This document shows, piece by piece, positions 1 to 64,000 of a DNA stretch of 64,000 bases. The DNA is from a virus (lineage: Duplodnaviria > Heunggongvirae > Uroviricota > Caudoviricetes > Crassvirales). The stretch is taken from positions 29,013 through 93,012 of the IMG/VR virus record IMGVR_UViG_3300033069_000976; one strand, 5' to 3'. Both the position numbers and the translations under genes were made by a program. Within the stretch, counting starts at the first letter, position 1. Each line of letters opens with the position of its first letter. The notes beneath the pieces were generated by a model. That model saw only the letters and a list, made by a program, of their open reading frames with translations, was not told the origin of the DNA and ran no database searches.

Positions 1-3000
1 AAAGCCATGTCATTCTGAGAATTACCTTTAGTACTTGGAACCTCATTCACAAAAGATTGTGCAGCTTCTTGAGCACTAATCTTAGCTGCTGCCAATCTTT
101 CTTTTAAAGATGGTCTTGCCTTTTTAACTTCTTTTTTTTCTGGTGTAACCTGTCCCTTTTCTTCTCCCTCTTCCTCTTCTTCTTCTTCCTTTGCAATTGG
201 TTGTTTACCTTTTTTAGCTGCTTCTATCCTTTCTTTTAAAGTTAGACTCTTTTTTGTAGAAGGCTTCTTTGCCACTTCACCATCTGTATCTTCGGCAGTA
301 AAAGTATTTTCTTCTGCTTCCTTTTTTGAAGCTGCTTTTTTCTTAGTAGTAGTCTCTACTACTTCATCCTCTCTAGGAACAATAGTAGAATACTTCTGTA
401 TAAATGGTTCTGAACCATCTATAGGTAATTGTAAATTATTTGTTAAAGGAACATCAGACCTCTTTTTACCATTCTCTTCTTTATCATCCAGAGTTTCATC
501 CAGAGCAAAAGTTGGGGATAATAAATAATGCTGATAAGATTGCCATACCCTTGTTTGTGGTACACCTTCTTTATCAAATCCAGTAATTTCTACAAATTTA
601 TCATTACTCTTTAGAGTAGCTGCATTTACATTTTGATAAGCTCCTTTTATGATTTTTATAAGTCCTGCCTTTACTTCTGGTAAAGCAAGGAATTCTGATG
701 TAAATGATGCTTTAAAACCAGTTGGTCCTATATTTAGATTACCTTTATTATCAATCCAGAACTGGTTTCTGGCAGCAGCTTTTGGTTTATCTCCTGTAGT
801 AGGGTCTCCAAATAACATTACATCTCTTAGGAATTTAACTACTGAAGTATTCCATTTTTCTCCTTTCTTAGTGGCAGCCAGAGTTTGGAATGATTTATAT
901 ATAATCTCTGCTTCCTGATCTGTAAAGTTTCTGTTATTCAGGAAAGCTGTAGAGTTTCCATTTACAAGTACAACTCTGCCAGGAGTATATTTCTTAGATA
1001 TACCATTAACATTTATTGTACCATCTATAGATACCTGAACAAGTCCTTTCTGCCCTATCTGTTCTTCACTGATTAAATTCTCAGTTACATTATAAGCTAT
1101 ATTAGTTTTGTTCCTTTGTGGTATACCGCCACTAACTGTAAATTCATATATCTCTGGTTCAGTAGCAGCTAACCACTTGGCTCTCATGCCTTTATACCAG
1201 TTATGCCAATCCTCTTCACTAACATCTTTAGGTACAGAATACCTGTCTCCTCTTGAAGAAGTTAGTTTATCTGAAGCCATTACAGATATAACATACTCAT
1301 CAGGATTTTCAGTAGCTTTACCATTTACATCTACAAATTTACCATCTGTATTGGAGTATATAGCTACAACTGTATTATCTACATCAGGAACATCATATCC
1401 TGCAAGAGCTTTATCCATTATACCAGCAGGAGCATTACTATTATTCACCAGAGTTACCCTTATTTCAGAGGCTTTTTCCGGAGGCATCCTTGATACATTA
1501 TTTAGGAAACTATTGTGTCTCCTTACATTTTCTAAAACAGTCTGGTTAGTTGATTTACTCTCATCTACTGTAGAGGCAATAGAAGTTATTCTCTTTTTAG
1601 GAGAATCTTTCTCATTCTCTATATCCCCTTTAGTATCAGTATTATCACTGGAAGGTTGGTTTACCTTTGTTCCAAAGATACCCTGTAAAAATTTAGCATC
1701 TGCTTCAGCTTGTTTTTTAGCAGCTTCAGCTCTTTTATGTTGTAAAGCTATATCGTTAAACTTATTAACAATAACTTCTTTAGCTACATATTGTTTTTCC
1801 AGTAATGGCAGTTCTTCCATTACATCCTTTATATTAGCTTTTAATTCAGCTATTAATTTTTCTAAAGGCTTTATCTCAAACTCTTCCATCTCTCCAATCA
1901 TACCCTCAAGGTCAGCCAAATCTTGTTTAAAATCTGGTCTTAACTTTAAGAAATTAGGATTAGCCTTTAAGAAGTCTATAAATTCCTGACTATATATATC
2001 AGTAGGGACATTAGGATAACCTTTTTGGAAAGCTTCAATATTTTCCTGTATCCATGCAATAGCAGTATCCAGAGCCTTCTCTGTTTTTTCCAATAACCTG
2101 GTAGCCTGGGTAATAGATTTAGCAGTCTCATCTATAAGAATACCTAGGTCAAGAGCTTGTTCATTTAATTCCTCCTGAAAATCAGCAGAGTCAGTAGGTA
2201 GCTCATCAATATTTTGAGCAAGGTCATAGAAATACTCCAAATTAAACTCTAACTCTTCCTTCTCACCTTCTAAAGCTTCAATTTCTTGAGTAAGAGTATC
2301 TCTTAATCTTACTAATTTCTTAGCAGCATTTAAAGCCCTTTGAGTGAAAGCATTGAAATTATTTCTCTTAGTTAACTCTCCAGCTTTTATTTTGCCTTCA
2401 AGTTTATCTAACTCAATTACAGTATTATCTAATTGCCTATACTTTTCTTCTAAGGATTTCTTTACCTTTTCAATTCTGTCACCTGTTTCATCTACAATAG
2501 ACTCAATGATTTGAAGTCTTGCAGCTCTTTTCTCCTGTATCCTATCATCTTTCTCCTTAGCAAAATCCTGTAAAGTTTTTTCTTCAGCAACAGTAAGTGT
2601 TCCTACTTTAGTAATAAGGGCTTGTTTGTAACCATTTTTAGGAACAAACTGATCACCAGTAACCTCTATGGTTTTTGTTTTATTACCATCTACATAAACA
2701 AACTCCAGTATCCTGTCTTTAGGGGAATATCTTAATCTACCTTTTCTTTTTTTACCTTTACCAAAATTAAATTCAAATATATTATTAATATTATCGAAAT
2801 AATATTTTGCTTTTTTATTGTTAAGTGTATCAGATACCTTACCTGGCTTATACTTTATAAACTCTTCTTTAGATACATTTCTTATACCATCCTTATCTTT
2901 TACTTGTATAGTACCATCTGGATTTTCTCCAAGTACAGTAAATTTAGGAAATAAATATACATCTCTTCCCTTAGCATCTTTCTTAACATAGTCACCTAGA

Positions 3001-5330
3001 TAGTACTCTGTACCTATCTCAATATCTTCTTCACCATCTTTAGTGGTTATCTTAATAGTTTTGGGTTTAACTATTCCATTCTCATCCACAATAGTAGTAT
3101 CGGATGGCGTAAGTATTTTTTCATCAGGTTCATCATATTTCTCAGGTGATGTAGCTATATCATTATATTCTTTTAAAAATGACTGCCTCTTATTAGTCAT
3201 TATATAAATATCATTCAAATCCCTTTTTAGATCAGAAATCTCATCTACAGTGCCATTTATATTATTGACAAAAGTTTCAATATCCTTTTTTGATATTTCA
3301 AAAGCTTCTTTGTCATTTTTAACAATACTGTCAATCATAGACTGTACAGGAATACCTTTCGACAAGGGTATTTGAGAAAGCTCAGATATTCTGGTATCAT
3401 AGTCTGCTATTTTAGAAACAGCATAAGCCATTTTATCTATAACACTTTCACTATATAGCTTCTTTTTAGAACCATCAGGTAATTCTAAATACTGACCCCC
3501 ATATTTTAAATATAAAGCTTCATAAGTTGTCTTAGCTAAATCTGCATGTTTTTCAAAGTTACTAAGGCGTTTCCCAAAAGATAGAACAGTGTCATTTTCA
3601 TTAGCATATCCTTCTTTTTTTAATCTATCAAGCCCTTCTTTAGTAGCTCCTTGATTTCTTAACCCGGCTATATCTTCTTTTACAAGGTCATATCTACCAT
3701 GCTTTATTCTAACAGCAAGATAATTATTCATTAAATCTGCTTCATTATCTTTAGTAGATAAAATATCCCCTTGTCTTATAAAACTTTCTCCTTCATACAT
3801 TAAATTAACCCCTCTAGCAGCAGCATCTTTCATATCTGAAAACCACTTTAAACTAGATGTATTATTAATTTCCTGTACTTGTTTATCAGTTGCTGCACCC
3901 TGTAATCCGCCTTCTCCTAAAAATCCTCTTTGTTTTATATTACCCCTGATTTGCTGCATTCCTCCAGATAAACCACCCAGAAGTATACTTTCCATACCCT
4001 CTTTAGTCTGTACTTTTTTAACCCCCTCCACTAAAGAATCTATAAAAGATGCACCTTCCCCACCATATCTCTTATTATAATAATCCTTTGTACCTTCCTG
4101 AAAAACAAATTGAGCACCTTCTTCAAAGGCTTCACTACCAGAAAAGAATAATCCACCGCCTTTATAAATATTTTTAGCTACTTTTTCTAATCCTTTAGGT
4201 GCAACCCTTTCTAGAGTACCATCTAATAGTCTTCTAGTAGCACCTACCTCTCCCATAGCCGCAGCTTCTGTATTAGCAAGTGCTTTGGAAGTAGAATATC
4301 TACTACCTAATATCTTTGGTAATTGAATATAGTTAGTAGCAGATAATAATCCCAAATTCATAATAAATCTAGCATTTCCTAATGAAGTACTTTCTTCATT
4401 AATCTTAGCCATCTCATCAGCATTTGGCATCCGAAAATTCTTAGCTCTAAACTCTTCTACTTTACTTTCTCTAAATTCGTTTAGACCTTGTAAAGCCTCT
4501 ATTCCACCTTCTGTAGCAGCCCCAAAAAAAGAAGTTACTGCCCTATCTACCTGTGTAGCAGATAATTTAGGGAGAGCTTTTGTCAAAGTTTCTACAAATT
4601 TAGTTACTCTTGCAGCAACTGGGGTTTGTGGCAGTACTTGTTCCAAAGTTTCTGTTAAAGCTGCTAATTGTCTGGCATCAGATAGTAATCCAACACCTTT
4701 CATAGCTGTAGATAAAGCCTTGGATACTACTCCACCTGAGTATATAGCACCTATTGAAAAGCCTATATTCTTTATTACTTTATCCCATAAAAAATTAGCA
4801 GTAAAAAAATTATCTGGAGAATACCAAGCTGCATTTGTTTCTTGTGCTGTATAATAATTAGGTAAAACATTTTCAGCTTCCTTATTAATTTTCTCTAAAT
4901 AATTAGAAAAATCATTATTGTAGAAACTGTTTAAACCATTTCCACCAACTACATTTGCCAAGCCATTTACTAAACCTACTGTGCCCTGAAGAAAAGTTGT
5001 ACCAGCTAATGTCAAACCTTTTAAAACACCATTAGCTGCTTTGTCCCAGTTACTTTGCATCTGACCATATAAATCCTCATTATCCCACCCAACTAATTGT
5101 TTATCATATCTACCTGTTTGGTCTACAAGCTTTGGAGATATTAATTGTGGTTTAAAAGGATTTTGAAAAGAATTCAATATTAAATTTCCCTGATTTTGCA
5201 GGGAACTATTTATCTGATCTAAAGACATATCAGCAATAGGCACAGAGGGACCAGGACCAAAGGAAGGAAGACTTCCCATTTTCCCAAAATTAGACTCATT
5301 TAATTTATTCTCGAACTCTGTATTAGGCAT
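1..5330 (-). CDS. Giant virion protein, partial (>1776 aa; the 3' end runs off the window start). It has a Gly-rich N-terminal part, a central coiled-coil-like region and an acidic E-rich tail near position 1.
   Basis: ATG at 5330-5328 overlaps the upstream stop (TAATG). The frame (codon first positions = 2 mod 3) stays open to nt 1. The plus-strand ORFs 649..918 and 1108..1989 are antisense shadows. It is the last gene of the minus-strand virion operon. Confidence 0.55.
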   Translation of the reverse strand, partial: MPNTEFENKLNESNFGKMGSLPSFGPGPSVPIADMSLDQINSSLQNQGNLILNSFQNPFKPQLISPKLVDQTGRYDKQLVGWDNEDLYGQMQSNWDKAANGVLKGLTLAGTTFLQGTVGLVNGLANVVGGNGLNSFYNNDFSNYLEKINKEAENVLPNYYTAQETNAAWYSPDNFFTANFLWDKVIKNIGFSIGAIYSGGVVSKALSTAMKGVGLLSDARQLAALTETLEQVLPQTPVAARVTKFVETLTKALPKLSATQVDRAVTSFFGAATEGGIEALQGLNEFRESKVEEFRAKNFRMPNADEMAKINEESTSLGNARFIMNLGLLSATNYIQLPKILGSRYSTSKALANTEAAAMGEVGATRRLLDGTLERVAPKGLEKVAKNIYKGGGLFFSGSEAFEEGAQFVFQEGTKDYYNKRYGGEGASFIDSLVEGVKKVQTKEGMESILLGGLSGGMQQIRGNIKQRGFLGEGGLQGAATDKQVQEINNTSSLKWFSDMKDAAARGVNLMYEGESFIRQGDILSTKDNEADLMNNYLAVRIKHGRYDLVKEDIAGLRNQGATKEGLDRLKKEGYANENDTVLSFGKRLSNFEKHADLAKTTYEALYLKYGGQYLELPDGSKKKLYSESVIDKMAYAVSKIADYDTRISELSQIPLSKGIPVQSMIDSIVKNDKEAFEISKKDIETFVNNINGTVDEISDLKRDLNDIYIMTNKRQSFLKEYNDIATSPEKYDEPDEKILTPSDTTIVDENGIVKPKTIKITTKDGEEDIEIGTEYYLGDYVKKDAKGRDVYLFPKFTVLGENPDGTIQVKDKDGIRNVSKEEFIKYKPGKVSDTLNNKKAKYYFDNINNIFEFNFGKGKKRKGRLRYSPKDRILEFVYVDGNKTKTIEVTGDQFVPKNGYKQALITKVGTLTVAEEKTLQDFAKEKDDRIQEKRAARLQIIESIVDETGDRIEKVKKSLEEKYRQLDNTVIELDKLEGKIKAGELTKRNNFNAFTQRALNAAKKLVRLRDTLTQEIEALEGEKEELEFNLEYFYDLAQNIDELPTDSADFQEELNEQALDLGILIDETAKSITQATRLLEKTEKALDTAIAWIQENIEAFQKGYPNVPTDIYSQEFIDFLKANPNFLKLRPDFKQDLADLEGMIGEMEEFEIKPLEKLIAELKANIKDVMEELPLLEKQYVAKEVIVNKFNDIALQHKRAEAAKKQAEADAKFLQGIFGTKVNQPSSDNTDTKGDIENEKDSPKKRITSIASTVDESKSTNQTVLENVRRHNSFLNNVSRMPPEKASEIRVTLVNNSNAPAGIMDKALAGYDVPDVDNTVVAIYSNTDGKFVDVNGKATENPDEYVISVMASDKLTSSRGDRYSVPKDVSEEDWHNWYKGMRAKWLAATEPEIYEFTVSGGIPQRNKTNIAYNVTENLISEEQIGQKGLVQVSIDGTINVNGISKKYTPGRVVLVNGNSTAFLNNRNFTDQEAEIIYKSFQTLAATKKGEKWNTSVVKFLRDVMLFGDPTTGDKPKAAARNQFWIDNKGNLNIGPTGFKASFTSEFLALPEVKAGLIKIIKGAYQNVNAATLKSNDKFVEITGFDKEGVPQTRVWQSYQHYLLSPTFALDETLDDKEENGKKRSDVPLTNNLQLPIDGSEPFIQKYSTIVPREDEVVETTTKKKAASKKEAEENTFTAEDTDGEVAKKPSTKKSLTLKERIEAAKKGKQPIAKEEEEEEEGEEKGQVTPEKKEVKKARPSLKERLAAAKISAQEAAQSFVNEVPSTKGNSQNDMA

Positions 5331-7882
5331 TATCTTCCTGATTTAATTTTTTGTGCAATATTTAACTCTACCCAATTCTTATCCTGTAACTTATTAACAG
5401 CAGCCATAATAGCCTCTTCTGACATGTCTTGGTTTAAACCATTATGTTCCCCAATAATCTCACCATCAATAATCATATCTGTTTTAGTAGCTGTTCTATC
5501 TTGTTTTGCTACCCACCATCTTAATTTATGAGCACCTTCTCCATTAGATATAACATTATATTTTACAATATATGGAGATCCTGGTCCCTGATATGCTTGG
5601 TAAGCATCTGTAAAACTATTACCAGTATACATACCTCTGTTCAAATTTAGCTTAGTTTGGAACTTTTGTCTAAAGGCTGAATATTGATTTTCTTCTGGGA
5701 ACATCCTTAGATATTCTGAACCAGGTATTTTAATAGTTGCTTTCTCCTCTCCATTTTGTACTGAAAGGAATCCTTCTTGTGTAGTAGGATTTAAGTATCT
5801 GCTATAAATATTTTGTTTAAGCACATCGGGTTTACCAAAAAGAAGAGACTCGAACTTTTTATAATCCCCTTTATCAGAACCAGGATTTAGGTCAGTTACT
5901 TGTGTAACTGCTGATGCATAATTAGTTCTTGTAATATCATTTAAATTAGATGGAACAGTAACTGTATATCCAACAGGGGACTTTTGCCTTTCCATATAGG
6001 CATTCTCTTTTTCTTTTACCACATTTAATAATGTGGGATTTTTAGCAAGTACTTTAGAAGCTTTATCAAAAGCTTCTTTTAAAGCTTGTGGAACTGCCTG
6101 TACATATTCTCCATATCCAACATTATTAGTTCCGATATTCATACCAACTTCCCAATCATTACCATATTTTTGTTTCAACCCAAGTTCAGTTGATTGCCAA
6201 CCACTTAACTTATTTTTTACTATATAAGCTTTTGTAAAATCGGAAGCAGCTTCTTTAGACACTTTAACTTCTTGGCTTATGGTATTTACTAAAGCATCCA
6301 TTTGTGGAGCAAAAGCTGTTTCTACATCGTTAACTATCTTTTTAGATAACTCTAAGTTAGCATAGTTATCTTGTGATTTTGTATATAAATCATATAATTT
6401 CTTATCATTCTGTATAAGAGTACCAACACCATTAGATGAAGCTGCTTCATCAAAAAATTTCTTAGCTACAGCATTTGCATCATTTTCTGTTTTATAATCC
6501 TTTCCTGTACCAACATTTGGAACCCATGTACCAGTAGCATCATCTTTATAATAAGGTACTGGAACTCCCTGTTTAACAGCAAGGTTATATGCCAACTCTC
6601 TCATACTTTGAGTATATACATATTGATTTTTACTAATATCCTCTCTTGCTGTATTTTCATTTTTTATTACTTCAGTAGGATTTAAGGCTGTAGGACTTTT
6701 TACACCTTCAGCTTCTTCCTTAGCCTTCTTTGCCTCCCTTGCTTCTTTAGTAGCTGCTAAATTGTAATTAGCTACATCCATTTCTTTATCCCAAGCAAAT
6801 TTATCCGTTGCAAGTTTATGCTGCATAGACCACTGCTGCATCTGAATATTCCATTTACTCATTTCAAAAGAGGTCTCCCATAAAGGATTTTTCTCCATTA
6901 CTTTTGAAGTGTATGCACCTATTAAACTTGATAGAGTTTGTTGAGAAACTATATTAGCTTTTACAGCATCTGGATTAATTGTTAATCCTTCTTTGTAAGT
7001 AGATAGAGACTCTATCTGCCCTTTGTTTAATTCTTTTAAACTTTGTATACTTGCTTGGGCATCTTTGTCTCCAACAGCAGCTTTAGCAGATAAGCTTAAT
7101 ATAAGCTCTTCATTTTTCTTTATTATCTGGTTAGCCCTTTCCTCTATTCCCTGATATATTTCAGAGGGCTTTTTTCCTCTGAACATAAATTTACCATCTA
7201 TTTGTAATTGTTGTTGAACATTGGCATCACCTTTCACCAGATTCCAAACAGCTTGTACTTGTTCAGCAGTCTTTCCTTTAAATATAACTGGGTTAATTTC
7301 CCTTTCTCCTTTAGAGTTAATCCTTGTCATATCTTCATCTGGATTCTCTGTTGGGTTTGTCTCTTTCCAATATTTTAAAAATATGTCAATTTTATCTGTA
7401 TAAGGAGTAAAGCTATCTTTAAAAGAAGTGGAAACATTCTTGTCACTTAACCATTCATTTGCTGAATCAGTAAATACTGTCTCATTAGCTATATTTGATT
7501 TACCAGCTTTTCTGGCTGCTTCTATATCAGCTATACCTTTCCTGTAATTACCAGTTGATATTACAGCATTTTGTACTATAGGGTCTTTATAAATATGTAC
7601 AGCAGCTCCACCAATCTGGTTGGTTATTCTACTATCAGAGAAATCCCCAGACAGATTCTTGGCAATACCCTGCTTAACCTCATTGAGTTTAGTAGATACA
7701 TATTGTTTATGCTCTTCCTTAGCTATATCCAACCCAGCTATAGTATCCACATAGGCTTGTACCTTAGCAATTCCTTGCTTAAAGTCTTGTTCCTTCTGCA
7801 TACCTACAGCTACCATTGCTTGAACAGGGGTAGTCTCGATGTAAGGATTGAACTGAATTGGTTGATCGGTAAAATTCGACAT
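5330..7882 (-). CDS. Large virion/internal protein (850 aa), function unknown
   Basis: Long ORF in the structural operon, with a start/stop overlap with the downstream gene. Confidence 0.5.
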   Translation of the reverse strand: MSNFTDQPIQFNPYIETTPVQAMVAVGMQKEQDFKQGIAKVQAYVDTIAGLDIAKEEHKQYVSTKLNEVKQGIAKNLSGDFSDSRITNQIGGAAVHIYKDPIVQNAVISTGNYRKGIADIEAARKAGKSNIANETVFTDSANEWLSDKNVSTSFKDSFTPYTDKIDIFLKYWKETNPTENPDEDMTRINSKGEREINPVIFKGKTAEQVQAVWNLVKGDANVQQQLQIDGKFMFRGKKPSEIYQGIEERANQIIKKNEELILSLSAKAAVGDKDAQASIQSLKELNKGQIESLSTYKEGLTINPDAVKANIVSQQTLSSLIGAYTSKVMEKNPLWETSFEMSKWNIQMQQWSMQHKLATDKFAWDKEMDVANYNLAATKEAREAKKAKEEAEGVKSPTALNPTEVIKNENTAREDISKNQYVYTQSMRELAYNLAVKQGVPVPYYKDDATGTWVPNVGTGKDYKTENDANAVAKKFFDEAASSNGVGTLIQNDKKLYDLYTKSQDNYANLELSKKIVNDVETAFAPQMDALVNTISQEVKVSKEAASDFTKAYIVKNKLSGWQSTELGLKQKYGNDWEVGMNIGTNNVGYGEYVQAVPQALKEAFDKASKVLAKNPTLLNVVKEKENAYMERQKSPVGYTVTVPSNLNDITRTNYASAVTQVTDLNPGSDKGDYKKFESLLFGKPDVLKQNIYSRYLNPTTQEGFLSVQNGEEKATIKIPGSEYLRMFPEENQYSAFRQKFQTKLNLNRGMYTGNSFTDAYQAYQGPGSPYIVKYNVISNGEGAHKLRWWVAKQDRTATKTDMIIDGEIIGEHNGLNQDMSEEAIMAAVNKLQDKNWVELNIAQKIKSGR

Positions 7883-7968
7883 TAGTAATAATTGACAAAG
7901 ATAGAAAGGAAATATGACATTTCCAAATTTTTCTACCTAATTAGTGAAAAAAGTGTAACTTTTATAGT

Positions 7969-10900
7969 TTAATTTGAACCTTTATATTTTTTAATAATAC
8001 TTCCATTGAATTTCAAATCACCAAGTTGCTTCTGCAATTCCAGGTATTTTTTATCCCTTACATAAGTGGGTTCAATAGTTTCTTTCTTTGATTTTTCAAC
8101 ACCATTCTCATAAGTAGTTTGAGTCTTCTTATCAGTAGCAGCGAAAGGATTAGTACCTATTTGAGTAGGAAAAGTAACATATTGTTCACCACCTGGACCT
8201 TGTTTAACTACTTGATAGTTATTATCAAAGTCATAGTGAGGGAACAGGTTCTTATATGTGTTTAACAAATTATTAGAGGCTTTCTTCTGCAATATCTTGG
8301 AAGATATAGAGTTAAGAGCATTTGTCCTATTCTGTTTAGTTATACTCTTAGCTTGGTTTTGTCTAACATACTGTTGATCAATTAGGGATATATTCTTTAG
8401 TTTTGCATCATTTAATAATGCCACATTCTTATTAGTTATATCATTAGATATAGCCTGATTAGTCCTGAACTCTTCAGCTAATACAGCATCATTAGCAGAA
8501 TACTGTTGTCCAGCCATAGTAGCTAGAGCTTCTGGATTACCAGCCATAGTACTCTGTAAAGCATTGAATGTCTTAGAGTTCTGATTAATCCTGTCCTGGA
8601 AAGATACCTGATAAGGTGTATATAGGTCTGGATTATACCTTTGTCCTTCTACAAAATCTGGTCTATCAAATAATGCAGCAGTTTCTCCCATCACTTGAGA
8701 AAGTTCAAGTTTATCTTTTGTAGGATTTATCTTCCAAGGTTCTACTTTCTGCCATTGAAAAGGGTCCGAACCTTTAGCTGGTTGATTAGGTGTATTAGGT
8801 TTCTTACCATCCATAGCAGCTATTTCTTCAGGTGTTAAACCCTTTAGCTGTGGAGTAGGTAAACTAAAATCAGGAATACTATAAAAGTCAGTGTTAAAAG
8901 CCTTAGCCTTTGTTGGGAACTCCTTATTATCAGTTGCAGTTATATTTTTAACATACTCCCTTGTCTGAGTTCTCCATAAAGAAGGGTCTTTTGAAGGTCT
9001 TTTTTTAAAATCCTCTTCTTGAAAAGCTAACCATTCATCCCCTGTAATATTATCTTTTCCAAGTTTCTTTTTAGCGTGGTTAATAGTTCCTTCCCCACCG
9101 TTATAGGCAGCAAGAGCTAGTTTTATATCACCATTGTACTTATATAATAAATTTTCTAATTCAGTAGCACCAGCAGCTAAAACAGCTCTAACATCATTGA
9201 CATCAGTAGATGTTAATTGTTTTTGAGATATTCCATACTTTTTAGCTACTTTAGGAGTAAGCATAACTATCCCTTTAGCATTTACACCAGTACGAGGATT
9301 TTTTCTTGATTCCCGAGTAGGGTCATAACCACTTTCTTGAGTTACCAGTCTATGAAATATTTCAGGATCATAATCTAAATTTTGTCTAGCAGCTTCCCTT
9401 ACAAGTCCTTCATAAGGATTACTATATAAATCTGGAAGTTCTATAGGATCATGAGCTGGGGCAGCAGTCACACCACTTTGAGCTTTGATTATCTTACCAT
9501 GTTTGGCAAAAGCTTGTTCTCCTTCTATTTCAAGTTGTGCCTCCTGTAATTCAGCAAGGTGAGCTTTAGAATCGGCTATTTGCTTTAGCTTAGTGGCAGC
9601 TCCTTCCATCATAGCTCTACCAGAATTGAAAGCTAATCTTTCAAACTTATCTGTAGGGTCTTTTTCATTAACTAACTTAGTACCTTTATCCAGATACTTG
9701 GTTAATTTTTGTTCTTTTTTCATTATTTCTTTAGCGTCTTTCTTATAAGTTCTTCCAGTTACTGGATTTATCAGGTCTCCAAAAACAACACCTTTACCTT
9801 CTATTTTAGCAAAAGGTTCTCCACCCTCAGCTTCAAATGGTTGACCATTAAAAGAAGAAGTAATTCCACCCTTTTCATGAGAGTCCCCAGTAAATAAGTG
9901 TGTACCACCATCAAACATATTCTCAGATACTTTAGGAGCATTACCTCCTTCATAGGTCATAAGCCCTTGTCCTTGATGAGAAGCTTTAATAGATTTTCCT
10001 TTCTTTGCAATAGCTTGTGAACCAGTACCATAAGCATATGGATTATAAGCTAAGGTATTATCTATCTTTCTTCTTTCTCCTTCTGGACCCATTAACATCT
10101 GAGCCATTCCTATACCAGAGGTTATAGCCTCTCCAACACCAAATGAAGGGTGGTTATTTTTACTCTGTTGATGGTCAACAGTTGCTTTTCCATTTGTTTT
10201 TTGAAACTTAGTTTTAACACTGGATGTAGGAATCGGTGTACCAAAACCCTGGTCTACAAATTGTGGTTGTTGATTTGGATCATAATTTGGATTAGCTTGA
10301 ACAGGTTGAGCATCTGGATTTACTGGTATAGTATTATCATACTGATCTCCCCATAACATTTCATCCTTTTGCTCTTGAGTAATTAACCCCTTTTTCTTTC
10401 CAGTAAAGAACCCTCCCTGTGCTTTAGGTATTTTACCCTTCATGGACTTACCATGTTTAGCTACGGGTGCAATAGGCATCTCATTTATACTATGATGCAT
10501 AAACTCTGGTCTATACACATTACTATCAGGAGTGTTGTTGTTAAAATAGTCTATATTACCTTTAATACTCTCCAGTAGGGTTGGAGAATCATTACCTTGT
10601 AAACCACTATATCTACCTTCTACAGTGTGTATAGCTTTTTTCTTAAGGTCTATAGATGTCCCCTTCTGGGCTTTAATTCTTTTTTCTTTAACAGTTCCTT
10701 TCATAATAGTAGTATCTTGTGGTCCAGTAAGTATTTTTTGTTTACCAGTAGCATCTTTCAGTAATACAGGTTGTCCATTATCTAAACCACGAAATATATT
10801 ATTACCCTGCATAGGAAATTCCATTTCCGTATACATAGGGTTGTTTAATCCCACAAACTGCTGTTCAGGAGTAACTGCTAAACCTTTTTTGGCTTTTGGG

Positions 10901-10992
10901 AAAGCCTTGAAGAAAGATGCTTCATCAGGATACTTCTCATAAAATTCTTTCTCTGTTTTTACCCCTGCTAATTTTAGAAATTTGTGTTTCAT
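7969..10992 (-). CDS. Virion protein with a lytic transglycosylase (SLT) domain (1007 aa), a likely injection or cell-wall-penetration protein
   Basis: SLT motifs: catalytic TQESGYDP, GIVMLTP (GLMQ-like) and AAYNGGEG (AYNAG-like). A Q/N-rich N-terminal half is present. Confidence 0.65.
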   Translation of the reverse strand: MKHKFLKLAGVKTEKEFYEKYPDEASFFKAFPKAKKGLAVTPEQQFVGLNNPMYTEMEFPMQGNNIFRGLDNGQPVLLKDATGKQKILTGPQDTTIMKGTVKEKRIKAQKGTSIDLKKKAIHTVEGRYSGLQGNDSPTLLESIKGNIDYFNNNTPDSNVYRPEFMHHSINEMPIAPVAKHGKSMKGKIPKAQGGFFTGKKKGLITQEQKDEMLWGDQYDNTIPVNPDAQPVQANPNYDPNQQPQFVDQGFGTPIPTSSVKTKFQKTNGKATVDHQQSKNNHPSFGVGEAITSGIGMAQMLMGPEGERRKIDNTLAYNPYAYGTGSQAIAKKGKSIKASHQGQGLMTYEGGNAPKVSENMFDGGTHLFTGDSHEKGGITSSFNGQPFEAEGGEPFAKIEGKGVVFGDLINPVTGRTYKKDAKEIMKKEQKLTKYLDKGTKLVNEKDPTDKFERLAFNSGRAMMEGAATKLKQIADSKAHLAELQEAQLEIEGEQAFAKHGKIIKAQSGVTAAPAHDPIELPDLYSNPYEGLVREAARQNLDYDPEIFHRLVTQESGYDPTRESRKNPRTGVNAKGIVMLTPKVAKKYGISQKQLTSTDVNDVRAVLAAGATELENLLYKYNGDIKLALAAYNGGEGTINHAKKKLGKDNITGDEWLAFQEEDFKKRPSKDPSLWRTQTREYVKNITATDNKEFPTKAKAFNTDFYSIPDFSLPTPQLKGLTPEEIAAMDGKKPNTPNQPAKGSDPFQWQKVEPWKINPTKDKLELSQVMGETAALFDRPDFVEGQRYNPDLYTPYQVSFQDRINQNSKTFNALQSTMAGNPEALATMAGQQYSANDAVLAEEFRTNQAISNDITNKNVALLNDAKLKNISLIDQQYVRQNQAKSITKQNRTNALNSISSKILQKKASNNLLNTYKNLFPHYDFDNNYQVVKQGPGGEQYVTFPTQIGTNPFAATDKKTQTTYENGVEKSKKETIEPTYVRDKKYLELQKQLGDLKFNGSIIKKYKGSN

Positions 10993-10994
10993 AT

Positions 10995-13904
10995 TTAATA
11001 TTTATTAAGCCAATTATTTTTTATTGTACCACCTTGTTCTTTAGGAGAAATTAATGTTTTTTCTTTAAACCCTGGAAAAATTTTTAATAAATTATCCCTT
11101 ATATTTTTAGTATTAACATCTTCTGGCTCGGCTTTTCTTATAGCATCCATTAACTGCCTAGTAAATTCATTATTTGCTAATACAGCCGGTGACATAGCTG
11201 TCCCCACTAATTTACTAATTAAGGATTTTTTAGGTTTTAATACTTCAGAATAATCAATATCAGTATTATATGAAGGATATGAATTCTCAACATTATCTAT
11301 AGAAGACACACTCTTTGATTTATTTATAATACCTTGCTCAATGTTCTTTAAAGAATTAGGAATGTTTATTCCTGTATTAGATGTAGTGCCAGATACATTG
11401 CTGATAGTGCTATTGGGTTGTCCTGTATTAAATACACCGTTAGAATTACCTGTTGATGTATTTGTGAGTCCACTCTTTATATTTTTTGGTATTCTTCCAC
11501 TTGATGTTGGTGTAATTGTTTTAAAAGCTTCTGCTCCTGTGTATGGTTCTCCAACTACACTATTATACATTCTTTTATTATCAATTTGAGATATTTTAAT
11601 AAATTTAGCACGTTGTTCTGGTGGTAAATTATCTATCATATTATCTATGATATTCATTCTTTTTCTTTGAGCTTCACTCCATATTTGATTATCACCTAAT
11701 GGAACAATACTTTTAGTTGATCTATCTACTGATGATAATAAATTTTCTGATTCTCCAACTATTTTTCTAGCTCCACTTTCTGGAAATTTTGGATCTATAA
11801 TATGAAGATTATAAAAATCACCCAATTTTTTTGCTTTATTACCATGAATTTTCCTAAGGATAGTTAAACTACTTTGTAATAATTCGTCCATGGATATTCC
11901 ATTATCTTTAGCTAATTTAGATAGCTCATTAAAATATTCTGTATTATCTGCACCTGGTTTCCAATTAAACTTGCTTGAAGTTTTAGTATACAAATCAAAA
12001 ATTTCTTTCTCTCTTGGAGTCATAAAGTTTCTTGCACCTAATAATTCTTGTTTACTAAATTGTCCTTTTGCAATAGCTTTTTGTATACCTAATTCTTGTG
12101 AAGATGGATAACTACGTGTTGTTTTTGGTAAAGGTTGGATATCACCAAAACCTTCTCCTAACTGATATAATTTTTTATCCCCTTGTTGTGTATATACACC
12201 TAATTCATCAATACCTGTTGATGATAAAGATTTTGCACCTTTTACAGCACCTTTCATAATATTTTTATACGTTCCATATAATTCTCCAGCTCCTGTTACA
12301 TAACTTGCAGCTTCTAAAGCATTAGCAGCATGATCCATAAATTTATCATTAGCTTTAGCTCTTGAACCATAATCTGGTGTACCTGCTACACTTCTATTAT
12401 ATTGTTTTGGGACTAAGTCTCCTTGTTCATTTACTTTTGAATAAGGATTGCTAGCTGCATAGTTTCTATTCTTTATAATAGTTGCTGCTCTTTCAGCTGC
12501 TGTTGGAACTCTTCCTTGATTTAAATATGCTGCTTCAGCTTGTATTCTTTCTAATTGTTGTTGAGCTAATGTTTTTTGTTTGTTTATTGGTAGAGCTGTT
12601 GTACTGGCAACATTAGTTAAAGATTTAATAGGTTTTATTCCTGTTATTGCTTCAAAACTTCCACCACTTTGAGCAATAGGAAGTTGTTGATTATTATCTG
12701 TTTTTGATACACTATTTAATAAATCAACTATTTCAGCATCTGTATAAATCATTCTTAAATCACTTAAAGAATCGATATTTATTTTATTTAATTGTTCAGG
12801 ATTAATAAATTGCGTAAAAGGATTATAAATATTATTACGTTTAGAATGAGCTCTAATACTATTTAATCTAGCTCTTGTTTCAGATGGATCACCAACATAT
12901 TTCATTTGTTTATTAACAGTATCTCTTGTTGTAGAATCCCATACATCATTTACAATTTGTTTTTGTTGTAATTCATTAATATTTTTATTTTTAAAATTAT
13001 CTAAGATTGCTGGAGATGTATATATATCTTTAGCAGCATAGGAATTAATTTTATTTTGATCTATTGAAGGAATAAGTGTACCATTATAATCTGAAGCATG
13101 TGATAATTCATGAATTGCTGTATCAATATCTTTTTCTCCTGGTACTAATATACCAGATGAATTATACTTACTATCAACTCTTGCTGTAGTAATAACAGGA
13201 AACTTATTAGAACCTATTACTGACAACCCTGAAACTTTTTCACCAGGCACTAGTGTTGAATTTTCACTTCTCTTAACAGTTGTATTCTTTAAAGCTATTT
13301 TTCTTGCAGCATCATAAACAGAACTATTCATACCTGCACTTTTTTCTAACATTTCTTTATACTTTGGAGAATCTATCCATTGTGCATTAAAATTTTCAGC
13401 AGTAGTAATTCCTGATTGAGCTTTTGGTAAAATCCCACCTCTATTTTTTCCATTCCATAGTCTAATAGCATCATCAACTAATTCTAGTTCTCTTGAGGGG
13501 TTTTGTTTACCATGTCTTAAAATTGGTTCTATATTTGTTTTAAAGTATTTCTCTGCTTGAAGTCCATAATTATGTAATTTCAAACTATCATCATAAGCCA
13601 TTTTTAGTGGATCTTTAGGATCAGTTACATATATTGGTGTACGTCCACCTTTTTGAGCAGTTGGTAGTAAATTCTTTGAATCATTTTTTACAAAATTATT
13701 CAACATCCATTGAATAGTTTTATCATCATAATAACGATATAACGGATTATTAGAATTTTCTTTTTTTATTTGCTTCATTAGTGTAGCATCACTAGAATAA
13801 TTATTTAAAGAAGTAACAGTTTTTATCCTAGTAATATCTTCAAAGCTTTTTCCACCCTGAGCTTTTATAGTGCCTCCTTCTTGATATTTTTTTAACCATC
13901 CCAT
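10995..13904 (-). CDS. Large virion protein (969 aa) containing an HExxH (zincin-like) motif
   Basis: AIHELSHASD motif. The start ATG overlaps the ferritin stop. Confidence 0.45.
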   Translation of the reverse strand: MGWLKKYQEGGTIKAQGGKSFEDITRIKTVTSLNNYSSDATLMKQIKKENSNNPLYRYYDDKTIQWMLNNFVKNDSKNLLPTAQKGGRTPIYVTDPKDPLKMAYDDSLKLHNYGLQAEKYFKTNIEPILRHGKQNPSRELELVDDAIRLWNGKNRGGILPKAQSGITTAENFNAQWIDSPKYKEMLEKSAGMNSSVYDAARKIALKNTTVKRSENSTLVPGEKVSGLSVIGSNKFPVITTARVDSKYNSSGILVPGEKDIDTAIHELSHASDYNGTLIPSIDQNKINSYAAKDIYTSPAILDNFKNKNINELQQKQIVNDVWDSTTRDTVNKQMKYVGDPSETRARLNSIRAHSKRNNIYNPFTQFINPEQLNKINIDSLSDLRMIYTDAEIVDLLNSVSKTDNNQQLPIAQSGGSFEAITGIKPIKSLTNVASTTALPINKQKTLAQQQLERIQAEAAYLNQGRVPTAAERAATIIKNRNYAASNPYSKVNEQGDLVPKQYNRSVAGTPDYGSRAKANDKFMDHAANALEAASYVTGAGELYGTYKNIMKGAVKGAKSLSSTGIDELGVYTQQGDKKLYQLGEGFGDIQPLPKTTRSYPSSQELGIQKAIAKGQFSKQELLGARNFMTPREKEIFDLYTKTSSKFNWKPGADNTEYFNELSKLAKDNGISMDELLQSSLTILRKIHGNKAKKLGDFYNLHIIDPKFPESGARKIVGESENLLSSVDRSTKSIVPLGDNQIWSEAQRKRMNIIDNMIDNLPPEQRAKFIKISQIDNKRMYNSVVGEPYTGAEAFKTITPTSSGRIPKNIKSGLTNTSTGNSNGVFNTGQPNSTISNVSGTTSNTGINIPNSLKNIEQGIINKSKSVSSIDNVENSYPSYNTDIDYSEVLKPKKSLISKLVGTAMSPAVLANNEFTRQLMDAIRKAEPEDVNTKNIRDNLLKIFPGFKEKTLISPKEQGGTIKNNWLNKY

Positions 13905-14422
13905 TAGCTTCCTAATTCATTGTCAAGTAATCTAAGTGCAATTTTATCTTCACCAAAAGCTTCAAGCTTATCAAGTAAAGTTTGTAACTTACCAATTTCT
14001 TCTTGTTGCTCTTGCAGGAATTTATTAGCTAACTGATACAGGAGATTATCACCTGTCTTTAAAGCATTATTAGCTAGATCATTACATTGTTTTGTAACCA
14101 ATATTTCATGCTCAAAGGACATCTTTATTATCTCACACAATCCAGGGAATTCTTGTTGTGGCTTTGGTAAAGCAGGTAATGTAGGTTGTACACCCATATC
14201 CAATAGATATTCTTTAGCCCAATTAGCGTGAGTCATTTCATCTTCTGAATCCTTTTTCCAAGCTTTAGCTGCACCCATAAACCCATGATCATTTAACCAT
14301 AAAGACATGGCTTGGTATAATCTGGAAGATTGTTCTTCTTGTTCTATCCTATAATTCAGTATCTTAATTACAGATTCAGAAGCAAATGGGTTTTTTGGCT
14401 GGGTTGTTTTGAATAATTCCAT
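13904..14422 (-). CDS. Ferritin-like protein (non-heme ferritin fold; ferroxidase-site ExxH and ExxE motifs retained)
   Basis: LYQAMSLWL..GAAKAW..SEDEMTHANWAKEYL..FEHEILV..EQQEEIGK matches the bacterial Ftn pattern LYqqMSaW..GAA..EEmtH. Confidence 0.7.
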   Translation of the reverse strand: MELFKTTQPKNPFASESVIKILNYRIEQEEQSSRLYQAMSLWLNDHGFMGAAKAWKKDSEDEMTHANWAKEYLLDMGVQPTLPALPKPQQEFPGLCEIIKMSFEHEILVTKQCNDLANNALKTGDNLLYQLANKFLQEQQEEIGKLQTLLDKLEAFGEDKIALRLLDNELGS

Positions 14423-14428
14423 AGTATT

Positions 14429-17400
14429 TTATTTATAAGATTTTTGTGTTTGGGTAACAAAAAAGGAACTCACAAATTTAAGATTATCATATTTGTCGTT
14501 AATCAGTCTAATCTTTAAATCTTTAGACCTAATAGGAGCTTTGTTAAAAGATCTCTTATTATAAGACATATTACTCTGATTAAGCTCTTTGAATATAGAA
14601 ACAGACTCACAAGAAGGTAACCAAATAGGTTGTTTATTATTCTTCACCAAGTCCCAGAATGTATTAAACTGATAAAAACTACCTGATTTTGTATATAGAA
14701 TAGTCTTGGATTCAGGGTTATACTTGGGATACTCTTTCTGTGTAAACAAGTTATTCTTTGGTTTCTTATCTAACTCTAGTATACCAGAACATTGTTGATT
14801 GGAATAAACTATACATTTGTTAAAATAAAAATCATCCGTCTCAACGAAGGACTGCCAATTATCGTACTGTAGTATTTTTGAATAGTCCTGTACATTTTGT
14901 AATATCTCATCTAAGTATTTATATGAATAAGGATACTCTATAATATATGGAGCAATTTCTCCATAGAAGTTATTATAAAGAGTTAATGCTGTATCATGTT
15001 TCCAGATACCATTTTGTTTACCTGAGTAGAAAAAATTGTTATTTCCCACATAGTAGTTAGGTAAATAAGAATGGTATGAAGTCCATGAATTAGTAGTGAA
15101 TGAATAAGATATAGTAAAGGATGTATTACAGAAATACTTAGAATCGGTTAATTCTACTACTGTACCACCATCCTTAAACACTTCTCCATCATAAGTAATA
15201 GTGCTGAGTAATGGTTTATAGTCTAATTTAGTTATTATAAACCTGTCATATTTAGGGTCATAAACTCCATGTAATCCAGCACCATTGAAATGGTTATCAA
15301 TAGAATACTCTGGGAAAGCTTTCTTTATTGTAAATGGAAGATACTCTGTAAAGAATTTACTAGCACCTTCAGCACTTAGTTCTTTACTTTGTTGTCCTTT
15401 AATTAAGAATATCTGACCTCTTAAAGCATCTATAGTAATATCTCCATGCTCTGTTTTTAACAGGAACTTGTTCTGTGTACCTATATAACCTAAATCTGTA
15501 TCTGCATAATCCCAAGGTGGTACAGTAGTTGTAAATAGACTCTTACCAAGATATACATCTGCTACACTTGTAGGAGCTGTTAATAATGTGTTATATAACT
15601 GTGTTTTATTTTCAAATCTTACCAGTACTTGGGTATTCTCAATACCATCAACAGATACTAGTAATCCATAGTTCTTAGGAAAATCTATCCTGCTAATAGG
15701 TTTATATACTAACCAGTTATTCTTTGTTTCCTCAAGAGAAGACTTTTCTGACCAAATTGCTCTATTCTGAAATTCAGAATTACATAGTTTGTTAGGGTCA
15801 TAATCTTCTCTGAGGTGTGCAAAATAATTTTCTTTATTCTGTTTAGAATACGTCTTATTATAAGTGTACATATTATCCTGGATAATGGGAACAGATACTT
15901 CTTGTAACCAATCATCAGGTATATCTCCTCCTACATTAGGGTAGAAATTACCTTCTCTGGTATTAGTAGCTTGCCTATAATCCACATTAACCTCTGATTC
16001 ACAAAAGAAATAAGGAATGCCATAAGCAAATAAATAGAATAGACCTTGTTCAAATAACCTGGATGAAACAGCTCTGTCAAGATTAAGATTCTTTACACCT
16101 ATCTTATCTCCTATTTCTTCAAATAATTTAGCAACTAAAGCCATAGCTTTTTGAGAACCTCTAGCACCACCACCAACTATATTAGCTATAATATCAAAAA
16201 ATGAAGGAGCAAGAAATTCCTGTCTAACATCTTCAATCTCAGCATCTAAATCAACATCATAACTCTGGGCTTTGGTAGACATCCAGAACATAGGGTAATT
16301 TAAGTTTCCTATATCCTCATATGCTATATCAGTAGCATTAGGATTCCCAACTGTATTATCCCTAAAGAATGGAAGCTTTGATTTATAAGCAAACCTGTTT
16401 ATAAACACATCTCCACCGAATATAGTAGGATATTCTGATACAAAGTTACCCAGTGAATCCCTAAGACTCTGGTAATATCCTGTATCAATGGTTTCATAAG
16501 AGTACATATATCCCCATTGATTAGGTAAGTCTCTTTTTATAGAACCATAATAAGAACTTATGTCAGCTAGTCTATTTGTTTCTGGGGATAGAAAATCACC
16601 ATTTAGAGATGCTATATTGTATCTAGAAGTATCTGTAGGGATACTATTAGAATATTCATGTGGAAATTGAAAATCTCCACCAGTTGCTATATATACAGAA
16701 CTTTCTCTACGGAAATTATTTATAACCTTTCCATTTTCAACAGAGTTTAGTCCGTCTATAATATATTTATTAAAGTTTATTCCCCTTTGTTTAAACCCAT
16801 CATTAGGTATTCCAAATGACCTGTTATAGTTTCCAACAGAGTTAAAAGTATAACCAAAGTTTGTAAATGGTGCTAACCTTTCAAATAGTTCTACAGCAGC
16901 TACATAAGTAGGAACTACATTAGCCATTGTATACTCAGGCCACCCCATCATACCAGCTCCAATAACTACACCACCAGAAATACCTAGTCCAGCAGCAGCC
17001 TGAATAGCTCTTGGTGTAAGAAATTTATATTCTGCATTATCAGTTACTTTAACAAAATGCCCAACAGATTGTCCATACTCAATAGTTTCCATCTTAAGAA
17101 ACTGTCCTGTATTACCTAAAGAAGGTTGATAAAAATGAGTATCAGGAGAATGGAAAGTAAAATGACTTTTAGAATCCAGATTGTCAAATCCTTTTAAAGC
17201 ATCATTAGTTATAAATCCAGCATGACTATCCAATTTTGTATTTACGAAATAAGGATCTTCCCTTAAATCATTAAATGGATAATTAGGATAAAAATAATTC
17301 TTATCATCATATCTTGTAACACCTACATTGTGTATAAGTCCTTTAGCTATGATACTCTTATTATTTACCCTGTTTCCTCTTGTTATCTTAAATCCTGCTA

Positions 17401-19060
17401 TTTGTGAAATTTCTTCAGCAGTAAGTGTTTCCTTAAGAGCCTGTATAAAAGATATAGGATTTATCTTAACCCCTAATGGAAATATAGAATGTTCAAAGGA
17501 AGGGTCATTTAAGTCATTATTATCATGTATAGGACTAACCAATACATCAGGCATTTTATGATGTCTGATTCTTTGATTGGCTAATGTTCCCCATATCTCT
17601 GTATTATTAGGATACCTTTCTTCACTTTCCCAGTAAGCCATTTCTCCATATTGATATGGTCCGATATAACAATCTCCAGGAGTAGTAGGATATGGTGTAG
17701 CAGTTACACTACCTGTATTATAAACTTGCCAATAGAATTTTGGCTTAGGAGGGTTACAGGGATCAACAGTGGAAAACCCATTATCTGGATTATCTGGCTG
17801 AACAATCTGTACATCCTGCATATTAGCTTGTCTACCAGGGATATGGTAAGACCTGGATTGTTTACCATTCTTGAATATAAAACAACCTTCATAAGGATAT
17901 ACTTCATCCCTCATATACCCCTTAAACTTCTCTACATTAATACCATTATTATAACCCTGAAATTGATTATAAGGTATTTTATATGATTCCCAAAGTAAAC
18001 TTACTTTACTCCAGAATGGTTGATAATTCTTTTCTTCAGTCTCTTTAAGTATATCCCAACCAAGTACATTATCCACCACAAATAAATCTTCTGCCACATC
18101 ATAATATGGGTACTTCTGAAATACATCTTCTATATTAAGAGCCTTATCTGTTTTATTAACACCAGTGTATGTATATGTATAAGTAGGATTCGCAGTGGGG
18201 AAAGTACCTACTTGTTCTACAGATACTATATTATTAATTGTTTTTATTACTATTAGATTGAAATACTCATATAGTCCACTCTGATCCAGGTTTGTTATCT
18301 CAAATGTAATTGCTTTAGCAGTCGGAAGGTTAAAATCTGGTGATTCTTTCTGTTCAAAAATACCAATAGGATTTGTAGCATTATACATCCCTGTAAGACC
18401 TTCTCCTAAAGAATTTGCATATTGTACAACCCCCTGATAAACACCAGTTAATAAGTTTCCACCAATGGTAACTTCGGTTCCCTTTATTTCAGGTATACTA
18501 AAATCAGGTTGAACCCTTAACTTATTACAATCCAGTTCCCCTACTTTCTTTATTCTTTTGAAGGAATTATTTGGATCAATTTCCTCAACCCAGGGTAAAT
18601 CATCCAAATCAATATACATCCTGTGACCCGGTTGACCATCAGTAAAGTAAACCTGTGTAGAACAATTGGTTGTTTTTACAACCATTTTGTGAATGGGAAA
18701 ATTGATATTAAACCCAAATTTACAACCATTTCCTACATCAGATATAAGGGTTTTATATTCACAAGTATCATTAGTCCCAAGCCCTACTTCACTATCTCCA
18801 GTTTCTGGATTTGTAAGTATAAAAAATATCTTACCTAATTGAGAGATATTTTTAGCTCCTATAACTTTATATCCTACAGGAAAATCAAAACAAAAAAGAT
18901 TGCCTTGTTCATTCTGAATAGTTAATATGTTACCATCCCATCCCTCTACTACGGCATTCAGTGCATAAGGATATTGCCCTGGCTTTAACTGTGAAGTTAT
19001 AGAGTCAGGATTTAAACCAAAATAAAGTTGTTTAGGATTCAGTGAAATTTCTTCAGCCAT
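14429..19060 (-). CDS. Giant structural protein (1543 aa), candidate baseplate or receptor-binding/tail protein
   Basis: Long ORF between the tail-fiber module and the ferritin gene; no recognisable catalytic motif. Confidence 0.45.
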   Translation of the reverse strand: MAEEISLNPKQLYFGLNPDSITSQLKPGQYPYALNAVVEGWDGNILTIQNEQGNLFCFDFPVGYKVIGAKNISQLGKIFFILTNPETGDSEVGLGTNDTCEYKTLISDVGNGCKFGFNINFPIHKMVVKTTNCSTQVYFTDGQPGHRMYIDLDDLPWVEEIDPNNSFKRIKKVGELDCNKLRVQPDFSIPEIKGTEVTIGGNLLTGVYQGVVQYANSLGEGLTGMYNATNPIGIFEQKESPDFNLPTAKAITFEITNLDQSGLYEYFNLIVIKTINNIVSVEQVGTFPTANPTYTYTYTGVNKTDKALNIEDVFQKYPYYDVAEDLFVVDNVLGWDILKETEEKNYQPFWSKVSLLWESYKIPYNQFQGYNNGINVEKFKGYMRDEVYPYEGCFIFKNGKQSRSYHIPGRQANMQDVQIVQPDNPDNGFSTVDPCNPPKPKFYWQVYNTGSVTATPYPTTPGDCYIGPYQYGEMAYWESEERYPNNTEIWGTLANQRIRHHKMPDVLVSPIHDNNDLNDPSFEHSIFPLGVKINPISFIQALKETLTAEEISQIAGFKITRGNRVNNKSIIAKGLIHNVGVTRYDDKNYFYPNYPFNDLREDPYFVNTKLDSHAGFITNDALKGFDNLDSKSHFTFHSPDTHFYQPSLGNTGQFLKMETIEYGQSVGHFVKVTDNAEYKFLTPRAIQAAAGLGISGGVVIGAGMMGWPEYTMANVVPTYVAAVELFERLAPFTNFGYTFNSVGNYNRSFGIPNDGFKQRGINFNKYIIDGLNSVENGKVINNFRRESSVYIATGGDFQFPHEYSNSIPTDTSRYNIASLNGDFLSPETNRLADISSYYGSIKRDLPNQWGYMYSYETIDTGYYQSLRDSLGNFVSEYPTIFGGDVFINRFAYKSKLPFFRDNTVGNPNATDIAYEDIGNLNYPMFWMSTKAQSYDVDLDAEIEDVRQEFLAPSFFDIIANIVGGGARGSQKAMALVAKLFEEIGDKIGVKNLNLDRAVSSRLFEQGLFYLFAYGIPYFFCESEVNVDYRQATNTREGNFYPNVGGDIPDDWLQEVSVPIIQDNMYTYNKTYSKQNKENYFAHLREDYDPNKLCNSEFQNRAIWSEKSSLEETKNNWLVYKPISRIDFPKNYGLLVSVDGIENTQVLVRFENKTQLYNTLLTAPTSVADVYLGKSLFTTTVPPWDYADTDLGYIGTQNKFLLKTEHGDITIDALRGQIFLIKGQQSKELSAEGASKFFTEYLPFTIKKAFPEYSIDNHFNGAGLHGVYDPKYDRFIITKLDYKPLLSTITYDGEVFKDGGTVVELTDSKYFCNTSFTISYSFTTNSWTSYHSYLPNYYVGNNNFFYSGKQNGIWKHDTALTLYNNFYGEIAPYIIEYPYSYKYLDEILQNVQDYSKILQYDNWQSFVETDDFYFNKCIVYSNQQCSGILELDKKPKNNLFTQKEYPKYNPESKTILYTKSGSFYQFNTFWDLVKNNKQPIWLPSCESVSIFKELNQSNMSYNKRSFNKAPIRSKDLKIRLINDKYDNLKFVSSFFVTQTQKSYK

Positions 19061-19061
19061 A

Positions 19062-19919
19062 TTATCTTATCTCATATTTTTGAAAACGGTTCATATCCTT
19101 TATTATCTTCCTGTTTATATCATATACAGTTTCTTTTTTCTTCTCTATATCTGCGATAATATAAGCTTCATCAGCCATTCTTGTATACCTATCTAACTGA
19201 TTAAGATAATATTTTGTTAATCCTTCATCAGTATTATTATTCACAACCTGTTCCCAAACCTTCATTTTTAAGAAGGCTTCAATGAATTCTTTTAATCTGT
19301 AATTATCAGGAATCATTTCATACCCATTACAATCAAAGCTTTTTGAATAATACACTAAGTATACTTTTCCTTCTCTAAAGGTTACAGTAAATTTATTATC
19401 ATGTATATCAAAAGAATCTGGACCATTAGAATGGAAATTTGCACAGTCTTCAGCACACTCACCTTTACTCCATATAGTACCAGGTTTTAGCAGGTATTGC
19501 TTCTTATAGTGTGCAAAGGCTGTATGAGTAGTTTTATATACCGCTTTAATAATATCAGGCATACCACACTCATTACATTTATCACAATATACATCTGGGG
19601 TATCTAATCTTGTAGAAGTGGATTCAACTTGTTGATAATCAGCCCCAGGTAATACATAAGCAGATGATACATCAGTGCATAACCAAGCTTCTCTTACAGC
19701 ATAAAAATCATCAGGGAGTCTTCCTTGAAAATCACTCATTGTAAGAATAGCTGAATTTATTCTATATGAACCTCTTCCTAACCTATCTAAACATTTAGAC
19801 AGATAAATGGGAAACATAGTGTCATCAATAGCCCCTGTATCAAAAAATGATTTAAACTCTTCTTTAACAATAGCTATTAATCTTTCTGGGCTTTCAAAGG
19901 TATATTTGTAGTAATTCAT
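19062..19919 (-). CDS. Structural-module protein (285 aa), unknown
   Basis: ORF tightly packed in the operon. Confidence 0.45.
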   Translation of the reverse strand: MNYYKYTFESPERLIAIVKEEFKSFFDTGAIDDTMFPIYLSKCLDRLGRGSYRINSAILTMSDFQGRLPDDFYAVREAWLCTDVSSAYVLPGADYQQVESTSTRLDTPDVYCDKCNECGMPDIIKAVYKTTHTAFAHYKKQYLLKPGTIWSKGECAEDCANFHSNGPDSFDIHDNKFTVTFREGKVYLVYYSKSFDCNGYEMIPDNYRLKEFIEAFLKMKVWEQVVNNNTDEGLTKYYLNQLDRYTRMADEAYIIADIEKKKETVYDINRKIIKDMNRFQKYEIR

Positions 19920-19920
19920 A

Positions 19921-20394
19921 TTAACTCCACTCTTGGTATTTATAATGTTGTTCTGGTTGAGAAAGATAATGATTTAATAATCTAGAAGTAACCCTGGATG
20001 GTTTAAAACACCATAAAGCAGAGTATTGAAATCTAGCATTTTTCTTATCCCACTGCCATTTAAATTTAAATCCCTCGGTATTAAAATTCATATGGTAAAT
20101 TAATTTACCATGCTCTTTAGTTTTAGCCCAGTTAACTGGTAAGCCTATTATTTTTGTACCATCAGGAAGTTCTTTTTCTTTTTTGGGTTTATATTTTGTT
20201 ATTGTAAAGTCTCCAAAACCATATGGAAACTTGATTTTTCTCCCTGTTTCCAGTATATAATCCCTGAAGGCATAATTGAAATTATAGACTATATTACACC
20301 AGGTATTATAGTCTATTTTTAATTCTGGATGTTTCTGTTTAAACCTTTTAAAAACATCCTTCTCTGTAGTTCTATATTCTACGGCTACTCTCAT
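19921..20394 (-). CDS. Hypothetical protein (157 aa)
   Basis: ORF; ATGA-type overlap with its neighbour. Confidence 0.45.
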   Translation of the reverse strand: MRVAVEYRTTEKDVFKRFKQKHPELKIDYNTWCNIVYNFNYAFRDYILETGRKIKFPYGFGDFTITKYKPKKEKELPDGTKIIGLPVNWAKTKEHGKLIYHMNFNTEGFKFKWQWDKKNARFQYSALWCFKPSRVTSRLLNHYLSQPEQHYKYQEWS

Positions 20395-21095
20395 TTACTT
20401 GTATCATCTTTATTATCTGAAGTCTTATCAACTGCTAAATTGAAATAAGTCTTCATTAATGTGGAATAAACTATGTTTTTTATATCTGTAATTCTATCTG
20501 CTGGAGCATAGAATGGCTGATCCAAAGGATTAGCACATAAATCACTTATATGTGGCTTAACCATGCAATCACAATCCTTTCCTGGAAATAGTAAGTCATT
20601 ACTAACTATCTCAGCAGGATATAGGAATACATTAGCAGCTTTTGTATCTGGATTAGATATATAAAGGTGATCATTTAAGATCCAGTAATATACGTCATTA
20701 ACATTTAGTTTAAGTTTTAAGATATTTGCATACCTGTTTGGGTTAACTTCTTTTAATTTCTTAGTCATATCCAGACCATATACACCTTGTATAGCTAACC
20801 CCCAAGTTCCTTCTCCAATCTTTGGAAGTTTCTTTTTGGATTTAGCAACCATAGTCTCTGAGATATATTCACAACATTCAGAGATAGGGACTTTCTCCAT
20901 TTCAAGGCATGGAAAAAAGGCAAACACGTTAGGTGATTGCCATAATTTCCTTTTATCTTGACTTTGTTTTATTAATAAATTACAAGCATCCTTAGCCTCT
21001 CTAAGGATTGCCCTATCTGTAATAAAATTATCACTACTAAGTAGCTTACTCATACTCCTGATTTGGCTGACAACATCTCTATTGGTATAACTCAT
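20391..21095 (-). CDS. Hypothetical structural-module protein (234 aa)
   Basis: ORF with a 4-nt overlap. Confidence 0.45.
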   Translation of the reverse strand: MSYTNRDVVSQIRSMSKLLSSDNFITDRAILREAKDACNLLIKQSQDKRKLWQSPNVFAFFPCLEMEKVPISECCEYISETMVAKSKKKLPKIGEGTWGLAIQGVYGLDMTKKLKEVNPNRYANILKLKLNVNDVYYWILNDHLYISNPDTKAANVFLYPAEIVSNDLLFPGKDCDCMVKPHISDLCANPLDQPFYAPADRITDIKNIVYSTLMKTYFNLAVDKTSDNKDDTSK

Positions 21096-21304
21096 GGTTT
21101 ATAATATTCTAAATATGATATTGGTAATATATCTTTATAAGATTTTTCATATATCTCTTTTGCTATAGTATATCTATTATCTTTACTAAAATCTATTCCA
21201 TACAATATACTATATTCAAAGTTTTTATCGGCTATATCTTTAATAAAGGTAAAAGCTGTTTGCATTTCTAAAGACATCCAAACTGCGTTATATTCTTGCT
21301 TCAA
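21092..21304 (-). CDS. Small hypothetical protein (70 aa)
   Basis: ORF overlapping both neighbours. Confidence 0.35.
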   Translation of the reverse strand: MKQEYNAVWMSLEMQTAFTFIKDIADKNFEYSILYGIDFSKDNRYTIAKEIYEKSYKDILPISYLEYYKP

Positions 21305-22472
21305 ATTCGCCTATTTTACCCTTTGTAGGGTGGTAAACAAATAGTAATCCAGCTCTTACACCATGTACAAAATTATTATCCTGATGCCATCTATCTGTAC
21401 CAGATAGTGAGGGTACTTGACAAATTCTAACTCCTTTATACTCTTTAGCCATATACACATGTTTGTCTCCCGTGTGAACCTCCCTATAAACCGCATTACC
21501 AAAATCTACAGAGTCTTTACCAGTCGCAAAGAGTAATGGTAAATCATCCAATTTGCAGTTTCCATGATGATACCCTATAAATGTACAACCAAGTACTACT
21601 GATTTAGTAGTAGAATGTTCCCTTTGGAAAGTTATATAAGGATCATTACTGTAGAACACATCTAAAGCATGTGCAAGATAAAAAGATTTAGTTCTGTCAT
21701 GGTTACCTTGAACAAGTACAACTTCTACTTCTTTACATAGAGTTCTTAGGAATCCTATAGTATGTACTAGTAAATCAAACCCTTCTTCATATTCTGTGTG
21801 GTATTCTACAAGTACATCTTGTGGTGTACCAGCAGTTGTGGAATTTTGTATATTATCTGTATGAAAGAAATCATTAGATATAGGGAATACTATCTTTCTA
21901 ACATTATAGTTTGTAAGATTACTTGTTAATTCTGTAACAATATCTACATAATGTCCCTTTTTATGTTCTAAAGTTTCTCCTTCTAAATTCTTCTTAGCCA
22001 GATGGAAATCTGCTATATTCAGTTCTATATCTACTTCTTGTCCATCATTATCCCCTACTCGATATTTGTATAATTCATTCTTTGGCTCATATGTCTCTAA
22101 AAACTTAGCAAAGTCTTTAGCTGAGTAATCTTCTGGTTTCTTTAAAGAGGCTAATACAGAGGATGTAAAATGACCATTTGGTTTTAATTTAGACCAGTAA
22201 GTTGAAATCTTATACTTACCTAGGTCTATCTTATGTAATTTAGCTAGTTCAACATCATCTTTTGGTTCAAATGTTGTCTCAACAGAGGACTCTAAAGTAC
22301 CTTTTTCAACATTAACTTTTCTCACAAAATCCTCTATAACTTCTTGTTTATCAACCACTTTCTTAATCTGTTTCTTAAGTTTTTTAATCTCTTCCTCAGT
22401 AACTCCTAATTTTTCAGCATAATAAGAATTTGACTTTTTATGCTTTAATAACCCTTTTAACTCTTCTAACAT
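21288..22472 (-). CDS. Calcineurin-like metallophosphoesterase domain protein (394 aa)
   Basis: C-terminal half carries DFH (D-x-H), VQGNHDR (GNHD/E), GYHHGN and HTGDKH motifs. Confidence 0.5.
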   Translation of the reverse strand: MLEELKGLLKHKKSNSYYAEKLGVTEEEIKKLKKQIKKVVDKQEVIEDFVRKVNVEKGTLESSVETTFEPKDDVELAKLHKIDLGKYKISTYWSKLKPNGHFTSSVLASLKKPEDYSAKDFAKFLETYEPKNELYKYRVGDNDGQEVDIELNIADFHLAKKNLEGETLEHKKGHYVDIVTELTSNLTNYNVRKIVFPISNDFFHTDNIQNSTTAGTPQDVLVEYHTEYEEGFDLLVHTIGFLRTLCKEVEVVLVQGNHDRTKSFYLAHALDVFYSNDPYITFQREHSTTKSVVLGCTFIGYHHGNCKLDDLPLLFATGKDSVDFGNAVYREVHTGDKHVYMAKEYKGVRICQVPSLSGTDRWHQDNNFVHGVRAGLLFVYHPTKGKIGEFEARI

Positions 22473-22595
22473 ATAAGTTTTTTAGATGAAAAATATTCAC
22501 ACAAAGGTAAAACTCTTTTTTGACATAACCAAATAAAAAGTATACTTTTTTTGTTTATTAACAAAATAATGTAACTATTATAGTTTAAAAACAAA

Positions 22596-22640
22596 AAACC
22601 TCCAATCCAATGGAGAGGAGGTTTTTGTCTAATTTGATTA
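22596..22640. terminator. Bidirectional intrinsic terminator after the tail-fiber gene
   Basis: AACCTCC…GGAGGTT hairpin flanked by an A-run and a T-run. Confidence 0.55.
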
Positions 22641-22641
22641 T

Positions 22642-24198
22642 TTAAGGTGCTAAAGTTGTAGTAGTTGTAGTAGAAGTAGTCATTTCTCCAGATATACAAT
22701 CTCCACTTTCTGTAACATTTACACCCACAGGTGCTTCTACACTATCCTGTACAGCACATACATTGATTGTATCTCCTGCGGGTAGTATCACAGCAATAGT
22801 AGTTGAATTACCACATTGTAGCCAAGTAACTACTTGATCAGCCCCTGAGTCATTAAATATATCATATATAAATGTGGCACAAGTTGCCCCACAAGAACCT
22901 ACTAAAGCACAGAATTGGGCAAGTAGTACTGGACTACCAGCTATATAACTCATAGCAGTAGATAGTAATGTTGTGAAATCAATAGCTAAATCTAAATCTA
23001 CCTGTTCAGTAAAAGCGTTATAAGTAGGAGTTAAAGATATTCCTGATTCAGAATCTCCATTTAACTTCTCTATCAAAGAATCTGGATTAACATCACCTGG
23101 TCCAGCTATTAATAAATAGTCTTCAGTAGCATTTATAATAACTTGTCCAGGAGTTGTAGTATCATCCAGAGTTATATTAGTACCTGCTGTAAGCTTATCA
23201 ATCAGAGTACCTGGGGATAAATCAGAGCCATTACTAGCCACTAACCTATCATTATTTACTAATGGTACAGCTAACTCTAATGTTAAACCCCCGCAAGTAT
23301 CCATTGGATCTGTGGCTGTCAAAACAAAATCCGCAGAAACTGCTGTAATAAGGTCTTTTTTAATTACATTTATCTCTGTAACAATCACTTCTACAGCTTC
23401 TTGTAAATCAGTAGCTGATTCATCTAAGCAATCCCAGGTAATAAGGGTTGGGTCAAAAGGAAATGGTTCACAAACTTTGTCAGTTAGTAAACCTATCGTT
23501 TCAACTAGTGTATCTGCCACACCTCCTGCTAAACAGTTTAGACTGTTATTAAAAGTTGGTAATACAGCAGCAGCACTAGCTATTACTTTAACAGCACATA
23601 TTTGTGTGATAAGCTCTTCAAAACCTTCTGCTATAGTTGTTGGAGGACTAACTACTGTAAAGCAGCTATTCCAAGTTACAGAAGAAATATCTATAGCATC
23701 GTCAATATCTCCAAATTTAGCACAATATTTTGTAAGGACAGTTACTAAATTATCTACATTAGTTACACCAGCACTTACACAAGTTATACCTGGATTTGTA
23801 ATAGCATCCAGGGCATCTTGGACATCTGACTGGTAAGCAGGAAAAGTAACTGTTATAAAGGTATCTAAATCATCTGCTATTTCACAGGCATACCCTGTAA
23901 TAGCATCTACAAATTCAGCCTCAGTTGTTATAGCTTGACCAAACCAAGTTGGTAAACAATTGAATTGATAAGTAGAATAATCACCTGTAGCAGAACATAT
24001 CTGTTCATCTATTTTCTGTAAAGCAACTTCTAATGTATCTCCAGTTTCTATTCCAGAGCATGGAAGAGCTGGTCCTGTATAACATAGATATTTTACAGGT
24101 AAGCAGTTTTGTTGTTGACAATCCAGGCATTGGTTATTCACAAATGCTTGTATATCAAATGTTATAGGGAGTGTAGAAGAGCAATCTGGACAAGGCAT
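22642..24198 (-). CDS. Tail fiber/spike-like protein (518 aa) with a Cys-rich N-terminal anchor module and a poly-Thr C-terminal linker (…TTTTTTLAP)
   Basis: Its N-terminal C..C..YTG motif is shared with 24215..25270. Its C-terminal module (LQCGN..TINVCAVQD) is shared with 25282..25869. Strong bidirectional terminator directly downstream. Confidence 0.5.
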   Translation of the reverse strand: MPCPDCSSTLPITFDIQAFVNNQCLDCQQQNCLPVKYLCYTGPALPCSGIETGDTLEVALQKIDEQICSATGDYSTYQFNCLPTWFGQAITTEAEFVDAITGYACEIADDLDTFITVTFPAYQSDVQDALDAITNPGITCVSAGVTNVDNLVTVLTKYCAKFGDIDDAIDISSVTWNSCFTVVSPPTTIAEGFEELITQICAVKVIASAAAVLPTFNNSLNCLAGGVADTLVETIGLLTDKVCEPFPFDPTLITWDCLDESATDLQEAVEVIVTEINVIKKDLITAVSADFVLTATDPMDTCGGLTLELAVPLVNNDRLVASNGSDLSPGTLIDKLTAGTNITLDDTTTPGQVIINATEDYLLIAGPGDVNPDSLIEKLNGDSESGISLTPTYNAFTEQVDLDLAIDFTTLLSTAMSYIAGSPVLLAQFCALVGSCGATCATFIYDIFNDSGADQVVTWLQCGNSTTIAVILPAGDTINVCAVQDSVEAPVGVNVTESGDCISGEMTTSTTTTTTLAP

Positions 24199-24214
24199 AT
24201 TTTAAAATTATTTT

Positions 24215-25270
24215 TTACGGAATGTAAACAATATAGTAACAAGCTGCGGATGGTTGTAAATTAGTATGAGCTAATCCAGAACCTGAATAACCTATACTAA
24301 TACCAGTAGTTGATTTACTGGTCTTTGGATTCTTATACCAATAATTACCAATTGCTGCTGCGAAACTTTCTGTTCCACCACCTACATAACCATTAATAGT
24401 ATGGTCATGCCCAGGATCTGAAATAGCATGAGTATGTGGTGGCATTTGATTAATAAGTAATGCCACAGAGGAAACACCTACTTTTTGGTTTAATACATAA
24501 TTAGTTCCTGAATTTTGTGGTAATGAAGGATCAACAGCACTGTCTAATACTCCACCAGGAACATTTTGTATAGCTCCTATAGGACTTCTACCTCTCCAGT
24601 CTTGAGTTCCATTAAGACCATTCATTAGGTATACTTTCTCAAATCCAGCAGCAGTTAAGCCTTTTCCTGTATTATCAAAGTTTGATAAAGAGCCTATATA
24701 AGGTATAGGAGCATATGGAACCATTCTAGTATTATATTGGGTAGTTGTAGAACCACCTCCCCCACCTCCAGGATTAATACAGGCATCTACTAAATCACAT
24801 AATTCAGAAGCTTTAACATAATCCCCCTCTATGGCAGTTATCCTTGTAGCATTGTCACAGGCTTTATTTATAAGAGCCTGAGTAATCTGGTCTCTACTTG
24901 ATGTAGATGTAATTCCTGATAGACAATTAGTATTAAAAGAATACCCAGCAGTTACTATAGCTGTTAAGTTTGTAATCTGATTCTGTAAACTACAAGAAGC
25001 AGTTATAAGAGTCTGGAATAAATTTGGTACAGTAGTGGCTTGGGTACTTAATATATTAGATATTAAAGTACAAGTAGTATTTAAACCTGTTATTGTAATG
25101 GATGTACCATCCATCAAGGTGAGTAATTTATCTAAAATTATCTCATTTATCTCAAATTGAGATTCATCCCCACATATTCCAAGTAATACATAAGCATCTC
25201 CAGTATAAGAAATACACCTATCTGGAGTGATTATACCATTACAACTTTTTAAGCAATCAACGCAAGCCAT
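24215..25270 (-). CDS. Tail fiber protein with a C-terminal phage tail-collar domain (351 aa)
   Basis: LINQMPPHTHAISDPGHDH matches the tail-collar NQMPxHxH signature. The Cys-rich N-terminus (CVDCLKSC..YTGDAY) is paralogous to the neighbouring fibers. A G6 and Thr linker is present. Confidence 0.65.
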   Translation of the reverse strand: MACVDCLKSCNGIITPDRCISYTGDAYVLLGICGDESQFEINEIILDKLLTLMDGTSITITGLNTTCTLISNILSTQATTVPNLFQTLITASCSLQNQITNLTAIVTAGYSFNTNCLSGITSTSSRDQITQALINKACDNATRITAIEGDYVKASELCDLVDACINPGGGGGGSTTTQYNTRMVPYAPIPYIGSLSNFDNTGKGLTAAGFEKVYLMNGLNGTQDWRGRSPIGAIQNVPGGVLDSAVDPSLPQNSGTNYVLNQKVGVSSVALLINQMPPHTHAISDPGHDHTINGYVGGGTESFAAAIGNYWYKNPKTSKSTTGISIGYSGSGLAHTNLQPSAACYYIVYIP

Positions 25271-25281
25271 ATATTAATATT

Positions 25282-25869
25282 TTAAGGAATACAAATTTCA
25301 TTTAATAATGTTACAGTGAAGTAATTATCCACACTGATAGTATCTGGTACACAACACAGGTCTATAGTCTCCTGACTATTTATTACTATAGTAACTGGAT
25401 TAGGTCTATCTCCACCACAAGGTAGATAAGTTAGATTATAATCCGCATCAAAAGGAGCTTCAGGATTTCCTGTTACTCTATATCTTGAACAATACACCGG
25501 ATAAGATGTTGTAGTGGTACTAGTAGTTGTTGATGTTGTAGTAGTAGTCGTAGTTGATGTAGTACTTGATATTACTTCAATGTCACAATCTTTACAACGG
25601 CTGCAATCTTCCTCCCTTACTATAAAGGAAGCTTGGGTAATAATTTTATCTACAGATATAGATGAACATGGGTATGTAGCATCATATAATCTATTATTTA
25701 ATATTCTTTTATACCTTAAAAGATCTCTTAGTAATCTACTATTTAGACATACTCCAAGATTATAAGCTATTGAATTATATTTCTTTGTGGCATTATATAT
25801 AATAGTACAGTCAATATCTGACAGTAACTCTTCTAATGTCCCACAAGTAGTACAATTTGTTAATCTCAT
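25282..25869 (-). CDS. Fiber-associated protein (195 aa) with a poly-Thr linker and a shared C-terminal Cys module
   Basis: STTSTTTTTTTSTTTSTTTT tract; LPCGGD..TIDLCCVPD is homologous to the C-terminus of 22642..24198. Confidence 0.45.
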   Translation of the reverse strand: MRLTNCTTCGTLEELLSDIDCTIIYNATKKYNSIAYNLGVCLNSRLLRDLLRYKRILNNRLYDATYPCSSISVDKIITQASFIVREEDCSRCKDCDIEVISSTTSTTTTTTTSTTTSTTTTSYPVYCSRYRVTGNPEAPFDADYNLTYLPCGGDRPNPVTIVINSQETIDLCCVPDTISVDNYFTVTLLNEICIP

Positions 25870-25944
25870 TTCTTTTTCTTTGCATTACAAGAAGGGCATA
25901 ACCCATCTATTAATCTACAAGCCTTCATTTTTACAGGACATTCT

Positions 25945-26487
25945 CTACATTTTGCAACCTGGCATCCCATTTTTATTCAATTTATCCAGCATACTATTAG
26001 CTGTGTTATACAATTCCATTGCTTTAGCATCCATACATTTATCAGCAGCAGCTATAGCCCCTTCTATAAAGAACTCTATAGTATCTAGTACTTTCTTTTG
26101 AGATTCTTTTATAACTAAATCACATTGCATAAAATCAAGTTTCAGAAAGTAACTATCTAATTTAGAATAGATCATGTTAGTTCTTATAAAACTTCTTTCA
26201 ACATGATACTGATAAGCAGGATTAAGTGTGTATTTTACTTTATATATACCATCTGGTAAATTACTATTTTCACAATCATCACAGGTAATTCCTAATATAT
26301 TACTATTATACACTTGTATAGAAGAAGGTGTAAAAGCAATACTTTTAGGTGCAAATCCAGGAACTGTTATTTCCAGTGTAGGATTCACTTTTATAAAACC
26401 AGTAGGATATGTAGATACATCACCTATAGCAAAGCTATCTGCTCTGTGTGTATCCATATAAACTAAGTCTAATTTTAAAGTTGGCAT
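25945..26487 (-). CDS. Hypothetical structural protein (180 aa)
   Basis: ORF in the structural block. Confidence 0.4.
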   Translation of the reverse strand: MPTLKLDLVYMDTHRADSFAIGDVSTYPTGFIKVNPTLEITVPGFAPKSIAFTPSSIQVYNSNILGITCDDCENSNLPDGIYKVKYTLNPAYQYHVERSFIRTNMIYSKLDSYFLKLDFMQCDLVIKESQKKVLDTIEFFIEGAIAAADKCMDAKAMELYNTANSMLDKLNKNGMPGCKM

Positions 26488-26497
26488 ATATTTGAAC

Positions 26498-26541
26498 TAA
26501 AAAGGGGAACAAGAGAGCTTTGGACTGCTCTTTTGCTCCCC
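26498..26541 (-). terminator. Intrinsic terminator on the minus strand after 26571..27710
   Basis: GGGGAGCAAAAGAGC…GCTCTCTTGTTCCCC followed by TTTTT on the minus strand. Confidence 0.5.
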
Positions 26542-26570
26542 TTGTGGTTTTTATAATTTACTTCTATCCC

Positions 26571-27710
26571 TTAAGGAATAAGAGTAGTAGTTGTAGTAGT
26601 TGATGTACTGGTTGTACTAGTAGTTGTAGTAGTAGTTGGACCAGTCATAGAAGCATCTGTAATAGCTCCAAGGTAGGTTACTAACATAGTTTCTATGGTA
26701 GATGTTTCTCCTTGAGGGATGTACAAGATCACTTTCTCATCTTCTGCCAAGTTAGCCGTAAAGGCATCATTTTGGTTATACTCACCAAATTGAATAACAT
26801 ATTGGTCATAAATCTCACCATCAGTTACATAACTCTGGAAGTATGGATTGTAACCATTCATCCTGTAGAGATGTTTGTAAGGAGATTGATAAGAGTAGTA
26901 ATCAATTTCCATCTGGGCAACCTCCTTAGAAGTCAACTGAGGGAAAGAACTACGCTGAAGCAGAGTAGTTGTAGCTGTAATATCACAACCATCATACACT
27001 TCAAAATCAACAGTTGTTGCTGGACCATTACTTACCCATACCCTGAACCAAACACGGTCAAAGATATATGGATCAGCAGCCACATCACATGGTTGACCAT
27101 ATACTGTAAGTGGTTTAGACTCTACCAGTAATACTGCATCAGCACCTGTTCCTGATTTTGAGAAGTTAAAGAAAGAACTCAAAGTCAGAGAGGCAGTTCC
27201 ATTCTGTACAGCAGCAGTTGTTGAGATTTTTGCTATGATCAAATCAATCAAAGCTTCGTTATCTACATCTGTACATGGGTCTTCTCCACACTCACAACAA
27301 GGGGCTTTTACAGTTACTGACCGTGTTAAGCCATTATATGAAATGGTATCCATATAAGCAGAGTGTCCACGAAGAGTAAAAGTTACATCCTCACCACACT
27401 TTGCTCGGAAATCAGAAACCTGCCAGATTTCATTTACAGCAGTAGCTGAACCAGTTACTTTATACCACCTCTTCACTTTAGAGGCTTTAATCCTATCTGA
27501 TGGTTTGGAACCAAGATTAAGATTAGAAGCCCTTCCCTGGAAGAACTGTATAAACTCTGCTGTAGCTATATTACCGTTGGTTGCTATAGTCCTAGCTTCG
27601 TTTTTCCTTACACTGAAAACTCCATCGGCTTGAGCCTCTGTACCACCAGAAGATGGTAATGTGTTTCCAACTGGGACTACAAATACGGTTGTTAAAGAAT
27701 ATTCACTCAT
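26571..27710 (-). CDS. Virion structural protein (379 aa) with a poly-Thr C-terminus (…TTTTTTLIP)
   Basis: ORF. Thr-rich tail like the fiber genes. Followed on its strand by a hairpin plus T-run. Confidence 0.45.
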   Translation of the reverse strand: MSEYSLTTVFVVPVGNTLPSSGGTEAQADGVFSVRKNEARTIATNGNIATAEFIQFFQGRASNLNLGSKPSDRIKASKVKRWYKVTGSATAVNEIWQVSDFRAKCGEDVTFTLRGHSAYMDTISYNGLTRSVTVKAPCCECGEDPCTDVDNEALIDLIIAKISTTAAVQNGTASLTLSSFFNFSKSGTGADAVLLVESKPLTVYGQPCDVAADPYIFDRVWFRVWVSNGPATTVDFEVYDGCDITATTTLLQRSSFPQLTSKEVAQMEIDYYSYQSPYKHLYRMNGYNPYFQSYVTDGEIYDQYVIQFGEYNQNDAFTANLAEDEKVILYIPQGETSTIETMLVTYLGAITDASMTGPTTTTTTSTTSTSTTTTTTLIP

Positions 27711-27725
27711 TTTTATTTATTTTAT

Positions 27726-28460
27726 TTATTCTGTTGTTTGAATTCTGTTCTGTGCAGACTGGGCTGCGGAAATATTTTCTGTATACATTGCCAGTTTTTC
27801 AACTGTTATGTCTAAAAGCTCATCTTTAAGGTAATCTTCAAGTTCACAATCTTGGTCTATACTATTTGAACCATCAAACTTTATATAACCAGCTTTGTCA
27901 ATTTGTTTTGGATACCTAATATAGGATAGATAAAGTTTTTTAGGAGTAAATGTTCCATCTGTGTAAACATGTAATTCATCAGATGATATATCTACTATTG
28001 TTTCTTGAAACTCAAAAGAAGGTTTAAAGTTGTTATTCTTTAGAATAAGCTGAATATCAGCATGTTTAATCAAATCAGGATTACAACTTATTACTCTGTT
28101 TAAGCATTCATCTTTATCTGCTAGTAAGTAACTATCCAAGTAAAACATAAAGTGAGGAGTTAAACTTACTTCATCTACTTTAACTATGTATTTATTCAGA
28201 TATGGGTCTCCTAGTGTTAAGTCTAAAGGATGGTCTTCAAAATTCTCTACAAGAAATTGTAGATCTTGATACCTTTTCTTAAATGCATCTAAACCAAGTT
28301 TATACACATTGTTAGGGCTTACCTTTATTTTTATCAGTTTTAGTTGTCCCTCATTTAAAGCCAGTAGTTTATCTTCCACTGGGATTTCCTGGTGAGCATT
28401 AGTAGATAGCTTATTAAGCCTTTGGTCTATCCCATAAAGTAAACTATCTACACTTATCAC
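27726..28460 (-). CDS. Hypothetical head/tail-joining region protein (244 aa)
   Basis: ORF with a 4-nt overlap with the upstream gene. Confidence 0.4.
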   Translation of the reverse strand: MISVDSLLYGIDQRLNKLSTNAHQEIPVEDKLLALNEGQLKLIKIKVSPNNVYKLGLDAFKKRYQDLQFLVENFEDHPLDLTLGDPYLNKYIVKVDEVSLTPHFMFYLDSYLLADKDECLNRVISCNPDLIKHADIQLILKNNNFKPSFEFQETIVDISSDELHVYTDGTFTPKKLYLSYIRYPKQIDKAGYIKFDGSNSIDQDCELEDYLKDELLDITVEKLAMYTENISAAQSAQNRIQTTE

Positions 28461-29437
28461 TGTTTCTCTAGTTTCTTACTTGTTAATTTTTTCTCAAGGG
28501 CAATCAGATCAACTTGGTTTTTCTCATCCAGTAATATTTCTACTAGTTCTTCTTTTGAAGTAGCTATAGTTATACCACCTTCCAGTACTTTACCACCTTG
28601 TCCAGGTCTGTATATAGAGTGTGTAAAGGCTTGTTCTACAAGATCTTTCACTTTAATCCTATCATCAGTTGTGTTTATCAACTCATTGAATAGTTTTACA
28701 GGTGCTAAACCTTTATTCTTACCTTCACGGAATTCTGTTTCTTTAAGTTGTGTATCAATTAAATTGTACACCATTTCTTCTTTAGTACTTTCTGTAACAG
28801 GTAATCCCATTAAACGAGCTATTTGTTTCTTTTTTGTAGGAGATAAAGATTCAAAAGCTACAATAGCTTTGTTAATCTCTTTCTTTCTACTATAAGTATC
28901 ACGTTGCTCTGCTTCATCATCTACTATATAATACTTAACCTCAGCAGGTACTTCGCCTCTCCTCCAAGAATCTAATGAAGGAGCAATCCTAGGATGTACT
29001 TTAATCCAGTTCCATGCAATTTCTTTCATTGGATCTGTAGTATCAAAATACTCTTCGTCATTACCTATTTTAACTGGAGAAACTCTTAATTCTGCTCCAA
29101 ACTTTGCAACAAGCTGCTCTTTAGCAGCAGCAAAATTCCAAAACAATGAAGTAGGTTCTAAGATACCAGGAACTCCAAGTGCATTTTCTAATCTGTCCTT
29201 AGTTTCTTTAATCCTTTCTATCTCTGCTTTCTTATCTTCGGCTGATAGCCTATCTAGATAAGGAGCTTTAATATCAAGTCCTGTTCTGTATTTACCAGAT
29301 ATTTCTTTAAATGGTAAAAACATTTCACTTGTTCCAGGAAACCTTGTAAATCCGTGTTTGTCCAATTGTTGATCTATAGTGTTTAATGTTCCACTATATG
29401 ACTTTTTAATAGGTGCTATTTTACCTGCTCTGCCCAT
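28457..29437 (-). CDS. Hypothetical structural protein (326 aa)
   Basis: ORF immediately after the capsid-gene terminator/attenuator. Confidence 0.4.
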   Translation of the reverse strand: MGRAGKIAPIKKSYSGTLNTIDQQLDKHGFTRFPGTSEMFLPFKEISGKYRTGLDIKAPYLDRLSAEDKKAEIERIKETKDRLENALGVPGILEPTSLFWNFAAAKEQLVAKFGAELRVSPVKIGNDEEYFDTTDPMKEIAWNWIKVHPRIAPSLDSWRRGEVPAEVKYYIVDDEAEQRDTYSRKKEINKAIVAFESLSPTKKKQIARLMGLPVTESTKEEMVYNLIDTQLKETEFREGKNKGLAPVKLFNELINTTDDRIKVKDLVEQAFTHSIYRPGQGGKVLEGGITIATSKEELVEILLDEKNQVDLIALEKKLTSKKLEKQ

Positions 29438-29455
29438 GATGTAGTTATTTTTTAT

Positions 29456-29512
29456 CCTTCCTTAAAGAATTTGAAGAGAGTTTGCAAAGGAAGGATATAA
29501 AGCAAACTCTCT
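29456..29512 (-). terminator. Nested hairpins (attenuator/terminator-like) immediately after the capsid candidate
   Basis: TCCTTCCTT…AAGGAAGGA enclosing AAGAGAGTTTGC…GCAAACTCTCTT; U-rich tract weak on the minus strand. Confidence 0.4.
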
Positions 29513-29531
29513 TCGGTTGGTTATTTAACCA

Positions 29532-31082
29532 CTAGAATTGTGGAATCTCCTCTATAAGTACGCAGCGACTAAGATCTTCAATGAATACATCTGAACGGTC
29601 TTCCATCCAAATCTCATATCCAGGGAATTTATTAGCGGCATTAAAACCTTGTGATTTAAAAGCTCCTAAGTGACTCCTACGACCATCAATGTAACCCCAT
29701 TGCATGTTAGGAGTACCAGCTCTACGAACTTCCCTGATATTGTTTACCAGTGAACCATCTGAAGTTGGAGAAACATCAAACACCATAAAGATAGGAGTTG
29801 ATTTTTTGTTCTGACCAAATTCCAGATTTGTTTGTGGTAAATCCAATTCTTTAAGGTGAACAAGTTCTACTTTACCAGTTTCCCTTGTTACAAAAGAATC
29901 AAATGCGAAGTTAAGCTGTAAGTGCTGACCATTACCATTAACAAACTTATCGTTATCACCAACATTAAAGGTCAATCCACTATTGAATGCATCTTCTTTA
30001 ATTGCTTGCTGGAATACGTCAAAACCTGCTTCATTGGTGTACATTTTAACCCTACGGTCTTTAACATCCACCCTACGGTAAAATAAGTCACCAAATACAT
30101 TACGAATCAAATTAGCTGAGAACTCACCCCTGTTGTAAGGAACATAGTTACCAGAGTTACGCATCCTGTAGTAAACGCCAGCAGATACTTTCTTAAGCTC
30201 TTGTTTAGCACCATTGGTCCTAACAATACCTGGTTTAGACCAGATCATACGCTTAACTTTAGTTTCCAGCATTTGCTTCCTCATCATGAACTCAATAAAT
30301 GGTTCCCATTTAATGTCATTACGAGTAACAGCATTTTCTCCCCTTCTATTTTGCATGTAAACCATAATATCTTTTGGTTTACCATTTTCGTCTTTTAACA
30401 TTTTATCATCTGCCCAAGCAGTGATTTTGTGCTCAAAACCATAACCAGCACCCAGTGTCTCAAACATGGTGATTTTATCAGCCAATTTTTGAAGACCACC
30501 TAAGTCTTGGTCAAATTCACCAATAGATACGTCAATTGGATCTACATCAATACCAGGTTGTAACAAGGTACGATTAACGTAATCTACTTGTGGATTACCA
30601 GTTACCAGAGTACATTGATGTAACCAGCCCCTTCCATACTGAGTAGGGTCAGAAGTGATGTAAAAGTTTTGACCATACATCTTATGACCTACTGATATAA
30701 TCATATTCTTGGATACAATAGTATCAAGAACTATTTCAAAGGTTTTACCATCAATACCAATAGTAGCTTGATCCAAGGTACTTTGTGGTACATCAATGAT
30801 TTTAGGGAATCGGAAAGGCATTTCCACATTCCACTTCCAGGTATCACTTAAACCATCAAGGTAGTAAGGGGTACTCTTGTTAATCATATCCAGAAAATCA
30901 TTACTATACAAAGTAGACTGTGTATAGATAGATATAATTTTCTTATCATAATCTGACGGAGCCAAATCATGGAAAGATTCTAAGTGGTTTGAATCAGTTA
31001 ATTTACCAATAGCCCTACCATCCATAGATGATACCCTTGCATAGTTAAGTCCGGTAAATCCAGGTATTGTTTGTAATCCCAT
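29532..31082 (-). CDS. Candidate major capsid protein (516 aa)
   Basis: Position directly after the acidic scaffold-like gene in a terL-portal-x-scaffold-capsid order. Followed by a complex hairpin structure. No sequence-level signature recognised. Confidence 0.45.
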   Translation of the reverse strand: MGLQTIPGFTGLNYARVSSMDGRAIGKLTDSNHLESFHDLAPSDYDKKIISIYTQSTLYSNDFLDMINKSTPYYLDGLSDTWKWNVEMPFRFPKIIDVPQSTLDQATIGIDGKTFEIVLDTIVSKNMIISVGHKMYGQNFYITSDPTQYGRGWLHQCTLVTGNPQVDYVNRTLLQPGIDVDPIDVSIGEFDQDLGGLQKLADKITMFETLGAGYGFEHKITAWADDKMLKDENGKPKDIMVYMQNRRGENAVTRNDIKWEPFIEFMMRKQMLETKVKRMIWSKPGIVRTNGAKQELKKVSAGVYYRMRNSGNYVPYNRGEFSANLIRNVFGDLFYRRVDVKDRRVKMYTNEAGFDVFQQAIKEDAFNSGLTFNVGDNDKFVNGNGQHLQLNFAFDSFVTRETGKVELVHLKELDLPQTNLEFGQNKKSTPIFMVFDVSPTSDGSLVNNIREVRRAGTPNMQWGYIDGRRSHLGAFKSQGFNAANKFPGYEIWMEDRSDVFIEDLSRCVLIEEIPQF

Positions 31083-31095
31083 TTTATTTTATTTT

Positions 31096-32283
31096 TTATT
31101 TTATATTAGCCCAAGCAGAATTATCTACTTGTTTTTTAGTATTGGATTGTTTTGCGTCTTTAATTGCCAGCTTTGAAAATAACTCTGAAGATTTTCCTGT
31201 TATGGCTGTTTTCTTTATAGAACTAAAATCAAAATCATTTAAGGCAAGTAGTGCCATTTTAACTCTTTTGGAAAGATTCTCAGGATTCTTAGTTTCCAGA
31301 ACAAATTTATCCCAATCTGTTAAAAGCTCACCAGAAGGTAATTTCCATTTTTTAGTATAAAGATAATCAAAAGCTTGAGTGGCTTTTTTATTATCTAATG
31401 GAATACCATCAAAATCTTTAGTTTTTAACTTATCTTGTAAAAGAGTTGTTAGATGCTGTTTGTATTCCTGATCAGCTTGAGCTACAGCAAGCTGCTTGTT
31501 CTTAGCAGTTTCATTAAGTTCCTCAAGCTTTTTCTGCTCTTGTAAAACTAATTTAGGATGAACTCTTTTTGCTTCATCTTCTAAATCAGCATATTGTTTT
31601 AGTTTTTCAACTTTAGAATCTACTTCATCTTTCTCCCATCCCATTTTTGTATAATAGGATCTTACGACTGACTCCTGATTGTCTTCTGTATCTAAATCAA
31701 GATTTTGAAAATTCTCTACCTCATTATATACAGGTAGATATTCTTGTGGGTTTGCACCATTGATAAAGATAGCATCAAATAATTCTCTCCTATCATCGCC
31801 ATGTTTAGATAAGAAATTCTCTAACCACTCTGTTGCTCCCTTTTGTTTCTGAGCATTGAATAACTCAAGAAACTCTTCAGGTGTTTTTGCTATAACAGGT
31901 TCTTCTCCATCATCAGTAGTGAATGAACCAAGTTTGTAAAGTTCTTCAGAGAATACCTCAAAGTGATTTAATTCTCCTTTTGGTTCTTCCCCGTCTTCTT
32001 TAATTATCTTTTCTTCTTCCTCTTCTTCTTCTTTTTCTTCAGATAGTAAAGTATTAATAAGTTCTTCCTTATCAACTTCTTTCTCTTCTTCCTTCTTTTT
32101 AGGAACTTCCTTCTTTACTTCTTTTTTAGGAGCTGTAATTACCCCTTCCTCTTCTTCTTCAATTTTTTCTATTTCTTTAGGGTCACCTGATAAAAATGCT
32201 TCAGCAGCATCCAGATTACCATAGTTACCTGAAGATTCAATCCCTAAATCAAAGGATGGAACTGGTATAGTTTCGTCAGCCAT
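31096..32283 (-). CDS. Candidate scaffolding protein (395 aa; highly acidic, E/K-rich, coiled-coil-like)
   Basis: EEEEEEEK runs and overall composition; position between the portal-proximal gene and the capsid candidate. Confidence 0.45.
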   Translation of the reverse strand: MADETIPVPSFDLGIESSGNYGNLDAAEAFLSGDPKEIEKIEEEEEGVITAPKKEVKKEVPKKKEEEKEVDKEELINTLLSEEKEEEEEEEKIIKEDGEEPKGELNHFEVFSEELYKLGSFTTDDGEEPVIAKTPEEFLELFNAQKQKGATEWLENFLSKHGDDRRELFDAIFINGANPQEYLPVYNEVENFQNLDLDTEDNQESVVRSYYTKMGWEKDEVDSKVEKLKQYADLEDEAKRVHPKLVLQEQKKLEELNETAKNKQLAVAQADQEYKQHLTTLLQDKLKTKDFDGIPLDNKKATQAFDYLYTKKWKLPSGELLTDWDKFVLETKNPENLSKRVKMALLALNDFDFSSIKKTAITGKSSELFSKLAIKDAKQSNTKKQVDNSAWANIK

Positions 32284-32381
32284 ATGTAGTTTTTTGTTAA
32301 ATCTGATGTAAAAGTAAAACGTATATTTGGAAAAACCAAGAGACTTTTATATATTTCAAAAGTTTTTCGACTTATATAGCA

Positions 32382-32921
32382 TTAAAATATTTTCTCCCTC
32401 TCTGTGAACAATTTATAAGGTCTAACCTCTACTTTATCTTTAAATTTAAGGTCTAAAATCCTGACACCCATATCTTCAAAGTAAGGGGCTATTTTTCTCT
32501 GTACAGCATTCTTAGTAGTCTTCTTTTTTATATCTGTCCATATAATATCTTCAAGATGGTCTGATAATTCTGCTGCACCGAGTTGTAACATATTAGACCT
32601 GCTATCATTATTTTCCACAAGGAATTTTCTAATATCCTCAATCTCATAATGGATTATCATTCCTATTGATACTGGTTTACCATCTGCTGTAGTAATTGTA
32701 ATAGGTGGTATTTCCATAGTATCTGGTTTAACATGGTCTGTCATGGCATAATCTGCTACCATCCATTTCCAATATGTACCAGGTTTCAATGTTCTATGGT
32801 ATTTTCCCCATCTTAGTATTATAGCTTCCTCATAACCATTAACTACAACCCAAGGTTTTATGTAGTCTGCAAATCTATCTATTGTACTGGCAAGCCATTG
32901 TCCAAATTCAGAGATTCCCAT
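32382..32921 (-). CDS. Hypothetical head-morphogenesis protein (179 aa)
   Basis: ORF between the portal and the scaffold candidate; no protease motif recognised. Confidence 0.35.
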   Translation of the reverse strand: MGISEFGQWLASTIDRFADYIKPWVVVNGYEEAIILRWGKYHRTLKPGTYWKWMVADYAMTDHVKPDTMEIPPITITTADGKPVSIGMIIHYEIEDIRKFLVENNDSRSNMLQLGAAELSDHLEDIIWTDIKKKTTKNAVQRKIAPYFEDMGVRILDLKFKDKVEVRPYKLFTEREKIF

Positions 32922-32923
32922 AA

Positions 32924-35524
32924 TTATTTCTTTTTAGCAGCAGGTTTCTTGGCTTTAGCAGCTTTTAGTTGATTGTTTGAAATAGCAAGGTCATTTTTCA
33001 TATTCTCCCTCTCCACTTTTCTATCTTCAGCTTTTTGCTTATTGTCATTCATCATCTTCTGCATCTCCAGAGAAACCTTCTTATTTTCAATATCCCTCTT
33101 TGTAAGTATCTCCTGATTCTTTGCAGCTAAATTAGCAATCTCCATAATATCTGGAGAACCATCACCATCTGTATCAGTAGAAGGAGCTTGGAAATAAGTT
33201 TTTATCTGTGCCTCTGTTATCTTCGTATTAGCATTAAGGTCTGCTACATATTTCTTCATTTCCATATCTTGTTGGAAATGGGCTTCTTCTTGCTCCAGAG
33301 TAACTGCAACTCTATTATTCTCAGACTCTATCTTAGATTGTTCAAGCTGCATTTCCTGCTTCTTCATTTCCTCTTGCTTATCTCTGAGGTCTTTGAATAT
33401 CTTCTGCATCTGCCTAAGTGAGTTAGTACTGTATAGTACACTTACATCATAGATAGAAGCACCATTCTGCATCATAGCCTGAGATAACTGCCTGAACTCA
33501 TTCAGTAATTGTTGGTCTTCAGATCTGGAAGTAGCAAATATCTTTAAGTCCTTGAGTTTCAAGTCTTTACCTAAAACTTTAATAAAGGCTTGCTCACCAA
33601 GATTGGTGATGTAAGATATAGTACTTTCTTCTTTATTACTTTCTATATATTGAGCAGCATCAAGTACAGCCTGATATAACTGGTCTACTACATAATTATG
33701 TGCTGCAAAATATGGTTCTGTTTGGGCAAAGGATTGAACAAGAGCATTCTGGTTAGCTGTAGCTGTTTCTGTAGCTAAAGCTCCACCAAGTCTTTGTCTG
33801 TTCATACCAATAAGTTCCCAGCACTCACTTTTTAGTTGAGCAGCCAATCTATATCTTGATTCTATCTCTGAAGTCCTTGTTAAATCCAGTCTACCATATT
33901 GACTACCAAAAGATGTTCCACCTTTAGTATTCTCAGGAGAATCATCTACAAAGATAACCCCTCTTTTTCTCGCAGCTTCTTCCCATATTTCCAAGGCATC
34001 TTGACCATCCCCATCTTTAGGAGTTGGAATATGTCTGATAGACATAGCTTGTACAACACCTTTTTCTTTCTCTAGTAATTCATAGAGTTGGTTCATACAA
34101 ACATTGTACAATACCTGGAATGGTTTCATTAAGTCAACCAGGGATTTAGCAGTTGTATTCTTTAGTTCATGAGTTACCCCTATAATTGGGGAGTAATCCA
34201 ACAGTTTAAAAGGTTTCATAAAGAATATATCTGGACCAATCTTTGTACCCTTATACCATTGATTTATCCATCCCCATTGAATATCTATTTCATTAGGGCT
34301 ACCCTCTTTATAGTTCTCATCAACAAGCATTTGTTGAGGTTCTCCTTCTTCATCAATATAGGTAAGTAAACCTGTTTTCTTTTTAGATAAATGATAAGAC
34401 TGTACTACAGTATATTTATAACCAAAGGAAGCGGTAGTATTTGTTAAACCTAACCAGTCCCTTAATTCATCATTATTCTCTTTCATCTCAGACTCAATCA
34501 TCATTCTTTCCTGAAGAACAAGTCTGTTATATGTATCATATATGATACTATCTGGACCAACTTTACCAGAGTAAAGATTTGATTCCCTAACATTTATAAG
34601 ACCATAATCCTGATGGGCTTTTCTAAGATGCTCTATTTCTTCTAAGGATAATTCAGGGAATTTTTCTATAATCTCAGAAATTTCCATTACCTGAACAGTT
34701 CCATTAGCATATGGAACATTCTGCTCACCAGATACTCCTGAAGTATATTTAGCATCAGGTGTTCCTAATTGCCAATAATTCTTAGGATTAACTACCTCTA
34801 TATTAAATCCAGTTTTTGAGTTATCCTCAAATATATGAAAGTACTCTCTGGAAGATATGAGTAAATCCCTGAAAGCATCTTCTGATTTTTCTTTACAATT
34901 AAACTGTACCTTTAAAGCAGTTAAGACATGGTTACCCCATTTCTCCCCTTCAGTAGTAAAGGTATTCATATATTCCTGTACCTTCTCAATAGAAAGCTGT
35001 ACAAACTCTTCTTGGGGAATACTACTAACATCTTCCCCTCTCATCGCTAACTCATTCATTAACAGTTTCTTACCCTCCTGGATAATAAGCTGTTGCATAA
35101 TACCAGTCTTGAATTGTAGCTCTTCATCCTTAGAATCATCATCAAAAGCTCTTACTTTATGCAAGTCAGGTCTTTTAGATAATTCCCCTATCATTGTATT
35201 AACAGGAGGATTCAGTATTGGATAATGCTTTACATATTGTGGAAGCTCTGTATTAGCCATTAGTACTTCTGTAAAAGATTGTACTTCAGGCTGTTGCTGA
35301 TAAAAGTCTGTATAATCAATTATACCTTTCATCAGGTCATAGTTCTTCACAAATGTCCTCCTATGCTTTTTATATTGGGCATAGGCTACATTAGCAAAGT
35401 AATCCATTGTGTTCTTTATCCAAGATGGATCTTCTTTCTCCTTATCAGTTTTAAACTGGTCAGGGAATATATTTAAATAGGCGAACCTTACATTTTCTTC
35501 TTTGGTTACACGGGTAATAATCAT
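32924..35524 (-). CDS. Portal protein candidate (866 aa)
   Basis: Size and position immediately downstream of, and overlapping, the large terminase. The basic C-terminal tail is KAKKPAAKKK. Confidence 0.55.
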   Translation of the reverse strand: MIITRVTKEENVRFAYLNIFPDQFKTDKEKEDPSWIKNTMDYFANVAYAQYKKHRRTFVKNYDLMKGIIDYTDFYQQQPEVQSFTEVLMANTELPQYVKHYPILNPPVNTMIGELSKRPDLHKVRAFDDDSKDEELQFKTGIMQQLIIQEGKKLLMNELAMRGEDVSSIPQEEFVQLSIEKVQEYMNTFTTEGEKWGNHVLTALKVQFNCKEKSEDAFRDLLISSREYFHIFEDNSKTGFNIEVVNPKNYWQLGTPDAKYTSGVSGEQNVPYANGTVQVMEISEIIEKFPELSLEEIEHLRKAHQDYGLINVRESNLYSGKVGPDSIIYDTYNRLVLQERMMIESEMKENNDELRDWLGLTNTTASFGYKYTVVQSYHLSKKKTGLLTYIDEEGEPQQMLVDENYKEGSPNEIDIQWGWINQWYKGTKIGPDIFFMKPFKLLDYSPIIGVTHELKNTTAKSLVDLMKPFQVLYNVCMNQLYELLEKEKGVVQAMSIRHIPTPKDGDGQDALEIWEEAARKRGVIFVDDSPENTKGGTSFGSQYGRLDLTRTSEIESRYRLAAQLKSECWELIGMNRQRLGGALATETATANQNALVQSFAQTEPYFAAHNYVVDQLYQAVLDAAQYIESNKEESTISYITNLGEQAFIKVLGKDLKLKDLKIFATSRSEDQQLLNEFRQLSQAMMQNGASIYDVSVLYSTNSLRQMQKIFKDLRDKQEEMKKQEMQLEQSKIESENNRVAVTLEQEEAHFQQDMEMKKYVADLNANTKITEAQIKTYFQAPSTDTDGDGSPDIMEIANLAAKNQEILTKRDIENKKVSLEMQKMMNDNKQKAEDRKVERENMKNDLAISNNQLKAAKAKKPAAKKK

Positions 35525-38500
35525 CCGAATATTTTTAATTGTTTCTTTCCTGTAAAATTTGTTGATCCAGTAAAGATTTTTGAATTTCCTTTAATTGGGT
35601 TTTTAGCATAATAAGATTGCATTCTTGGGTCAGTTTTGTCACTCCCTACTGCACCTATAACAGGGTCTAATTTATAAGCCAAAGCAACTGCTAATTCAGC
35701 AGCAATTACCCTATCTGTATTTACTTTATGCTTAGGGTCTTTAGAGAATTTAGTAATTTCTTCCAGAAGCATTGGGTCAGGTATTCTTGATACACCTGTA
35801 GTTTCTTTTATAATACTTCCATTTTCATCTTTCTCTATATCTATTATTTCATCCAGGTAGGATTTGAATGTACCATCCAGAAAATTTCTAATTGCGGTAG
35901 CAGACCTATGTATTCCTTTCTTTCTCTTTACAGTAGTATTTGGTACATATTCTTTTAACCATTCTGGCTGGTCTTCTAAATAATGCCCATCATTTCTGGC
36001 AATCATAAAGTCAATAAAAGACATCTCATCATTCTCACACAGGGTTCTGGCATTATAATACTTAATCAGATTCCTGGCATTCTCATTCCATTTCTCTTTA
36101 CTCTGTGGTCTTGCAGCATAGCAAGCTACAAACATATTCTGATATTTCTCTGAAGAAATACCATGCATTCTTTTATAAATATAAACTACTCCAAGTGAAT
36201 CTGAGTATTCTGCTTCACCCTGTCTGTAAGGGTCAACCCCAGCTACATACAATCCAAAAGGAGGGTGTTCCACGGGAAACTCCCATATCTGAATAGGAGC
36301 ATCAGTATCTTGAGTCTTAACAGGAAACTCAGTTATAAATGGTTTATCAGAGAATTCATGTACTATTTTTTCTCCGTTATGGAATATCTTAACAGGTGTC
36401 CCTGTTACACCTAAATCTCTTAACCTTGTTTGTTGAGCTTTAGCAGCCTCTACATTAAAATCATTATGTGTTAAAACCAAGAAGCTATCTGAAGGTTTCA
36501 GGGGCCAGTAGGCTTTAAACTTCAGAATTGTTTTTGAGTTACCTGATTTAACAGCTTTATCATACTCTGGTTCCCACCACTCTCTTAAGGCTCTTTCTTC
36601 ATTAGAAACCAGTATAGTTATATTTTGTAAATCTGGATGGTCTATACCAAGATATTCAGCCAGAGTCTTTGGTTCCTTATAAGCCATTTTAGCTCTGGTA
36701 GCAGCTATAAATCTTCCTATCTTTCCACCACCTTCCCATTCATTCTCAAACTCAAGCATGTTATAGGAATACGGATGGTAGAAAACTTCCGCTGCTTCAG
36801 CACCAACTTCCATATCACCACCAGTTCCACATAACATAACCAAACAAGATGGTTTATTACCTCCACCAGACCACCAGCAACCATCACTATCTTTTATACA
36901 ACCAATAAGATTAGGTAGAGTACCAATCTCATCAATAAGGTGAAAAGAAGGTCTAGTACCATTAGCAGCCATAGTATCAGTACCAGCCTGATAGTTCCTG
37001 ACAAGTATTTTTGAATTGGAAGATTTTGGATTTGGTAAGTTAGATGATTTATCTTTCCAACCAGCTTTAATCTCTTTCTTCCAGTCCGATACAAGTCTTT
37101 GCTTTTTAAATATTGGGTGAATATTAAGCAACCCATCTTCTATCTTATCCGTAGCTAGTTTGATATAATTAGCTGCTCCACCAGATATTACACACTCACT
37201 ATTACTATAAAATGTATATTGATGTCCAGCACAAGATCCTGCAATAACTGAATTATGTGTTACTGTATATCCATCAGTTAAAAAACATTTTGACTTATTA
37301 TCTACTGTAATACAAGTTGCCTGTTCTTTACCAAAATACTCTATATTTACTATAGATGTCTTATCCCCTCTATACTTACCTATATTATTTAACTTTCTTG
37401 GCAGTTTGAATATTGGCTTATCTGTCATAAGATTAAACCTATATTTATCTTTAGCTAAAGTTACTACACCTTTATTTTTATAACTATTTTTTGTCTTTTT
37501 GATAGTTACCTGAATACCTAAACTTCTTACTAATCTATAAAAACCATTTGCAATATTTACATCTGTTGTACAAAATTCTATTACTCCATTTTTCCCACAA
37601 CAACCATCTGTATCCATTATTCCTCTTAATAATTCCATTCTTTGCTCTACAGAGGAATAAAAATAACAATTAGGTATATGTTTATTATTTATTAAATCTA
37701 GCTCTTGAAATTTAGATAAGAGAGAATTTCTTAGTCCACCTTTCATTCCATTACTTATATTATAAGAAATACCATGTTTCCTTACTTGTAAATTATTTTC
37801 TTCTGCATATGTATATACAAAATCTGAAATTTCTTTATCTATTGTAGTTATTCCTAAAGTTCTTTTATTACCATCTCCTAACCATAATCCTAAAAAATAA
37901 GGATTTATTGGTAAATAATTCTCAGAATATTCAACAGGTTTATTATTTGGTATAAAATACCTATATGCCAAACCTTTACTATTTTTATAAGATTTTTTCC
38001 TATTTATCAGGTAGTCAGTTTTTATAGAAGAAAGATTTTTATCCTCATATTTACGGGATGAACTATTCCAAACTCTCCATATATGATTATCACAAGAATA
38101 TAAAACCCTTCCATCTCTTAGGGTAATTTTATATAAGTCTATTAATCCTTGTGGGTAAACCCCAGTAATAGTTGTTAATTTACCATCATCCCCAAATATC
38201 TTATCACCTATTTTAGCATTACCAATTAATATTTCTCCATTATTTGTATATAGAGTGGCTGTATTTATAAGTGCTTTACCAAAGTCCCTGCTACCTACTA
38301 ATGGATAGAATTTACCTTCTTCATTACATCTTTCCAGGTCATTAAATATGTCCCAATCTATATCCCTTAATAAAGGTGTTTCAATTTTCCTTACCTTTTT
38401 CTTATTAGGTAATTCTACATACATTGCAATCTTCCAATAGACCGTATGAAAATACAGTCTGCCGGGAACATGAACTGCCCCATCAGCCAAGTAAAACCCA

Positions 38501-38619
38501 TTCATACACCTGTCTTTCTCTTTTTTCCAGTATTCTATATAAGTCTCCTTATCTGCTGGATTATCAGTTAGTATAGGTTCTACCTGGTCTTTAAACCAGA
38601 TATTTGTAGTTGTTTGCAT
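35521..38619 (-). CDS. terL: Terminase large subunit interrupted by an in-frame intein (1032 aa precursor)
   Basis: Walker A, VGSRDFGK|…|SVIAG, is split by the intein. The C-terminal nuclease-like region has acidic motifs. Gene order terL-portal follows. Confidence 0.7.
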   Translation of the reverse strand: MQTTTNIWFKDQVEPILTDNPADKETYIEYWKKEKDRCMNGFYLADGAVHVPGRLYFHTVYWKIAMYVELPNKKKVRKIETPLLRDIDWDIFNDLERCNEEGKFYPLVGSRDFGKALINTATLYTNNGEILIGNAKIGDKIFGDDGKLTTITGVYPQGLIDLYKITLRDGRVLYSCDNHIWRVWNSSSRKYEDKNLSSIKTDYLINRKKSYKNSKGLAYRYFIPNNKPVEYSENYLPINPYFLGLWLGDGNKRTLGITTIDKEISDFVYTYAEENNLQVRKHGISYNISNGMKGGLRNSLLSKFQELDLINNKHIPNCYFYSSVEQRMELLRGIMDTDGCCGKNGVIEFCTTDVNIANGFYRLVRSLGIQVTIKKTKNSYKNKGVVTLAKDKYRFNLMTDKPIFKLPRKLNNIGKYRGDKTSIVNIEYFGKEQATCITVDNKSKCFLTDGYTVTHNSVIAGSCAGHQYTFYSNSECVISGGAANYIKLATDKIEDGLLNIHPIFKKQRLVSDWKKEIKAGWKDKSSNLPNPKSSNSKILVRNYQAGTDTMAANGTRPSFHLIDEIGTLPNLIGCIKDSDGCWWSGGGNKPSCLVMLCGTGGDMEVGAEAAEVFYHPYSYNMLEFENEWEGGGKIGRFIAATRAKMAYKEPKTLAEYLGIDHPDLQNITILVSNEERALREWWEPEYDKAVKSGNSKTILKFKAYWPLKPSDSFLVLTHNDFNVEAAKAQQTRLRDLGVTGTPVKIFHNGEKIVHEFSDKPFITEFPVKTQDTDAPIQIWEFPVEHPPFGLYVAGVDPYRQGEAEYSDSLGVVYIYKRMHGISSEKYQNMFVACYAARPQSKEKWNENARNLIKYYNARTLCENDEMSFIDFMIARNDGHYLEDQPEWLKEYVPNTTVKRKKGIHRSATAIRNFLDGTFKSYLDEIIDIEKDENGSIIKETTGVSRIPDPMLLEEITKFSKDPKHKVNTDRVIAAELAVALAYKLDPVIGAVGSDKTDPRMQSYYAKNPIKGNSKIFTGSTNFTGKKQLKIFG
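37252..38274 (-). mobile_element. Intein (about 341 aa) with a LAGLIDADG homing-endonuclease domain, inserted in the terminase P-loop between GK and S
   Basis: Block A after Ala1 (ALINTATLYTNNGEILIGNAKIGDKIFGDDG); block B SCDNHIW; LAGLIDADG motifs YFLGLWLGDGN and LLRGIMDTDGC; blocks F/G …CFLTDGYTVTHN followed by Ser+1. Confidence 0.7.
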
Positions 38620-38940
38620 TTATATAAGTCCCTCTTCAAATGGGGATACATCTTTATCTCCCCTTGATGCAATTTTTTTAGCCTCTTCTTTCTCCCTCAT
38701 TATCTCAACCTCTTTCAACAGGGCAAGATAGTTCTTCATGGTTTCCTGGATAAACTTACCCTGAGCTTCTATTGAAGCTATTACCATTGGTAACATACCC
38801 CCTTTAGAAGTGGGTTTCCATTCTATTCTATCTTTTAACTCGTGTAATGGGTTATTATCTACATAAGCTTTCCAACTAAGTAATTGACCTTCAGCCCATT
38901 CTAATTCTGCCTCTGTAAATACACTCTTTTTAGTAGCCAT
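38620..38940 (-). CDS. Hypothetical protein (106 aa), possibly a small terminase-associated protein
   Basis: ORF immediately upstream of terL on the same strand. Confidence 0.35.
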   Translation of the reverse strand: MATKKSVFTEAELEWAEGQLLSWKAYVDNNPLHELKDRIEWKPTSKGGMLPMVIASIEAQGKFIQETMKNYLALLKEVEIMREKEEAKKIASRGDKDVSPFEEGLI

Positions 38941-39215
38941 TAATCTTCCTCCTCTTCATTTAAATACCCATCTTCAAATACATGTTTACCATCTTCCTCT
39001 ATCTCATTGACAAATTTATCAAAAGCTTCTTTAGGCTCAGGTGGTAATATAGACTTATAAGATTTTAACAAGATAAAAAGTTCTTTATCTGATAAAGTCC
39101 ATATATCACCATAATCCATAGTAGCTGTTGCTATATGTTTAGCAATAGAATAGCCAGGATACTCCTTATGTAGTTGTTCTAAAAGAGTTAGAACTTTTTT
39201 AAAATCTGTTCTCAT
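38940..39215 (-). CDS. Hypothetical protein (91 aa)
   Basis: ORF. Confidence 0.4.
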   Translation of the reverse strand: MRTDFKKVLTLLEQLHKEYPGYSIAKHIATATMDYGDIWTLSDKELFILLKSYKSILPPEPKEAFDKFVNEIEEDGKHVFEDGYLNEEEED

Positions 39216-39216
39216 C

Positions 39217-39402
39217 CTATTTAGTTATAATCTTCCCAGTCAACTCAACGACTTTTGGTTGGATTTTATTCAGTAATTTCATTATGTTGGTATTACATAA
39301 AGTTTTTATCTCTTCAGACACACCTTCTGTACCAACTATAGTCCCATAAAATCTTATCATTTCTGCAACTTCAAAATCTACTATTGCTTCTATTTGTCCC
39401 AT
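39217..39402 (-). CDS. Hypothetical protein (61 aa)
   Basis: ORF. Confidence 0.3.
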   Translation of the reverse strand: MGQIEAIVDFEVAEMIRFYGTIVGTEGVSEEIKTLCNTNIMKLLNKIQPKVVELTGKIITK

Positions 39403-39543
39403 TATACTACTATTTCGTTTATATTAAATTCATTATCAAAATCTATTTTTTCTTCTTCTTCAATAGGATTAAACCTTATCTTATTCTCTTTCTCATTAAT
39501 CTCTATATTTACAAACTTAGTTTTTACTTTATCAAGTGCTTTC

Positions 39544-39912
39544 TTAAGTTCCATCAGGTTTACTTTCTTTAACATAGGATGTCCATTTTATCTCCTGTTT
39601 ATTATCAGGATGTGATCTGTTATAAATATCAGCTCCGCAGGAACTACTTAATGAAGCTGTCTTTGTCTTTATGGGACAGGAACAAAGTGTACAAAATTCC
39701 TCTATCCTGGAGAATTTTTTACCAGACAACAATTCTGCATTCTTAGACATAAACGGGCAACCAGCACAAATAGTTCTTCTCTGCATGATTATCTCTTTCT
39801 CATCTTCAGGAAGATTCTCATGATTTAGTTCATTCCAGATACCCTCCATTACCTGCTTTGGATTTTTTAATCCCCTCTTAGCCATTTCAAAATACTCAGA
39901 TAGTAAACTCAT
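39544..39912 (-). CDS. Cys-rich (putative zinc-binding) protein (122 aa)
   Basis: CAGCPF…CTLCSCP cysteine clusters. Confidence 0.4.
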   Translation of the reverse strand: MSLLSEYFEMAKRGLKNPKQVMEGIWNELNHENLPEDEKEIIMQRRTICAGCPFMSKNAELLSGKKFSRIEEFCTLCSCPIKTKTASLSSSCGADIYNRSHPDNKQEIKWTSYVKESKPDGT

Positions 39913-40190
39913 TTTACTCTTTTATTTAAATTATCAACTAAAGTAGTTAATGTTTCTAATTTCTCTGGATTATCTTTAACCCTTTCAATACCTTTTGAAA
40001 TACCATTTATGTACTTCTTTAGTTTATTTTGAGAAAGATAAATTTTTCCAAATCCAGAGAATTCCAACTCATCATGTATCTTGACAGCTTTTAAAGCATC
40101 CTCTCCTTGAAAAGCTACCACTTTAAAAACAGTATCTTCAGAAAGTTCCATAGCTGTAGCTACTTGTTTAATAAGTACTTCCTTATTCAT
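39909..40190 (-). CDS. Hypothetical protein (93 aa)
   Basis: ORF with 4-nt overlaps. Confidence 0.4.
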   Translation of the reverse strand: MNKEVLIKQVATAMELSEDTVFKVVAFQGEDALKAVKIHDELEFSGFGKIYLSQNKLKKYINGISKGIERVKDNPEKLETLTTLVDNLNKRVK

Positions 40191-40530
40191 GTCCCATATT
40201 TAGTTGTAACAATATACCGTCTTTAATATTAAACAGTAGCTGTGGACTGACCACTATTCTTCTGTTGTCCTTTGTTAAATAACCTTGTTTAACTAACTTA
40301 GTTACGGTTTTCCTCACTGACTTATAAGTACTTTTATATACATCTATAAAATCATTCCTTTGGTCTCCCCTAGCTATATTTCCTTTTATAGCTGTATAGG
40401 CTAGTATTCTTATCTCTAATGGACTTAACTTAAAGTTGTTCAGTACATCTAGTATACTATAGAACTTTACAGCCAGTTCAAACTCATCTTTAAACTTTTT
40501 CCTTATCTTTATAGCTACAAAATTAGTCAT
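40183..40530 (-). CDS. Hypothetical protein (115 aa)
   Basis: ORF preceded on its strand by the CTTAAATAGCATTA box. Confidence 0.4.
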   Translation of the reverse strand: MTNFVAIKIRKKFKDEFELAVKFYSILDVLNNFKLSPLEIRILAYTAIKGNIARGDQRNDFIDVYKSTYKSVRKTVTKLVKQGYLTKDNRRIVVSPQLLFNIKDGILLQLNMGHE

Positions 40531-40561
40531 ATTTAGTTAATAACAAAGTGGTTTTTTAAAA

Positions 40562-40924
40562 TTAATTTGATTTAATGCTATTTAAGTTAGAATTTTTTAC
40601 AAACTCAGCTAATTTGGCTTCAAAAGCATCCAATCTTTCCTCAAATTTCTTAAAGTCCCATGAACATAGTATATCTCCATGACTCTTGGTAAAGACTAAA
40701 GTACACTGAAAGCCTTTAGAGAATACATCTTCAAAAGCAGTCTCTGGCGGATACATTTCCTGCCACCCCTCTATTTCACTATATGGTAGCTTTATCCAAC
40801 TGTCTATAGTTGGAATATCCAAACTCCTACTATCTGATAACTGTGCTTCTTTTTCTTTTAGGTCAGCAAGATAAGCATCTGTAACCCTTACTGGAAATTT
40901 AAAAAACCTTTCTGAATATTTCAT
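40562..40924 (-). CDS. Hypothetical protein (120 aa)
   Basis: ORF. Confidence 0.4.
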   Translation of the reverse strand: MKYSERFFKFPVRVTDAYLADLKEKEAQLSDSRSLDIPTIDSWIKLPYSEIEGWQEMYPPETAFEDVFSKGFQCTLVFTKSHGDILCSWDFKKFEERLDAFEAKLAEFVKNSNLNSIKSN

Positions 40925-40925
40925 A

Positions 40926-41459
40926 TTATTGTTTTATACCATAGAAATACAAGTCCTTTGTATTCTGGTTTGTTGAAAATTTAAATTCTGTGAATGAGTT
41001 GTCAAAGCCTGGAATCTGCCTTACATCATATTCAGTCAGGTTCATATAATAGTCACTGAACTGGATATGAGTAAAGGGGGAGTCCTGTGGTGTGGTTCTG
41101 GTTGTACCATGTTCCTGTCTACCAGTTGTAGCACAAGTAAACATAAACAATCCCCCTGACTTAGTTAAATCTATACAGTTCTGTATAGTTTCTTTCCAGT
41201 ACATATCATGTTCAAAACACTCTGTTGAGATTACAATATCATACTGTTTACCAGGTTTAAACTCATGTCCCTTAGATACCACATCCACATTCTTTCCTGC
41301 CCCTATATCAACTCCTGTATAAGTACAGTTTGAGAACAAGTATCTATTATTACCATTTATATCCAAAGAGCCAATATCCAATACATCTGCATTAACAAAT
41401 TTCTGTGGAAATTTATTCTTAACTGAATTACAAAAAACTGCTTGTTCTGGGTGTGCCAT
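40926..41459 (-). CDS. Class I SAM-dependent methyltransferase (177 aa)
   Basis: VLDIGSLDINGN (motif I), GVDIGAG, DIVISTECFEH, GGLFMFTCA. Confidence 0.55.
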   Translation of the reverse strand: MAHPEQAVFCNSVKNKFPQKFVNADVLDIGSLDINGNNRYLFSNCTYTGVDIGAGKNVDVVSKGHEFKPGKQYDIVISTECFEHDMYWKETIQNCIDLTKSGGLFMFTCATTGRQEHGTTRTTPQDSPFTHIQFSDYYMNLTEYDVRQIPGFDNSFTEFKFSTNQNTKDLYFYGIKQ

Positions 41460-41800
41460 TATATAATCTGCTTTAAGTGTGCGTGAATCTCTGCCAAAGC
41501 CTTATTATTTTTATACAACCTAAAAAGCTGCCAATTAAACTCATCAACAGCACAATTAACTACTAACTCAGGTATTTTTTCTGGATCTCCCACTTCTTCC
41601 TGTGATACATAAATAGTATTTAACCTACTCTTTATGGAAGCAATAACATCTTCTGTATAGTTATTCTCTTCTTTTAATCTTTCTAGTACTGATAAAAGTT
41701 TTACCTCCTGTGGATCTTTAGTAGTTATTCCAGAAGTACCTGGAGGTAATTGACCAGGACTTCCTAATTTACAGTCGGTTCTAATTACATCATTATGCAT
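41459..41800 (-). CDS. Hypothetical protein (113 aa)
   Basis: ORF. Confidence 0.4.
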   Translation of the reverse strand: MHNDVIRTDCKLGSPGQLPPGTSGITTKDPQEVKLLSVLERLKEENNYTEDVIASIKSRLNTIYVSQEEVGDPEKIPELVVNCAVDEFNWQLFRLYKNNKALAEIHAHLKQII

Positions 41801-41812
41801 ATATTTTGTTTT

Positions 41813-42598
41813 TTATTTTAATAATAATATTGTTGCAGCTACTGCTCCAGCAGCTATGAGTACTCTTTCTAACCATCTAGGTTTAGGTGGTGGATCATAA
41901 AAGCTTGAGGATAAACCAGTTGTCTTTATATAATCATTGGTATGGGTTATAATAACCTCAAGCTTGGGTTTCTTGTATATCCTGCGTTTACCATTTATAT
42001 CTTTCTTGAACCACCCACCTGTAGTGGCAAATACTATATTCTGTGTATCAGGAAGGCTTAGGGAATCTATCCTGAACTTCTCCTTTGTAACTGTGCCTTT
42101 AAAGTATAGGTCTGTAGTATCCAGTACAGCTACTTTAGGGACACGAATTACGTTTGAATCACAACTGTCATACTGGATAGGCGGTAGATAGAAATCTGTT
42201 TCTTCTTCCTCATATGGAACATCTACATTTACTACGCTAGTATTAGTTTGAATCTTAGCATAGGCTTTTACCTTCTTTATACTGTTAGCAAGGGATTTCT
42301 TTAGATTCATATTATCCAGTGCTAATTCTTTTATATCTCCTTGATTATCAGTTATAATCACATTCTGTCTCACAACCTCATCTCCTAATTTATTCTTCTC
42401 AATAACCATAGTCTGTAGAGCCAAGGAAGTAGAGTCCAACTTAATCTGTTTAGCATTAAGTTCTCCCCTCCTACACTGGTCCAGCGAAATTAACCCTATT
42501 ATCAACCCTACTATAATAGTATATGTAATAAATCTTTCTTTTGTAAACCAAGTTTTTTTCATAATTTTCTTTTCTAAGTCTGTATATATTTCATTCAT
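41813..42598 (-). CDS. Membrane protein with N- and C-terminal transmembrane helices (261 aa)
   Basis: TIIVGLIIGLISL near the N-terminus and VLIAAGAVAATILLL at the C-terminus. Confidence 0.4.
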   Translation of the reverse strand: MNEIYTDLEKKIMKKTWFTKERFITYTIIVGLIIGLISLDQCRRGELNAKQIKLDSTSLALQTMVIEKNKLGDEVVRQNVIITDNQGDIKELALDNMNLKKSLANSIKKVKAYAKIQTNTSVVNVDVPYEEEETDFYLPPIQYDSCDSNVIRVPKVAVLDTTDLYFKGTVTKEKFRIDSLSLPDTQNIVFATTGGWFKKDINGKRRIYKKPKLEVIITHTNDYIKTTGLSSSFYDPPPKPRWLERVLIAAGAVAATILLLK

Positions 42599-42640
42599 AT
42601 ACCTAATAGTTTTGTTATATATCTAAATGTGTTTATGTCT

Positions 42641-43078
42641 TTACATTCCATATTGATTTCCTTTATAATTCTTTTTACCATTTATTTTAGCATGATTCTC
42701 ATTTTCTAGTTTAGAAACCCATTCTAAATTATCTACATGATTGTTATTTTTATCACAATCTTTATGATTTATTTCTATCTTATTTTCTGGGTTTAATAGG
42801 AAATATTCTCCTACCAATCTGTGAACTAAGAACTTTTTAGATTTTCCATTCTTTTTTAATTCCACTATTAAATAGCCAGTATTATTTTTAAATGGTAATT
42901 TCTCCTTTGCTTTAGAAATTCTCTCTGATTTTGTTCCAAATCTATTACCACATTTAATAACTCTTGATAATGAGATTATTTTTCCAATATTTGAAATTTG
43001 ATAGAAACCCTCATAACCTTTAATATCTTTCCAAAATGTAGATGATATAACTTCTTCCATACTAAGTTTATTCTCCAT
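42641..43078 (-). CDS. HNH homing endonuclease (NUMOD4 + HNH_3 type, 145 aa)
   Basis: WKDIKGYEGFYQISNIGKI (NUMOD4) and INHKDCDKNNNHVDNLEWVSKLEN (HNH). Confidence 0.65.
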   Translation of the reverse strand: MENKLSMEEVISSTFWKDIKGYEGFYQISNIGKIISLSRVIKCGNRFGTKSERISKAKEKLPFKNNTGYLIVELKKNGKSKKFLVHRLVGEYFLLNPENKIEINHKDCDKNNNHVDNLEWVSKLENENHAKINGKKNYKGNQYGM

Positions 43079-43544
43079 AAAATGGTGTTATATGTATTTG
43101 TTTTAATATCTGTCTTAGTTCATTGATACATTTACATTCTCCTTCAAATAATGTTTCAGCTTTGTCAAATTTTTCTCCACCAGTAAAGTCTCCCTTTATT
43201 TTTAACTTATGGTCGCGAAAACCATAATTCAAAAAAACATTATAACACTTATATCCTCCAAAATTCTGTAAACCTGTACCAAATCTTTTATCTTCATTTA
43301 TCTCAAACCAATGGTCTATAGATTTAGCTTTTAAAATAAATCCACAACTTTCAATTTGTTCTTTAGTTAGATAAGGAACTCTTATTTCATTTCTATCTAC
43401 CCATTTAGACAAATCTTCTAATCTGTGAAATTTACAGATGATTTCTTTTTTCCACTCTACAGGCATTATATCCTGTATCTCACATTCATACCCAACTCTT
43501 ATATCTGAAATTTCAGGCTGAAAATATTTTAAATTGTCTTCCAT
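43068..43544 (-). CDS. Hypothetical protein (158 aa)
   Basis: ORF between the two HNH genes. Confidence 0.4.
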   Translation of the reverse strand: MEDNLKYFQPEISDIRVGYECEIQDIMPVEWKKEIICKFHRLEDLSKWVDRNEIRVPYLTKEQIESCGFILKAKSIDHWFEINEDKRFGTGLQNFGGYKCYNVFLNYGFRDHKLKIKGDFTGGEKFDKAETLFEGECKCINELRQILKQIHITPFYGE

Positions 43545-44068
43545 AGTCTTTTTGTTTTAATTCCATAAATAGTATTGTAATTCATATTTGGATAAAAGTT
43601 TTTATGAACTTCAGAAATTTTCATAGTTTTACACTTTTCTCTTATATCTAAAACTTGTTCTTTTGTTAATTTAGAGTTTATATTTTTCTCCCCATCCTGC
43701 CAAGTTTTGTCTTTTAATCCCAAATTCAATGCATGATTTATATTCTCAGAAGGTGTTACCCATTCTAAATTTGAAACCATAGCATTTGCTTTTATTCCAT
43801 CTTTATGATTTACCTGTGCTTTATTCTCAGGATTCTTTAAAAATACTTCTGCAACTATTCTATGTATAGTCTTAGATAATTGCTTTCCTCCTCCACATAA
43901 AGTAATTGCTGGATAACCATCATTAGTTAATCTACATTTCATTATGTAAGCTTTTCTTCTTATAAGTCCAGTATTAGATACTTCATAATATTCTTCATAA
44001 CCAGGAATATCTTTCCATATTTCATCTTCTATAGATGATGTAAAGTATTTATTTTCCATATTCCTCAA
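43529..44068 (-). CDS. HNH homing endonuclease (NUMOD4 + HNH_3 type, 179 aa)
   Basis: WKDIPGYEEYYEVSNTGLI and VNHKDGIKANAMVSNLEWVTPSEN. Confidence 0.65.
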   Translation of the reverse strand: MRNMENKYFTSSIEDEIWKDIPGYEEYYEVSNTGLIRRKAYIMKCRLTNDGYPAITLCGGGKQLSKTIHRIVAEVFLKNPENKAQVNHKDGIKANAMVSNLEWVTPSENINHALNLGLKDKTWQDGEKNINSKLTKEQVLDIREKCKTMKISEVHKNFYPNMNYNTIYGIKTKRLWKTI

Positions 44069-44399
44069 TTTTTTTCACTATTATATCATACATAATTTGT
44101 TCTTCTTTACTCAATTCTCTTGTAAATATCTGAGAATCAGTATGTTCTGCATTATATCTTTCCATACATTGCTTTGGAGTTAAGGGGTATAATACTTCGG
44201 TTTTATAACCATGTCTCTCTTTTACTATACCAAAGAACTCATCATACTCCTTTAAGAACTCTTCATTGTATTTGTAAGGCATTTCCATCCATTCCTCTTT
44301 AATCTTCATCCTGAAGGAAAGGATTAATCCTTCTAATTTTCTAATCTCTCTTTTTAAATTTTCATTTTCCTGAAGAGGTTCTACAATTAATTCACTCAT
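44049..44399 (-). CDS. Hypothetical protein (116 aa)
   Basis: ORF. Confidence 0.4.
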   Translation of the reverse strand: MSELIVEPLQENENLKREIRKLEGLILSFRMKIKEEWMEMPYKYNEEFLKEYDEFFGIVKERHGYKTEVLYPLTPKQCMERYNAEHTDSQIFTRELSKEEQIMYDIIVKKIEEYGK

Positions 44400-44466
44400 A
44401 TAAGTTTCCAGTTTAAATTATACACAAAGTTAGGACTTTTTTGCCAAACCATTTGTTAATGAATTG

Positions 44467-44841
44467 TTAATCCTTATTACAATATTTATCTTCTAAGGTT
44501 TTTAATACATTAAGAACTTCTATAATATCATCCATCTCAGGATAATAGAAGTAACCGAGATTATCAGAAGCCTCATCTCCAAAGTGTAAATGCCTTATAC
44601 CATCAAAATAAGCTGTTCCATGTAAGAGTACCTCATACTCTGTATTCTCGTCAAGGAAGTCTGAATTCATCGGGTAAGATACCCTATTAACCTGTATAAA
44701 GGTAAAACCACACTTATCTCCTAATAGATCATCTCCCTCTTCTTTCCAGTATAATCTGGAACCATCAGATAATTGTTCCCAGTGAGATTTTGTTTTAATC
44801 CTATTAAGAACATTCTCTAAAGTTGCATGTTTAATTTCCAT
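44467..44841 (-). CDS. Hypothetical protein (124 aa), first gene of the minus-strand block
   Basis: ORF adjacent to the divergent intergenic region. Confidence 0.4.
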   Translation of the reverse strand: MEIKHATLENVLNRIKTKSHWEQLSDGSRLYWKEEGDDLLGDKCGFTFIQVNRVSYPMNSDFLDENTEYEVLLHGTAYFDGIRHLHFGDEASDNLGYFYYPEMDDIIEVLNVLKTLEDKYCNKD

Positions 44842-45053
44842 ATAACAAAGATACTACTTTAAAATGGTTTAGAAAATTTTTTTTAAAATTTTTTTTGAAA
44901 AATATCTATGGGAATTTTTTTTTTAAAATATTGAAAACCAAAGATATACATCGGAAAGAGGGTGAATCCTCCCTCACCACCCCCTCTATAGTTTGTGGAT
45001 GGGTGTATTCCCCCGTCATTAACTTATTATTTAATTAACTAAATTTAATCAAA

Positions 45054-45515
45054 ATGGGAAATTTTGAAAGGTTTAAACTGGCTAACCGTAAAGCTGGTAA
45101 TGTTTCATTCTATGAGAAGGATGAATTGTTGGAAGACCTCAACCCAAGCACAGTGAGCTTGTTCTACAGTGCCAAAGCTGGATTATGGTACATGAGGCTG
45201 TCCAATGGTACTGATACTATCCAGATAGGCATCATGGATGAGTGTAAGCCAGAAAAGAATGTGCAGGACGCTGCTGATGAAATCAATGCTGCTGCTGGTG
45301 TTCTGAAGGTTGACCATAAGAACAAGAAGGCTTTGGCTACTATTGCCAAGCTTGAAGGGCTTGTTACAGGCTTCATAACAGAAACTTTCGACAGTGAAGA
45401 GAACTTCCTGTATGGTGGAGAGTCTGAGAAAGGATACTGGTTGAGAATCAGCCCTAATGCCCCAGGAACAAATACTCCTGTTGCAGAGCTTCAGTATGAG
45501 GCTGTTGTAGTGTAA
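45054..45515 (+). CDS. Hypothetical protein (153 aa) with markedly higher GC and a different codon usage from its neighbours
   Basis: ORF followed directly by a hairpin plus T-run terminator; frequent ctg/gtg/gac/aag codons. Confidence 0.55.
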   Translation: MGNFERFKLANRKAGNVSFYEKDELLEDLNPSTVSLFYSAKAGLWYMRLSNGTDTIQIGIMDECKPEKNVQDAADEINAAAGVLKVDHKNKKALATIAKLEGLVTGFITETFDSEENFLYGGESEKGYWLRISPNAPGTNTPVAELQYEAVVV

Positions 45516-45521
45516 TTAATT

Positions 45522-45554
45522 GAGAGAGAGTGACTCTATCACTCTCTTTCTTTT
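45522..45554 (+). terminator. Rho-independent terminator
   Basis: GAGAGAGAGTGA/TCACTCTCTTTC stem followed by TTTT. Confidence 0.6.
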
Positions 45555-45730
45555 ATATATATGGGTGGGATATTATATATCTTAGGGTGGGCTATATAAA
45601 ATTGTTGGTATCTCACGGCTTATAAAACACACTATTGATTTTGTAAGTCATTATTAATCAATTAGTTACAATATATTATAAATAATCACTATAAATAGCC
45701 TTGTATTACATAGTACTAGGTATTTATTTA

Positions 45731-45783
45731 TTGATAATCAATAAATATTTAGTGATTATCAATTATAATTCGTTGATTATCAA
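45731..45783. promoter_or_regulatory. Three phased palindromic sites TTGATAATCAA / GTGATTATCAA / TTGATTATCAA, centres about 20-22 bp apart (operator-like array)
   Basis: The perfect 19-bp palindrome TTTATTGATAATCAATAAA plus two further half-palindromic copies. A 4th copy at 46268..46278 shares the 15-mer GTTGATTATCAATGA with site C. Confidence 0.45.
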
Positions 45784-45857
45784 TGAAAATAGTGGAGTAA
45801 ACACATCTACTGCTTAATAACAATTAAATCAAATAATGTAAATCAATCAACTTTAGT

Positions 45858-45872
45858 CCTTAAATAGCATTA
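45858..45872 (+). promoter_or_regulatory. Conserved box CCTTAAATAGCATTA, copy 1. Further copies lie at 46333..46347, 47986..47999 and on the minus strand at 40573..40585.
   Basis: A 13-14-mer identical in 4 places, each 2-40 nt upstream of a start codon or an RNA region. Confidence 0.4.
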
Positions 45873-46261
45873 AAAACAAGTGTGGGTTGTATCTGTATTA
45901 CTTAGTCATGAATAAGTAGTATAAGCTCTAATAAATAAGCTCTGGTAATCTGTCATGGATTATTAACTTATCATTGTAAAGAGTGTATTATAACATATAG
46001 TTCTAATTAGTATGTTATAGCAGTAATGGATATATTACAGGGAATATACCTGCGAATACTCATTCTGTCCTAGATACTAAGGATATAGGTTATGATGACA
46101 AAATTTAGTGGAATAACTAGGTCATAACTTTCCTGAAGCAGATAGTGCTTAACAAATCAAGACTATCCTAAGGTTCTGACATATAGACTGGTGTTACCTG
46201 GAATATGTTAATAATATAACTAGGTTTATTGTAGATGTGTACCTAGTTATATTATTTTTAT
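45873..46261 (+). ncRNA. Candidate non-coding RNA (about 390 nt) between the conserved box and an intrinsic terminator
   Basis: No ORF of 20 or more codons. It ends in the hairpin ATAACTAGGT…ACCTAGTTAT plus ATTATTTTTA at 46215..46261. Confidence 0.35.
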
Positions 46262-46349
46262 AACTAGTTGATTATCAATGAGTTCAACACCTCTTCAGCT
46301 TATAAGGCATTAATAAAAACACCTAAAAACTAATAAATCAAACCTTAAA

Positions 46350-46511
46350 TAGCATTACAATGAAAAAGCTAGCTTATCAACAGTTTATCTCTGATCTTAA
46401 ACAAGATAAAGACTTTATATCTTTTAAGACTAAAGCTCATGATATTAAGAGTGGTTTTAGTTATGGTGTTGTAGTTGTTAATACTAATAGATTTCTTATT
46501 GAAAAACCTTT
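46350..46511 (+). CDS. Small hypothetical protein (53 aa)
   Basis: ATG 2 nt after the CCTTAAATAGCATTA box. Confidence 0.35.
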
Positions 46512-46525
46512 AAAATCATAATATT

Positions 46526-46738
46526 ATGGAAACAGGTACAATACATCATACTAAATGTCCTAACTGTGGTAATAATACAGTTGATGAATCAGGTGAGTGT
46601 CATTATGCTTATTGTGATGAAGAATCAGTTGATGATATGGTTGGTGAGAGAGAATTTATGCGTCATCAGGATAATCTTTCCGAAGATGAGCAGATGATAT
46701 ATATATATATAGACTTAAGCTTTAAAACTATTATATGA
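46526..46738 (+). CDS. Small Zn-ribbon-like protein (70 aa)
   Basis: CPNCG…CHYAYC motif. Confidence 0.4.
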   Translation: METGTIHHTKCPNCGNNTVDESGECHYAYCDEESVDDMVGEREFMRHQDNLSEDEQMIYIYIDLSFKTII

Positions 46739-46756
46739 TTACAAAAACAACCTTAT

Positions 46757-46960
46757 TTGATAACTTTTAAATTAAAGACCATGCAAGAAAAATGGTTATT
46801 AGTATGTGATGGGCGTATAATCGCTACATGTCTGGCTTCTTCACATAGGGGGGCTGTAGAGAAAATTGAAAGGTATGTCAGTTATATTGATTGGGCAGAA
46901 GGAGATATTCTCTCTGAAGCTGATTATATGGTTGAATTGAAAACTTCTTCTATTGTTTGA
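46757..46960 (+). CDS. Small hypothetical protein (67 aa)
   Basis: ORF. Confidence 0.35.
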   Translation: MITFKLKTMQEKWLLVCDGRIIATCLASSHRGAVEKIERYVSYIDWAEGDILSEADYMVELKTSSIV

Positions 46961-47125
46961 GGCTGTCTATCAAGACAGATACTTTGGAGAGCAATAGATT
47001 TCCGGTTAGAACTCATAGGGCGGAACCCTTGAAACCTATTAGTAGGGAGTTCTATTTTATACTGGCTTGCAACAGTATGTGTTAAGTGCAAGGCGTTAAT
47101 AATCTATGAGTCCCTGCTTATATGA

Positions 47126-47566
47126 GTGGGGATTCATTCTCTAAATACATTAAAAAGTATAACTATGAGAACAAACATAATAAGAATTGAACACCCTTCT
47201 GATGGTATAGGTTTATGGAGATCGGGTTATGATGAGAAACAATATAATACAATAGAAGACCATTCCTGTTATCTAGAAATATCTAAAAGACATATGGATC
47301 AAACAAGATTTCCTGCTTTTGCTTTTGATATAGAATTACAAAGACAAATAAGTTGGGAAGATGTTCAAGAATACAATTTTGCATTTAAAGATCTTGCTCA
47401 ACTTGAAACGGCTTTAACCAGAGAAGAATTGAAGGAATGTATAGAAGCCCTTGGTTTTAAAGTATTTATGTTAGACGTAACAGATTATTATGAATCATCA
47501 TATCAAATTGTTTTTATAAAAGAATCTATTGTTAACAAAAAGGATATATCATCCATGTTCTTATAA
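47126..47566 (+). CDS. Hypothetical protein (146 aa)
   Basis: ORF. Confidence 0.45.
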   Translation: MGIHSLNTLKSITMRTNIIRIEHPSDGIGLWRSGYDEKQYNTIEDHSCYLEISKRHMDQTRFPAFAFDIELQRQISWEDVQEYNFAFKDLAQLETALTREELKECIEALGFKVFMLDVTDYYESSYQIVFIKESIVNKKDISSMFL

Positions 47567-47990
47567 TATGAAAAATTTTAAAGAGTTAAGAAAATACTTG
47601 GCTGGTATACCAGCCATAAACTATGGGGGTTGTGGATATGCCGCCTTATTTATGTATCAATGGTTAAAGATACATAAACCAAAGTTGGAAGTAGAAATTG
47701 TATTTGGATATTGTTATGATACACCTTCTTATCATGACAATGATGCATATTTTAAGGGTGTGCATAGTATTACAAACTCTTGCAGTCATGCTTTTCTGAA
47801 AATTAAAAAGAAACATATTGACTGTAAAACAAATATAGATGTAAGACATTATCCATTTAATCACAATATTTCTGATCCTAAATTTGTATTAAAAGCTTTG
47901 GAGGATACAGATAATTGGAATTCAAGCTTTGACAGGAGTTGGGTGAGAATAATGGAGAACAACATTGGCATCAAATTATCGGACATTTAA
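47529..47990 (+). CDS. Hypothetical protein (153 aa)
   Basis: ORF; its stop overlaps copy 3 of the conserved box. Confidence 0.45.
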   Translation: MLTKRIYHPCSYNMKNFKELRKYLAGIPAINYGGCGYAALFMYQWLKIHKPKLEVEIVFGYCYDTPSYHDNDAYFKGVHSITNSCSHAFLKIKKKHIDCKTNIDVRHYPFNHNISDPKFVLKALEDTDNWNSSFDRSWVRIMENNIGIKLSDI

Positions 47991-48016
47991 ATAGCATTAA
48001 CACTAAAAACTAAAAA

Positions 48017-48394
48017 ATGACAACAATAATTATAATTCTAGCTTTAATTCTTTCTGGTTCTTTATGTTATTATTTATTTATATATAAATTATCCAGAAAA
48101 GAAAAAGAAATAATCAAAGGATGTATTAAACACTATGAAGCTGTAATCCAAATAGCTGAAGTGTCTGATAATTGGGAATACCTAATGACAGTAAATTGTG
48201 TGAATGAAGGTCTCTGTAATTATTTATGGTTTAAAAATATACCCAAAAAATTAAGAAAATGGGTTAAAAGAGTTCCATGTAGTTATAGAAAATTTTGGTA
48301 CATAATACCTTATTATTGTTATTCAAGAGATGAAGCTATTGAGGCTTTACAATACAGGGTAGATAGGATGAAAGAATTACTTCAAAAATACTAA
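48017..48394 (+). CDS. Hypothetical protein (125 aa) with an N-terminal transmembrane helix; paralog of 58691..59002
   Basis: The shared C-terminal motif is EAIEALQYRVDRMKELL versus IIDCLQFRVDKMKKIL. Confidence 0.45.
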   Translation: MTTIIIILALILSGSLCYYLFIYKLSRKEKEIIKGCIKHYEAVIQIAEVSDNWEYLMTVNCVNEGLCNYLWFKNIPKKLRKWVKRVPCSYRKFWYIIPYYCYSRDEAIEALQYRVDRMKELLQKY

Positions 48395-48816
48395 ATATAT
48401 TCCCAAAGTTGTCAGAGTGAGGGAAAAACTACAGTTAAAGACTCTATATTAGAGAACCAGAAACTTCTTAGTTATTAGTCTTAGGGGACAATCAGCTCGA
48501 GATGCCTAAGACGTGCTTAGTGTGAGAATCACTAACAAGGAGAATAAATAGAAATAAACTGAATCAGCTAACATGTAGATGGAAACATCATTAGGGTGAA
48601 GGGACATAGTAATATGTACAGACCAGCTAGACTCTGGAATAGCTAACCAGACAAAAAGGAATTCTTTTCATTAATGAGCCTTTTTTTGACACTAGGACTT
48701 GGAGTTACGAGAAAATATTAAAATGTTGTGGAAAGCTCCAAGCCTTCCCTATCAATTCTCATTAACATTTTAATACTTATTCATATGGTAGACATCAACG
48801 CTCTCATGAGCATAGA
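48395..48816 (+). ncRNA. ORF-free, relatively GC-rich region of about 420 nt with multiple stem-loops; candidate structured RNA
   Basis: GTCTTAGG…CCTAAGAC and TTAGTG…CACTAA hairpins. GC clearly above that of the flanking coding DNA. Confidence 0.3.
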
Positions 48817-49018
48817 CATGGTGTTGTATAAACAATGCCCAAAAAAACAATTTTACAAAGGGATTTTAGTATTAGATATTACAGATGGTACATACGGAGT
48901 AATTGACAGTGTACATGGCAAAATCGCCTATGTACAGTATAAAGATGGAATCCATACCATATCTGTAAATAATCTTCGTCGTCTTGTTGCTACGGATGAT
49001 AGAAGGCGATGGAATTAG
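48817..49018 (+). CDS. Small hypothetical protein (67 aa; the track ORF extends to 48728 but its N-terminal part looks non-coding)
   Basis: Internal ATG with a plausible sequence (MVLYKQCPKKQF). Confidence 0.35.
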
Positions 49019-49037
49019 TCGAAACAAATTGACAATT

Positions 49038-49072
49038 AAAGAGCGTTGGTAGAATAATCAACGCTCTTTTTC
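49038..49072 (+). terminator. Rho-independent terminator
   Basis: AGAGCGTTG…CAACGCTCT followed by TTTTT. Confidence 0.6.
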
Positions 49073-49359
49073 CATCTATTATTGTATTACTGTGTAAATC
49101 AGTAACAAAGAGAAAGGGTACAAAATTAACTGGGCATAGTTGGTATTAACCCAACATACTAAGCTGGTAGTATAAGTGACTATAAACAGTTTACCTTTTT
49201 CTTGGGGCTTATATCTTTGATTATTAGTGAGTTAGCTTACGAGACTAACTTTAAATGAGTCATTCACTGTTAATTCCAGCTTTAGATATAATGGAAACCT
49301 AGGCAATGAAGCAGCTTGATAATCAAAGTATTAGTGCGACACAAATAAAAACTAAACAT

Positions 49360-49671
49360 ATGAAAAAGGTAAAACTTACCAAAGAGAATGAATTTAATCT
49401 CAGAATGCTCTTAATAGGAATAGCTATGGCTTTGCTATTATTACAAAGCTGCAATAAACCAAAATTAAATAATGAGACTATTTATGTCGAATATTTCAAA
49501 AAAGGATATATTATATATCCTGATTATGTATGTTCTGACACTATGATTGTAAGAGATCATATAGGTCTTAATAAAGCTTTGGCTTATTTGGAACAGACAA
49601 ACTCATCATTAGTAGAAACTGATGATGAAATTGACAGTTTATTTCATCAATATTGTATAATTAAACCATAA
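49360..49671 (+). CDS. Putative lipoprotein (104 aa from the internal start; the track ORF starts at 49306)
   Basis: MKKVKLT…LLIGIAMALLLLQSCNKPK signal-peptide/lipobox-like. Confidence 0.45.
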   Translation: MKKVKLTKENEFNLRMLLIGIAMALLLLQSCNKPKLNNETIYVEYFKKGYIIYPDYVCSDTMIVRDHIGLNKALAYLEQTNSSLVETDDEIDSLFHQYCIIKP

Positions 49672-49844
49672 AAACAATGATAAAGTTAATAATAATGATT
49701 TTTGCATATTTTCTTATTTGGTGTGCAATAAATCTAAAACGTAGTGGAACAAGTAAGATTTATTTATTTGATAAACACTGGTGGATACAATTAATATTAG
49801 TATCTATAGGTGGTTTAATTCTACACAATATTAAATAACAATAT

Positions 49845-50090
49845 ATGAGAAATTTTATAATAACCCACGAAAATGTAGATACTGGAGAGTTCTTTTTCAG
49901 TACAGATCATTGTCAAAAGCATAATCTTGGGGATCGCTGGGTTCCATGTACATATGGACCATTACCAGGACATGTAGCTCCAAGACCTTCTCTATCTACT
50001 GGTATTATCAATAATAAAGAAGATTATCTTAAGGTATTTGGTGTAAATAAAAAACAAATTCTTAATCCACAACCTGAATATCAGGCTTAA
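49845..50090 (+). CDS. Hypothetical protein (81 aa)
   Basis: ORF. Confidence 0.4.
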   Translation: MRNFIITHENVDTGEFFFSTDHCQKHNLGDRWVPCTYGPLPGHVAPRPSLSTGIINNKEDYLKVFGVNKKQILNPQPEYQA

Positions 50091-50112
50091 ATAACAATTA
50101 AAATTCAAGCTT

Positions 50113-50808
50113 ATGAAGCAAAGTTATACCCAGATAGAGGGTAAATTCTATCAAGAATGTGATATTATTATGCTATCTACTAATACAGATAGTGTTGTAA
50201 AAAAACAAATATCAACAGGTATATTAGATTATAGTCCTGCTATGATGAAAATGAAAGAAAAAGATTGGGAAAATCAGCATCTCTACTTTATCTCTGATGA
50301 AGAGATTAAAAAAGGTGATAAAGTATATCATTTACCATCTAAAGAAATAGGTGAAGTATTAGAAGTAAAAGATAAAACATTATTTATACAATATCCTTCT
50401 GAACAAGTAATCTGTGTAAAATATAACTGTAAAAAGATAATAGCTACTACAGATAAACTACTAACTTGTAATGGTGTTAAAAGAGAAGGAGAAAGCTGTA
50501 CTTACAATAATAATTGTAAATTTCCTAAATGTCAATTACCAAGACCTTCTAATGAGTTTCTCAAGAAATTCTGTGAACTGGGTGGTATTAATAAAGTGTT
50601 AATTGAATACACAAAATATCAAGAGTATAATATGCCTTATAAAATGTCTTTAAAAATAGCTCCAGATAATACCATCACTTGTAAGCCTATAAGTAAATCT
50701 CATTCAGAATTATGGGATGATGCTTTTAGAGTGCTTTGGAACAGAGATGTTTCTGAAGGTACAAAAGAAGCCATGATTCGTGAAAAGTATAAAATTTCTT
50801 TGAAATAA
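50113..50808 (+). CDS. Hypothetical protein (231 aa)
   Basis: ORF. Confidence 0.5.
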   Translation: MKQSYTQIEGKFYQECDIIMLSTNTDSVVKKQISTGILDYSPAMMKMKEKDWENQHLYFISDEEIKKGDKVYHLPSKEIGEVLEVKDKTLFIQYPSEQVICVKYNCKKIIATTDKLLTCNGVKREGESCTYNNNCKFPKCQLPRPSNEFLKKFCELGGINKVLIEYTKYQEYNMPYKMSLKIAPDNTITCKPISKSHSELWDDAFRVLWNRDVSEGTKEAMIREKYKISLK

Positions 50809-50981
50809 ACTTCTTAAAGACTATTAGTAAAAAGCTCCTATCATGGAATTAATTACTCTTCAGAAAATATAAGTAGGATTATATAGAATTCGTTGATGCG
50901 TGTCGCACAAACTCATGTTTCATATATAATTCACTAATAGTCTTTATTTTCTTTCTTAATCAATTAAAACTAAATTATAAT

Positions 50982-51314
50982 ATGAAATATTTATTCCATT
51001 TACTTGGATTTTTAGTAGCAATTTTTATTTGCCAATGGTCATTTAACCACATTCATGCGTGGGTTGGAGTTGGCTTAATGGTAGTCACTGCATTAATTTT
51101 TATCAATTACTTAATCAATCAAATCAAAAAAACAATGAAAAAAACAAACATGATTTTGATAGTTGCGATACTATCGTTAGTTGCCATATCTTGTGGAACA
51201 AGAGTTGAACCAAATTATCAGGGTGTATTGATGGAAAACTATGGTAAGAATGGTAAAATTGATTTTTTACAAAAATATCGTAACTATGCCGTAGTTACGG
51301 TAAGAAAATTTTAG
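50982..51314 (+). CDS. Small membrane protein/lipoprotein (110 aa; possibly two fused small genes)
   Basis: Two hydrophobic segments; the second resembles a lipoprotein signal (MKKTNMILIVAILSLVAISCG). Confidence 0.4.
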   Translation: MKYLFHLLGFLVAIFICQWSFNHIHAWVGVGLMVVTALIFINYLINQIKKTMKKTNMILIVAILSLVAISCGTRVEPNYQGVLMENYGKNGKIDFLQKYRNYAVVTVRKF

Positions 51315-51367
51315 TGTATGGTGGACTCTCATCCTGTCAAAGGGGTGGGAGTCACTTTACTTAACCG

Positions 51368-51438
51368 GGCTAATTAATCAAGTGGTAAGATAACAGTCTG
51401 CAAAACTGTGTTCACTGGTTCAATCCCAGTATTAGCCT
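51368..51438 (+). tRNA. tRNA-Cys (anticodon GCA)
   Basis: Acceptor GGCTAAT/ATTAGCC with discriminator U73. U8, A14, GG18-19, anticodon loop CU-GCA-AA. T-arm ACTGG-TTCAATC-CCAGT. No encoded CCA. Confidence 0.7.
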
Positions 51439-51454
51439 CTAAAAATATAAAATT

Positions 51455-51769
51455 ATGCAACAGAAAATTGATAAATTACTTAAGATTTTAAGAGAAAGAT
51501 ACATAGAAGAAGAAAAAGTTAATTGTTTAGAAGGAGGGTTTGCAAGTTTTGATAAAGGAAGAGATCGTAGTGATCCTCATTTTAAAATGTGTATTCCTAG
51601 TAACAATGAGAATGGAAGTCTTTTTCAATATGATGAGAAAGAAGATACTCTTTGTGTATGGGGAAGAGGAATAGGACTTGTTTATAAACAAGGGTATTGG
51701 GCTGCTAAAACAGGAGAATCTGGTCCACAGTATATACCAATAGAAATTTTATCACCTGAAATTTATTAA
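51455..51769 (+). CDS. Small protein (104 aa), -EIY family member (…SPEIY)
   Basis: ORF starting 16 nt after the tRNA. Confidence 0.5.
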   Translation: MQQKIDKLLKILRERYIEEEKVNCLEGGFASFDKGRDRSDPHFKMCIPSNNENGSLFQYDEKEDTLCVWGRGIGLVYKQGYWAAKTGESGPQYIPIEILSPEIY

Positions 51770-51786
51770 AACAAAAACAAACTATT

Positions 51787-52050
51787 ATGTTAAAAAAATT
51801 TGATGATGAAACATATCAGTTTTCAACTGGTAGATTCATAACACCCAATTGTGATGTTATTGGTATTGATGAAAATGGTGATTTACATGAAGGGTATGAT
51901 AATATGATGGAACCTAAATTAGAAGATGAAGATGGTACAATAGAGGTTGATCATGATAATACGGATTTTACACCTATTGAAAAACATGAACTTGCTCAAT
52001 ATATGATAAGTTTATGGAGTAAATTATTATTACAAGAACCTCAATATTAA
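51787..52050 (+). CDS. Small acidic protein (87 aa)
   Basis: ORF. Confidence 0.45.
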   Translation: MLKKFDDETYQFSTGRFITPNCDVIGIDENGDLHEGYDNMMEPKLEDEDGTIEVDHDNTDFTPIEKHELAQYMISLWSKLLLQEPQY

Positions 52051-52055
52051 ATACT

Positions 52056-52283
52056 ATGGCAATACTAACTAAAATAGAAGCTCACCGATATGGTGAAAAT
52101 CATCCTAATGGTATTAATATAGGATATAAAAGAGAGTCGAAAATATATGATCCTGAGCCTATTATAGGTGAAAGTTATTTTATTGGCTCATTTGGTTCAT
52201 CTCCTGTAACTGAAATAATATCTAAAGATGATAAGGGATTTGTATTTAAAACAAAAAATTCAACTTATAAAATAGAGTTATGA
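52056..52283 (+). CDS. Small protein (75 aa)
   Basis: ORF. Confidence 0.45.
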   Translation: MAILTKIEAHRYGENHPNGINIGYKRESKIYDPEPIIGESYFIGSFGSSPVTEIISKDDKGFVFKTKNSTYKIEL

Positions 52284-52549
52284 TAACACAATTAACCCCA
52301 GATATAAATGGTAAGAGTATAAACTGTATTATAGGAGGTGAACCTATAAATAACGCAGTGATTGTATATGAGGATTTAAGATATTATATCTTACAAGATG
52401 TTCATAGTGGTTCTTTCCCCCCTACTATAAAAGCAAGTAAATTTGGTAAAAAACTATCTTGGTGTGTAGGAAGAGGTAATAAAGGGGATTTATTCAGAAA
52501 TCAAACAAGTAACATTCAAATTATAAATCAAGAATATGAGCTATATTAA
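52280..52549 (+). CDS. Small protein (89 aa), -E(L/I)Y family (…QEYELY); paralog of 52536..52799
   Basis: Shared DGK.I.C.I…A.IV.E…YYI.Q…SW.V…NIQ..N..YE.Y. Confidence 0.5.
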   Translation: MITQLTPDINGKSINCIIGGEPINNAVIVYEDLRYYILQDVHSGSFPPTIKASKFGKKLSWCVGRGNKGDLFRNQTSNIQIINQEYELY

Positions 52550-52799
52550 AAGTTTAACAACAGAAATGGATGGCAAACACATAACTTGTAAAATAGAAAA
52601 TACAGTAATAAGTGATGCCAGGATAGTATTTGAAGAAGATAATTACTATATAGTACAAAACCTTAAAAATGGTTCTGATTGTAATGAGAAACTTGGATAC
52701 AAATACAGTTGGGTTGTTAGTGATGGGACTCCATATGCTATAGAAACCAATAGTGTAACTAATATTCAATTGTTAAATTCTGATTACGAAATTTATTAA
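52536..52799 (+). CDS. Small protein (87 aa), -EIY family (…SDYEIY)
   Basis: Paralog of the preceding gene; overlaps it by 14 nt. Confidence 0.5.
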   Translation: MSYIKSLTTEMDGKHITCKIENTVISDARIVFEEDNYYIVQNLKNGSDCNEKLGYKYSWVVSDGTPYAIETNSVTNIQLLNSDYEIY

Positions 52800-53082
52800 T
52801 TATGATAACAGATCTTATTTACTGTCCTGAATGTGATGTTTGGGAAGTAGAGTCACATATACATAAACCAATTTTAATTAACTAAAAACTAGGAAGCTAT
52901 GTCATTAAGAACATCAGGTGGAGTTTTTTCAAGAAGAAAAACAGCTCTACATTATCTGCAAAACCAGTTAAAAACAGGTCAAAAACCTTCTAAAGAAGGT
53001 CCAGTTCCTTTAACTGATAAAGATACAGAAAGGATTAAAAAAGAAATAACAACTTTACAATCACGAATCTAAAACATTTACC

Positions 53083-53289
53083 ATGCCAAAAAATCGTTTG
53101 ATAATCAGCTTTTGGGATACTACTCCCTCAAAACACAAAATTTACAATGAATCCATGAGATGTACATCTGAAGCAGGGGCTGATAAAATCATAGCCCGTA
53201 GACCAGATAAAAGTATGTCTCATGCCAGATATTTCGATAACACTGGACAGGAGATTGTATATAATTTTAATCACTTAGATCCTCAATAA
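53083..53289 (+). CDS. Small protein (68 aa)
   Basis: ORF followed by a hairpin plus T-run at about 53326..53355. Confidence 0.4.
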   Translation: MPKNRLIISFWDTTPSKHKIYNESMRCTSEAGADKIIARRPDKSMSHARYFDNTGQEIVYNFNHLDPQ

Positions 53290-53325
53290 ACAAATATATA
53301 TAAAATAATATAGGTTCAGGTGGTA

Positions 53326-53355
53326 GGGGAGGGAAGAAATTCTCTCTCCTTTTTA
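53326..53355 (+). terminator. Rho-independent terminator
   Basis: GGAGGGAAG…TTCTCTCTCC followed by TTTTT. Confidence 0.5.
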
Positions 53356-53744
53356 AAATATAAATTATGAGAAACTTACAACTTTGGTACATCAGACATT
53401 TTAAAATTATTAACATCAAGAAAGCTAATCAATTACATTTAAAACATTTTCGTAATATATATGGAAATGGTATAAATCATTTGAATTGCAGATCTTTATG
53501 GGTAGATAAACAAAATAGAGTGTACAGAGTTCAACAATTATTAATAACTAAATCTATTTGATATGGAACATTTTTTCAAAATAGTAGATAAAAGAGATGG
53601 GGAAAGTATTTATGATTCAAGAACTCCTTATCATACTGAAGCAATAGCTCTTGAACAAGGGGAAGAATTGCGTAGAGAATTAAGAGTATCTTCTGTAAAT
53701 TATAAAGTAATAGCTGAACCTGCTATGCAGGAAGCTTAAAATAA

Positions 53745-54045
53745 ATGGTAATCGCAGACACTTCTAGAGAGGTGATTAGAAGAAAGGGGTTCGACTCCCC
53801 TGTCCTCCACAATAGCTATGGCTAGTATTGCCAAGTCCTATATCCTTGAGTAAGATATAGGCAAATTAATTGGGGGACATTTGGCACTTGATTCTAATAT
53901 TACGACTAGGAGAGATTATCAGTAAACCTAAAAGGCAGAGTAATCTCCTTCAAAAGGTCAGCTATGAGAATAGCTGCCTAATTTGCGAAGTAATTCCTAC
54001 GAAACTGGGATTAAACCCCTCATCATTTGGTGAGGGGATTTTTAT
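53745..54045 (+). ncRNA. Candidate structured non-coding RNA (about 300 nt) beginning with the tRNA-like element and ending at a strong intrinsic terminator (54014..54045)
   Basis: ORF-free and GC-richer than coding. Several stem-loops (CCTATATC…GATATAGG; GGAGAGATTA…TAATCTCC). Terminator CCCCTCA…TGAGGGG followed by TTTTT. Confidence 0.35.
53785..53809 (+). other. tRNA 3'-fragment-like element: T-arm AGGGG-TTCGACT-CCCCT, acceptor 3' strand GTCCTCC and discriminator A. No matching 5' half is present.
   Basis: Canonical G53, TTCGA, C61 and an acceptor-like 7-mer. No GGRGGRY partner within 80 nt upstream. Confidence 0.4.
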
Positions 54046-54071
54046 CATTTCACCAATAAATTAACATAAAA

Positions 54072-54398
54072 ATGAAAACAATGTTTTTCAACTTTACAGA
54101 AGGTAAAGAAGTAAATCCTTTAGAAGGGATTAAGAAGTTCTTTATTAACCCTATTAATCCCAAATTATATCTCAAACTAAAAATTGAGAAAATTTGTGAG
54201 AGTATTAAACCTCATTACGGTTTTGATAGGGGATTACCTGTATTTATATATCCTTTAGCAGCATTAGGTTTGGAAACATGTACTGTTTCTTTTGCCACAC
54301 CTACTAATGGAATGATAATTACTAAAAGAGGTGCTATCTTGTTTCATATACAAGGTGAATTTTTGGTTGTAGATTCGGTTTTGGATAAGGTTTGTTAG
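54072..54398 (+). CDS. Hypothetical protein (108 aa)
   Basis: ORF followed by a terminator at 54409..54448. Confidence 0.45.
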   Translation: MKTMFFNFTEGKEVNPLEGIKKFFINPINPKLYLKLKIEKICESIKPHYGFDRGLPVFIYPLAALGLETCTVSFATPTNGMIITKRGAILFHIQGEFLVVDSVLDKVC

Positions 54399-54408
54399 TT
54401 TTCAGTGT

Positions 54409-54448
54409 ACCCTCTCCTTCTTTTAATTAGGAAGGGGAGGGTTTTTAA
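54409..54448 (+). terminator. Rho-independent terminator
   Basis: ACCCTCTCCTTC…GAAGGGGAGGGT followed by TTTTT. Confidence 0.6.
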
Positions 54449-54459
54449 ATTTTAAAATT

Positions 54460-54744
54460 ATGCAAATAAATGATATAGTTGTATGTTTACCTGGGTTTAA
54501 TAACTCAGATACAGATAAAGGAAAGCTTTTAAAAGGAGGTACAGGTTATAAAGAAGGTCTTATTGTTAAAATAAGAACAGTTGAGGAAATAATAATAAAC
54601 GAAACTTCTCCTATTATTTGGACAGATTGTGGAAGAGGTATATGGGGACAAGCTGTAAGACCTGCTACAGCTTATGAGATACAAGGTTTTAAAAAAGGTA
54701 TTACATACATAAAAAATATAAAATATGAGCCAGAATATTATTAA
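54460..54744 (+). CDS. -EIY family small protein (94 aa; …YEPEYY)
   Basis: ORF; first gene of the tandem array. Confidence 0.5.
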   Translation: MQINDIVVCLPGFNNSDTDKGKLLKGGTGYKEGLIVKIRTVEEIIINETSPIIWTDCGRGIWGQAVRPATAYEIQGFKKGITYIKNIKYEPEYY

Positions 54745-54973
54745 TATACCAATAGATACATTTTTACCTTATAGATGTGTTACCTGGGATATTAGAACAG
54801 ATAATGCTTACAGGCATTGGCGTAAAGAAAAATATAAGATATATGGTGAAGCAACATATGGTGATGAAGAGTATTACTGTATAGAAGAACCAGATTATCC
54901 TGGTGAGAATTATTACATGGTAAGAAAACAAGATTTGTTACCTTTTAGAGAGTATGCATATGAAATATACTGA
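54725..54973 (+). CDS. -EIY family small protein (82 aa; …YAYEIY)
   Basis: ORF; its stop is embedded in the junction module. Confidence 0.5.
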   Translation: MSQNIINIPIDTFLPYRCVTWDIRTDNAYRHWRKEKYKIYGEATYGDEEYYCIEEPDYPGENYYMVRKQDLLPFREYAYEIY

Positions 54974-55196
54974 TTTAATTCCTGGAAAGTATTATTATAC
55001 TGATTGGGTAGATGGTGAAGGTTATAAATATATATTACAATATACTCCAAATAAGTCTGATAATATAGATTTAACACATAACAAATTTTATAAGGCAAGT
55101 GGTTGTTTTGAAAGAACTGATGTAGTATTTAGAATTGCTACACCTTTTGAAATACAATGGTTACAAATGTGCCAGAAAAAAAAACAAATATATTGA
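54954..55196 (+). CDS. Small protein (80 aa; MHMKYTDLIPGKYYYTDW…QIY), tandem paralog of 55213..55471
   Basis: Start inside the upstream …YAYEIY-stop; shared N-terminal YTDLIP..YYYT motif. Confidence 0.5.
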   Translation: MHMKYTDLIPGKYYYTDWVDGEGYKYILQYTPNKSDNIDLTHNKFYKASGCFERTDVVFRIATPFEIQWLQMCQKKKQIY

Positions 55197-55212
55197 ATTT
55201 AAAGAGCCTATT

Positions 55213-55471
55213 TATGAACTATACTGATTTAATACCAGACCAATATTATTATACAGAGCATTGGACACATTACCCTTATATATTTAAAGCTGATAATTTA
55301 GAACATTGTATGCATTTAGGTGTTAGAGATAAATTATTAGGCTCTTCTGCAAATTTTTCAAAAGTCACTAAATACAGACTTGCTACTTATCAGGAGATAG
55401 TTTGGTTTGAATTGTGTAAGAAAGCAGGTAAATATATTGAGAAACCCATTTTTGAAGAAGAAATTTATTAA
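55213..55471 (+). CDS. -EIY family small protein (86 aa from MNYTDLIP; …FEEEIY)
   Basis: Internal ATG chosen by the paralogous N-terminus; the track ORF starts at 55157. Confidence 0.45.
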
Positions 55472-55473
55472 TT

Positions 55474-55659
55474 ATGTATTATATAAAATGTAATTATGCT
55501 TGGAATAATCGAGCAATAATAGGGAAAATATATGAAGTTGAGGATTTAAATACGAATAGTGGGTTTTCTTGTTATACATGGGCTAAGCTTTTAGAAAAAC
55601 AATATCCTGTAAATAAAAATGCTTTTGAAATAGTATTATTAGAAGAAGAAATATATTAA
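55474..55659 (+). CDS. -EIY family small protein (61 aa; …LEEEIY)
   Basis: ORF. Confidence 0.45.
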   Translation: MYYIKCNYAWNNRAIIGKIYEVEDLNTNSGFSCYTWAKLLEKQYPVNKNAFEIVLLEEEIY

Positions 55660-55783
55660 CTTATGGGAGAGAGACAGAATATAAAGAAGCTAATCTATGC
55701 GGAACAAGCTAAATTTCCTGCTGATAAAGAGAAAATAGCAGAATTAAACAGGTTATTAAGAAAACATCCACCTCTTATAGAGG

Positions 55784-56056
55784 ATGAAAAAAGGTATAAC
55801 TTTACAAACAGATTATATGAAAGAAAATCAATTTAAAATAGGTGATACTATAACTATACATAAAGAACCAAGTATGTGGTCTTCTGAATTATCCGATAAA
55901 AATCCAAAAAAAGGTATAATATATCCTTGGAAAGGCATCATAGAAGGATTAAAAACAACTGAAATAGGACTAAATGGGTTAATCAGTGGTTATGGTTTTT
56001 CTATGGATCATATAAAAGATTACACAATAAATTCAAATACATATGAAATCTACTAA
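55784..56056 (+). CDS. -EIY family small protein (up to 90 aa; …NTYEIY). The true start may be internal (MKENQF…).
   Basis: ORF. Confidence 0.45.
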   Translation: MKKGITLQTDYMKENQFKIGDTITIHKEPSMWSSELSDKNPKKGIIYPWKGIIEGLKTTEIGLNGLISGYGFSMDHIKDYTINSNTYEIY

Positions 56057-56219
56057 ATTTCACTATCTTTGTTCAGAAGAAGTAAGATTGGATAAAGATG
56101 TAAGGCTATTAATATTAAACCCTATAATGGGAAGAAACTATGTAGTCCCATATTATAGTAATAGTCCACCTAAATCAGGTAAGATTCTATATGGTTTTAA
56201 AACAAAAAGACTAAAATGA
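56043..56219 (+). CDS. Small protein (58 aa; MKSTKFHY…), start embedded in the upstream YEIY-stop
   Basis: ATG inside tATGaaatctactaa; ATGA overlap with the next gene. Confidence 0.35.
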   Translation: MKSTKFHYLCSEEVRLDKDVRLLILNPIMGRNYVVPYYSNSPPKSGKILYGFKTKRLK

Positions 56220-56404
56220 AATATTATAAAGTATTAAAAAGCTGGGATTACTATTCGGAAGATTCTGAAGAAATTCTTTTCAGCTATATAAAAGGAAGTT
56301 ATATAACAGAAGATACTTTTCCCGAAAGGAATTTTGGTAGTTATGGAAGTTTTGAGGATTACTATGAAGAAGTTAAAGAAATTCCTTACGAAGAAATATA
56401 TTAA
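56216..56404 (+). CDS. -EIY family small acidic protein (62 aa; …PYEEIY)
   Basis: ORF. Confidence 0.45.
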   Translation: MKYYKVLKSWDYYSEDSEEILFSYIKGSYITEDTFPERNFGSYGSFEDYYEEVKEIPYEEIY

Positions 56405-56419
56405 ACAAACAAACCATAT

Positions 56420-56671
56420 ATGAAAAAAGAAAATGAAATCCCAATTGGTACAAGAGTAATGTTAAACCCTACATCTAGATGGGTAAATAGTGGATCATTA
56501 AAACCAACCAGTAAAAATCCTTTAAATATAAAAGGGACTATAGATGGTTATAATAATAATGATGATACATATGAAGTTGAGTGGGATAATTGGGGACTGA
56601 ATTCTAATTACAAAATAGGAGAAGACCTAATTATATTAGGTGAAAATTTAAATCAAGAATTTTATTATTAA
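56420..56671 (+). CDS. -EIY-like small protein (83 aa; …NQEFYY)
   Basis: ORF. Confidence 0.45.
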   Translation: MKKENEIPIGTRVMLNPTSRWVNSGSLKPTSKNPLNIKGTIDGYNNNDDTYEVEWDNWGLNSNYKIGEDLIILGENLNQEFYY

Positions 56672-56689
56672 TAATTAAAAACAAACAAA

Positions 56690-57160
56690 ATGGCAACAAA
56701 AGCAAAAAACATGGAAGTAGCAACTGCAACACAATTTACATTGGAAGAAGTTCCAAATTTACTTCAGCAGGTAAATGATCAAATTAAAAAACTTAAAGGA
56801 GATAAAGAGAGGGCTGCTAAGATAACCACCCCTTTGGGAGCATTCGGGATAATTTCCGATATTAAGGATCCTGCTCGTTTAATGGATGCTTATGCATTCA
56901 TAACAAGGAAAGCGGCTGCTTATGCAGAATTTACCCCTGTATTTCAGGAAGTAGATAGCTTAACTCCTATTAAAGCTTTTACTGAAGGTGGTCATTCTTT
57001 AAAGCAATGGCAGGATGAAATCATGGCTCAGTACAGGGAAACTACTTTTGAATCTAAACTGGCTAAGTTGACCGAAGCTAAGAGGATTTTGGAAGAGAAC
57101 CTAAGCAGGGAGCAAAAGTTTGTTGCTTCTATGCAAAACATTAAAGATTTGTTTGCATAA
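56690..57160 (+). CDS. Hypothetical protein (156 aa), compositionally distinct, terminator-flanked insert within the array
   Basis: ORF plus a downstream hairpin/T-run at about 57177..57214. Confidence 0.5.
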   Translation: MATKAKNMEVATATQFTLEEVPNLLQQVNDQIKKLKGDKERAAKITTPLGAFGIISDIKDPARLMDAYAFITRKAAAYAEFTPVFQEVDSLTPIKAFTEGGHSLKQWQDEIMAQYRETTFESKLAKLTEAKRILEENLSREQKFVASMQNIKDLFA

Positions 57161-57176
57161 TCTTCCATTTTTAATA

Positions 57177-57214
57177 ATAGCCCTCACTTAATTGTGGGGG
57201 CTATTATTTTAAAT
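57177..57214 (+). terminator. Rho-independent terminator
   Basis: ATAGCCCTCAC…GTGGGGGCTAT followed by TATTTTAAATTTTTT. Confidence 0.55.
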
Positions 57215-57239
57215 TTTTTATCATTGAATTTGAATAATT

Positions 57240-57494
57240 ATGAAATATACTAAAGAGTATTATGGAAAAAATAAAATAGTTTTACAGATTGGTCTTGATG
57301 AGGAATTAAGACAATTGGCTTGTGAGTTATTAGGTATAAAATCTTTATCAAATTTATATGCTGGCATGTGTATTAATCTAGGGATTGGGCTACACTGTAA
57401 TGAGGAATGGTATAGGGAGCATGATTATATTATTATATCAAAAGAAGAATTTTATCAACATCAAAATATAAATAAAGCATATGAAATATATTAA
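57240..57494 (+). CDS. -EIY family small protein (84 aa; MKYTKEYY…KAYEIY)
   Basis: ORF; the junction module with the next gene lies at 57478..57494. Confidence 0.5.
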   Translation: MKYTKEYYGKNKIVLQIGLDEELRQLACELLGIKSLSNLYAGMCINLGIGLHCNEEWYREHDYIIISKEEFYQHQNINKAYEIY

Positions 57495-57753
57495 AGGTAC
57501 TTATTACCATATTATTTATAAGTATGTAGATCCATTTTTAGCTTTTTGTCTAGAGGATAATGACAAAAAGATATGGGCAAAAATTGTAAATTTTGACGGA
57601 TCTACTGGTCCAATTCAGGAATTGATTTCTTTTGTAGAAGCTAAATTGGCAACTCCTAAAGAAATAGCTTATTTTGAACATATACAAGCAGGGAATGAAA
57701 CATCTTTTGAGGGGTTTAATTATAAAAATGATGAATATGAAATACTGTATTAA
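57481..57753 (+). CDS. -EIY family small protein (90 aa; MKYIKGTYY…DEYEILY)
   Basis: ORF. Confidence 0.5.
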   Translation: MKYIKGTYYHIIYKYVDPFLAFCLEDNDKKIWAKIVNFDGSTGPIQELISFVEAKLATPKEIAYFEHIQAGNETSFEGFNYKNDEYEILY

Positions 57754-57982
57754 AAGAGTAGGAAATATTTCAGAAATGAATGAATTTTTTACAAAATTAA
57801 ATGATAGAAAGTACTTTTCTATTAATTCTTCTTTTGAAGATGAGTATTATTATTATCATTATCCTTTATGTAATAACAAATGTATATTCCTAGGAAAACA
57901 AAAAGGTTATAAAGAAATATCCTTTGAAGATTTTAAAAGAGTTTATAATCAAAAAGAAATCATAGAATATGAAATATATTAA
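57737..57982 (+). CDS. -EIY family small protein (81 aa from MKYCIKRV; …IEYEIY)
   Basis: Internal ATG embedded in the upstream YEILY-stop; the track ORF starts at 57674. Confidence 0.45.
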   Translation: MKYCIKRVGNISEMNEFFTKLNDRKYFSINSSFEDEYYYYHYPLCNNKCIFLGKQKGYKEISFEDFKRVYNQKEIIEYEIY

Positions 57983-58274
57983 AGGAGATTATATAGTCTT
58001 ATTAACTACTTGTGTTGGAGTAGAAGATATTTGGCGAAGTATACCAATAGGGTATGTTTACAAACTTACTAGAAACTTTGATTGGTTTGCTTTATGTATA
58101 GAAAAGAATATGAATGGAAATTTTGATGGTTGGTCTATAAGTAATTCAAAAGAGAATAAAATATCACATGGTAAAATGACAGTTAGGGCTGCTGCACTAT
58201 ATGAAATTGAGGACTATATAAGAGCTGGTAGACCAGTAAAAGCGAATCAAATAAGGGCATACGAAATTTATTAA
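57969..58274 (+). CDS. -EIY family small protein (101 aa; MKYIKGDY…RAYEIY)
   Basis: ORF. Confidence 0.5.
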   Translation: MKYIKGDYIVLLTTCVGVEDIWRSIPIGYVYKLTRNFDWFALCIEKNMNGNFDGWSISNSKENKISHGKMTVRAAALYEIEDYIRAGRPVKANQIRAYEIY

Positions 58275-58293
58275 ATAATTAAAACTTAATATC

Positions 58294-58542
58294 ATGAAAT
58301 ATCAACTTGTTTATCAATCTTCTAACTACAAAGATTTTCCTAAACCAAAAGTAGGCGAACCTGGGTTTTTTAGAAAACTTGCTAATAATCGTAATAATTG
58401 TGAATTACAAGATGCTAAAAAACGTATTAGAAAGAATTTACATGGTGGGTATAATTATACACCATCCAGAGCTTATTTTAACTTTATTCAAAAACATACT
58501 GTAAAAACCTTTTCTGGTATTTTATGGAATAAAAATATTTAA
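58294..58542 (+). CDS. Small basic protein (82 aa; MKYQLVYQ…)
   Basis: ORF. Confidence 0.45.
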   Translation: MKYQLVYQSSNYKDFPKPKVGEPGFFRKLANNRNNCELQDAKKRIRKNLHGGYNYTPSRAYFNFIQKHTVKTFSGILWNKNI

Positions 58543-58690
58543 CCATGTTAGTTTTAATTATATTAATAGCTATTATAGTTGCTACCATTATTGTATTTGA
58601 ACCAAATATAGACATTACTACTGAAAAAGAAGTACTCTTATGGTTCAATAATAGTGGTTATAAAAGGAAATTTATAAAATTGTTTAATTT

Positions 58691-59002
58691 ATGACAAAGA
58701 AAGAAATCTTAACAAAACTAATTAGAAAATATAACTTAGTTTTACGTGAAATAAAACCTGTTAAAGACTATAGAGAGATACTTAGAATTGTTGATAATCA
58801 TAATTGTGGAATGGGAATATGTACTGTGACTGATGCCAATTTTAATGTAAGCATATATAATAAAGCATGGGTAAATAGAGAAAAAACAGATAATTTCTAT
58901 TGGCATACTTATCCCAATGAGGTAACTAGTAAAGCTGAAATTATTGATTGCTTACAATTTAGAGTTGATAAAATGAAAAAAATACTAAAAACCTGTAAAT
59001 GA
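58691..59002 (+). CDS. Hypothetical protein (103 aa); paralog of 48017..48394
   Basis: Shared C-terminal motif LQFRVDKMKKIL. Confidence 0.45.
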   Translation: MTKKEILTKLIRKYNLVLREIKPVKDYREILRIVDNHNCGMGICTVTDANFNVSIYNKAWVNREKTDNFYWHTYPNEVTSKAEIIDCLQFRVDKMKKILKTCK

Positions 59003-59232
59003 AGAGTAAAGAACAGAAGTTAATAGATATATGTTTTTCATTATGTATATCTCAACTTATAGATATGAAGAAGTATCCCGAAATATGGAAAAATAAATCT
59101 ATACCAGAAGTAGCTGAATGGATTACTGATCAATTAAAACAATGTGGTTTTGAAACTTTTCCAATAGGTTCTTCATGGGGAGTATTAATAGAGGATAAAG
59201 ATTTACTAAAAAAATTAAAGGGGGGAATATGA
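58999..59232 (+). CDS. Small protein (77 aa)
   Basis: ORF with a 4-nt overlap. Confidence 0.4.
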   Translation: MKSKEQKLIDICFSLCISQLIDMKKYPEIWKNKSIPEVAEWITDQLKQCGFETFPIGSSWGVLIEDKDLLKKLKGGI

Positions 59233-59837
59233 ATATAACATTAGAAAAATACATAAAAGTACTTAATGCAGGATTTTCACTGGATATACTGTATTTGTTA
59301 AAACTTATTAAAGATAAAGTAGATATAACAGATGCTATCCTTCTTCCTAAAATAGGAGCTATTAACCAGATGTTATTAAGAAAACAATTAATAACTGAAG
59401 ACAATCAGGTTACTATGTCTGGAGAAGAGTTATTGTCTTATATGGAAGACGATGGAAACCCTAAAGAGTTAGTTAAGAGGTTGAAAACCAATGATTTTGA
59501 GAAGTGGTGGGTTACTTATCCTGCAACAAACATGTTTGTTTATAAGAATAAGACCTTTAAAGGTACTCAAAGTAAAAGAGTTAAGAAGCTGGATTGTAAA
59601 CAATTGTTTAACAAGTACATTAATGAAGGTTTTACTGCTGATGATATAATAAATGCTACTGAATATCATATTCAAATGGCAAAGGATTTATCTTTTAAAA
59701 AAGGAGAAAATCAGATAAGTTTTATAGGTAATTCCTATAGATATTTAAATGAGAAGATGTTTCAACCTTTTATTGAGATTTACAAACAAAATATTAACAA
59801 ACAACCTGAACAGGTTGGAAATGCTGTAGATATATGA
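59229..59837 (+). CDS. Hypothetical protein (202 aa)
   Basis: ORF. Confidence 0.5.
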   Translation: MNITLEKYIKVLNAGFSLDILYLLKLIKDKVDITDAILLPKIGAINQMLLRKQLITEDNQVTMSGEELLSYMEDDGNPKELVKRLKTNDFEKWWVTYPATNMFVYKNKTFKGTQSKRVKKLDCKQLFNKYINEGFTADDIINATEYHIQMAKDLSFKKGENQISFIGNSYRYLNEKMFQPFIEIYKQNINKQPEQVGNAVDI

Positions 59838-60127
59838 AATATACAATAGAATATCTAAAAAGACACCCAGTAGCTGTTAGTTGTGTAACTGAGGAACAAT
59901 TTTTAAAAGTTACTAAATTATTAGAATTATCTTTTGCTGGTAGAACAGATTATTGGGAATCTTACAAAGAAAGAACTAAGGTTAGTTACACTTTTAGGAC
60001 TGGTGGACCAATTCCTCATCCAATAGGAGATGATTGCTATGGTTCTAATTTTGATGGGTTTGATATTATATCAGCAGAAACACTTTTTTTAGATAATCAA
60101 ATTTTTGAAAATTATGAGATATACTAA
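59834..60127 (+). CDS. -EIY family small protein (97 aa; MKYTIEYL…ENYEIY)
   Basis: ORF. Confidence 0.5.
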   Translation: MKYTIEYLKRHPVAVSCVTEEQFLKVTKLLELSFAGRTDYWESYKERTKVSYTFRTGGPIPHPIGDDCYGSNFDGFDIISAETLFLDNQIFENYEIY

Positions 60128-60347
60128 AGATAATATAAACGGAGTTACTTTTAGAGTAGGAGAGCGAGGTACTGCCATATACATAATAGATCCTAATTAT
60201 AAAGATACCAGAAGCTTGTCAAGAGTAAGTGGACATTCTGTAGAAAGTATATTACGAGAATTAAATAGTAATAACTGGATTGAAGTTATACAAGTTGATG
60301 GGGAATGGGTAAAAGGACAAAAATTTTTAGAACCTGAAATATACTAA
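60105..60347 (+). CDS. -EIY family small protein (80 aa; MRYTKDNI…LEPEIY)
   Basis: Start embedded in the upstream NYEIY-stop. Confidence 0.5.
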   Translation: MKIMRYTKDNINGVTFRVGERGTAIYIIDPNYKDTRSLSRVSGHSVESILRELNSNNWIEVIQVDGEWVKGQKFLEPEIY

Positions 60348-60348
60348 T

Positions 60349-60576
60349 ATGTTAACAAAAAAAGATATAGGTAAGAAAATAGTTATGTTTAGAAAAATAG
60401 AAGACAAAGACTGGGGAATGATTAGTAAAATAAAAGTAAGATGTAAAGTAGGAGAGCCTGTTACACTCAAACATATAGCAATAAATAACCAATTTAGTAG
60501 TTTACACACAGATAAAGACGGTTATTACCCTGCTCATTGTTTTAAATTATTTGAAGAACCTTACGAAATTTATTAA
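60349..60576 (+). CDS. -EIY family small protein (75 aa; …EPYEIY)
   Basis: ORF. Confidence 0.5.
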   Translation: MLTKKDIGKKIVMFRKIEDKDWGMISKIKVRCKVGEPVTLKHIAINNQFSSLHTDKDGYYPAHCFKLFEEPYEIY

Positions 60577-60578
60577 TT

Positions 60579-60782
60579 ATGGAAAGATTTAAAAGAATAG
60601 ATAAGAGTATTTCTGCTCATTGTTGTTTTGCATATTCAATAGTAGATACCAAAGATGGTCTTGAAGATTTTGGAAAACCAGAAGATAATTACTGGAAAAC
60701 AACAGTATGTGAGTGTTTTGAAGAAGAACATGCTGATATGATTGTTAAAGCTTTAAATGAATTATATGAAAAAGAAATATGA
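60579..60782 (+). CDS. Small protein (67 aa), Cys-containing
   Basis: ORF. Confidence 0.4.
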   Translation: MERFKRIDKSISAHCCFAYSIVDTKDGLEDFGKPEDNYWKTTVCECFEEEHADMIVKALNELYEKEI

Positions 60783-60960
60783 TCTTTTACTTAAAAAGCT
60801 AAAAGAAGATAAAAAAATGTGGATGTCCAGATTAACTACTACTTGTGATGTACATCTAGTAATGGATAAAGAATTTAAAGCTTATACAGAAGAGCTTATT
60901 AGTAACATTATAAGAGTTAATAATCAAATCTATACTCTTGAAAAACTTACAGAAAAATGA
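60757..60960 (+). CDS. Small protein (67 aa)
   Basis: ORF. Confidence 0.4.
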   Translation: MNYMKKKYDLLLKKLKEDKKMWMSRLTTTCDVHLVMDKEFKAYTEELISNIIRVNNQIYTLEKLTEK

Positions 60961-61379
60961 AAAAATTAGAACCTAGGATAATTTGTAATAGAATACAAAC
61001 TCCAGATGGTACAATATTAATATCTCACCATAGACATGATTATCAGACTTATACAGATAAGAATGGATTAGAGTATATGGTAGATGGGGGACAAGATTAT
61101 TTAAGAAGAAATGTTCATTATGAAGCTCCTCATACTGAATTATCAGTATATGATACAGCTCTTTTTGAAGAAATAAGGAAAGTATTTCATAGAGGAGGAA
61201 GAGGAAAAGATGGTAGACAACCTTTAACTTGGATTCCTTTAGATCAGATGTCTGATGAATGGGTAAAAGCTTGTATTGTATATAATAAAGAAAGAGGGTT
61301 AAATAAATCCTTTGCAAGTAAAATGTATAGAAAAGAACTTAAATATCGTAAAGAAAACAATATAAAAATTCAAGAATGA
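60957..61379 (+). CDS. Hypothetical protein (140 aa)
   Basis: ORF. Confidence 0.5.
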   Translation: MKKLEPRIICNRIQTPDGTILISHHRHDYQTYTDKNGLEYMVDGGQDYLRRNVHYEAPHTELSVYDTALFEEIRKVFHRGGRGKDGRQPLTWIPLDQMSDEWVKACIVYNKERGLNKSFASKMYRKELKYRKENNIKIQE

Positions 61380-61517
61380 ACATTCTACAATACATAGAAG
61401 AAGAAAAATACTATCTTAAAGACACTAAAGAAGGAAAAAGATGGTATTCTACTAAAAACAGAGGTTTATATGATAAACCAGCTCCTGTATTTACTCATGA
61501 AGAATTAATTAAAAAAT

Positions 61518-61736
61518 ATGAAAAAGAGTCAAATAAAGAATAAAATCCTAAATTTATCAGAAGATGAGGCTAAAGATATGTTACAGAGAGTAATAGAAGA
61601 TAGTTATACAATTGTTCAGTGGCCTGAAAGTCAGGATTTAATGGAAAAATCCTGGTTTAAAAAGGAAGCTGTTCTTGATATAAGTCAGATTCATGGCTCA
61701 AGTGCCTATTTTGTCCCAACTTTTAAAATTCTTTAA
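61518..61736 (+). CDS. Small protein (72 aa)
   Basis: ORF. Confidence 0.4.
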   Translation: MKKSQIKNKILNLSEDEAKDMLQRVIEDSYTIVQWPESQDLMEKSWFKKEAVLDISQIHGSSAYFVPTFKIL

Positions 61737-61737
61737 T

Positions 61738-62403
61738 ATGAAATTAACAATAATACAAACACCCGATTATATATTGGGTGTAGATAAAGAAGCTATCTTA
61801 CGTGATGAAGATATTCACATATCTCCAATAAGAGAAGGGATAATGAATACCTTTATTATAGATAATAAGATAGGAAACGATAATTATAAATCAAAACCAT
61901 TAGATAGAAAAGATTGCTGGAAAGTAATAGCACATACTCCTCTTAATGGTAATAAAGGATTAGAAGGAGTTTGGTCGTTACCTGAGTTTGAATCTCTTGA
62001 TTACGAGTTTGATAGGAAATTTATGTTCCCTAAAATATCTCCTATAATTGAAAGATTGAGAAAAACAGACTATGAGGCTTTTTTAGATATAGGTGGCAAA
62101 TTATATGATGCTTGTTTTGATTTTTACAAATCTTCAGGTAGTTATACTGAGGAAGATATGAGGAAAGCTATTGTAATGGCTGTTACAAGTAAAACAGATT
62201 TTATCCCTGATATGTGTAATGAAATTATACAATCACTAAAACCATTTCCAATAGAGTTTGAAGTGGAGATGGAGGAATATGGTTATGAACCTGTTATTGG
62301 AAAATTTCCTAATTATGAAGTTAATCCAAATCCAAAATTATTTAGACCAAAAATACTTAACAATATTATTCAAGGTAAATATATTTGGAAGCAATTAAAC
62401 TAA
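61738..62403 (+). CDS. Hypothetical protein (about 221 aa from MKLTIIQT; the track ORF starts at 61693)
   Basis: ORF. Confidence 0.45.
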   Translation: MKLTIIQTPDYILGVDKEAILRDEDIHISPIREGIMNTFIIDNKIGNDNYKSKPLDRKDCWKVIAHTPLNGNKGLEGVWSLPEFESLDYEFDRKFMFPKISPIIERLRKTDYEAFLDIGGKLYDACFDFYKSSGSYTEEDMRKAIVMAVTSKTDFIPDMCNEIIQSLKPFPIEFEVEMEEYGYEPVIGKFPNYEVNPNPKLFRPKILNNIIQGKYIWKQLN

Positions 62404-62409
62404 TTTAAT

Positions 62410-62754
62410 ATGACAATAATTGAAAAAAATATTGAGATAGCTGAAATGATTGGATGGAAAAAGGGCATGTTAGGAGAATTTGTAAAATCTGATACTAAAG
62501 CTGATAAAGAAGGAATGGTTAATATTATACCACCTTTTGGATTAAAATTCGATACAGATGCTAACTGGCAGTTTGAAGCGATTGATTGGGTGGAAAAACA
62601 AGGTTATCCAGTAACTGTATGTCAAGAATATTGTCAGATTGATACTAACTATCAACCCTATAATGAAATTATAGGTTGTGAAGGAAAAAACAAGAAAGAA
62701 GCAATATTTAAAGCACTATTTCAGTTCTCTCAATACTTAAAACAAAAGAAATGA
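62410..62754 (+). CDS. Hypothetical protein (114 aa)
   Basis: ORF. Confidence 0.45.
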   Translation: MTIIEKNIEIAEMIGWKKGMLGEFVKSDTKADKEGMVNIIPPFGLKFDTDANWQFEAIDWVEKQGYPVTVCQEYCQIDTNYQPYNEIIGCEGKNKKEAIFKALFQFSQYLKQKK

Positions 62755-62948
62755 AAAAAAAAGAAAAATAAACAAAGGTCTTTTACATGAAGCAATGGAT
62801 AGAATTTCAATTATTAATGCAAATCTAAATGATTATGTAATTAATAATAAAGAAGTTAAGAAATTAGTAAAGAAAAAGATTGAGAAAGCTATGGATAAAC
62901 TAAGTGAAGCGTATCAAGAATTAGGACAGCATATGTAAAATAAAAGAA

Positions 62949-63218
62949 ATGAACATAAAAGAAATAGCTTTACAGAAGAAAGCAGAGTATGAAAATGACT
63001 ATACAGCATGGTGTGTAAGTAATCCAGGAAAAATAATGAATGGATTATCTAGCATGGCTATAGGAGCTGAACTTGCTTCTTATTGTGATACAAAAGAAGA
63101 TTTGGGTACTCTTATTAAGGTATATAGTGGAAAGGCTGCTAATGCCACTGGTCCACATGGTCATAAGTTTTTAGTTGATGCATTTAAGGAAATATTAGAA
63201 ATATACAATAATGAATAA
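62949..63218 (+). CDS. Small protein (89 aa)
   Basis: ORF. Confidence 0.45.
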   Translation: MNIKEIALQKKAEYENDYTAWCVSNPGKIMNGLSSMAIGAELASYCDTKEDLGTLIKVYSGKAANATGPHGHKFLVDAFKEILEIYNNE

Positions 63219-63921
63219 GTTAAACACTCTCAGAGATGAGAAAGCAGACGAACTTTATGAACAATTATCCAATGGAGAAAAAGACTCCCATCCATCAATG
63301 AGTGTGGAACGAAATAAATATAAATACTTAATTGAAAGGAAGGATACAAATGAATGGTATTGTATAAATATTACTGGGTATTATGGTACTACTTACGAAG
63401 GAGAAACATTTGGGGAAATCCCCGATAAAAAAAATGATTGGACAAACAATGCGAACGATGCACTTCAATTCAATAGCAGACAAGAAGCGGAGCTGTTTAT
63501 TAAAGGACAGGAATATTTACACGATGTATTACATTTCGACTGTGAAATAACAGAACATGAGTTTATTTCGGAAAATGCAAATCCCTCTCCATCGCCAATA
63601 ACCCAAACTACTACTTCAATGAGTGCGGAGCAGGGATTGTGCAGATGGATTAAGGCAAGTGAAAGGTTGCCTGGTATAGGTAAGGTTGTTTTAGTGAAAT
63701 ATTTTGACATCTATCAGGAATTGTACTATAAAAATAAAGTATGGTTTGTAAAAGGAACTAACCTTGTAGCTTATTCAGAGTGCTTTAGCTTACAACTTGA
63801 ATGGCTTGAAACACTTTCCACCGCCCCAACGGTAAAGGCAGATGGTAGAAAGCCATATAATGAAGATGGCACATGTAAAAAGTGCGGTGGCAATCAATGT
63901 GATTCAGATAGCCATAAATAA
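63211..63921 (+). CDS. Hypothetical protein (236 aa) with a C-terminal Cys cluster (CKKCGGNQCDSDSH)
   Basis: ORF. Confidence 0.5.
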   Translation: MNKLNTLRDEKADELYEQLSNGEKDSHPSMSVERNKYKYLIERKDTNEWYCINITGYYGTTYEGETFGEIPDKKNDWTNNANDALQFNSRQEAELFIKGQEYLHDVLHFDCEITEHEFISENANPSPSPITQTTTSMSAEQGLCRWIKASERLPGIGKVVLVKYFDIYQELYYKNKVWFVKGTNLVAYSECFSLQLEWLETLSTAPTVKADGRKPYNEDGTCKKCGGNQCDSDSHK

Positions 63922-64000
63922 TAATCCCCACCGATAACAGAATAAGATAAACAAGTAAGTATTATATAACCAAATTAAACAATAAATGGTATGAAAGCAA

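Follow-up and report, generated by a model that had tools for sequence, protein, structure and literature searches.

Gene content of the array

We analyzed a stretch of 64,000 nucleotides of an uncultured crAss-like phage (hereafter the window), where positions 51455 to 60576 form a hypervariable accessory-gene region. The ORF listing and an independent scan returned 34 ORFs on the plus strand of this interval, 19 of which have tyrosine as the final residue. A strict [Y/P/E]-E-[I/L]-Y ending was found in 14 of the 34, while none of the 64 window ORFs outside the interval ends in E[IL]Y and two end in tyrosine. The window's own amino-acid frequencies predict such an ending with a probability of 5.8e-4 per ORF, which gives a binomial P of ~6e-37. 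The GC content of the region is 28-31%, but this excess and the absence of the motif elsewhere mean that AT-richness does not explain the pattern. The original prediction of an array of small genes with a common E-[I/L]-Y end thus holds, and the motif survives when starts and stops are re-determined.

All features of the array lie on the plus strand. The first tagged gene (51455-51769, 104 aa) ends in ILSPEIY, and SPEIY is kept in its L002, L005 and L020 orthologs. It is followed by a weak variant (51787-52050, 87 aa, QEPQY) with the same ending in L005; L002 carries at this position a different cassette, ending in EPEIY. The genes at 52280-52549 (89 aa, NQEYELY) and 52536-52799 (87 aa, NSDYEIY) are paralogs (39% identity, E 4e-18). 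The ATG of the second lies within the Tyr-Glu codons of the first, and its three database homologs all end in YEIY. A second pair of adjacent paralogs, 54960 and 55214 (37%, E 3e-11), had likewise been anticipated, but the other proposed runs of paralogs, 57240-58274 and 59834-60576, consist of members mostly unrelated by BLAST.

The gene at 54460-54744 (94 aa) has a variant tail, YEPEYY, identical in L014/L020. It encodes a sub-type of the R-x-A-T-x-x-E domain superfamily and by eye is similar to the final repeats in P0026 and P0028. The next gene (54725-54973, 82 aa, YAYEIY), not found in L002, overlaps the 54960 gene by 14 nt and supplies its ATG. The latter (54960-55227), a member of the LIPGxYY...RxATxxE domain family, is frameshifted: alignment with the L005 and L002 orthologs shows that an A8 run (55176-55184) contains one additional A. 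As read, the gene stops at 55196 with KKKQIY, and the orthologous KEPIYELY lies out of frame at 55213-55227. We therefore rejected KKKQIY as a genuine tag of 54960-55196. The same domain is present in 55214-55471 (85 aa, FEEEIY). Three tagged genes follow: 55474-55659 (61 aa, LEEEIY; in L005, not in L002), 55784-56056 (90 aa, SNTYEIY) and 56216-56404 (62 aa, IPYEEIY). The gene at 56420-56671 (83 aa) ends in a variant, NQEFYY, with the same ending in L020 and a truncated ortholog in L002; it is the only array member with PHROG matches (phrog_11307 and others). Orthologs keep all three weak variants of the array (PEYY, EFYY and EPQY).

An untagged protein of 156 aa (56690-57160, phrog_2574) comes next, and a terminator-like hairpin of 15 pairs followed by a T run (57173-57208) closes the first transcription unit of the array. 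Similar sites occur at 51324-51353, 54016-54037 and 54409-44442 (16 found versus 5.4 expected). Beyond the hairpin lies a 'ghost' tail, LNNYEIY, with no upstream gene body (57230-57253), which was left behind by a deletion relative to L002. It overlaps the ATG of 57240-57494 (84 aa, NKAYEIY), a gene sharing a BLAST cluster with 59834. The RxATxxE domain recurs in 57481-57753 (90 aa), whose DEYEILY is the single one-residue variant and corresponds to YEIY in orthologs (P0013). The next gene (57737-57982, 81 aa from MKYCIKR, IEYEIY) is present in L007/L020 and not in L002, and 57969-58274 (101 aa, IRAYEIY) is a putative RxATxxE superfamily sub-type (hhalign probability 34%) similar to repeats in P0021 and P0033. 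The last three tagged genes are 59834-60127 (97 aa, FENYEIY), replaced by another cassette in L002; 60114-60347 (77 aa, FLEPEIY), of the 'KDNI-G...LN-G-W' family, with [Y/P]EIY in 18 of 18 database homologs; and 60349-60576 (75 aa, EEPYEIY).

Conservation of the tail across families and phages

To see at which level the tail is constrained, we compared the codons of 57 distinct tails, taken both from the window and from related contigs. In the last two codons the first and second positions are invariant and the third positions vary, and throughout the last four codons variation is found at third positions. The final tyrosine is encoded by TAT in 33 tails and by TAC in 24, isoleucine by ATA, ATT or ATC, and leucine by CTA or TTA. 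Where genes overlap, these third-position changes alter the N-terminus of the downstream protein (MKY to MRY, MKS or MSY) and leave the upstream tail unchanged. The tail is therefore under purifying selection at the peptide level, in agreement with the earlier claim that the peptide, and not the DNA, is constrained. Substitutions within the tail are conservative (Y/F/W, I/L/V, E/Q). Its core can be described as Y-E-I-Y with a free carboxylate, within a wider consensus of hydrophobic-hydrophobic-N-x-[Y/P/E]-[E/Q]-[I/L/V]-[Y/F/W]-COOH; I, L and N, a strand-like choice, are favored at positions -5 to -8.

After trimming of the tails, 134 tagged proteins from related contigs fell into 38 BLAST clusters, and by profile comparison these still form at least six or seven groups unrelated to one another. 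In hhalign, the two largest families match with a probability of 2%, and most of the remaining pairs stay below 20%. The tail thus sits on unrelated sequence families, contrary to the initial view of one diversified family. Tagged proteins are acidic (median pI 5.5), while their untagged neighbors are basic (8.8).

Database homologs of two unrelated families all carry the tag at their end (17 of 17 in family A and 18 of 18 in family B, n = 35), and more generally every homolog that we found in other phages keeps the motif. In the largest family, A, about 90% of 83 diverse representatives (stand-alone, ≤50% identity) have a Y-[EQ]-I-[YFW]-type ending, with Y at -4 in 75%, E at -3 in 70%, I at -2 in 81% and a final Y, F or W in 92%; most others are one residue short or long. 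An aromatic residue at the exact end is a placement typical of motifs that would be read together with the free carboxylate, but the few family A members with one additional residue (IFN, IWN) argue against an absolute requirement for it. Hundreds of proteins from many further uncultured phages have this tail, and at least eight lineages of phages, with GC contents of 24-35%, contain tag arrays. The tail is thus old, widespread and conserved across distant phages. Pfam, NCBIfam, PDB and the literature gave no match, and the tail has the look of a portable address tag that has not been described before.

A conserved neighbor and a possible common receptor

Wherever the flanking sequence sufficed, tag arrays enclose or adjoin a phrog_2574 protein of ~156 aa. 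Homologs of 56690-57160 (18-47% identity) lie inside or beside the arrays of L018, L021, L023, L024, L028 and L066, and also occur in the close relatives L002 and L014/L020. Six of the seven members of this family match phrog_2574 (best E 1.5e-8), and their sequences suggest that the protein is probably helical. In the distant L018, it is the only BLAST-detectable protein in common with the window over 20 kb; the same stretch also holds P0099, a member of the RxATxxE family at profile level. The tag is therefore genetically linked to the 156-aa gene. This linkage could reflect plain synteny among related phages, and we found no recognizable peptide-binding domain in the protein.

The evidence favors the shared recognition tag of the original prediction. 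Our leading explanation, which we hold tentatively, is that the tail is a portable C-terminal docking peptide on many unrelated small, mostly acidic proteins with one common receptor. The tag would be a binding motif read by this partner, for which the conserved 156-aa protein encoded inside the arrays is the best candidate.

Alternative roles of the tail

An unlikely alternative is that the tail is a structural or oligomerization element, a terminal strand packing on its own domain or on a neighboring subunit (donor-strand-like or head-to-tail) with no third party involved; tails might also be bound by the abundant RxATxxE domain itself. The family A tail is a fairly constant 31-39 residues away from the domain core and reaches an AF2 pLDDT of ~73 with a deep alignment (<50 with a shallow one), and a role in intramolecular packing is therefore possible in this family. 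The strand-like residues at -5 to -8 fit this role, as does the existence of untagged tandem-repeat counterparts of single tagged domains, as if the tail replaced a covalent neighbor. However, the same four residues recur on at least six or seven families with no relation to one another, and in larger proteins the family A domain also forms two to four tailless tandem repeats and presumably still folds; the fold of at least one domain thus presumably does not require the tag. The length of the linker between domain and tail varies too, one example being the 14 aa inserted in 60114 and another an indel in P0008. Finally, the AF2 model of 55214-55471 (pLDDT 78) comprises three strands and a helix followed by a non-strand tail, and DSSP assigned no strand to the tail in either model. 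These observations weaken the proposal of a conserved final beta-strand of one fold and suggest that the tag is an add-on, separate from the fold.

We consider it similarly improbable that the tail loads proteins into the virion. In such a scenario it would direct the small proteins into the procapsid through a capsid or scaffold protein, to be injected with the DNA as a diversified anti-defense payload, with a function like that of the T4 capsid targeting sequence or of encapsulin cargo-loading peptides. The phage encodes a crAss-type HK97-like capsid protein, cassette content is hypervariable between close relatives and the tag is C-terminal, as are encapsulin targeting peptides. Against this, the array lies in a small-gene module on the strand opposite to the structural genes, ~20 kb from the capsid gene, and L023 has further tagged genes just downstream of replication genes. 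Around 19 cargo species would be unusually many, the tail resembles no known targeting peptide, and the tagged proteins are acidic, unlike DNA-co-packaged internal proteins, which are typically basic.

A role in proteolysis is also doubtful. The tail may be a C-degron conferring a short, timed life on accessory proteins, or an adaptor-type tail that docks to a host AAA+ protease, much as that of SspB does on ClpX, and delivers the ligand of the variable domain. A position at the very C-terminus with a hydrophobic or aromatic last residue is also known from bacterial C-degrons and adaptor tails, one fate for many unrelated proteins suits a degradation signal, and the carriers are small acidic proteins in an early-type module. 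Yet the tail differs from those of ssrA (LAA), MuA and SulA, the window has no evident gene for a protease or adaptor, and, as the phages probably infect different hosts, such long-term conservation would require a very conserved host reader.

There is only a slight chance that the nucleic acid is what matters, the junction (TATGAAATAYAYTAA) being a recombination linker for exchanging cassettes or a site of translation termination and reinitiation in a host that does not use Shine-Dalgarno pairing, and the peptide a by-product or active only while it is a nascent chain at termination. At seven window junctions the ATG of the next gene is contained in the Tyr-Glu codons (TATGAA), in overlaps of 14 nt (once 17 nt), and L002 has a chain of eight genes overlapping in this way. 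The homology of the window to L002 is interrupted at gene boundaries, and related phages differ by whole-gene cassettes with breakpoints at these junctions; the ghost tail is a junction retained without its upstream gene. Gene starts show A-rich leaders and no Shine-Dalgarno motif, and the host probably lacks initiation of this type. However, variation is limited to synonymous sites of the upstream frame even where it alters the downstream protein, and 12 of the 19 window tails, as well as whole arrays elsewhere (L049, with 2-nt gaps), are tagged without overlap. Amino acid substitutions are conservative and leucine is encoded by both CTA and TTA. Moreover, ATA and ATT/ATC are read by different tRNAs, and the conserved feature is therefore not tRNA identity. 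Within our leading explanation, the overlaps and breakpoints indicate that the junction probably also aids cassette turnover and translational coupling, as a secondary consequence of the tag it encodes.

An artifact of chance or annotation in an AT-rich genome, where AT-rich codons encode Tyr, Glu, Ile and Lys alike, is refuted by the enrichment, the codon pattern and the conservation in homologs, and contigs with 33-35% GC have arrays as well, despite the low GC of the region and the one listed tail (KKKQIY) produced by a homopolymer frameshift.

Returning to the docking peptide, the consequence that we infer is a division of labor between domain and tail. Each variable domain would perform its own job, most likely in host takeover or anti-defense, and the common tail would connect every one of these domains to the same receptor or pathway.

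Selection on the C-terminal tail

The original prediction described a tandem array of small genes at 51455-60576 whose products share the C-terminal peptide Y-E-I-Y-COOH or variants of it. This C-terminal motif is real. We counted 34 plus-strand ORFs in the interval, 19 of which end in Tyr and 14 in E-[I/L]-Y, an ending that occurs in none of the 64 window ORFs outside the array. With the residue frequencies of the window itself as the null, the binomial P-value of the enrichment is ~6e-37, and a chance origin of the motif is therefore excluded. The tails have a terminal aromatic residue, E or Q alone at -3, an N/I/L-rich and non-acidic stretch from -5 to -8, and no Pro at -2; three weak variants, PEYY, EFYY and EPQY, are kept in orthologues. 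The list of tails initially drawn up stands as an observation with one exception, the KKKQIY ending of 54960-55196, which is a frameshift product with one extra A. Positions 55176-55184 form an A9 homopolymer in the window, while the orthologues in the related contigs L005 and L002 have A8 (or A3GA4). The extra A leads to an early stop at KKKQIY* and leaves the orthologous tail ...KEPIYELY* out of frame at 55213-55227. The A9 run may stem from an error in the assembly or from slippage, or the gene may be a genuine pseudogene.

Homologues in other phages keep the tag in 3 out of 3 cases for gene 52536 (window genes are named by start coordinate), in 17 out of 17 for the largest family, defined by the LIPGxYY...RxATxxE domain, and in 18 out of 18 for the 'KDNI-G...LN-G-W' family (60114). 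A profile search with the largest family against 1.84 billion representative proteins returned 571 matches at E <= 1e-3; the database protein P0022 (7,296 aa) was dropped as a spurious fibronectin-type-III-like repeat match. Scoring was restricted to 83 stand-alone members of about 90-105 aa that share at most 50% pairwise identity. Among them, Y is found at -4 in 75%, E at -3 in 70%, I at -2 in 81%, and a terminal Y, F or W in 92%.

The expectation that the constraint acts on the peptide and not on the DNA was borne out. We compared 57 distinct tails taken from the window and from related contigs. In their last two codons, codon positions 1 and 2 are invariant and the variation sits at the third positions, which are free: the final Tyr is encoded by TAT in 33 tails and TAC in 24, Ile by ATA, ATT or ATC, and Leu by CTA or TTA. 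Given the use of ATA versus ATT/ATC and CTA versus TTA, together with the Y/F/W exchange, we rejected selection on tRNA identity at termination. At seven window junctions the downstream ATG lies within the Tyr-Glu codons (tATGAa), with an overlap of 14 nt or, once, 17 nt. These junctions act as start-codon donors and cassette boundaries, which could point to a role at the nucleic-acid or translational level; such a function leaves the conservation of the peptide unexplained, and we regard it as a highly unlikely origin of the motif. Synonymous upstream changes at the overlaps turn the MKY of the downstream N-terminus into MRY, MKS or MSY and its residue 4 from I into T, and leave the upstream tail unchanged. 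It is therefore the tail that gives rise to the 'MKY' starts, not the starts that give rise to the tail. The motif is also retained in non-overlapping tails, typically TACGAAATTTATTAA, and throughout arrays with 2-nt intergenic gaps in other phages.

Carriers of the tail

The proposal that the array represents a single diversified family did not hold. By BLAST, the bodies of the window proteins form just two clear paralogue pairs, 52280/52536 and 54960/55214. We trimmed five C-terminal residues from each of 134 tagged proteins, drawn from eight loci and the database, and the bodies fell into 38 clusters. The two largest families gave an hhalign probability of 2% when compared with each other, and among the 10 largest clusters the only links, both weak (52% and 34%), connect sub-types of the RxATxxE superfamily. 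The homologous bodies that would mark tandem duplicates of a single ancestor are thus not found. The largest family consists of an N-terminal 'L-I-P-G-x-Y-Y' beta region, a helix 'R-x-A-T-x-x-E-I-x-W-L-x-x-C' and a 'G-K-F-I/V-P' segment; in the window it is represented by 54960, 55214 and 57481 and by the sub-types 57969 and 54460, all on the plus strand.

Searches of all tagged proteins and their neighbours against Pfam and NCBIfam gave nothing informative: no tagged protein reached its Pfam cut-off or had an NCBIfam match. When all tagged proteins were compared to PHROGs, matches were obtained for 56420 alone, every one of unknown function. The median pI is 5.5 for the tagged proteins, which are thus acidic, and 8.8 for their basic untagged neighbours. 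A tagged protein of 130-133 aa on two metagenome contigs (L049 260-661 and L028 1274-1666) reads MKAYISCP...DADIFVL...E...A...GK.LY and, by eye, resembles a nucleoside 2-deoxyribosyltransferase-like or DUF4406-type domain; if so, the tag would also be borne by enzyme-like domains. We rejected RiPP precursors as a candidate class, since the bodies are folded and 60-105 aa long.

The profile search with the largest family also recovered larger proteins that carry two to four tandem copies of its domain, and the tail is absent both between and after the copies. The existence of these tailless copies indicates that the domain can do without the tail. A second domain, the 'RRYPIGT...W-x-x-I' unit, likewise occurs as tagged single copies in L049 and L028 and as untagged repeats in L066 5091-6257. 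Phage repeat proteins of 340-650 aa (P0021, P0025, P0026, P0028, P0033, L019 1707-3203 and L066 5091-6257) contain two to four copies of array mini-domains and have no Pfam match; the C-terminal ends of several are Lys-rich and alike.

A structural or assembly role of the tail is improbable in our assessment. The AlphaFold2 model of 55214-55471, built from 83 aligned sequences (mean pLDDT 78), has strands at residues 11-16, 20-25 and 54-56 and a helix at 59-71. Segment 72-80 is well placed, and the last five residues reach a pLDDT of about 73 with no strand assigned; with a shallow alignment the pLDDT of the tail falls below 50. Fold searches gave no match. The spacer preceding the tail is variable, as seen for instance from an insertion of 14 residues in 60114 and from an indel in the database protein P0008, but in the largest family the distance between tail and domain core is fairly constant.

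The phage, its relatives and the 156-aa neighbour

The major capsid protein (29532-31082, minus strand) matches PF23898 (Crass_capsid) over nearly its full length (92.5 bits with a cut-off of 27, E 2.7e-26) and is of the Crassvirales type. The closest cultured relatives by capsid share merely 24-25% identity. Neither a megablast search with the array nor tblastn searches with an untagged 156-aa neighbour, two of its distant homologues, the RxATxxE protein P0099 and the repeat protein P0033 returned any match in 50,697 phage records, and none of the cultured phages can serve as a model. Large structural genes occupy the minus strand up to ~44 kb and small genes the plus strand from ~45 kb. A Shine-Dalgarno motif precedes just 6 of 82 gene starts, and the leaders are A-rich at -13 to -10, -6, -3 and -2, features that, at the sequence level, would fit a Bacteroidota-type host.

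Several other genes and elements of the window deserve mention. We take the 1032-aa product of 35521-38619 (minus strand) to be a terminase large subunit split by an intein, judged by its place at the head of the structural module and by Hom_end/LAGLIDADG homing-endonuclease matches at residues of about 315-386; a terminase family match was not obtained for it. Two related ORFs at the border of the two gene modules (42641-43078 and 43529-44068, both minus strand) have the motifs 'W+DI.GYEG.Y.VSN.G' and 'NHKD..K.NN...NLEWV' in common and by eye resemble HNH/NUMOD-type homing endonucleases. A small protein ending in ...KDISSMFL (47126-47566, plus strand) recurs at L002 1405-1806 and L014 445-840, and its L002 orthologue has a precomputed match to PF26820 (Phage_T4_Y00F); family matches are very rare among early-region genes. 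A tRNA-Cys (GCA) at 51368-51439 lies directly upstream of the first tagged gene and is preceded by a terminator-like hairpin at 51324-51353. Such hairpins are enriched in 44000-62000 (16 observed versus 5.4 expected), and those on the plus strand at 45522, 51324, 54016, 54409 and 57173 appear to split the small-gene region into several transcription units; a promoter motif was not identified there.

Close relatives (L002, L003, L005 and L014/L020) share the same region and differ in cassette content, with homology breaks relative to the window falling on gene boundaries. For instance, the place of four window genes is taken in L002 by a chain of eight genes that overlap by 14 nt. A 'ghost' tail without a gene body, LNNYEIY* at 57230-57253, directly follows the hairpin at 57173-57208 and overlaps the ATG of 57240. 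The 25 nt before this ATG match the 3' end of an L002 gene that is absent here, and the ghost tail thus marks a deletion. A 254-aa ParB-like gene (L002 4152-4916; phrog_12305, E 1.2e-13), also found in L003, L004, L005 and L014, is present in all relatives and missing from the window between 52800 and 52899, where about 100 nt are left. The dual-coding junctions, in which tag codons double as the next start, together with the cassette turnover that occurs there, provide a clear example of how a phage accessory array is rebuilt.

Arrays are also borne by distant phages, namely L016/L023 (a 64.6-kb contig encoding an AAA ATPase and PolA), L018 (78 kb; GroEL, RNR and PolA) and L021 (98 kb), and by the metagenome contigs L024 (from a 180-kb contig), L028, L037, L049 and L066. 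Single-protein searches with 57969 and 56690 recovered no related loci in viral contigs; alignment or DNA-pattern queries were required. A metagenome scan for the exact pattern, narrow by design, returned 44 stretches, 15 of them with three or more tagged ORFs on the same strand, at 24-35% GC. L028 and L049 have a longer conserved tail, [I/V]-I-N-x-Y-[E/Q/S/P]-I-Y. A scan with a narrow pattern gave one match in 185,579 representative genomes, a multi-domain protein of 601 aa with one RxATxxE domain (L022, MOYB01000010.1, 3886-5691). It lies on a 27-kb scaffold with 29% GC and no tagged genes nearby, assigned to the MAG Candidatus Caenarcanum bioreactoricola (Melainabacteria). Either a prophage or a phage contig binned in error could explain the scaffold, and the match gives nothing firm on the host.

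The 156-aa neighbour is an untagged, probably helical protein encoded on the plus strand at 56690-57160, with a terminator-like hairpin downstream. Its homologues (18-47% identity) lie within or next to the arrays of L018, L021, L023, L024, L028 and L066, as well as those of the close relatives. In L018 it is the sole BLAST-detectable protein in common with the window across 20 kb, a region that also contains P0099, a profile-level RxATxxE member. Six of seven homologues match phrog_2574, a group with no known function, at E <= 0.01 (best 1.5e-8), and the window copy matches it at E 0.0012 only. Searches of PDB sequences with this protein gave nothing meaningful, and family searches other than PHROGs nothing informative. 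Because of its genetic linkage to the arrays, we infer that the 156-aa protein is the leading candidate reader of the tag; the linkage could also be mere synteny.

Candidate roles of the tag

We tentatively read the tag as a portable docking or sorting peptide recognized by one common reader, because its carriers are unrelated, it has been under long purifying selection, it is dispensable for the fold in at least one domain, and it is nearly always chain-terminal. It would belong with the terminal address tags on unrelated proteins. Within the searchable literature, full-text queries on 'YEIY' and on C-terminal tags common to early proteins of phages returned no relevant paper, and no curated family covers the proteins.

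A more elaborate possibility, which we consider doubtful, is a phage 'tag-and-hub' system made of a mini-domain library, a shared C-terminal peptide and a phrog_2574 hub imposing a common fate. The mini-domains encoded by the arrays would bind targets and evolve fast as a library, and the same four-residue C-terminal peptide would plug each of them into one phage-encoded hub, the helical phrog_2574 protein. The mini-domains or their bound targets might then all be packed into virions and injected, host defence proteins that they hold might be handed over for destruction, or a multivalent complex might form as a counterpart of the untagged tandem-repeat proteins.

Virion loading as such, in the manner of the T4 capsid targeting sequence (CTS) or of encapsulin cargo, seems unlikely. 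The CTS of IPI, IPII, IPIII and Alt, an N-terminal peptide of about 10 residues that the scaffolding core reads and the prohead protease removes, is the closest precedent in logic. T-even internal proteins are described as diverse proteins that counter host defence, have the short CTS as their only common feature and are encoded at a polymorphic locus (PMC3012670). The array resembles them in its diverse bodies with a short terminal peptide alone in common (38 clusters after tail trimming) and in its polymorphism, with cassettes replaced between the window, L002 and L005. Unlike the CTS, the tag comprises the final four to eight residues together with the free carboxylate, and the two do not resemble each other in sequence; the N-termini of the array proteins (MKY...) are alike solely at overlaps and otherwise vary freely. 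Encapsulin targeting peptides are also short C-terminal extensions on unrelated proteins, read by an HK97-fold shell, and the phage has an HK97-type (crAss) capsid. However, these peptides are Gly/Ser/Leu-rich (GSLxIGSLK-like) and their cargo genes adjoin the shell gene, whereas the consensus here is Y-E-I-Y and the array is separated from the capsid gene by ~20 kb and runs on the other strand. The acidic pI of the tagged proteins is weak evidence that somewhat favours cytoplasmic inhibitors over proteins co-packaged with DNA.

We give equally little credence to a signal related to proteolysis. In ssrA, other C-degrons and SspB-type adaptor tails, a very short C-terminal signal also confers a common fate on unrelated proteins, but ssrA ends in ..LAA, and the tails here end in I-Y and are not Ala-rich (..A-L-A-A).

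Among motifs read through the carboxylate, PTS1 (-SKL), Hsp70/90 -EEVD with TPR, tubulin/EB1 -EEY with CAP-Gly, PDZ ligands and the DegS-activating OMP -YxF resemble the tag in lying at the extreme C-terminus of unrelated carriers, with a hydrophobic or aromatic end often preceded by an acidic residue. We know of none of these systems in phage-infected bacteria in the form of the tag, and scanning window proteins turned up no TPR, PDZ or CAP-Gly domain. Inspection of the translations of the tagged proteins revealed no obvious N-terminal signal sequence, which makes an OMP-like role unlikely, and an OMP beta-signal or DegS ligand was rejected on the lack of signal peptides and the wrong periodicity. 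The SSB tip (DDDIPF-COOH) and the acidic tails of T7 gp2.5 and gp4, which end in Phe, also place an aromatic residue at the C-terminus after acidic residues and let several proteins dock to one partner. Despite its terminal aromatic residue, the tag lacks the acidic run followed by I/L-P-F-COOH, having no Pro and one acidic residue, and its carriers are not SSBs or replisome proteins by the tests used. The principle of a short C-terminal handle is common to encapsulin, PTS1, EEVD/TPR, EEY/CAP-Gly, PDZ, the SSB tip and ssrA; the sequence occurs in none of them and, beyond position, the tag has none of their defining features.

The tag is noteworthy in being widespread, sharply defined and directly testable. 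If it is a docking or sorting tag, it marks a class of phage accessory proteins left unannotated by other methods, comprising dozens of families and hundreds of sequences for which Pfam, PHROG functions and structures offer no match, and it would have one reader that could be fished with a peptide of four to eight residues. Some of the 'dark matter' in the genomes of crAss-like and related phages would then become directly testable, host-takeover or anti-defence proteins could be found by their ending alone, and a very short portable tag would be at hand for engineering such phages. Should the tag-and-hub system be true, bacteria infected by phages would contain a protein-sorting or adaptor principle of a new kind, one used by many uncultured phages of 24-35% GC.

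Follow-up and report, generated by a model that had tools for sequence, protein, structure and literature searches.

A recurrent C-terminal Glu-Ile-Tyr tail and its junctions with embedded start codons in an array of small early-type genes of an uncultivated tailed phage

The window analysed here, a 64,000-nt stretch of DNA (positions 29,013 to 93,012 of IMG/VR record IMGVR_UViG_3300033069_000976), derives from an uncultivated tailed phage of low GC content (32%). Late structural genes lie on the - strand and a long block of small early-type genes on the + strand. The latter includes an array of short genes that end in a common C-terminal tail, compiled from ORF lists and a junction table (Table 1). 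No tail ORFs were found on the - strand or within positions 1-49000. Terminator-like hairpins were identified on the + strand at 51324, 54016, 54409 and 57173, with weaker candidates at 53326 and 54415, none of them at one of the junction modules described below. Between 57240 and the end of the scan at 61500 the + strand gave no further terminator, and the genes after 57208 therefore appear to form one polycistron. Searches of Pfam and PHROGs with ten array proteins gave no informative match, the neighbouring genes were likewise left unannotated by protein family searches, and the 156-aa protein encoded upstream of the 57173 hairpin had no match in a similarity search. Scanning of the 45-64 kb region returned no Rfam match at the junctions. 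No DNA similarity to cultured phages was found; the capsid protein shares approximately 25% identity with those of a Leptolyngbya phage and a crAss-like phage. A spaced pattern of two modules had no match in 185,579 reference genomes, so that no prophage was found and no host assigned.

A 15-nt sequence, TATGAAATATAYTAA, occurs on the + strand in three exact copies, at 57239, 57480 and 57968, where none would be expected, and was not produced by any of 100 dinucleotide-preserving shuffles. Six near-variants lie at further gene junctions, and a second junction string, GAAATTTATTAATTATG, recurs three times. The first-pass annotation had listed six sites for the module with coordinates that were off by 2-3 nt; its consensus fits two of them, given as 57478 and 57966 (true starts 57480 and 57968), but the other four are variants. 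Three copies were absent from that list, the exact one at 57239 and those at 52535 and 55213. Gene 54960, upstream of TATGAACTATACTGA, is frameshifted in the window. Removal of the extra A from an A9 run (55176-55184) would make 55213..55227 the YELY-stop of this gene, and its orthologues in P0001 and L127 end in ...KEPIYELY. The exact copy at 57239 has no upstream gene; the stretch 57215..57253 is similar to the 3' end of a family-31 cassette in L127 and L125, and this copy is a relic left by a deleted cassette.

Table 1. Coordinates of the array, its junctions, tails and flanking hairpins within the window.
Feature	Position	Strand	Remarks
Array region	51455..60576	+	~19 small genes (61-104 aa) ending [Y/P/E]-E-[I/L/F/Y]-Y-stop, mixed with tail-less genes
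PEIY-stop tail	51758..51769	+	No embedded start
Junction variant TATGAGCTATATTAA	52535..52549	+	YELY-stop of 52280-52549; embedded start of tandem paralogue 52536-52799 (MSYIK)
TAC GAA ATT TAT TAA tail (YEIY)	52785..52799	+	No embedded start
Intrinsic-terminator-like hairpin	54409..54442	+	5' of operon 54460-57160
EPEYY-stop tail	54730..54744	+	Tyr-Glu (TATGAG) six codons 5' of the stop embeds the start of 54725-54973; -20 overlap
Junction TATGAAATATACTGA	54959..54973	+	YEIY-stop (TGA) of 54725-54973; start of 54960 (MKYTD)
Junction TATGAACTATACTGA	55213..55227	+	Start of 55214-55471 (MNYTD)
EEEIY-stop tail, then TT ATG	55457..55471	+	
EEEIY-stop tail	55645..55659	+	
Junction TATGAAATCTACTAA	56042..56056	+	YEIY-stop of 55784-56056; start of 56043 (MKSTK)
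YEEIY-stop tail	56390..56404	+	
Intrinsic-terminator-like hairpin	57173..57208	+	3' of 156-aa gene
Relic 3' end of deleted cassette, with exact module	57215..57253	+	LNLNNYEIY-stop without upstream ORF; module (57239) gives the start of 57240-57494 (MKYTK)
Exact module	57480..57494	+	YEIY-stop of 57240-57494; start of 57481-57753 (MKYIK)
18-nt variant TATGAAATACTGTATTAA	57736..57753	+	Extra Leu codon; YEILY-stop; start of 57737-57982 (MKYCIK); -17 overlap
Exact module	57968..57982	+	YEIY-stop of 57737-57982; start of 57969-58274 (MKYIKGDY)
TAC GAA ATT TAT TAA tail (YEIY)	58260..58274	+	No embedded start; disordered in AlphaFold2 prediction
Left-hand repeat TATGAAATATACAAT	59833..59847	+	ATGA junction after 202-aa gene; start of cassette 59834-60127 (MKYTI)
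Junction TATGAGATATACTAA	60113..60127	+	YEIY-stop of 59834-60127; start of 60114-60347 (MRYTK); right-hand repeat of cassette missing in L001
PEIY-stop tail	60333..60347	+	Left breakpoint of two-gene indel relative to L001 directly after its stop codon
TAC GAA ATT TAT TAA tail (YEIY), then TT ATG	60562..60576	+	No embedded start

Consecutive genes overlap by 14 nt (-14) at 52549, 54973, 56056, 57494, 57982 and 60127, and by 17 nt (-17) at 57753. For five genes (52536, 56043, 57240, 57481 and 57969) the ATG embedded in the preceding tail is the sole available start, with an in-frame stop 1-4 codons 5' and the next start codon at least 11 codons 3'; the first-pass reading of the module as dual coding is therefore correct. 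Orthologue similarity begins at the embedded ATG, whichever cassette lies upstream. As a direct consequence of the genetic code, a Tyr at residue -4 encoded by TAT creates, together with the following GAA, an ATG in the +1 frame. In this frame TATGAAATATAYTAA reads M-K-Y-(T/I)-(K/N), the fifth residue becoming D/E or S/R with a TGA or TAG stop respectively. ORF structure and orthologue N-termini show that the next gene starts at this ATG, giving the 14-nt overlap. The motif MK[YF][TI] is found at 21 of 35 embedded starts, as against 2 of 170 non-embedded starts, both of these exceptions being relic or relocated cassettes. This bears out the earlier proposal that MKY(I/T)K N-termini arise from reading YEIY-stop in the +1 frame; because the next gene starts at an ATG within the tail, its N-terminus is a by-product of that tail.

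Genes in the window lack a Shine-Dalgarno signal (6 of 73 genes, compared with a background of 11%), and positions -10 to -13 and -3 are A-rich. After nearly all tail genes the next start lies no more than 20 nt downstream. The overlap puts the start codon within the footprint of the terminating ribosome, which suggests that termination-reinitiation probably accounts for translation of the downstream cassette. We infer translational coupling at the module from this overlap; where a tail is followed by TAAnnATG, coupling could be equally feasible. Fusion of neighbouring products by +1 frameshifting at the module was ruled out by reasoning, tRNA-Tyr being unable to re-pair on AYU.

Judged from sequence comparison, the conserved entity is the C-terminal peptide ...[Y/P/E]-E-I-Y-COOH and not the 15-nt module. 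A set of 63 non-redundant tails was assembled from six or seven distantly related phage lineages, which have few proteins in common, these at 25-60% identity. Glu occupies position -3 in all 63, Ile position -2 in 58, and the final residue is Tyr in 60 and Phe in 3; position -4 is Tyr in 54, Pro in 4, Glu in 3 and Phe in 2. The bodies that bear these tails are unrelated in sequence (52 tail proteins from five phages fell into 34 sequence clusters after end trimming), and the linker that precedes the tail is between 0 and 14 aa long. The 45 tails without an embedded start keep E-I-Y, with Pro, Glu or Tyr at -4. Their Ile codons were ATT 19, ATA 19 and ATC 4 (genome-wide fractions.42,.52 and.06) and their final Tyr codons TAT 36 and TAC 9 (genome-wide.85 and.15). 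All 29 overlapped tails have TAT for the Tyr at -4; of the 18 non-overlapped tails with Tyr there, 8 have TAC. Family by family, 150 synonymous and 23 non-synonymous differences, none at the final Tyr, were counted at the last two codons in an ungapped comparison read backwards from the stop codon whose pair counts are not phylogenetically independent; at positions -5 to -12 differences were mostly non-synonymous. The neutral codon usage and mostly synonymous change in non-embedded tails argue for selection on the peptide. The tail is also kept in L136, a lineage whose junctions mostly do not overlap and which has eight consecutive EPQYEIY tails, mostly with TAC and not overlapped. The view of the module as the primary conserved unit was therefore abandoned, since E-I-Y-COOH is equally kept on the 45 tails without an embedded start. 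The consensus ...(E)-(P)-[N/Q]-[Y/P/E]-E-I-Y-COOH is thus maintained by amino-acid selection on many unrelated small proteins.

An AlphaFold2 model with a mean pLDDT of 82 gave values below 50 for residues 95-101, the last seven, and a low confidence model of a second family (mean pLDDT 66) also ended in a coil tail. The tail is predicted to be flexible and to lie outside the folded domain. In the family of the 56420-56671 protein, which has an EFYY tail, the body is found tail-less in Klebsiella phages, a first hint that this family may have acquired its tail recently. Sampling is narrow, because even the largest family has only about 14 database homologues.

Each module-bordered cassette carries the same 12-16 nt at its start and end, which gives it a short direct repeat on either side. 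Comparison of related phages, as proposed in the first-pass annotation, revealed gain and loss of cassettes and one relocated cassette family, with breakpoints inside the module. In four cleanly resolved gains or losses both crossovers fell inside (AT)TATGARATATAC. Differences from L001 included the absence there of cassette 59834-60127 and a two-gene indel. An equally precise ATG-to-ATG indel was found at an ATGA junction with only ATGAA microhomology. Among relatives, 2-7 cassettes in varying combinations fill the interval from the 156-aa gene to the MKYIKGDY gene (57969-58274). As many as six different cassettes are found directly upstream of the latter, and family 23 takes different places in the order in two relatives. 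Tandem paralogues lie on both sides of modules (52280/52536, 54960/55214 and pairs in L001, L123, L025 and L137), as unequal crossover would predict, in agreement with the suggestion that the array grew by duplication.

By a crude test, 36 of 44 module junctions were variable compared with 29 of 31 plain ATGA junctions. The four clean indels crossing inside the module support its proposed role as a portable linker, but its junctions do not exceed ATGA junctions in variability, and the idea of a special recombination hot spot was dropped. Indels of equal precision are seen at plain ATGA junctions too, so the module can serve for crossover but is not uniquely active in this respect. From these patterns, recombination or replication slippage between the repeats would delete, insert, duplicate and reorder genes from ATG to ATG, and such events would leave both neighbouring genes intact. 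Selection for intact genes alone could account for surviving breakpoints at gene borders.

The junctions might be attributed to chance, through AT-rich codon bias and the common MK... gene starts, given that TAT, GAA and ATA are preferred codons and that isolated 15-mer matches are frequent in AT-rich viral contigs. A search of IMG/VR with the bare 15-mer indeed gave mostly single chance matches and was informative only after tail ORFs had been counted per locus: nearly all of about 120 control loci matching the 15-mer held 0-1 tail ORFs, as against 22 in L001. An E-I-Y C-terminus would be expected at about 4e-4 per gene from amino-acid frequencies, compared with the approximately 19 genes observed, and the shuffles gave no match. 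Chance is already refuted and retains next to no probability. It is unlikely that the 15-nt DNA is itself the selected unit, serving coupling and recombination, with the YEIY peptide a functionless passenger. Such a unit would be in keeping with the exact copies, the crossovers inside them, the recurrence of GAAATTTATTAATTATG (n=3) and the module at 57239 without an upstream gene. This last copy is, however, explained as a deletion relic, module junctions vary no more than ATGA junctions, the 45 tails without an embedded ATG keep E-I-Y at neutral codon usage, and the eight consecutive EPQYEIY tails of L136 are mostly coded with TAC and not overlapped.

Alternatively, the cassettes may all be ancient tandem paralogues whose overlapping ends evolve slowly, each change in an overlap affecting two proteins as well as a start and a stop codon, with the tail itself functionless. 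The tandem paralogue pairs joined by modules would be expected from such an origin, as would the resemblance of many bodies to small SH3-type barrels (noted partly by sequence inspection), but it is very unlikely: the tail is equally invariant where unoverlapped, the 52 tail proteins form 34 sequence clusters, and the tail is kept between lineages whose shared proteins have low identity (25-46%). Still less credible is a requirement at the RNA level, in which GAAAUAUAYUAA, either as an unstructured A/U-rich stretch or as the operator of a translational repressor or a nuclease, would have to be present at the ends of genes if initiation or termination is to work in a non-Shine-Dalgarno host. 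Although the absent Shine-Dalgarno signal, the A-rich leaders and the proximity of the next start (at most 20 nt) after nearly all tail genes are compatible with this, many other A/U-rich codon strings would be equally serviceable and yet Glu-Ile-Tyr is invariant, third codon positions are free to vary, and the region gave no Rfam family match.

Taken together, the data are probably best explained by the combination of a selected peptide tail, an embedded start, cassette recombination and a docking role for the tail. The last is the weakest step: the tail, in which Glu precedes an aromatic residue bearing the free carboxylate, would most likely be a short linear motif for docking and would tether all small tail proteins to a single partner, of host or phage origin. 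The main alternative for its function would be a degradation tag common to these proteins. A prohead-protease site was ruled out by reasoning, as only two residues would be removed and the genes are early-type, and so was periplasmic PDZ recognition, as the proteins lack signal peptides. More speculatively, it is possible that a clade of large phages with low GC content, whose hosts are probably Bacteroidota, uses one C-terminal tag, (P)-[N/Q]-Y-E-I-Y-COOH, to bring dozens of unrelated small early proteins to a single hub, and that the codons of the tag were co-opted to form a universal plug, in frame and carrying the next start. The hub might then be a protease, or a replication or transcription platform such as the sliding clamp. 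As the plug would hold both the tag and the next start, any cassette could be swapped, duplicated or deleted while the tag and translation of the neighbour were kept. In such plug-and-play cassettes, 15 nt would serve at once as linear motif, translational coupler and recombination linker.

The array provides the old 'linker' model of modular phage evolution with a concrete case defined by sequence; the linker here is a coding stretch read in two frames, and breakpoints can be placed to within approximately 15 nt. Over 30 sequence families of 'dark-matter' proteins in phages share the apparently undescribed C-terminal motif, and one partner or fate for the tail could cover dozens of ORFans together. 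A peptide motif can create the start codon of its neighbour (Tyr-Glu as TATGAA), which explains recurrent N-termini that might otherwise be mistaken for a signal. Where a host does not rely on Shine-Dalgarno sequences, the 15-nt junction may also offer a design rule by which polycistronic cassettes could be kept compact and in frame.

A literature search found no published description of the shared tail, junction or cassettes, nor of YEIY in phage, and the module apparently differs from promoter-early stem-loops (PeSLs), ATGA overlaps and integrons in being a repeat that codes in two frames. Overlaps such as ATGA and TAATG couple translation by termination-reinitiation, as in genes of the trp operon and of RNA phages. 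ATGA junctions are used many times in the window, and the module resembles these overlaps in that both genes lie on the same strand and the terminating ribosome stands on or beside the next start. ATGA-type overlaps are, however, of 1-4 nt, whereas that of the module is 14 nt (or 17 or 20), has a recurrent sequence and encodes a conserved C-terminal motif. Integron cassettes are likewise small promoterless genes of diverse function that are gained, lost and reordered cassette-wise. Direct reading of the junction sequences found no attC-type imperfect inverted repeats, a 15-nt direct repeat being present instead, and no integrase was seen among the proteins searched; unlike those of integrons, the junctions are coding and the events look homology- or microhomology-based rather than site-specific.

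Short terminal peptides that unite dissimilar proteins are also known. At the polymorphic internal-protein locus of T4, an N-terminal capsid-targeting sequence directs proteins into the prohead and is cleaved off. As with the tail, variable non-homologous small proteins in a plastic locus have a short terminal peptide that leads them to the same fate, and the sequence that encodes it can be a shared exchange point; the tail described here is instead C-terminal and belongs to an early-type operon. The tail of SSB is a C-terminal docking tail. Similarly, the bacterial beta-clamp-binding motif QL(S/D)LF sits at protein C-termini (reviewed in PMC9690074) and is, like the present tail, a very short peptide common to otherwise unrelated proteins. 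The order of residue classes in [N/Q]-Y-E-I-Y (amide, hydrophobic, acidic, aliphatic, aromatic with free COOH) is the same, a resemblance only: N/Q is found at -5 in 29 of 63 tails, under half, Tyr replaces the Leu and Phe of QL(S/D)LF, and PEIY and EEIY variants exist.

The PeSLs of T4-type phages are intergenic and combine a sigma-70-type promoter with a terminator hairpin (Arbiol et al. 2010, PMC2839356; Comeau et al. 2014, PMC4122927). Both PeSLs and the module are short conserved repeats that border small accessory genes in hyperplastic regions (PMC2839356, PMC4122927), and in both the exchange points of indels and replacements between related phages fall in the repeat. In contrast to PeSLs, the module comprises 15 nt coding in two frames, carries a selected peptide and has no hairpin or promoter. 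In accessory regions of T4, a large lytic phage, microhomology recombination rapidly duplicates and deletes genes, with boundaries that differ between replicate lineages (Srikant et al. 2022, PMC9391042). The array would share with these amplifications a microhomology-type duplication and deletion of genes in a large phage (PMC9391042). Unlike the T4 regions, it has a standard repeat at every cassette border, so that events are in frame and the neighbouring genes are left intact.

The terminase, portal, major head and tail genes of this phage DNA lie on the − strand up to approximately 45 kb; from there the + strand carries small genes to which protein searches assigned no function. Between 51455 and 60576, some 19 genes (61-104 aa) share a C-terminal tail, [Y/P/E]-E-[I/L/F/Y]-Y-stop, and a scan of the window's ORFs found no such ending on the − strand or before 49 kb. 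The array genes are grouped into long units, with strong terminator-like hairpins (54409-54442, 57173-57208) as their boundaries; none was found at the junctions. A Shine-Dalgarno signal is missing at the starts (6 of 73 genes against a background of 11%), which are A-rich at positions −10 to −13 and −3. Initiation without a Shine-Dalgarno sequence, from an A-rich leader, is a style described for Bacteroidota, from which we infer a Bacteroidota host.

The C-terminal peptide is selected, on unrelated proteins, and is primary over the 15-nt junction repeat (the module), as seen from the unrelated protein bodies, genome-like codon usage and an excess of synonymous differences in the last two codons. 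The profile of 63 non-redundant tails was E21 at position −7, P15 at −6, N17 and Q12 at −5, Y54, P4, E3 and F2 at −4, E63 at −3, I58 at −2, and Y60 and F3 at −1. After removal of five residues from the N-terminus and six from the C-terminus, 52 tail proteins fell into 34 clusters. The body of the 56420-56671 protein, which bears the EFYY tail variant, recurs in Klebsiella phages as an internal domain, the match ending before the tail. In the one family aligning well, 0-14 linker residues lie between the last helix and the tail. Among 45 tails lacking an embedded start, that is, an ATG in the +1 frame of the tail codons, Ile is encoded by ATT (19), ATA (19) or ATC (4) and the last Tyr by TAT (36) or TAC (9), essentially the genome-wide usage (ATT.42, ATA.52, ATC.06; TAT.85, TAC.15). 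Within families, 150 of the differences in the last two codons were synonymous and 23 non-synonymous, the latter never at the final Tyr, whose codon differed only synonymously, and differences at positions −5 to −12 were mostly non-synonymous; as pairs were non-independent and the comparison ungapped, these counts give a direction, not a rate.

Exact matches to the module were absent from all of 100 dinucleotide-preserving shuffles, and further junction copies were found by permitting up to two mismatches to the 15-mer (table). At every overlapped junction, Y-E-(I/L)-Y-stop closes the upstream ORF and the embedded ATG opens the downstream one, with an overlap of 14 nt at module junctions and 17 nt at 57753. 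For genes 52536, 56043, 57240, 57481 and 57969 this ATG is the sole usable start, an in-frame stop lying 1-4 codons 5' and the next start codon 11-48 codons 3'. The first-pass annotation had reported such dual coding at six sites; the phenomenon is real, but only two of the six conform to its consensus, its coordinates are 2-3 nt low and three copies were overlooked. For 12 of the approximately 19 tails (PEIY, EEIY, EFYY, PEYY, or YEIY with a TAC-coded Tyr) the module does not serve as the next start, which falls 1-20 nt past the stop except after 52799, where the gap is 99 nt, and at 54744, where the genes overlap by 20 nt.

Module copies, other junction strings and neighbouring features (window coordinates unless a locus is named)
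Feature	Position	Strand	Remark
Module, exact TATGAAATATAYTAA	57239, 57480, 57968	+	three occurrences in the window, + strand only
Module variant	54959	+	stop is TGA
Module variant	56042	+	Ile is ATC
Module variant	60113	+	Glu is GAG
Module variant TATGAGCTATATTAA	52535	+	
Module variant TATGAACTATACTGA	55213	+	
Module, 18-nt version	57736	+	additional Leu codon
YEIY tail TACGAAATTTATTAA	52785, 58260, 60562	+	Tyr is TAC
Second recurrent junction string GAAATTTATTAATTATG	52788-52804, 55460-55476, 60565-60581		EIY-stop, TT, ATG; three copies, all at non-overlapping junctions
YEPEYY-stop	54725-54744		embedded start (TATGAR), overlap −20
LYEKEI-stop	60766-60782		embedded start (TATGAR), overlap −17 in relatives
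FTYEKN-stop	L123 17379-17392		embedded start (TATGAR), overlap −14; next protein MKKTK
tRNA-Cys (GCA) gene	51368-51439		between terminator-like hairpin 51324-51353 and first tail-bearing gene
Weak match to permuted tmRNA family RF04321	53747-53981		29.7 bits against gathering score 47, E = 0.01; in a 330-nt gene-free gap kept in L001; T-arm-like hairpin 53785-53801 inside, terminator-like hairpin 54016-54037 following
Terminase large-subunit ORF	35521-38619	−	unusually long, 1032 aa; DnaC-like loader and primase P-loop profiles also hit its N-terminal third

The module at 57239 is an orphan copy because the 25 nt at 57215-57239, directly past the terminator of a 156-aa gene and without an upstream ORF, are the scar of an imprecise deletion; the sequence 5' of gene 57240 is a relic of the deleted cassette's 3' end, LNLNNYEIY-stop. 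As the table indicates, Tyr-Glu embeds starts in other tail contexts also. At 11098-11115 of the related locus L123 a module is present, but the downstream gene starts 7 nt past the stop and the embedded ATG opens only a five-codon mini-ORF (MKYTK-stop). In gene 54960-55196 an A9 run (55176-55184) holds one A more than in related locus L127 and the homologous protein P0001 (93% identical), so that the window gene stops early at ...KKKQIY; the counterparts continue to ...KYIEFKEPIYELY-stop, overlapping the MNYTD start at 55214. The extra A could be an assembly error, a genuine frameshift or slippage-prone expression.

The first proposal, which saw in the N-termini an alternate-frame image of the C-terminus, was borne out: MK[YF][TI] begins 21 of 35 proteins with embedded starts and 2 of 170 others. 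TAT-GAA (Tyr-Glu) holds the +1-frame ATG, so that YEIY-stop is read as M-K-Y-(T/I)-(K/N); with a TGA stop the fifth residue is D or E (MKYTD, MNYTD), and with TAG it is R or S (MKYTR in L123). Of the two exceptions, 57240 follows the relic of a deleted cassette and 59834 is a member of a cassette family found at module junctions elsewhere. The causal direction is from tail to N-terminus. Residue −4 is encoded by TAT in 29 of 29 overlapped tails; where the tail embeds no start, the residue is Pro in 16 cases, Glu in 8 and Tyr in 18. TAC accounts for eight of these 18 Tyr codons, roughly three times the background share, an excess suggesting that a stray ATG is avoided there. The final Tyr of overlapped tails is TAC in 19 of 29 cases owing to Thr4 of the downstream protein, not to a requirement of the tail.

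Similarity searches found no close cultured phage. L001, a 120 kb IMG/VR contig, was retrieved via a neighbouring 202-aa protein, L123 and L124 via the 156-aa protein inside the array (24% identity), and L125-L132 via homologues of one cassette family. L025, L094/L136, L137 and L138 (contigs of 25-180 kb) came from pattern scans. Related lineages have only few proteins in common, at 25-60% identity, and runs of small ...YEIY genes were present in all relatives recovered, with 22 tail ORFs in L001, eight consecutive in L136 (EPQYEIY) and nine in L137. Nearly all of approximately 120 control loci merely containing the 15-mer had 0 or 1.

The 56690-57160 protein has homologues (149-161 aa) in L001, L123, L025 and L125-L131, inside or adjoining tail-gene arrays wherever flanking sequence was available. 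Its gene is equipped with a separate A-rich leader and, in the window, with a separate strong terminator. A PHROGs search gave no informative match; the protein could be a functional partner or a mere conserved anchor. At L001 15862-17977, with small YEIY-tailed genes directly on either side, a DnaB-like helicase gene is apparently split by a 251-aa ORF with LAGLIDADG-type homing-endonuclease motifs, by sequence inspection.

When seven non-redundant relatives were mapped at the level of families, variable slots emerged within a conserved backbone. The slot flanked by the 156-aa gene and the MKYIKGDY gene holds cassette families (relic of 31)-27-21-61 in the window, 0-30-23-31-27-36-21 in L127, 0-31-36-23'-21 in L129, 30-23-31 in L125, 0-27 in L131 and 0-30 in L126. 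These are mostly subsets of one order, a pattern that repeat-to-repeat deletions could produce. Family 23 differs in position between L127 and L129, and family 38 in slot between the window and L001. The MKYIKGDY gene follows six different upstream cassettes, similarity beginning at the ATG. Tandem paralogues flank modules (52280/52536, 54960/55214; pairs also in L001, L123, L025 and L137), the product that unequal exchange would be expected to give. Three consecutive proteins (82, 49 and 103 aa; window 58294-59002, L001 9296-10004) are 100% identical, against only 59-90% for the genes on either side, which suggests that the block was exchanged recently.

The first-pass annotation had further proposed the module as a recombination linker, with breakpoints of gene gain and loss expected there in relatives. 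Four exchange events were resolved to the nucleotide, both crossovers of each lying inside (AT)TATGARATATAC(T): cassette 59834-60127, missing in L001; an additional L001 cassette between the two genes meeting at window 57968; and, between L127 and L129 (flanks 96-99.75% identical), loss of family 27 and gain of a family-23 cassette. The module is thus demonstrably a crossover site in use, giving scar-free in-frame products, although some events leave scars such as 57215-57239. A preferred site it is not seen to be, since ATGA junctions, plain stop-start overlaps, are as variable and can be equally precise: a crude adjacency test found 36 of 44 module and 29 of 31 ATGA junctions variable, with no higher variability of the former, and 58999-59232 was lost ATG-to-ATG at an ATGA junction sharing only ATGAA, as precisely as in the module events. 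Part of the breakpoint pattern comes from selection for intact genes.

The sequences show that codons of the selected C-terminal peptide supply the next gene's start, and that cassettes are gained and lost with crossovers within the shared 12-16 nt. In the mechanism we propose, recombination between the direct repeats would proceed by homology or microhomology, or by slippage; short-homology amplifications in T4 offer a parallel (PMC9391042). Where two genes overlap by 14 nt, a terminating ribosome would cover the ATG and may reinitiate without a Shine-Dalgarno sequence. The tail itself probably carries a function. A shared degron seems unlikely; a motif that docks all these proteins to a single shared partner is possible and tentatively favoured, because the terminal peptide is predicted to be flexible, with an invariant aromatic bearing a free carboxylate, an invariant Glu and enrichment of N/Q-x upstream. 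The bacterial clamp-binding pentapeptide QL(S/D)LF (PMC9690074) has the same chemical pattern, a resemblance only.

Overlap coupling and C-terminal linear motifs are each a known kind of feature; a literature search found neither their fusion into one recurrent junction nor the YEIY tail described. The nearest described system for cassette shuffling is the PeSL of T4-type phages (PMC2839356, PMC4122927), in which, as here, a repeat lies at cassette borders and exchange points fall inside it; however, the PeSL is an intergenic promoter and terminator, whereas the repeat here is a dual-coded 15-mer.
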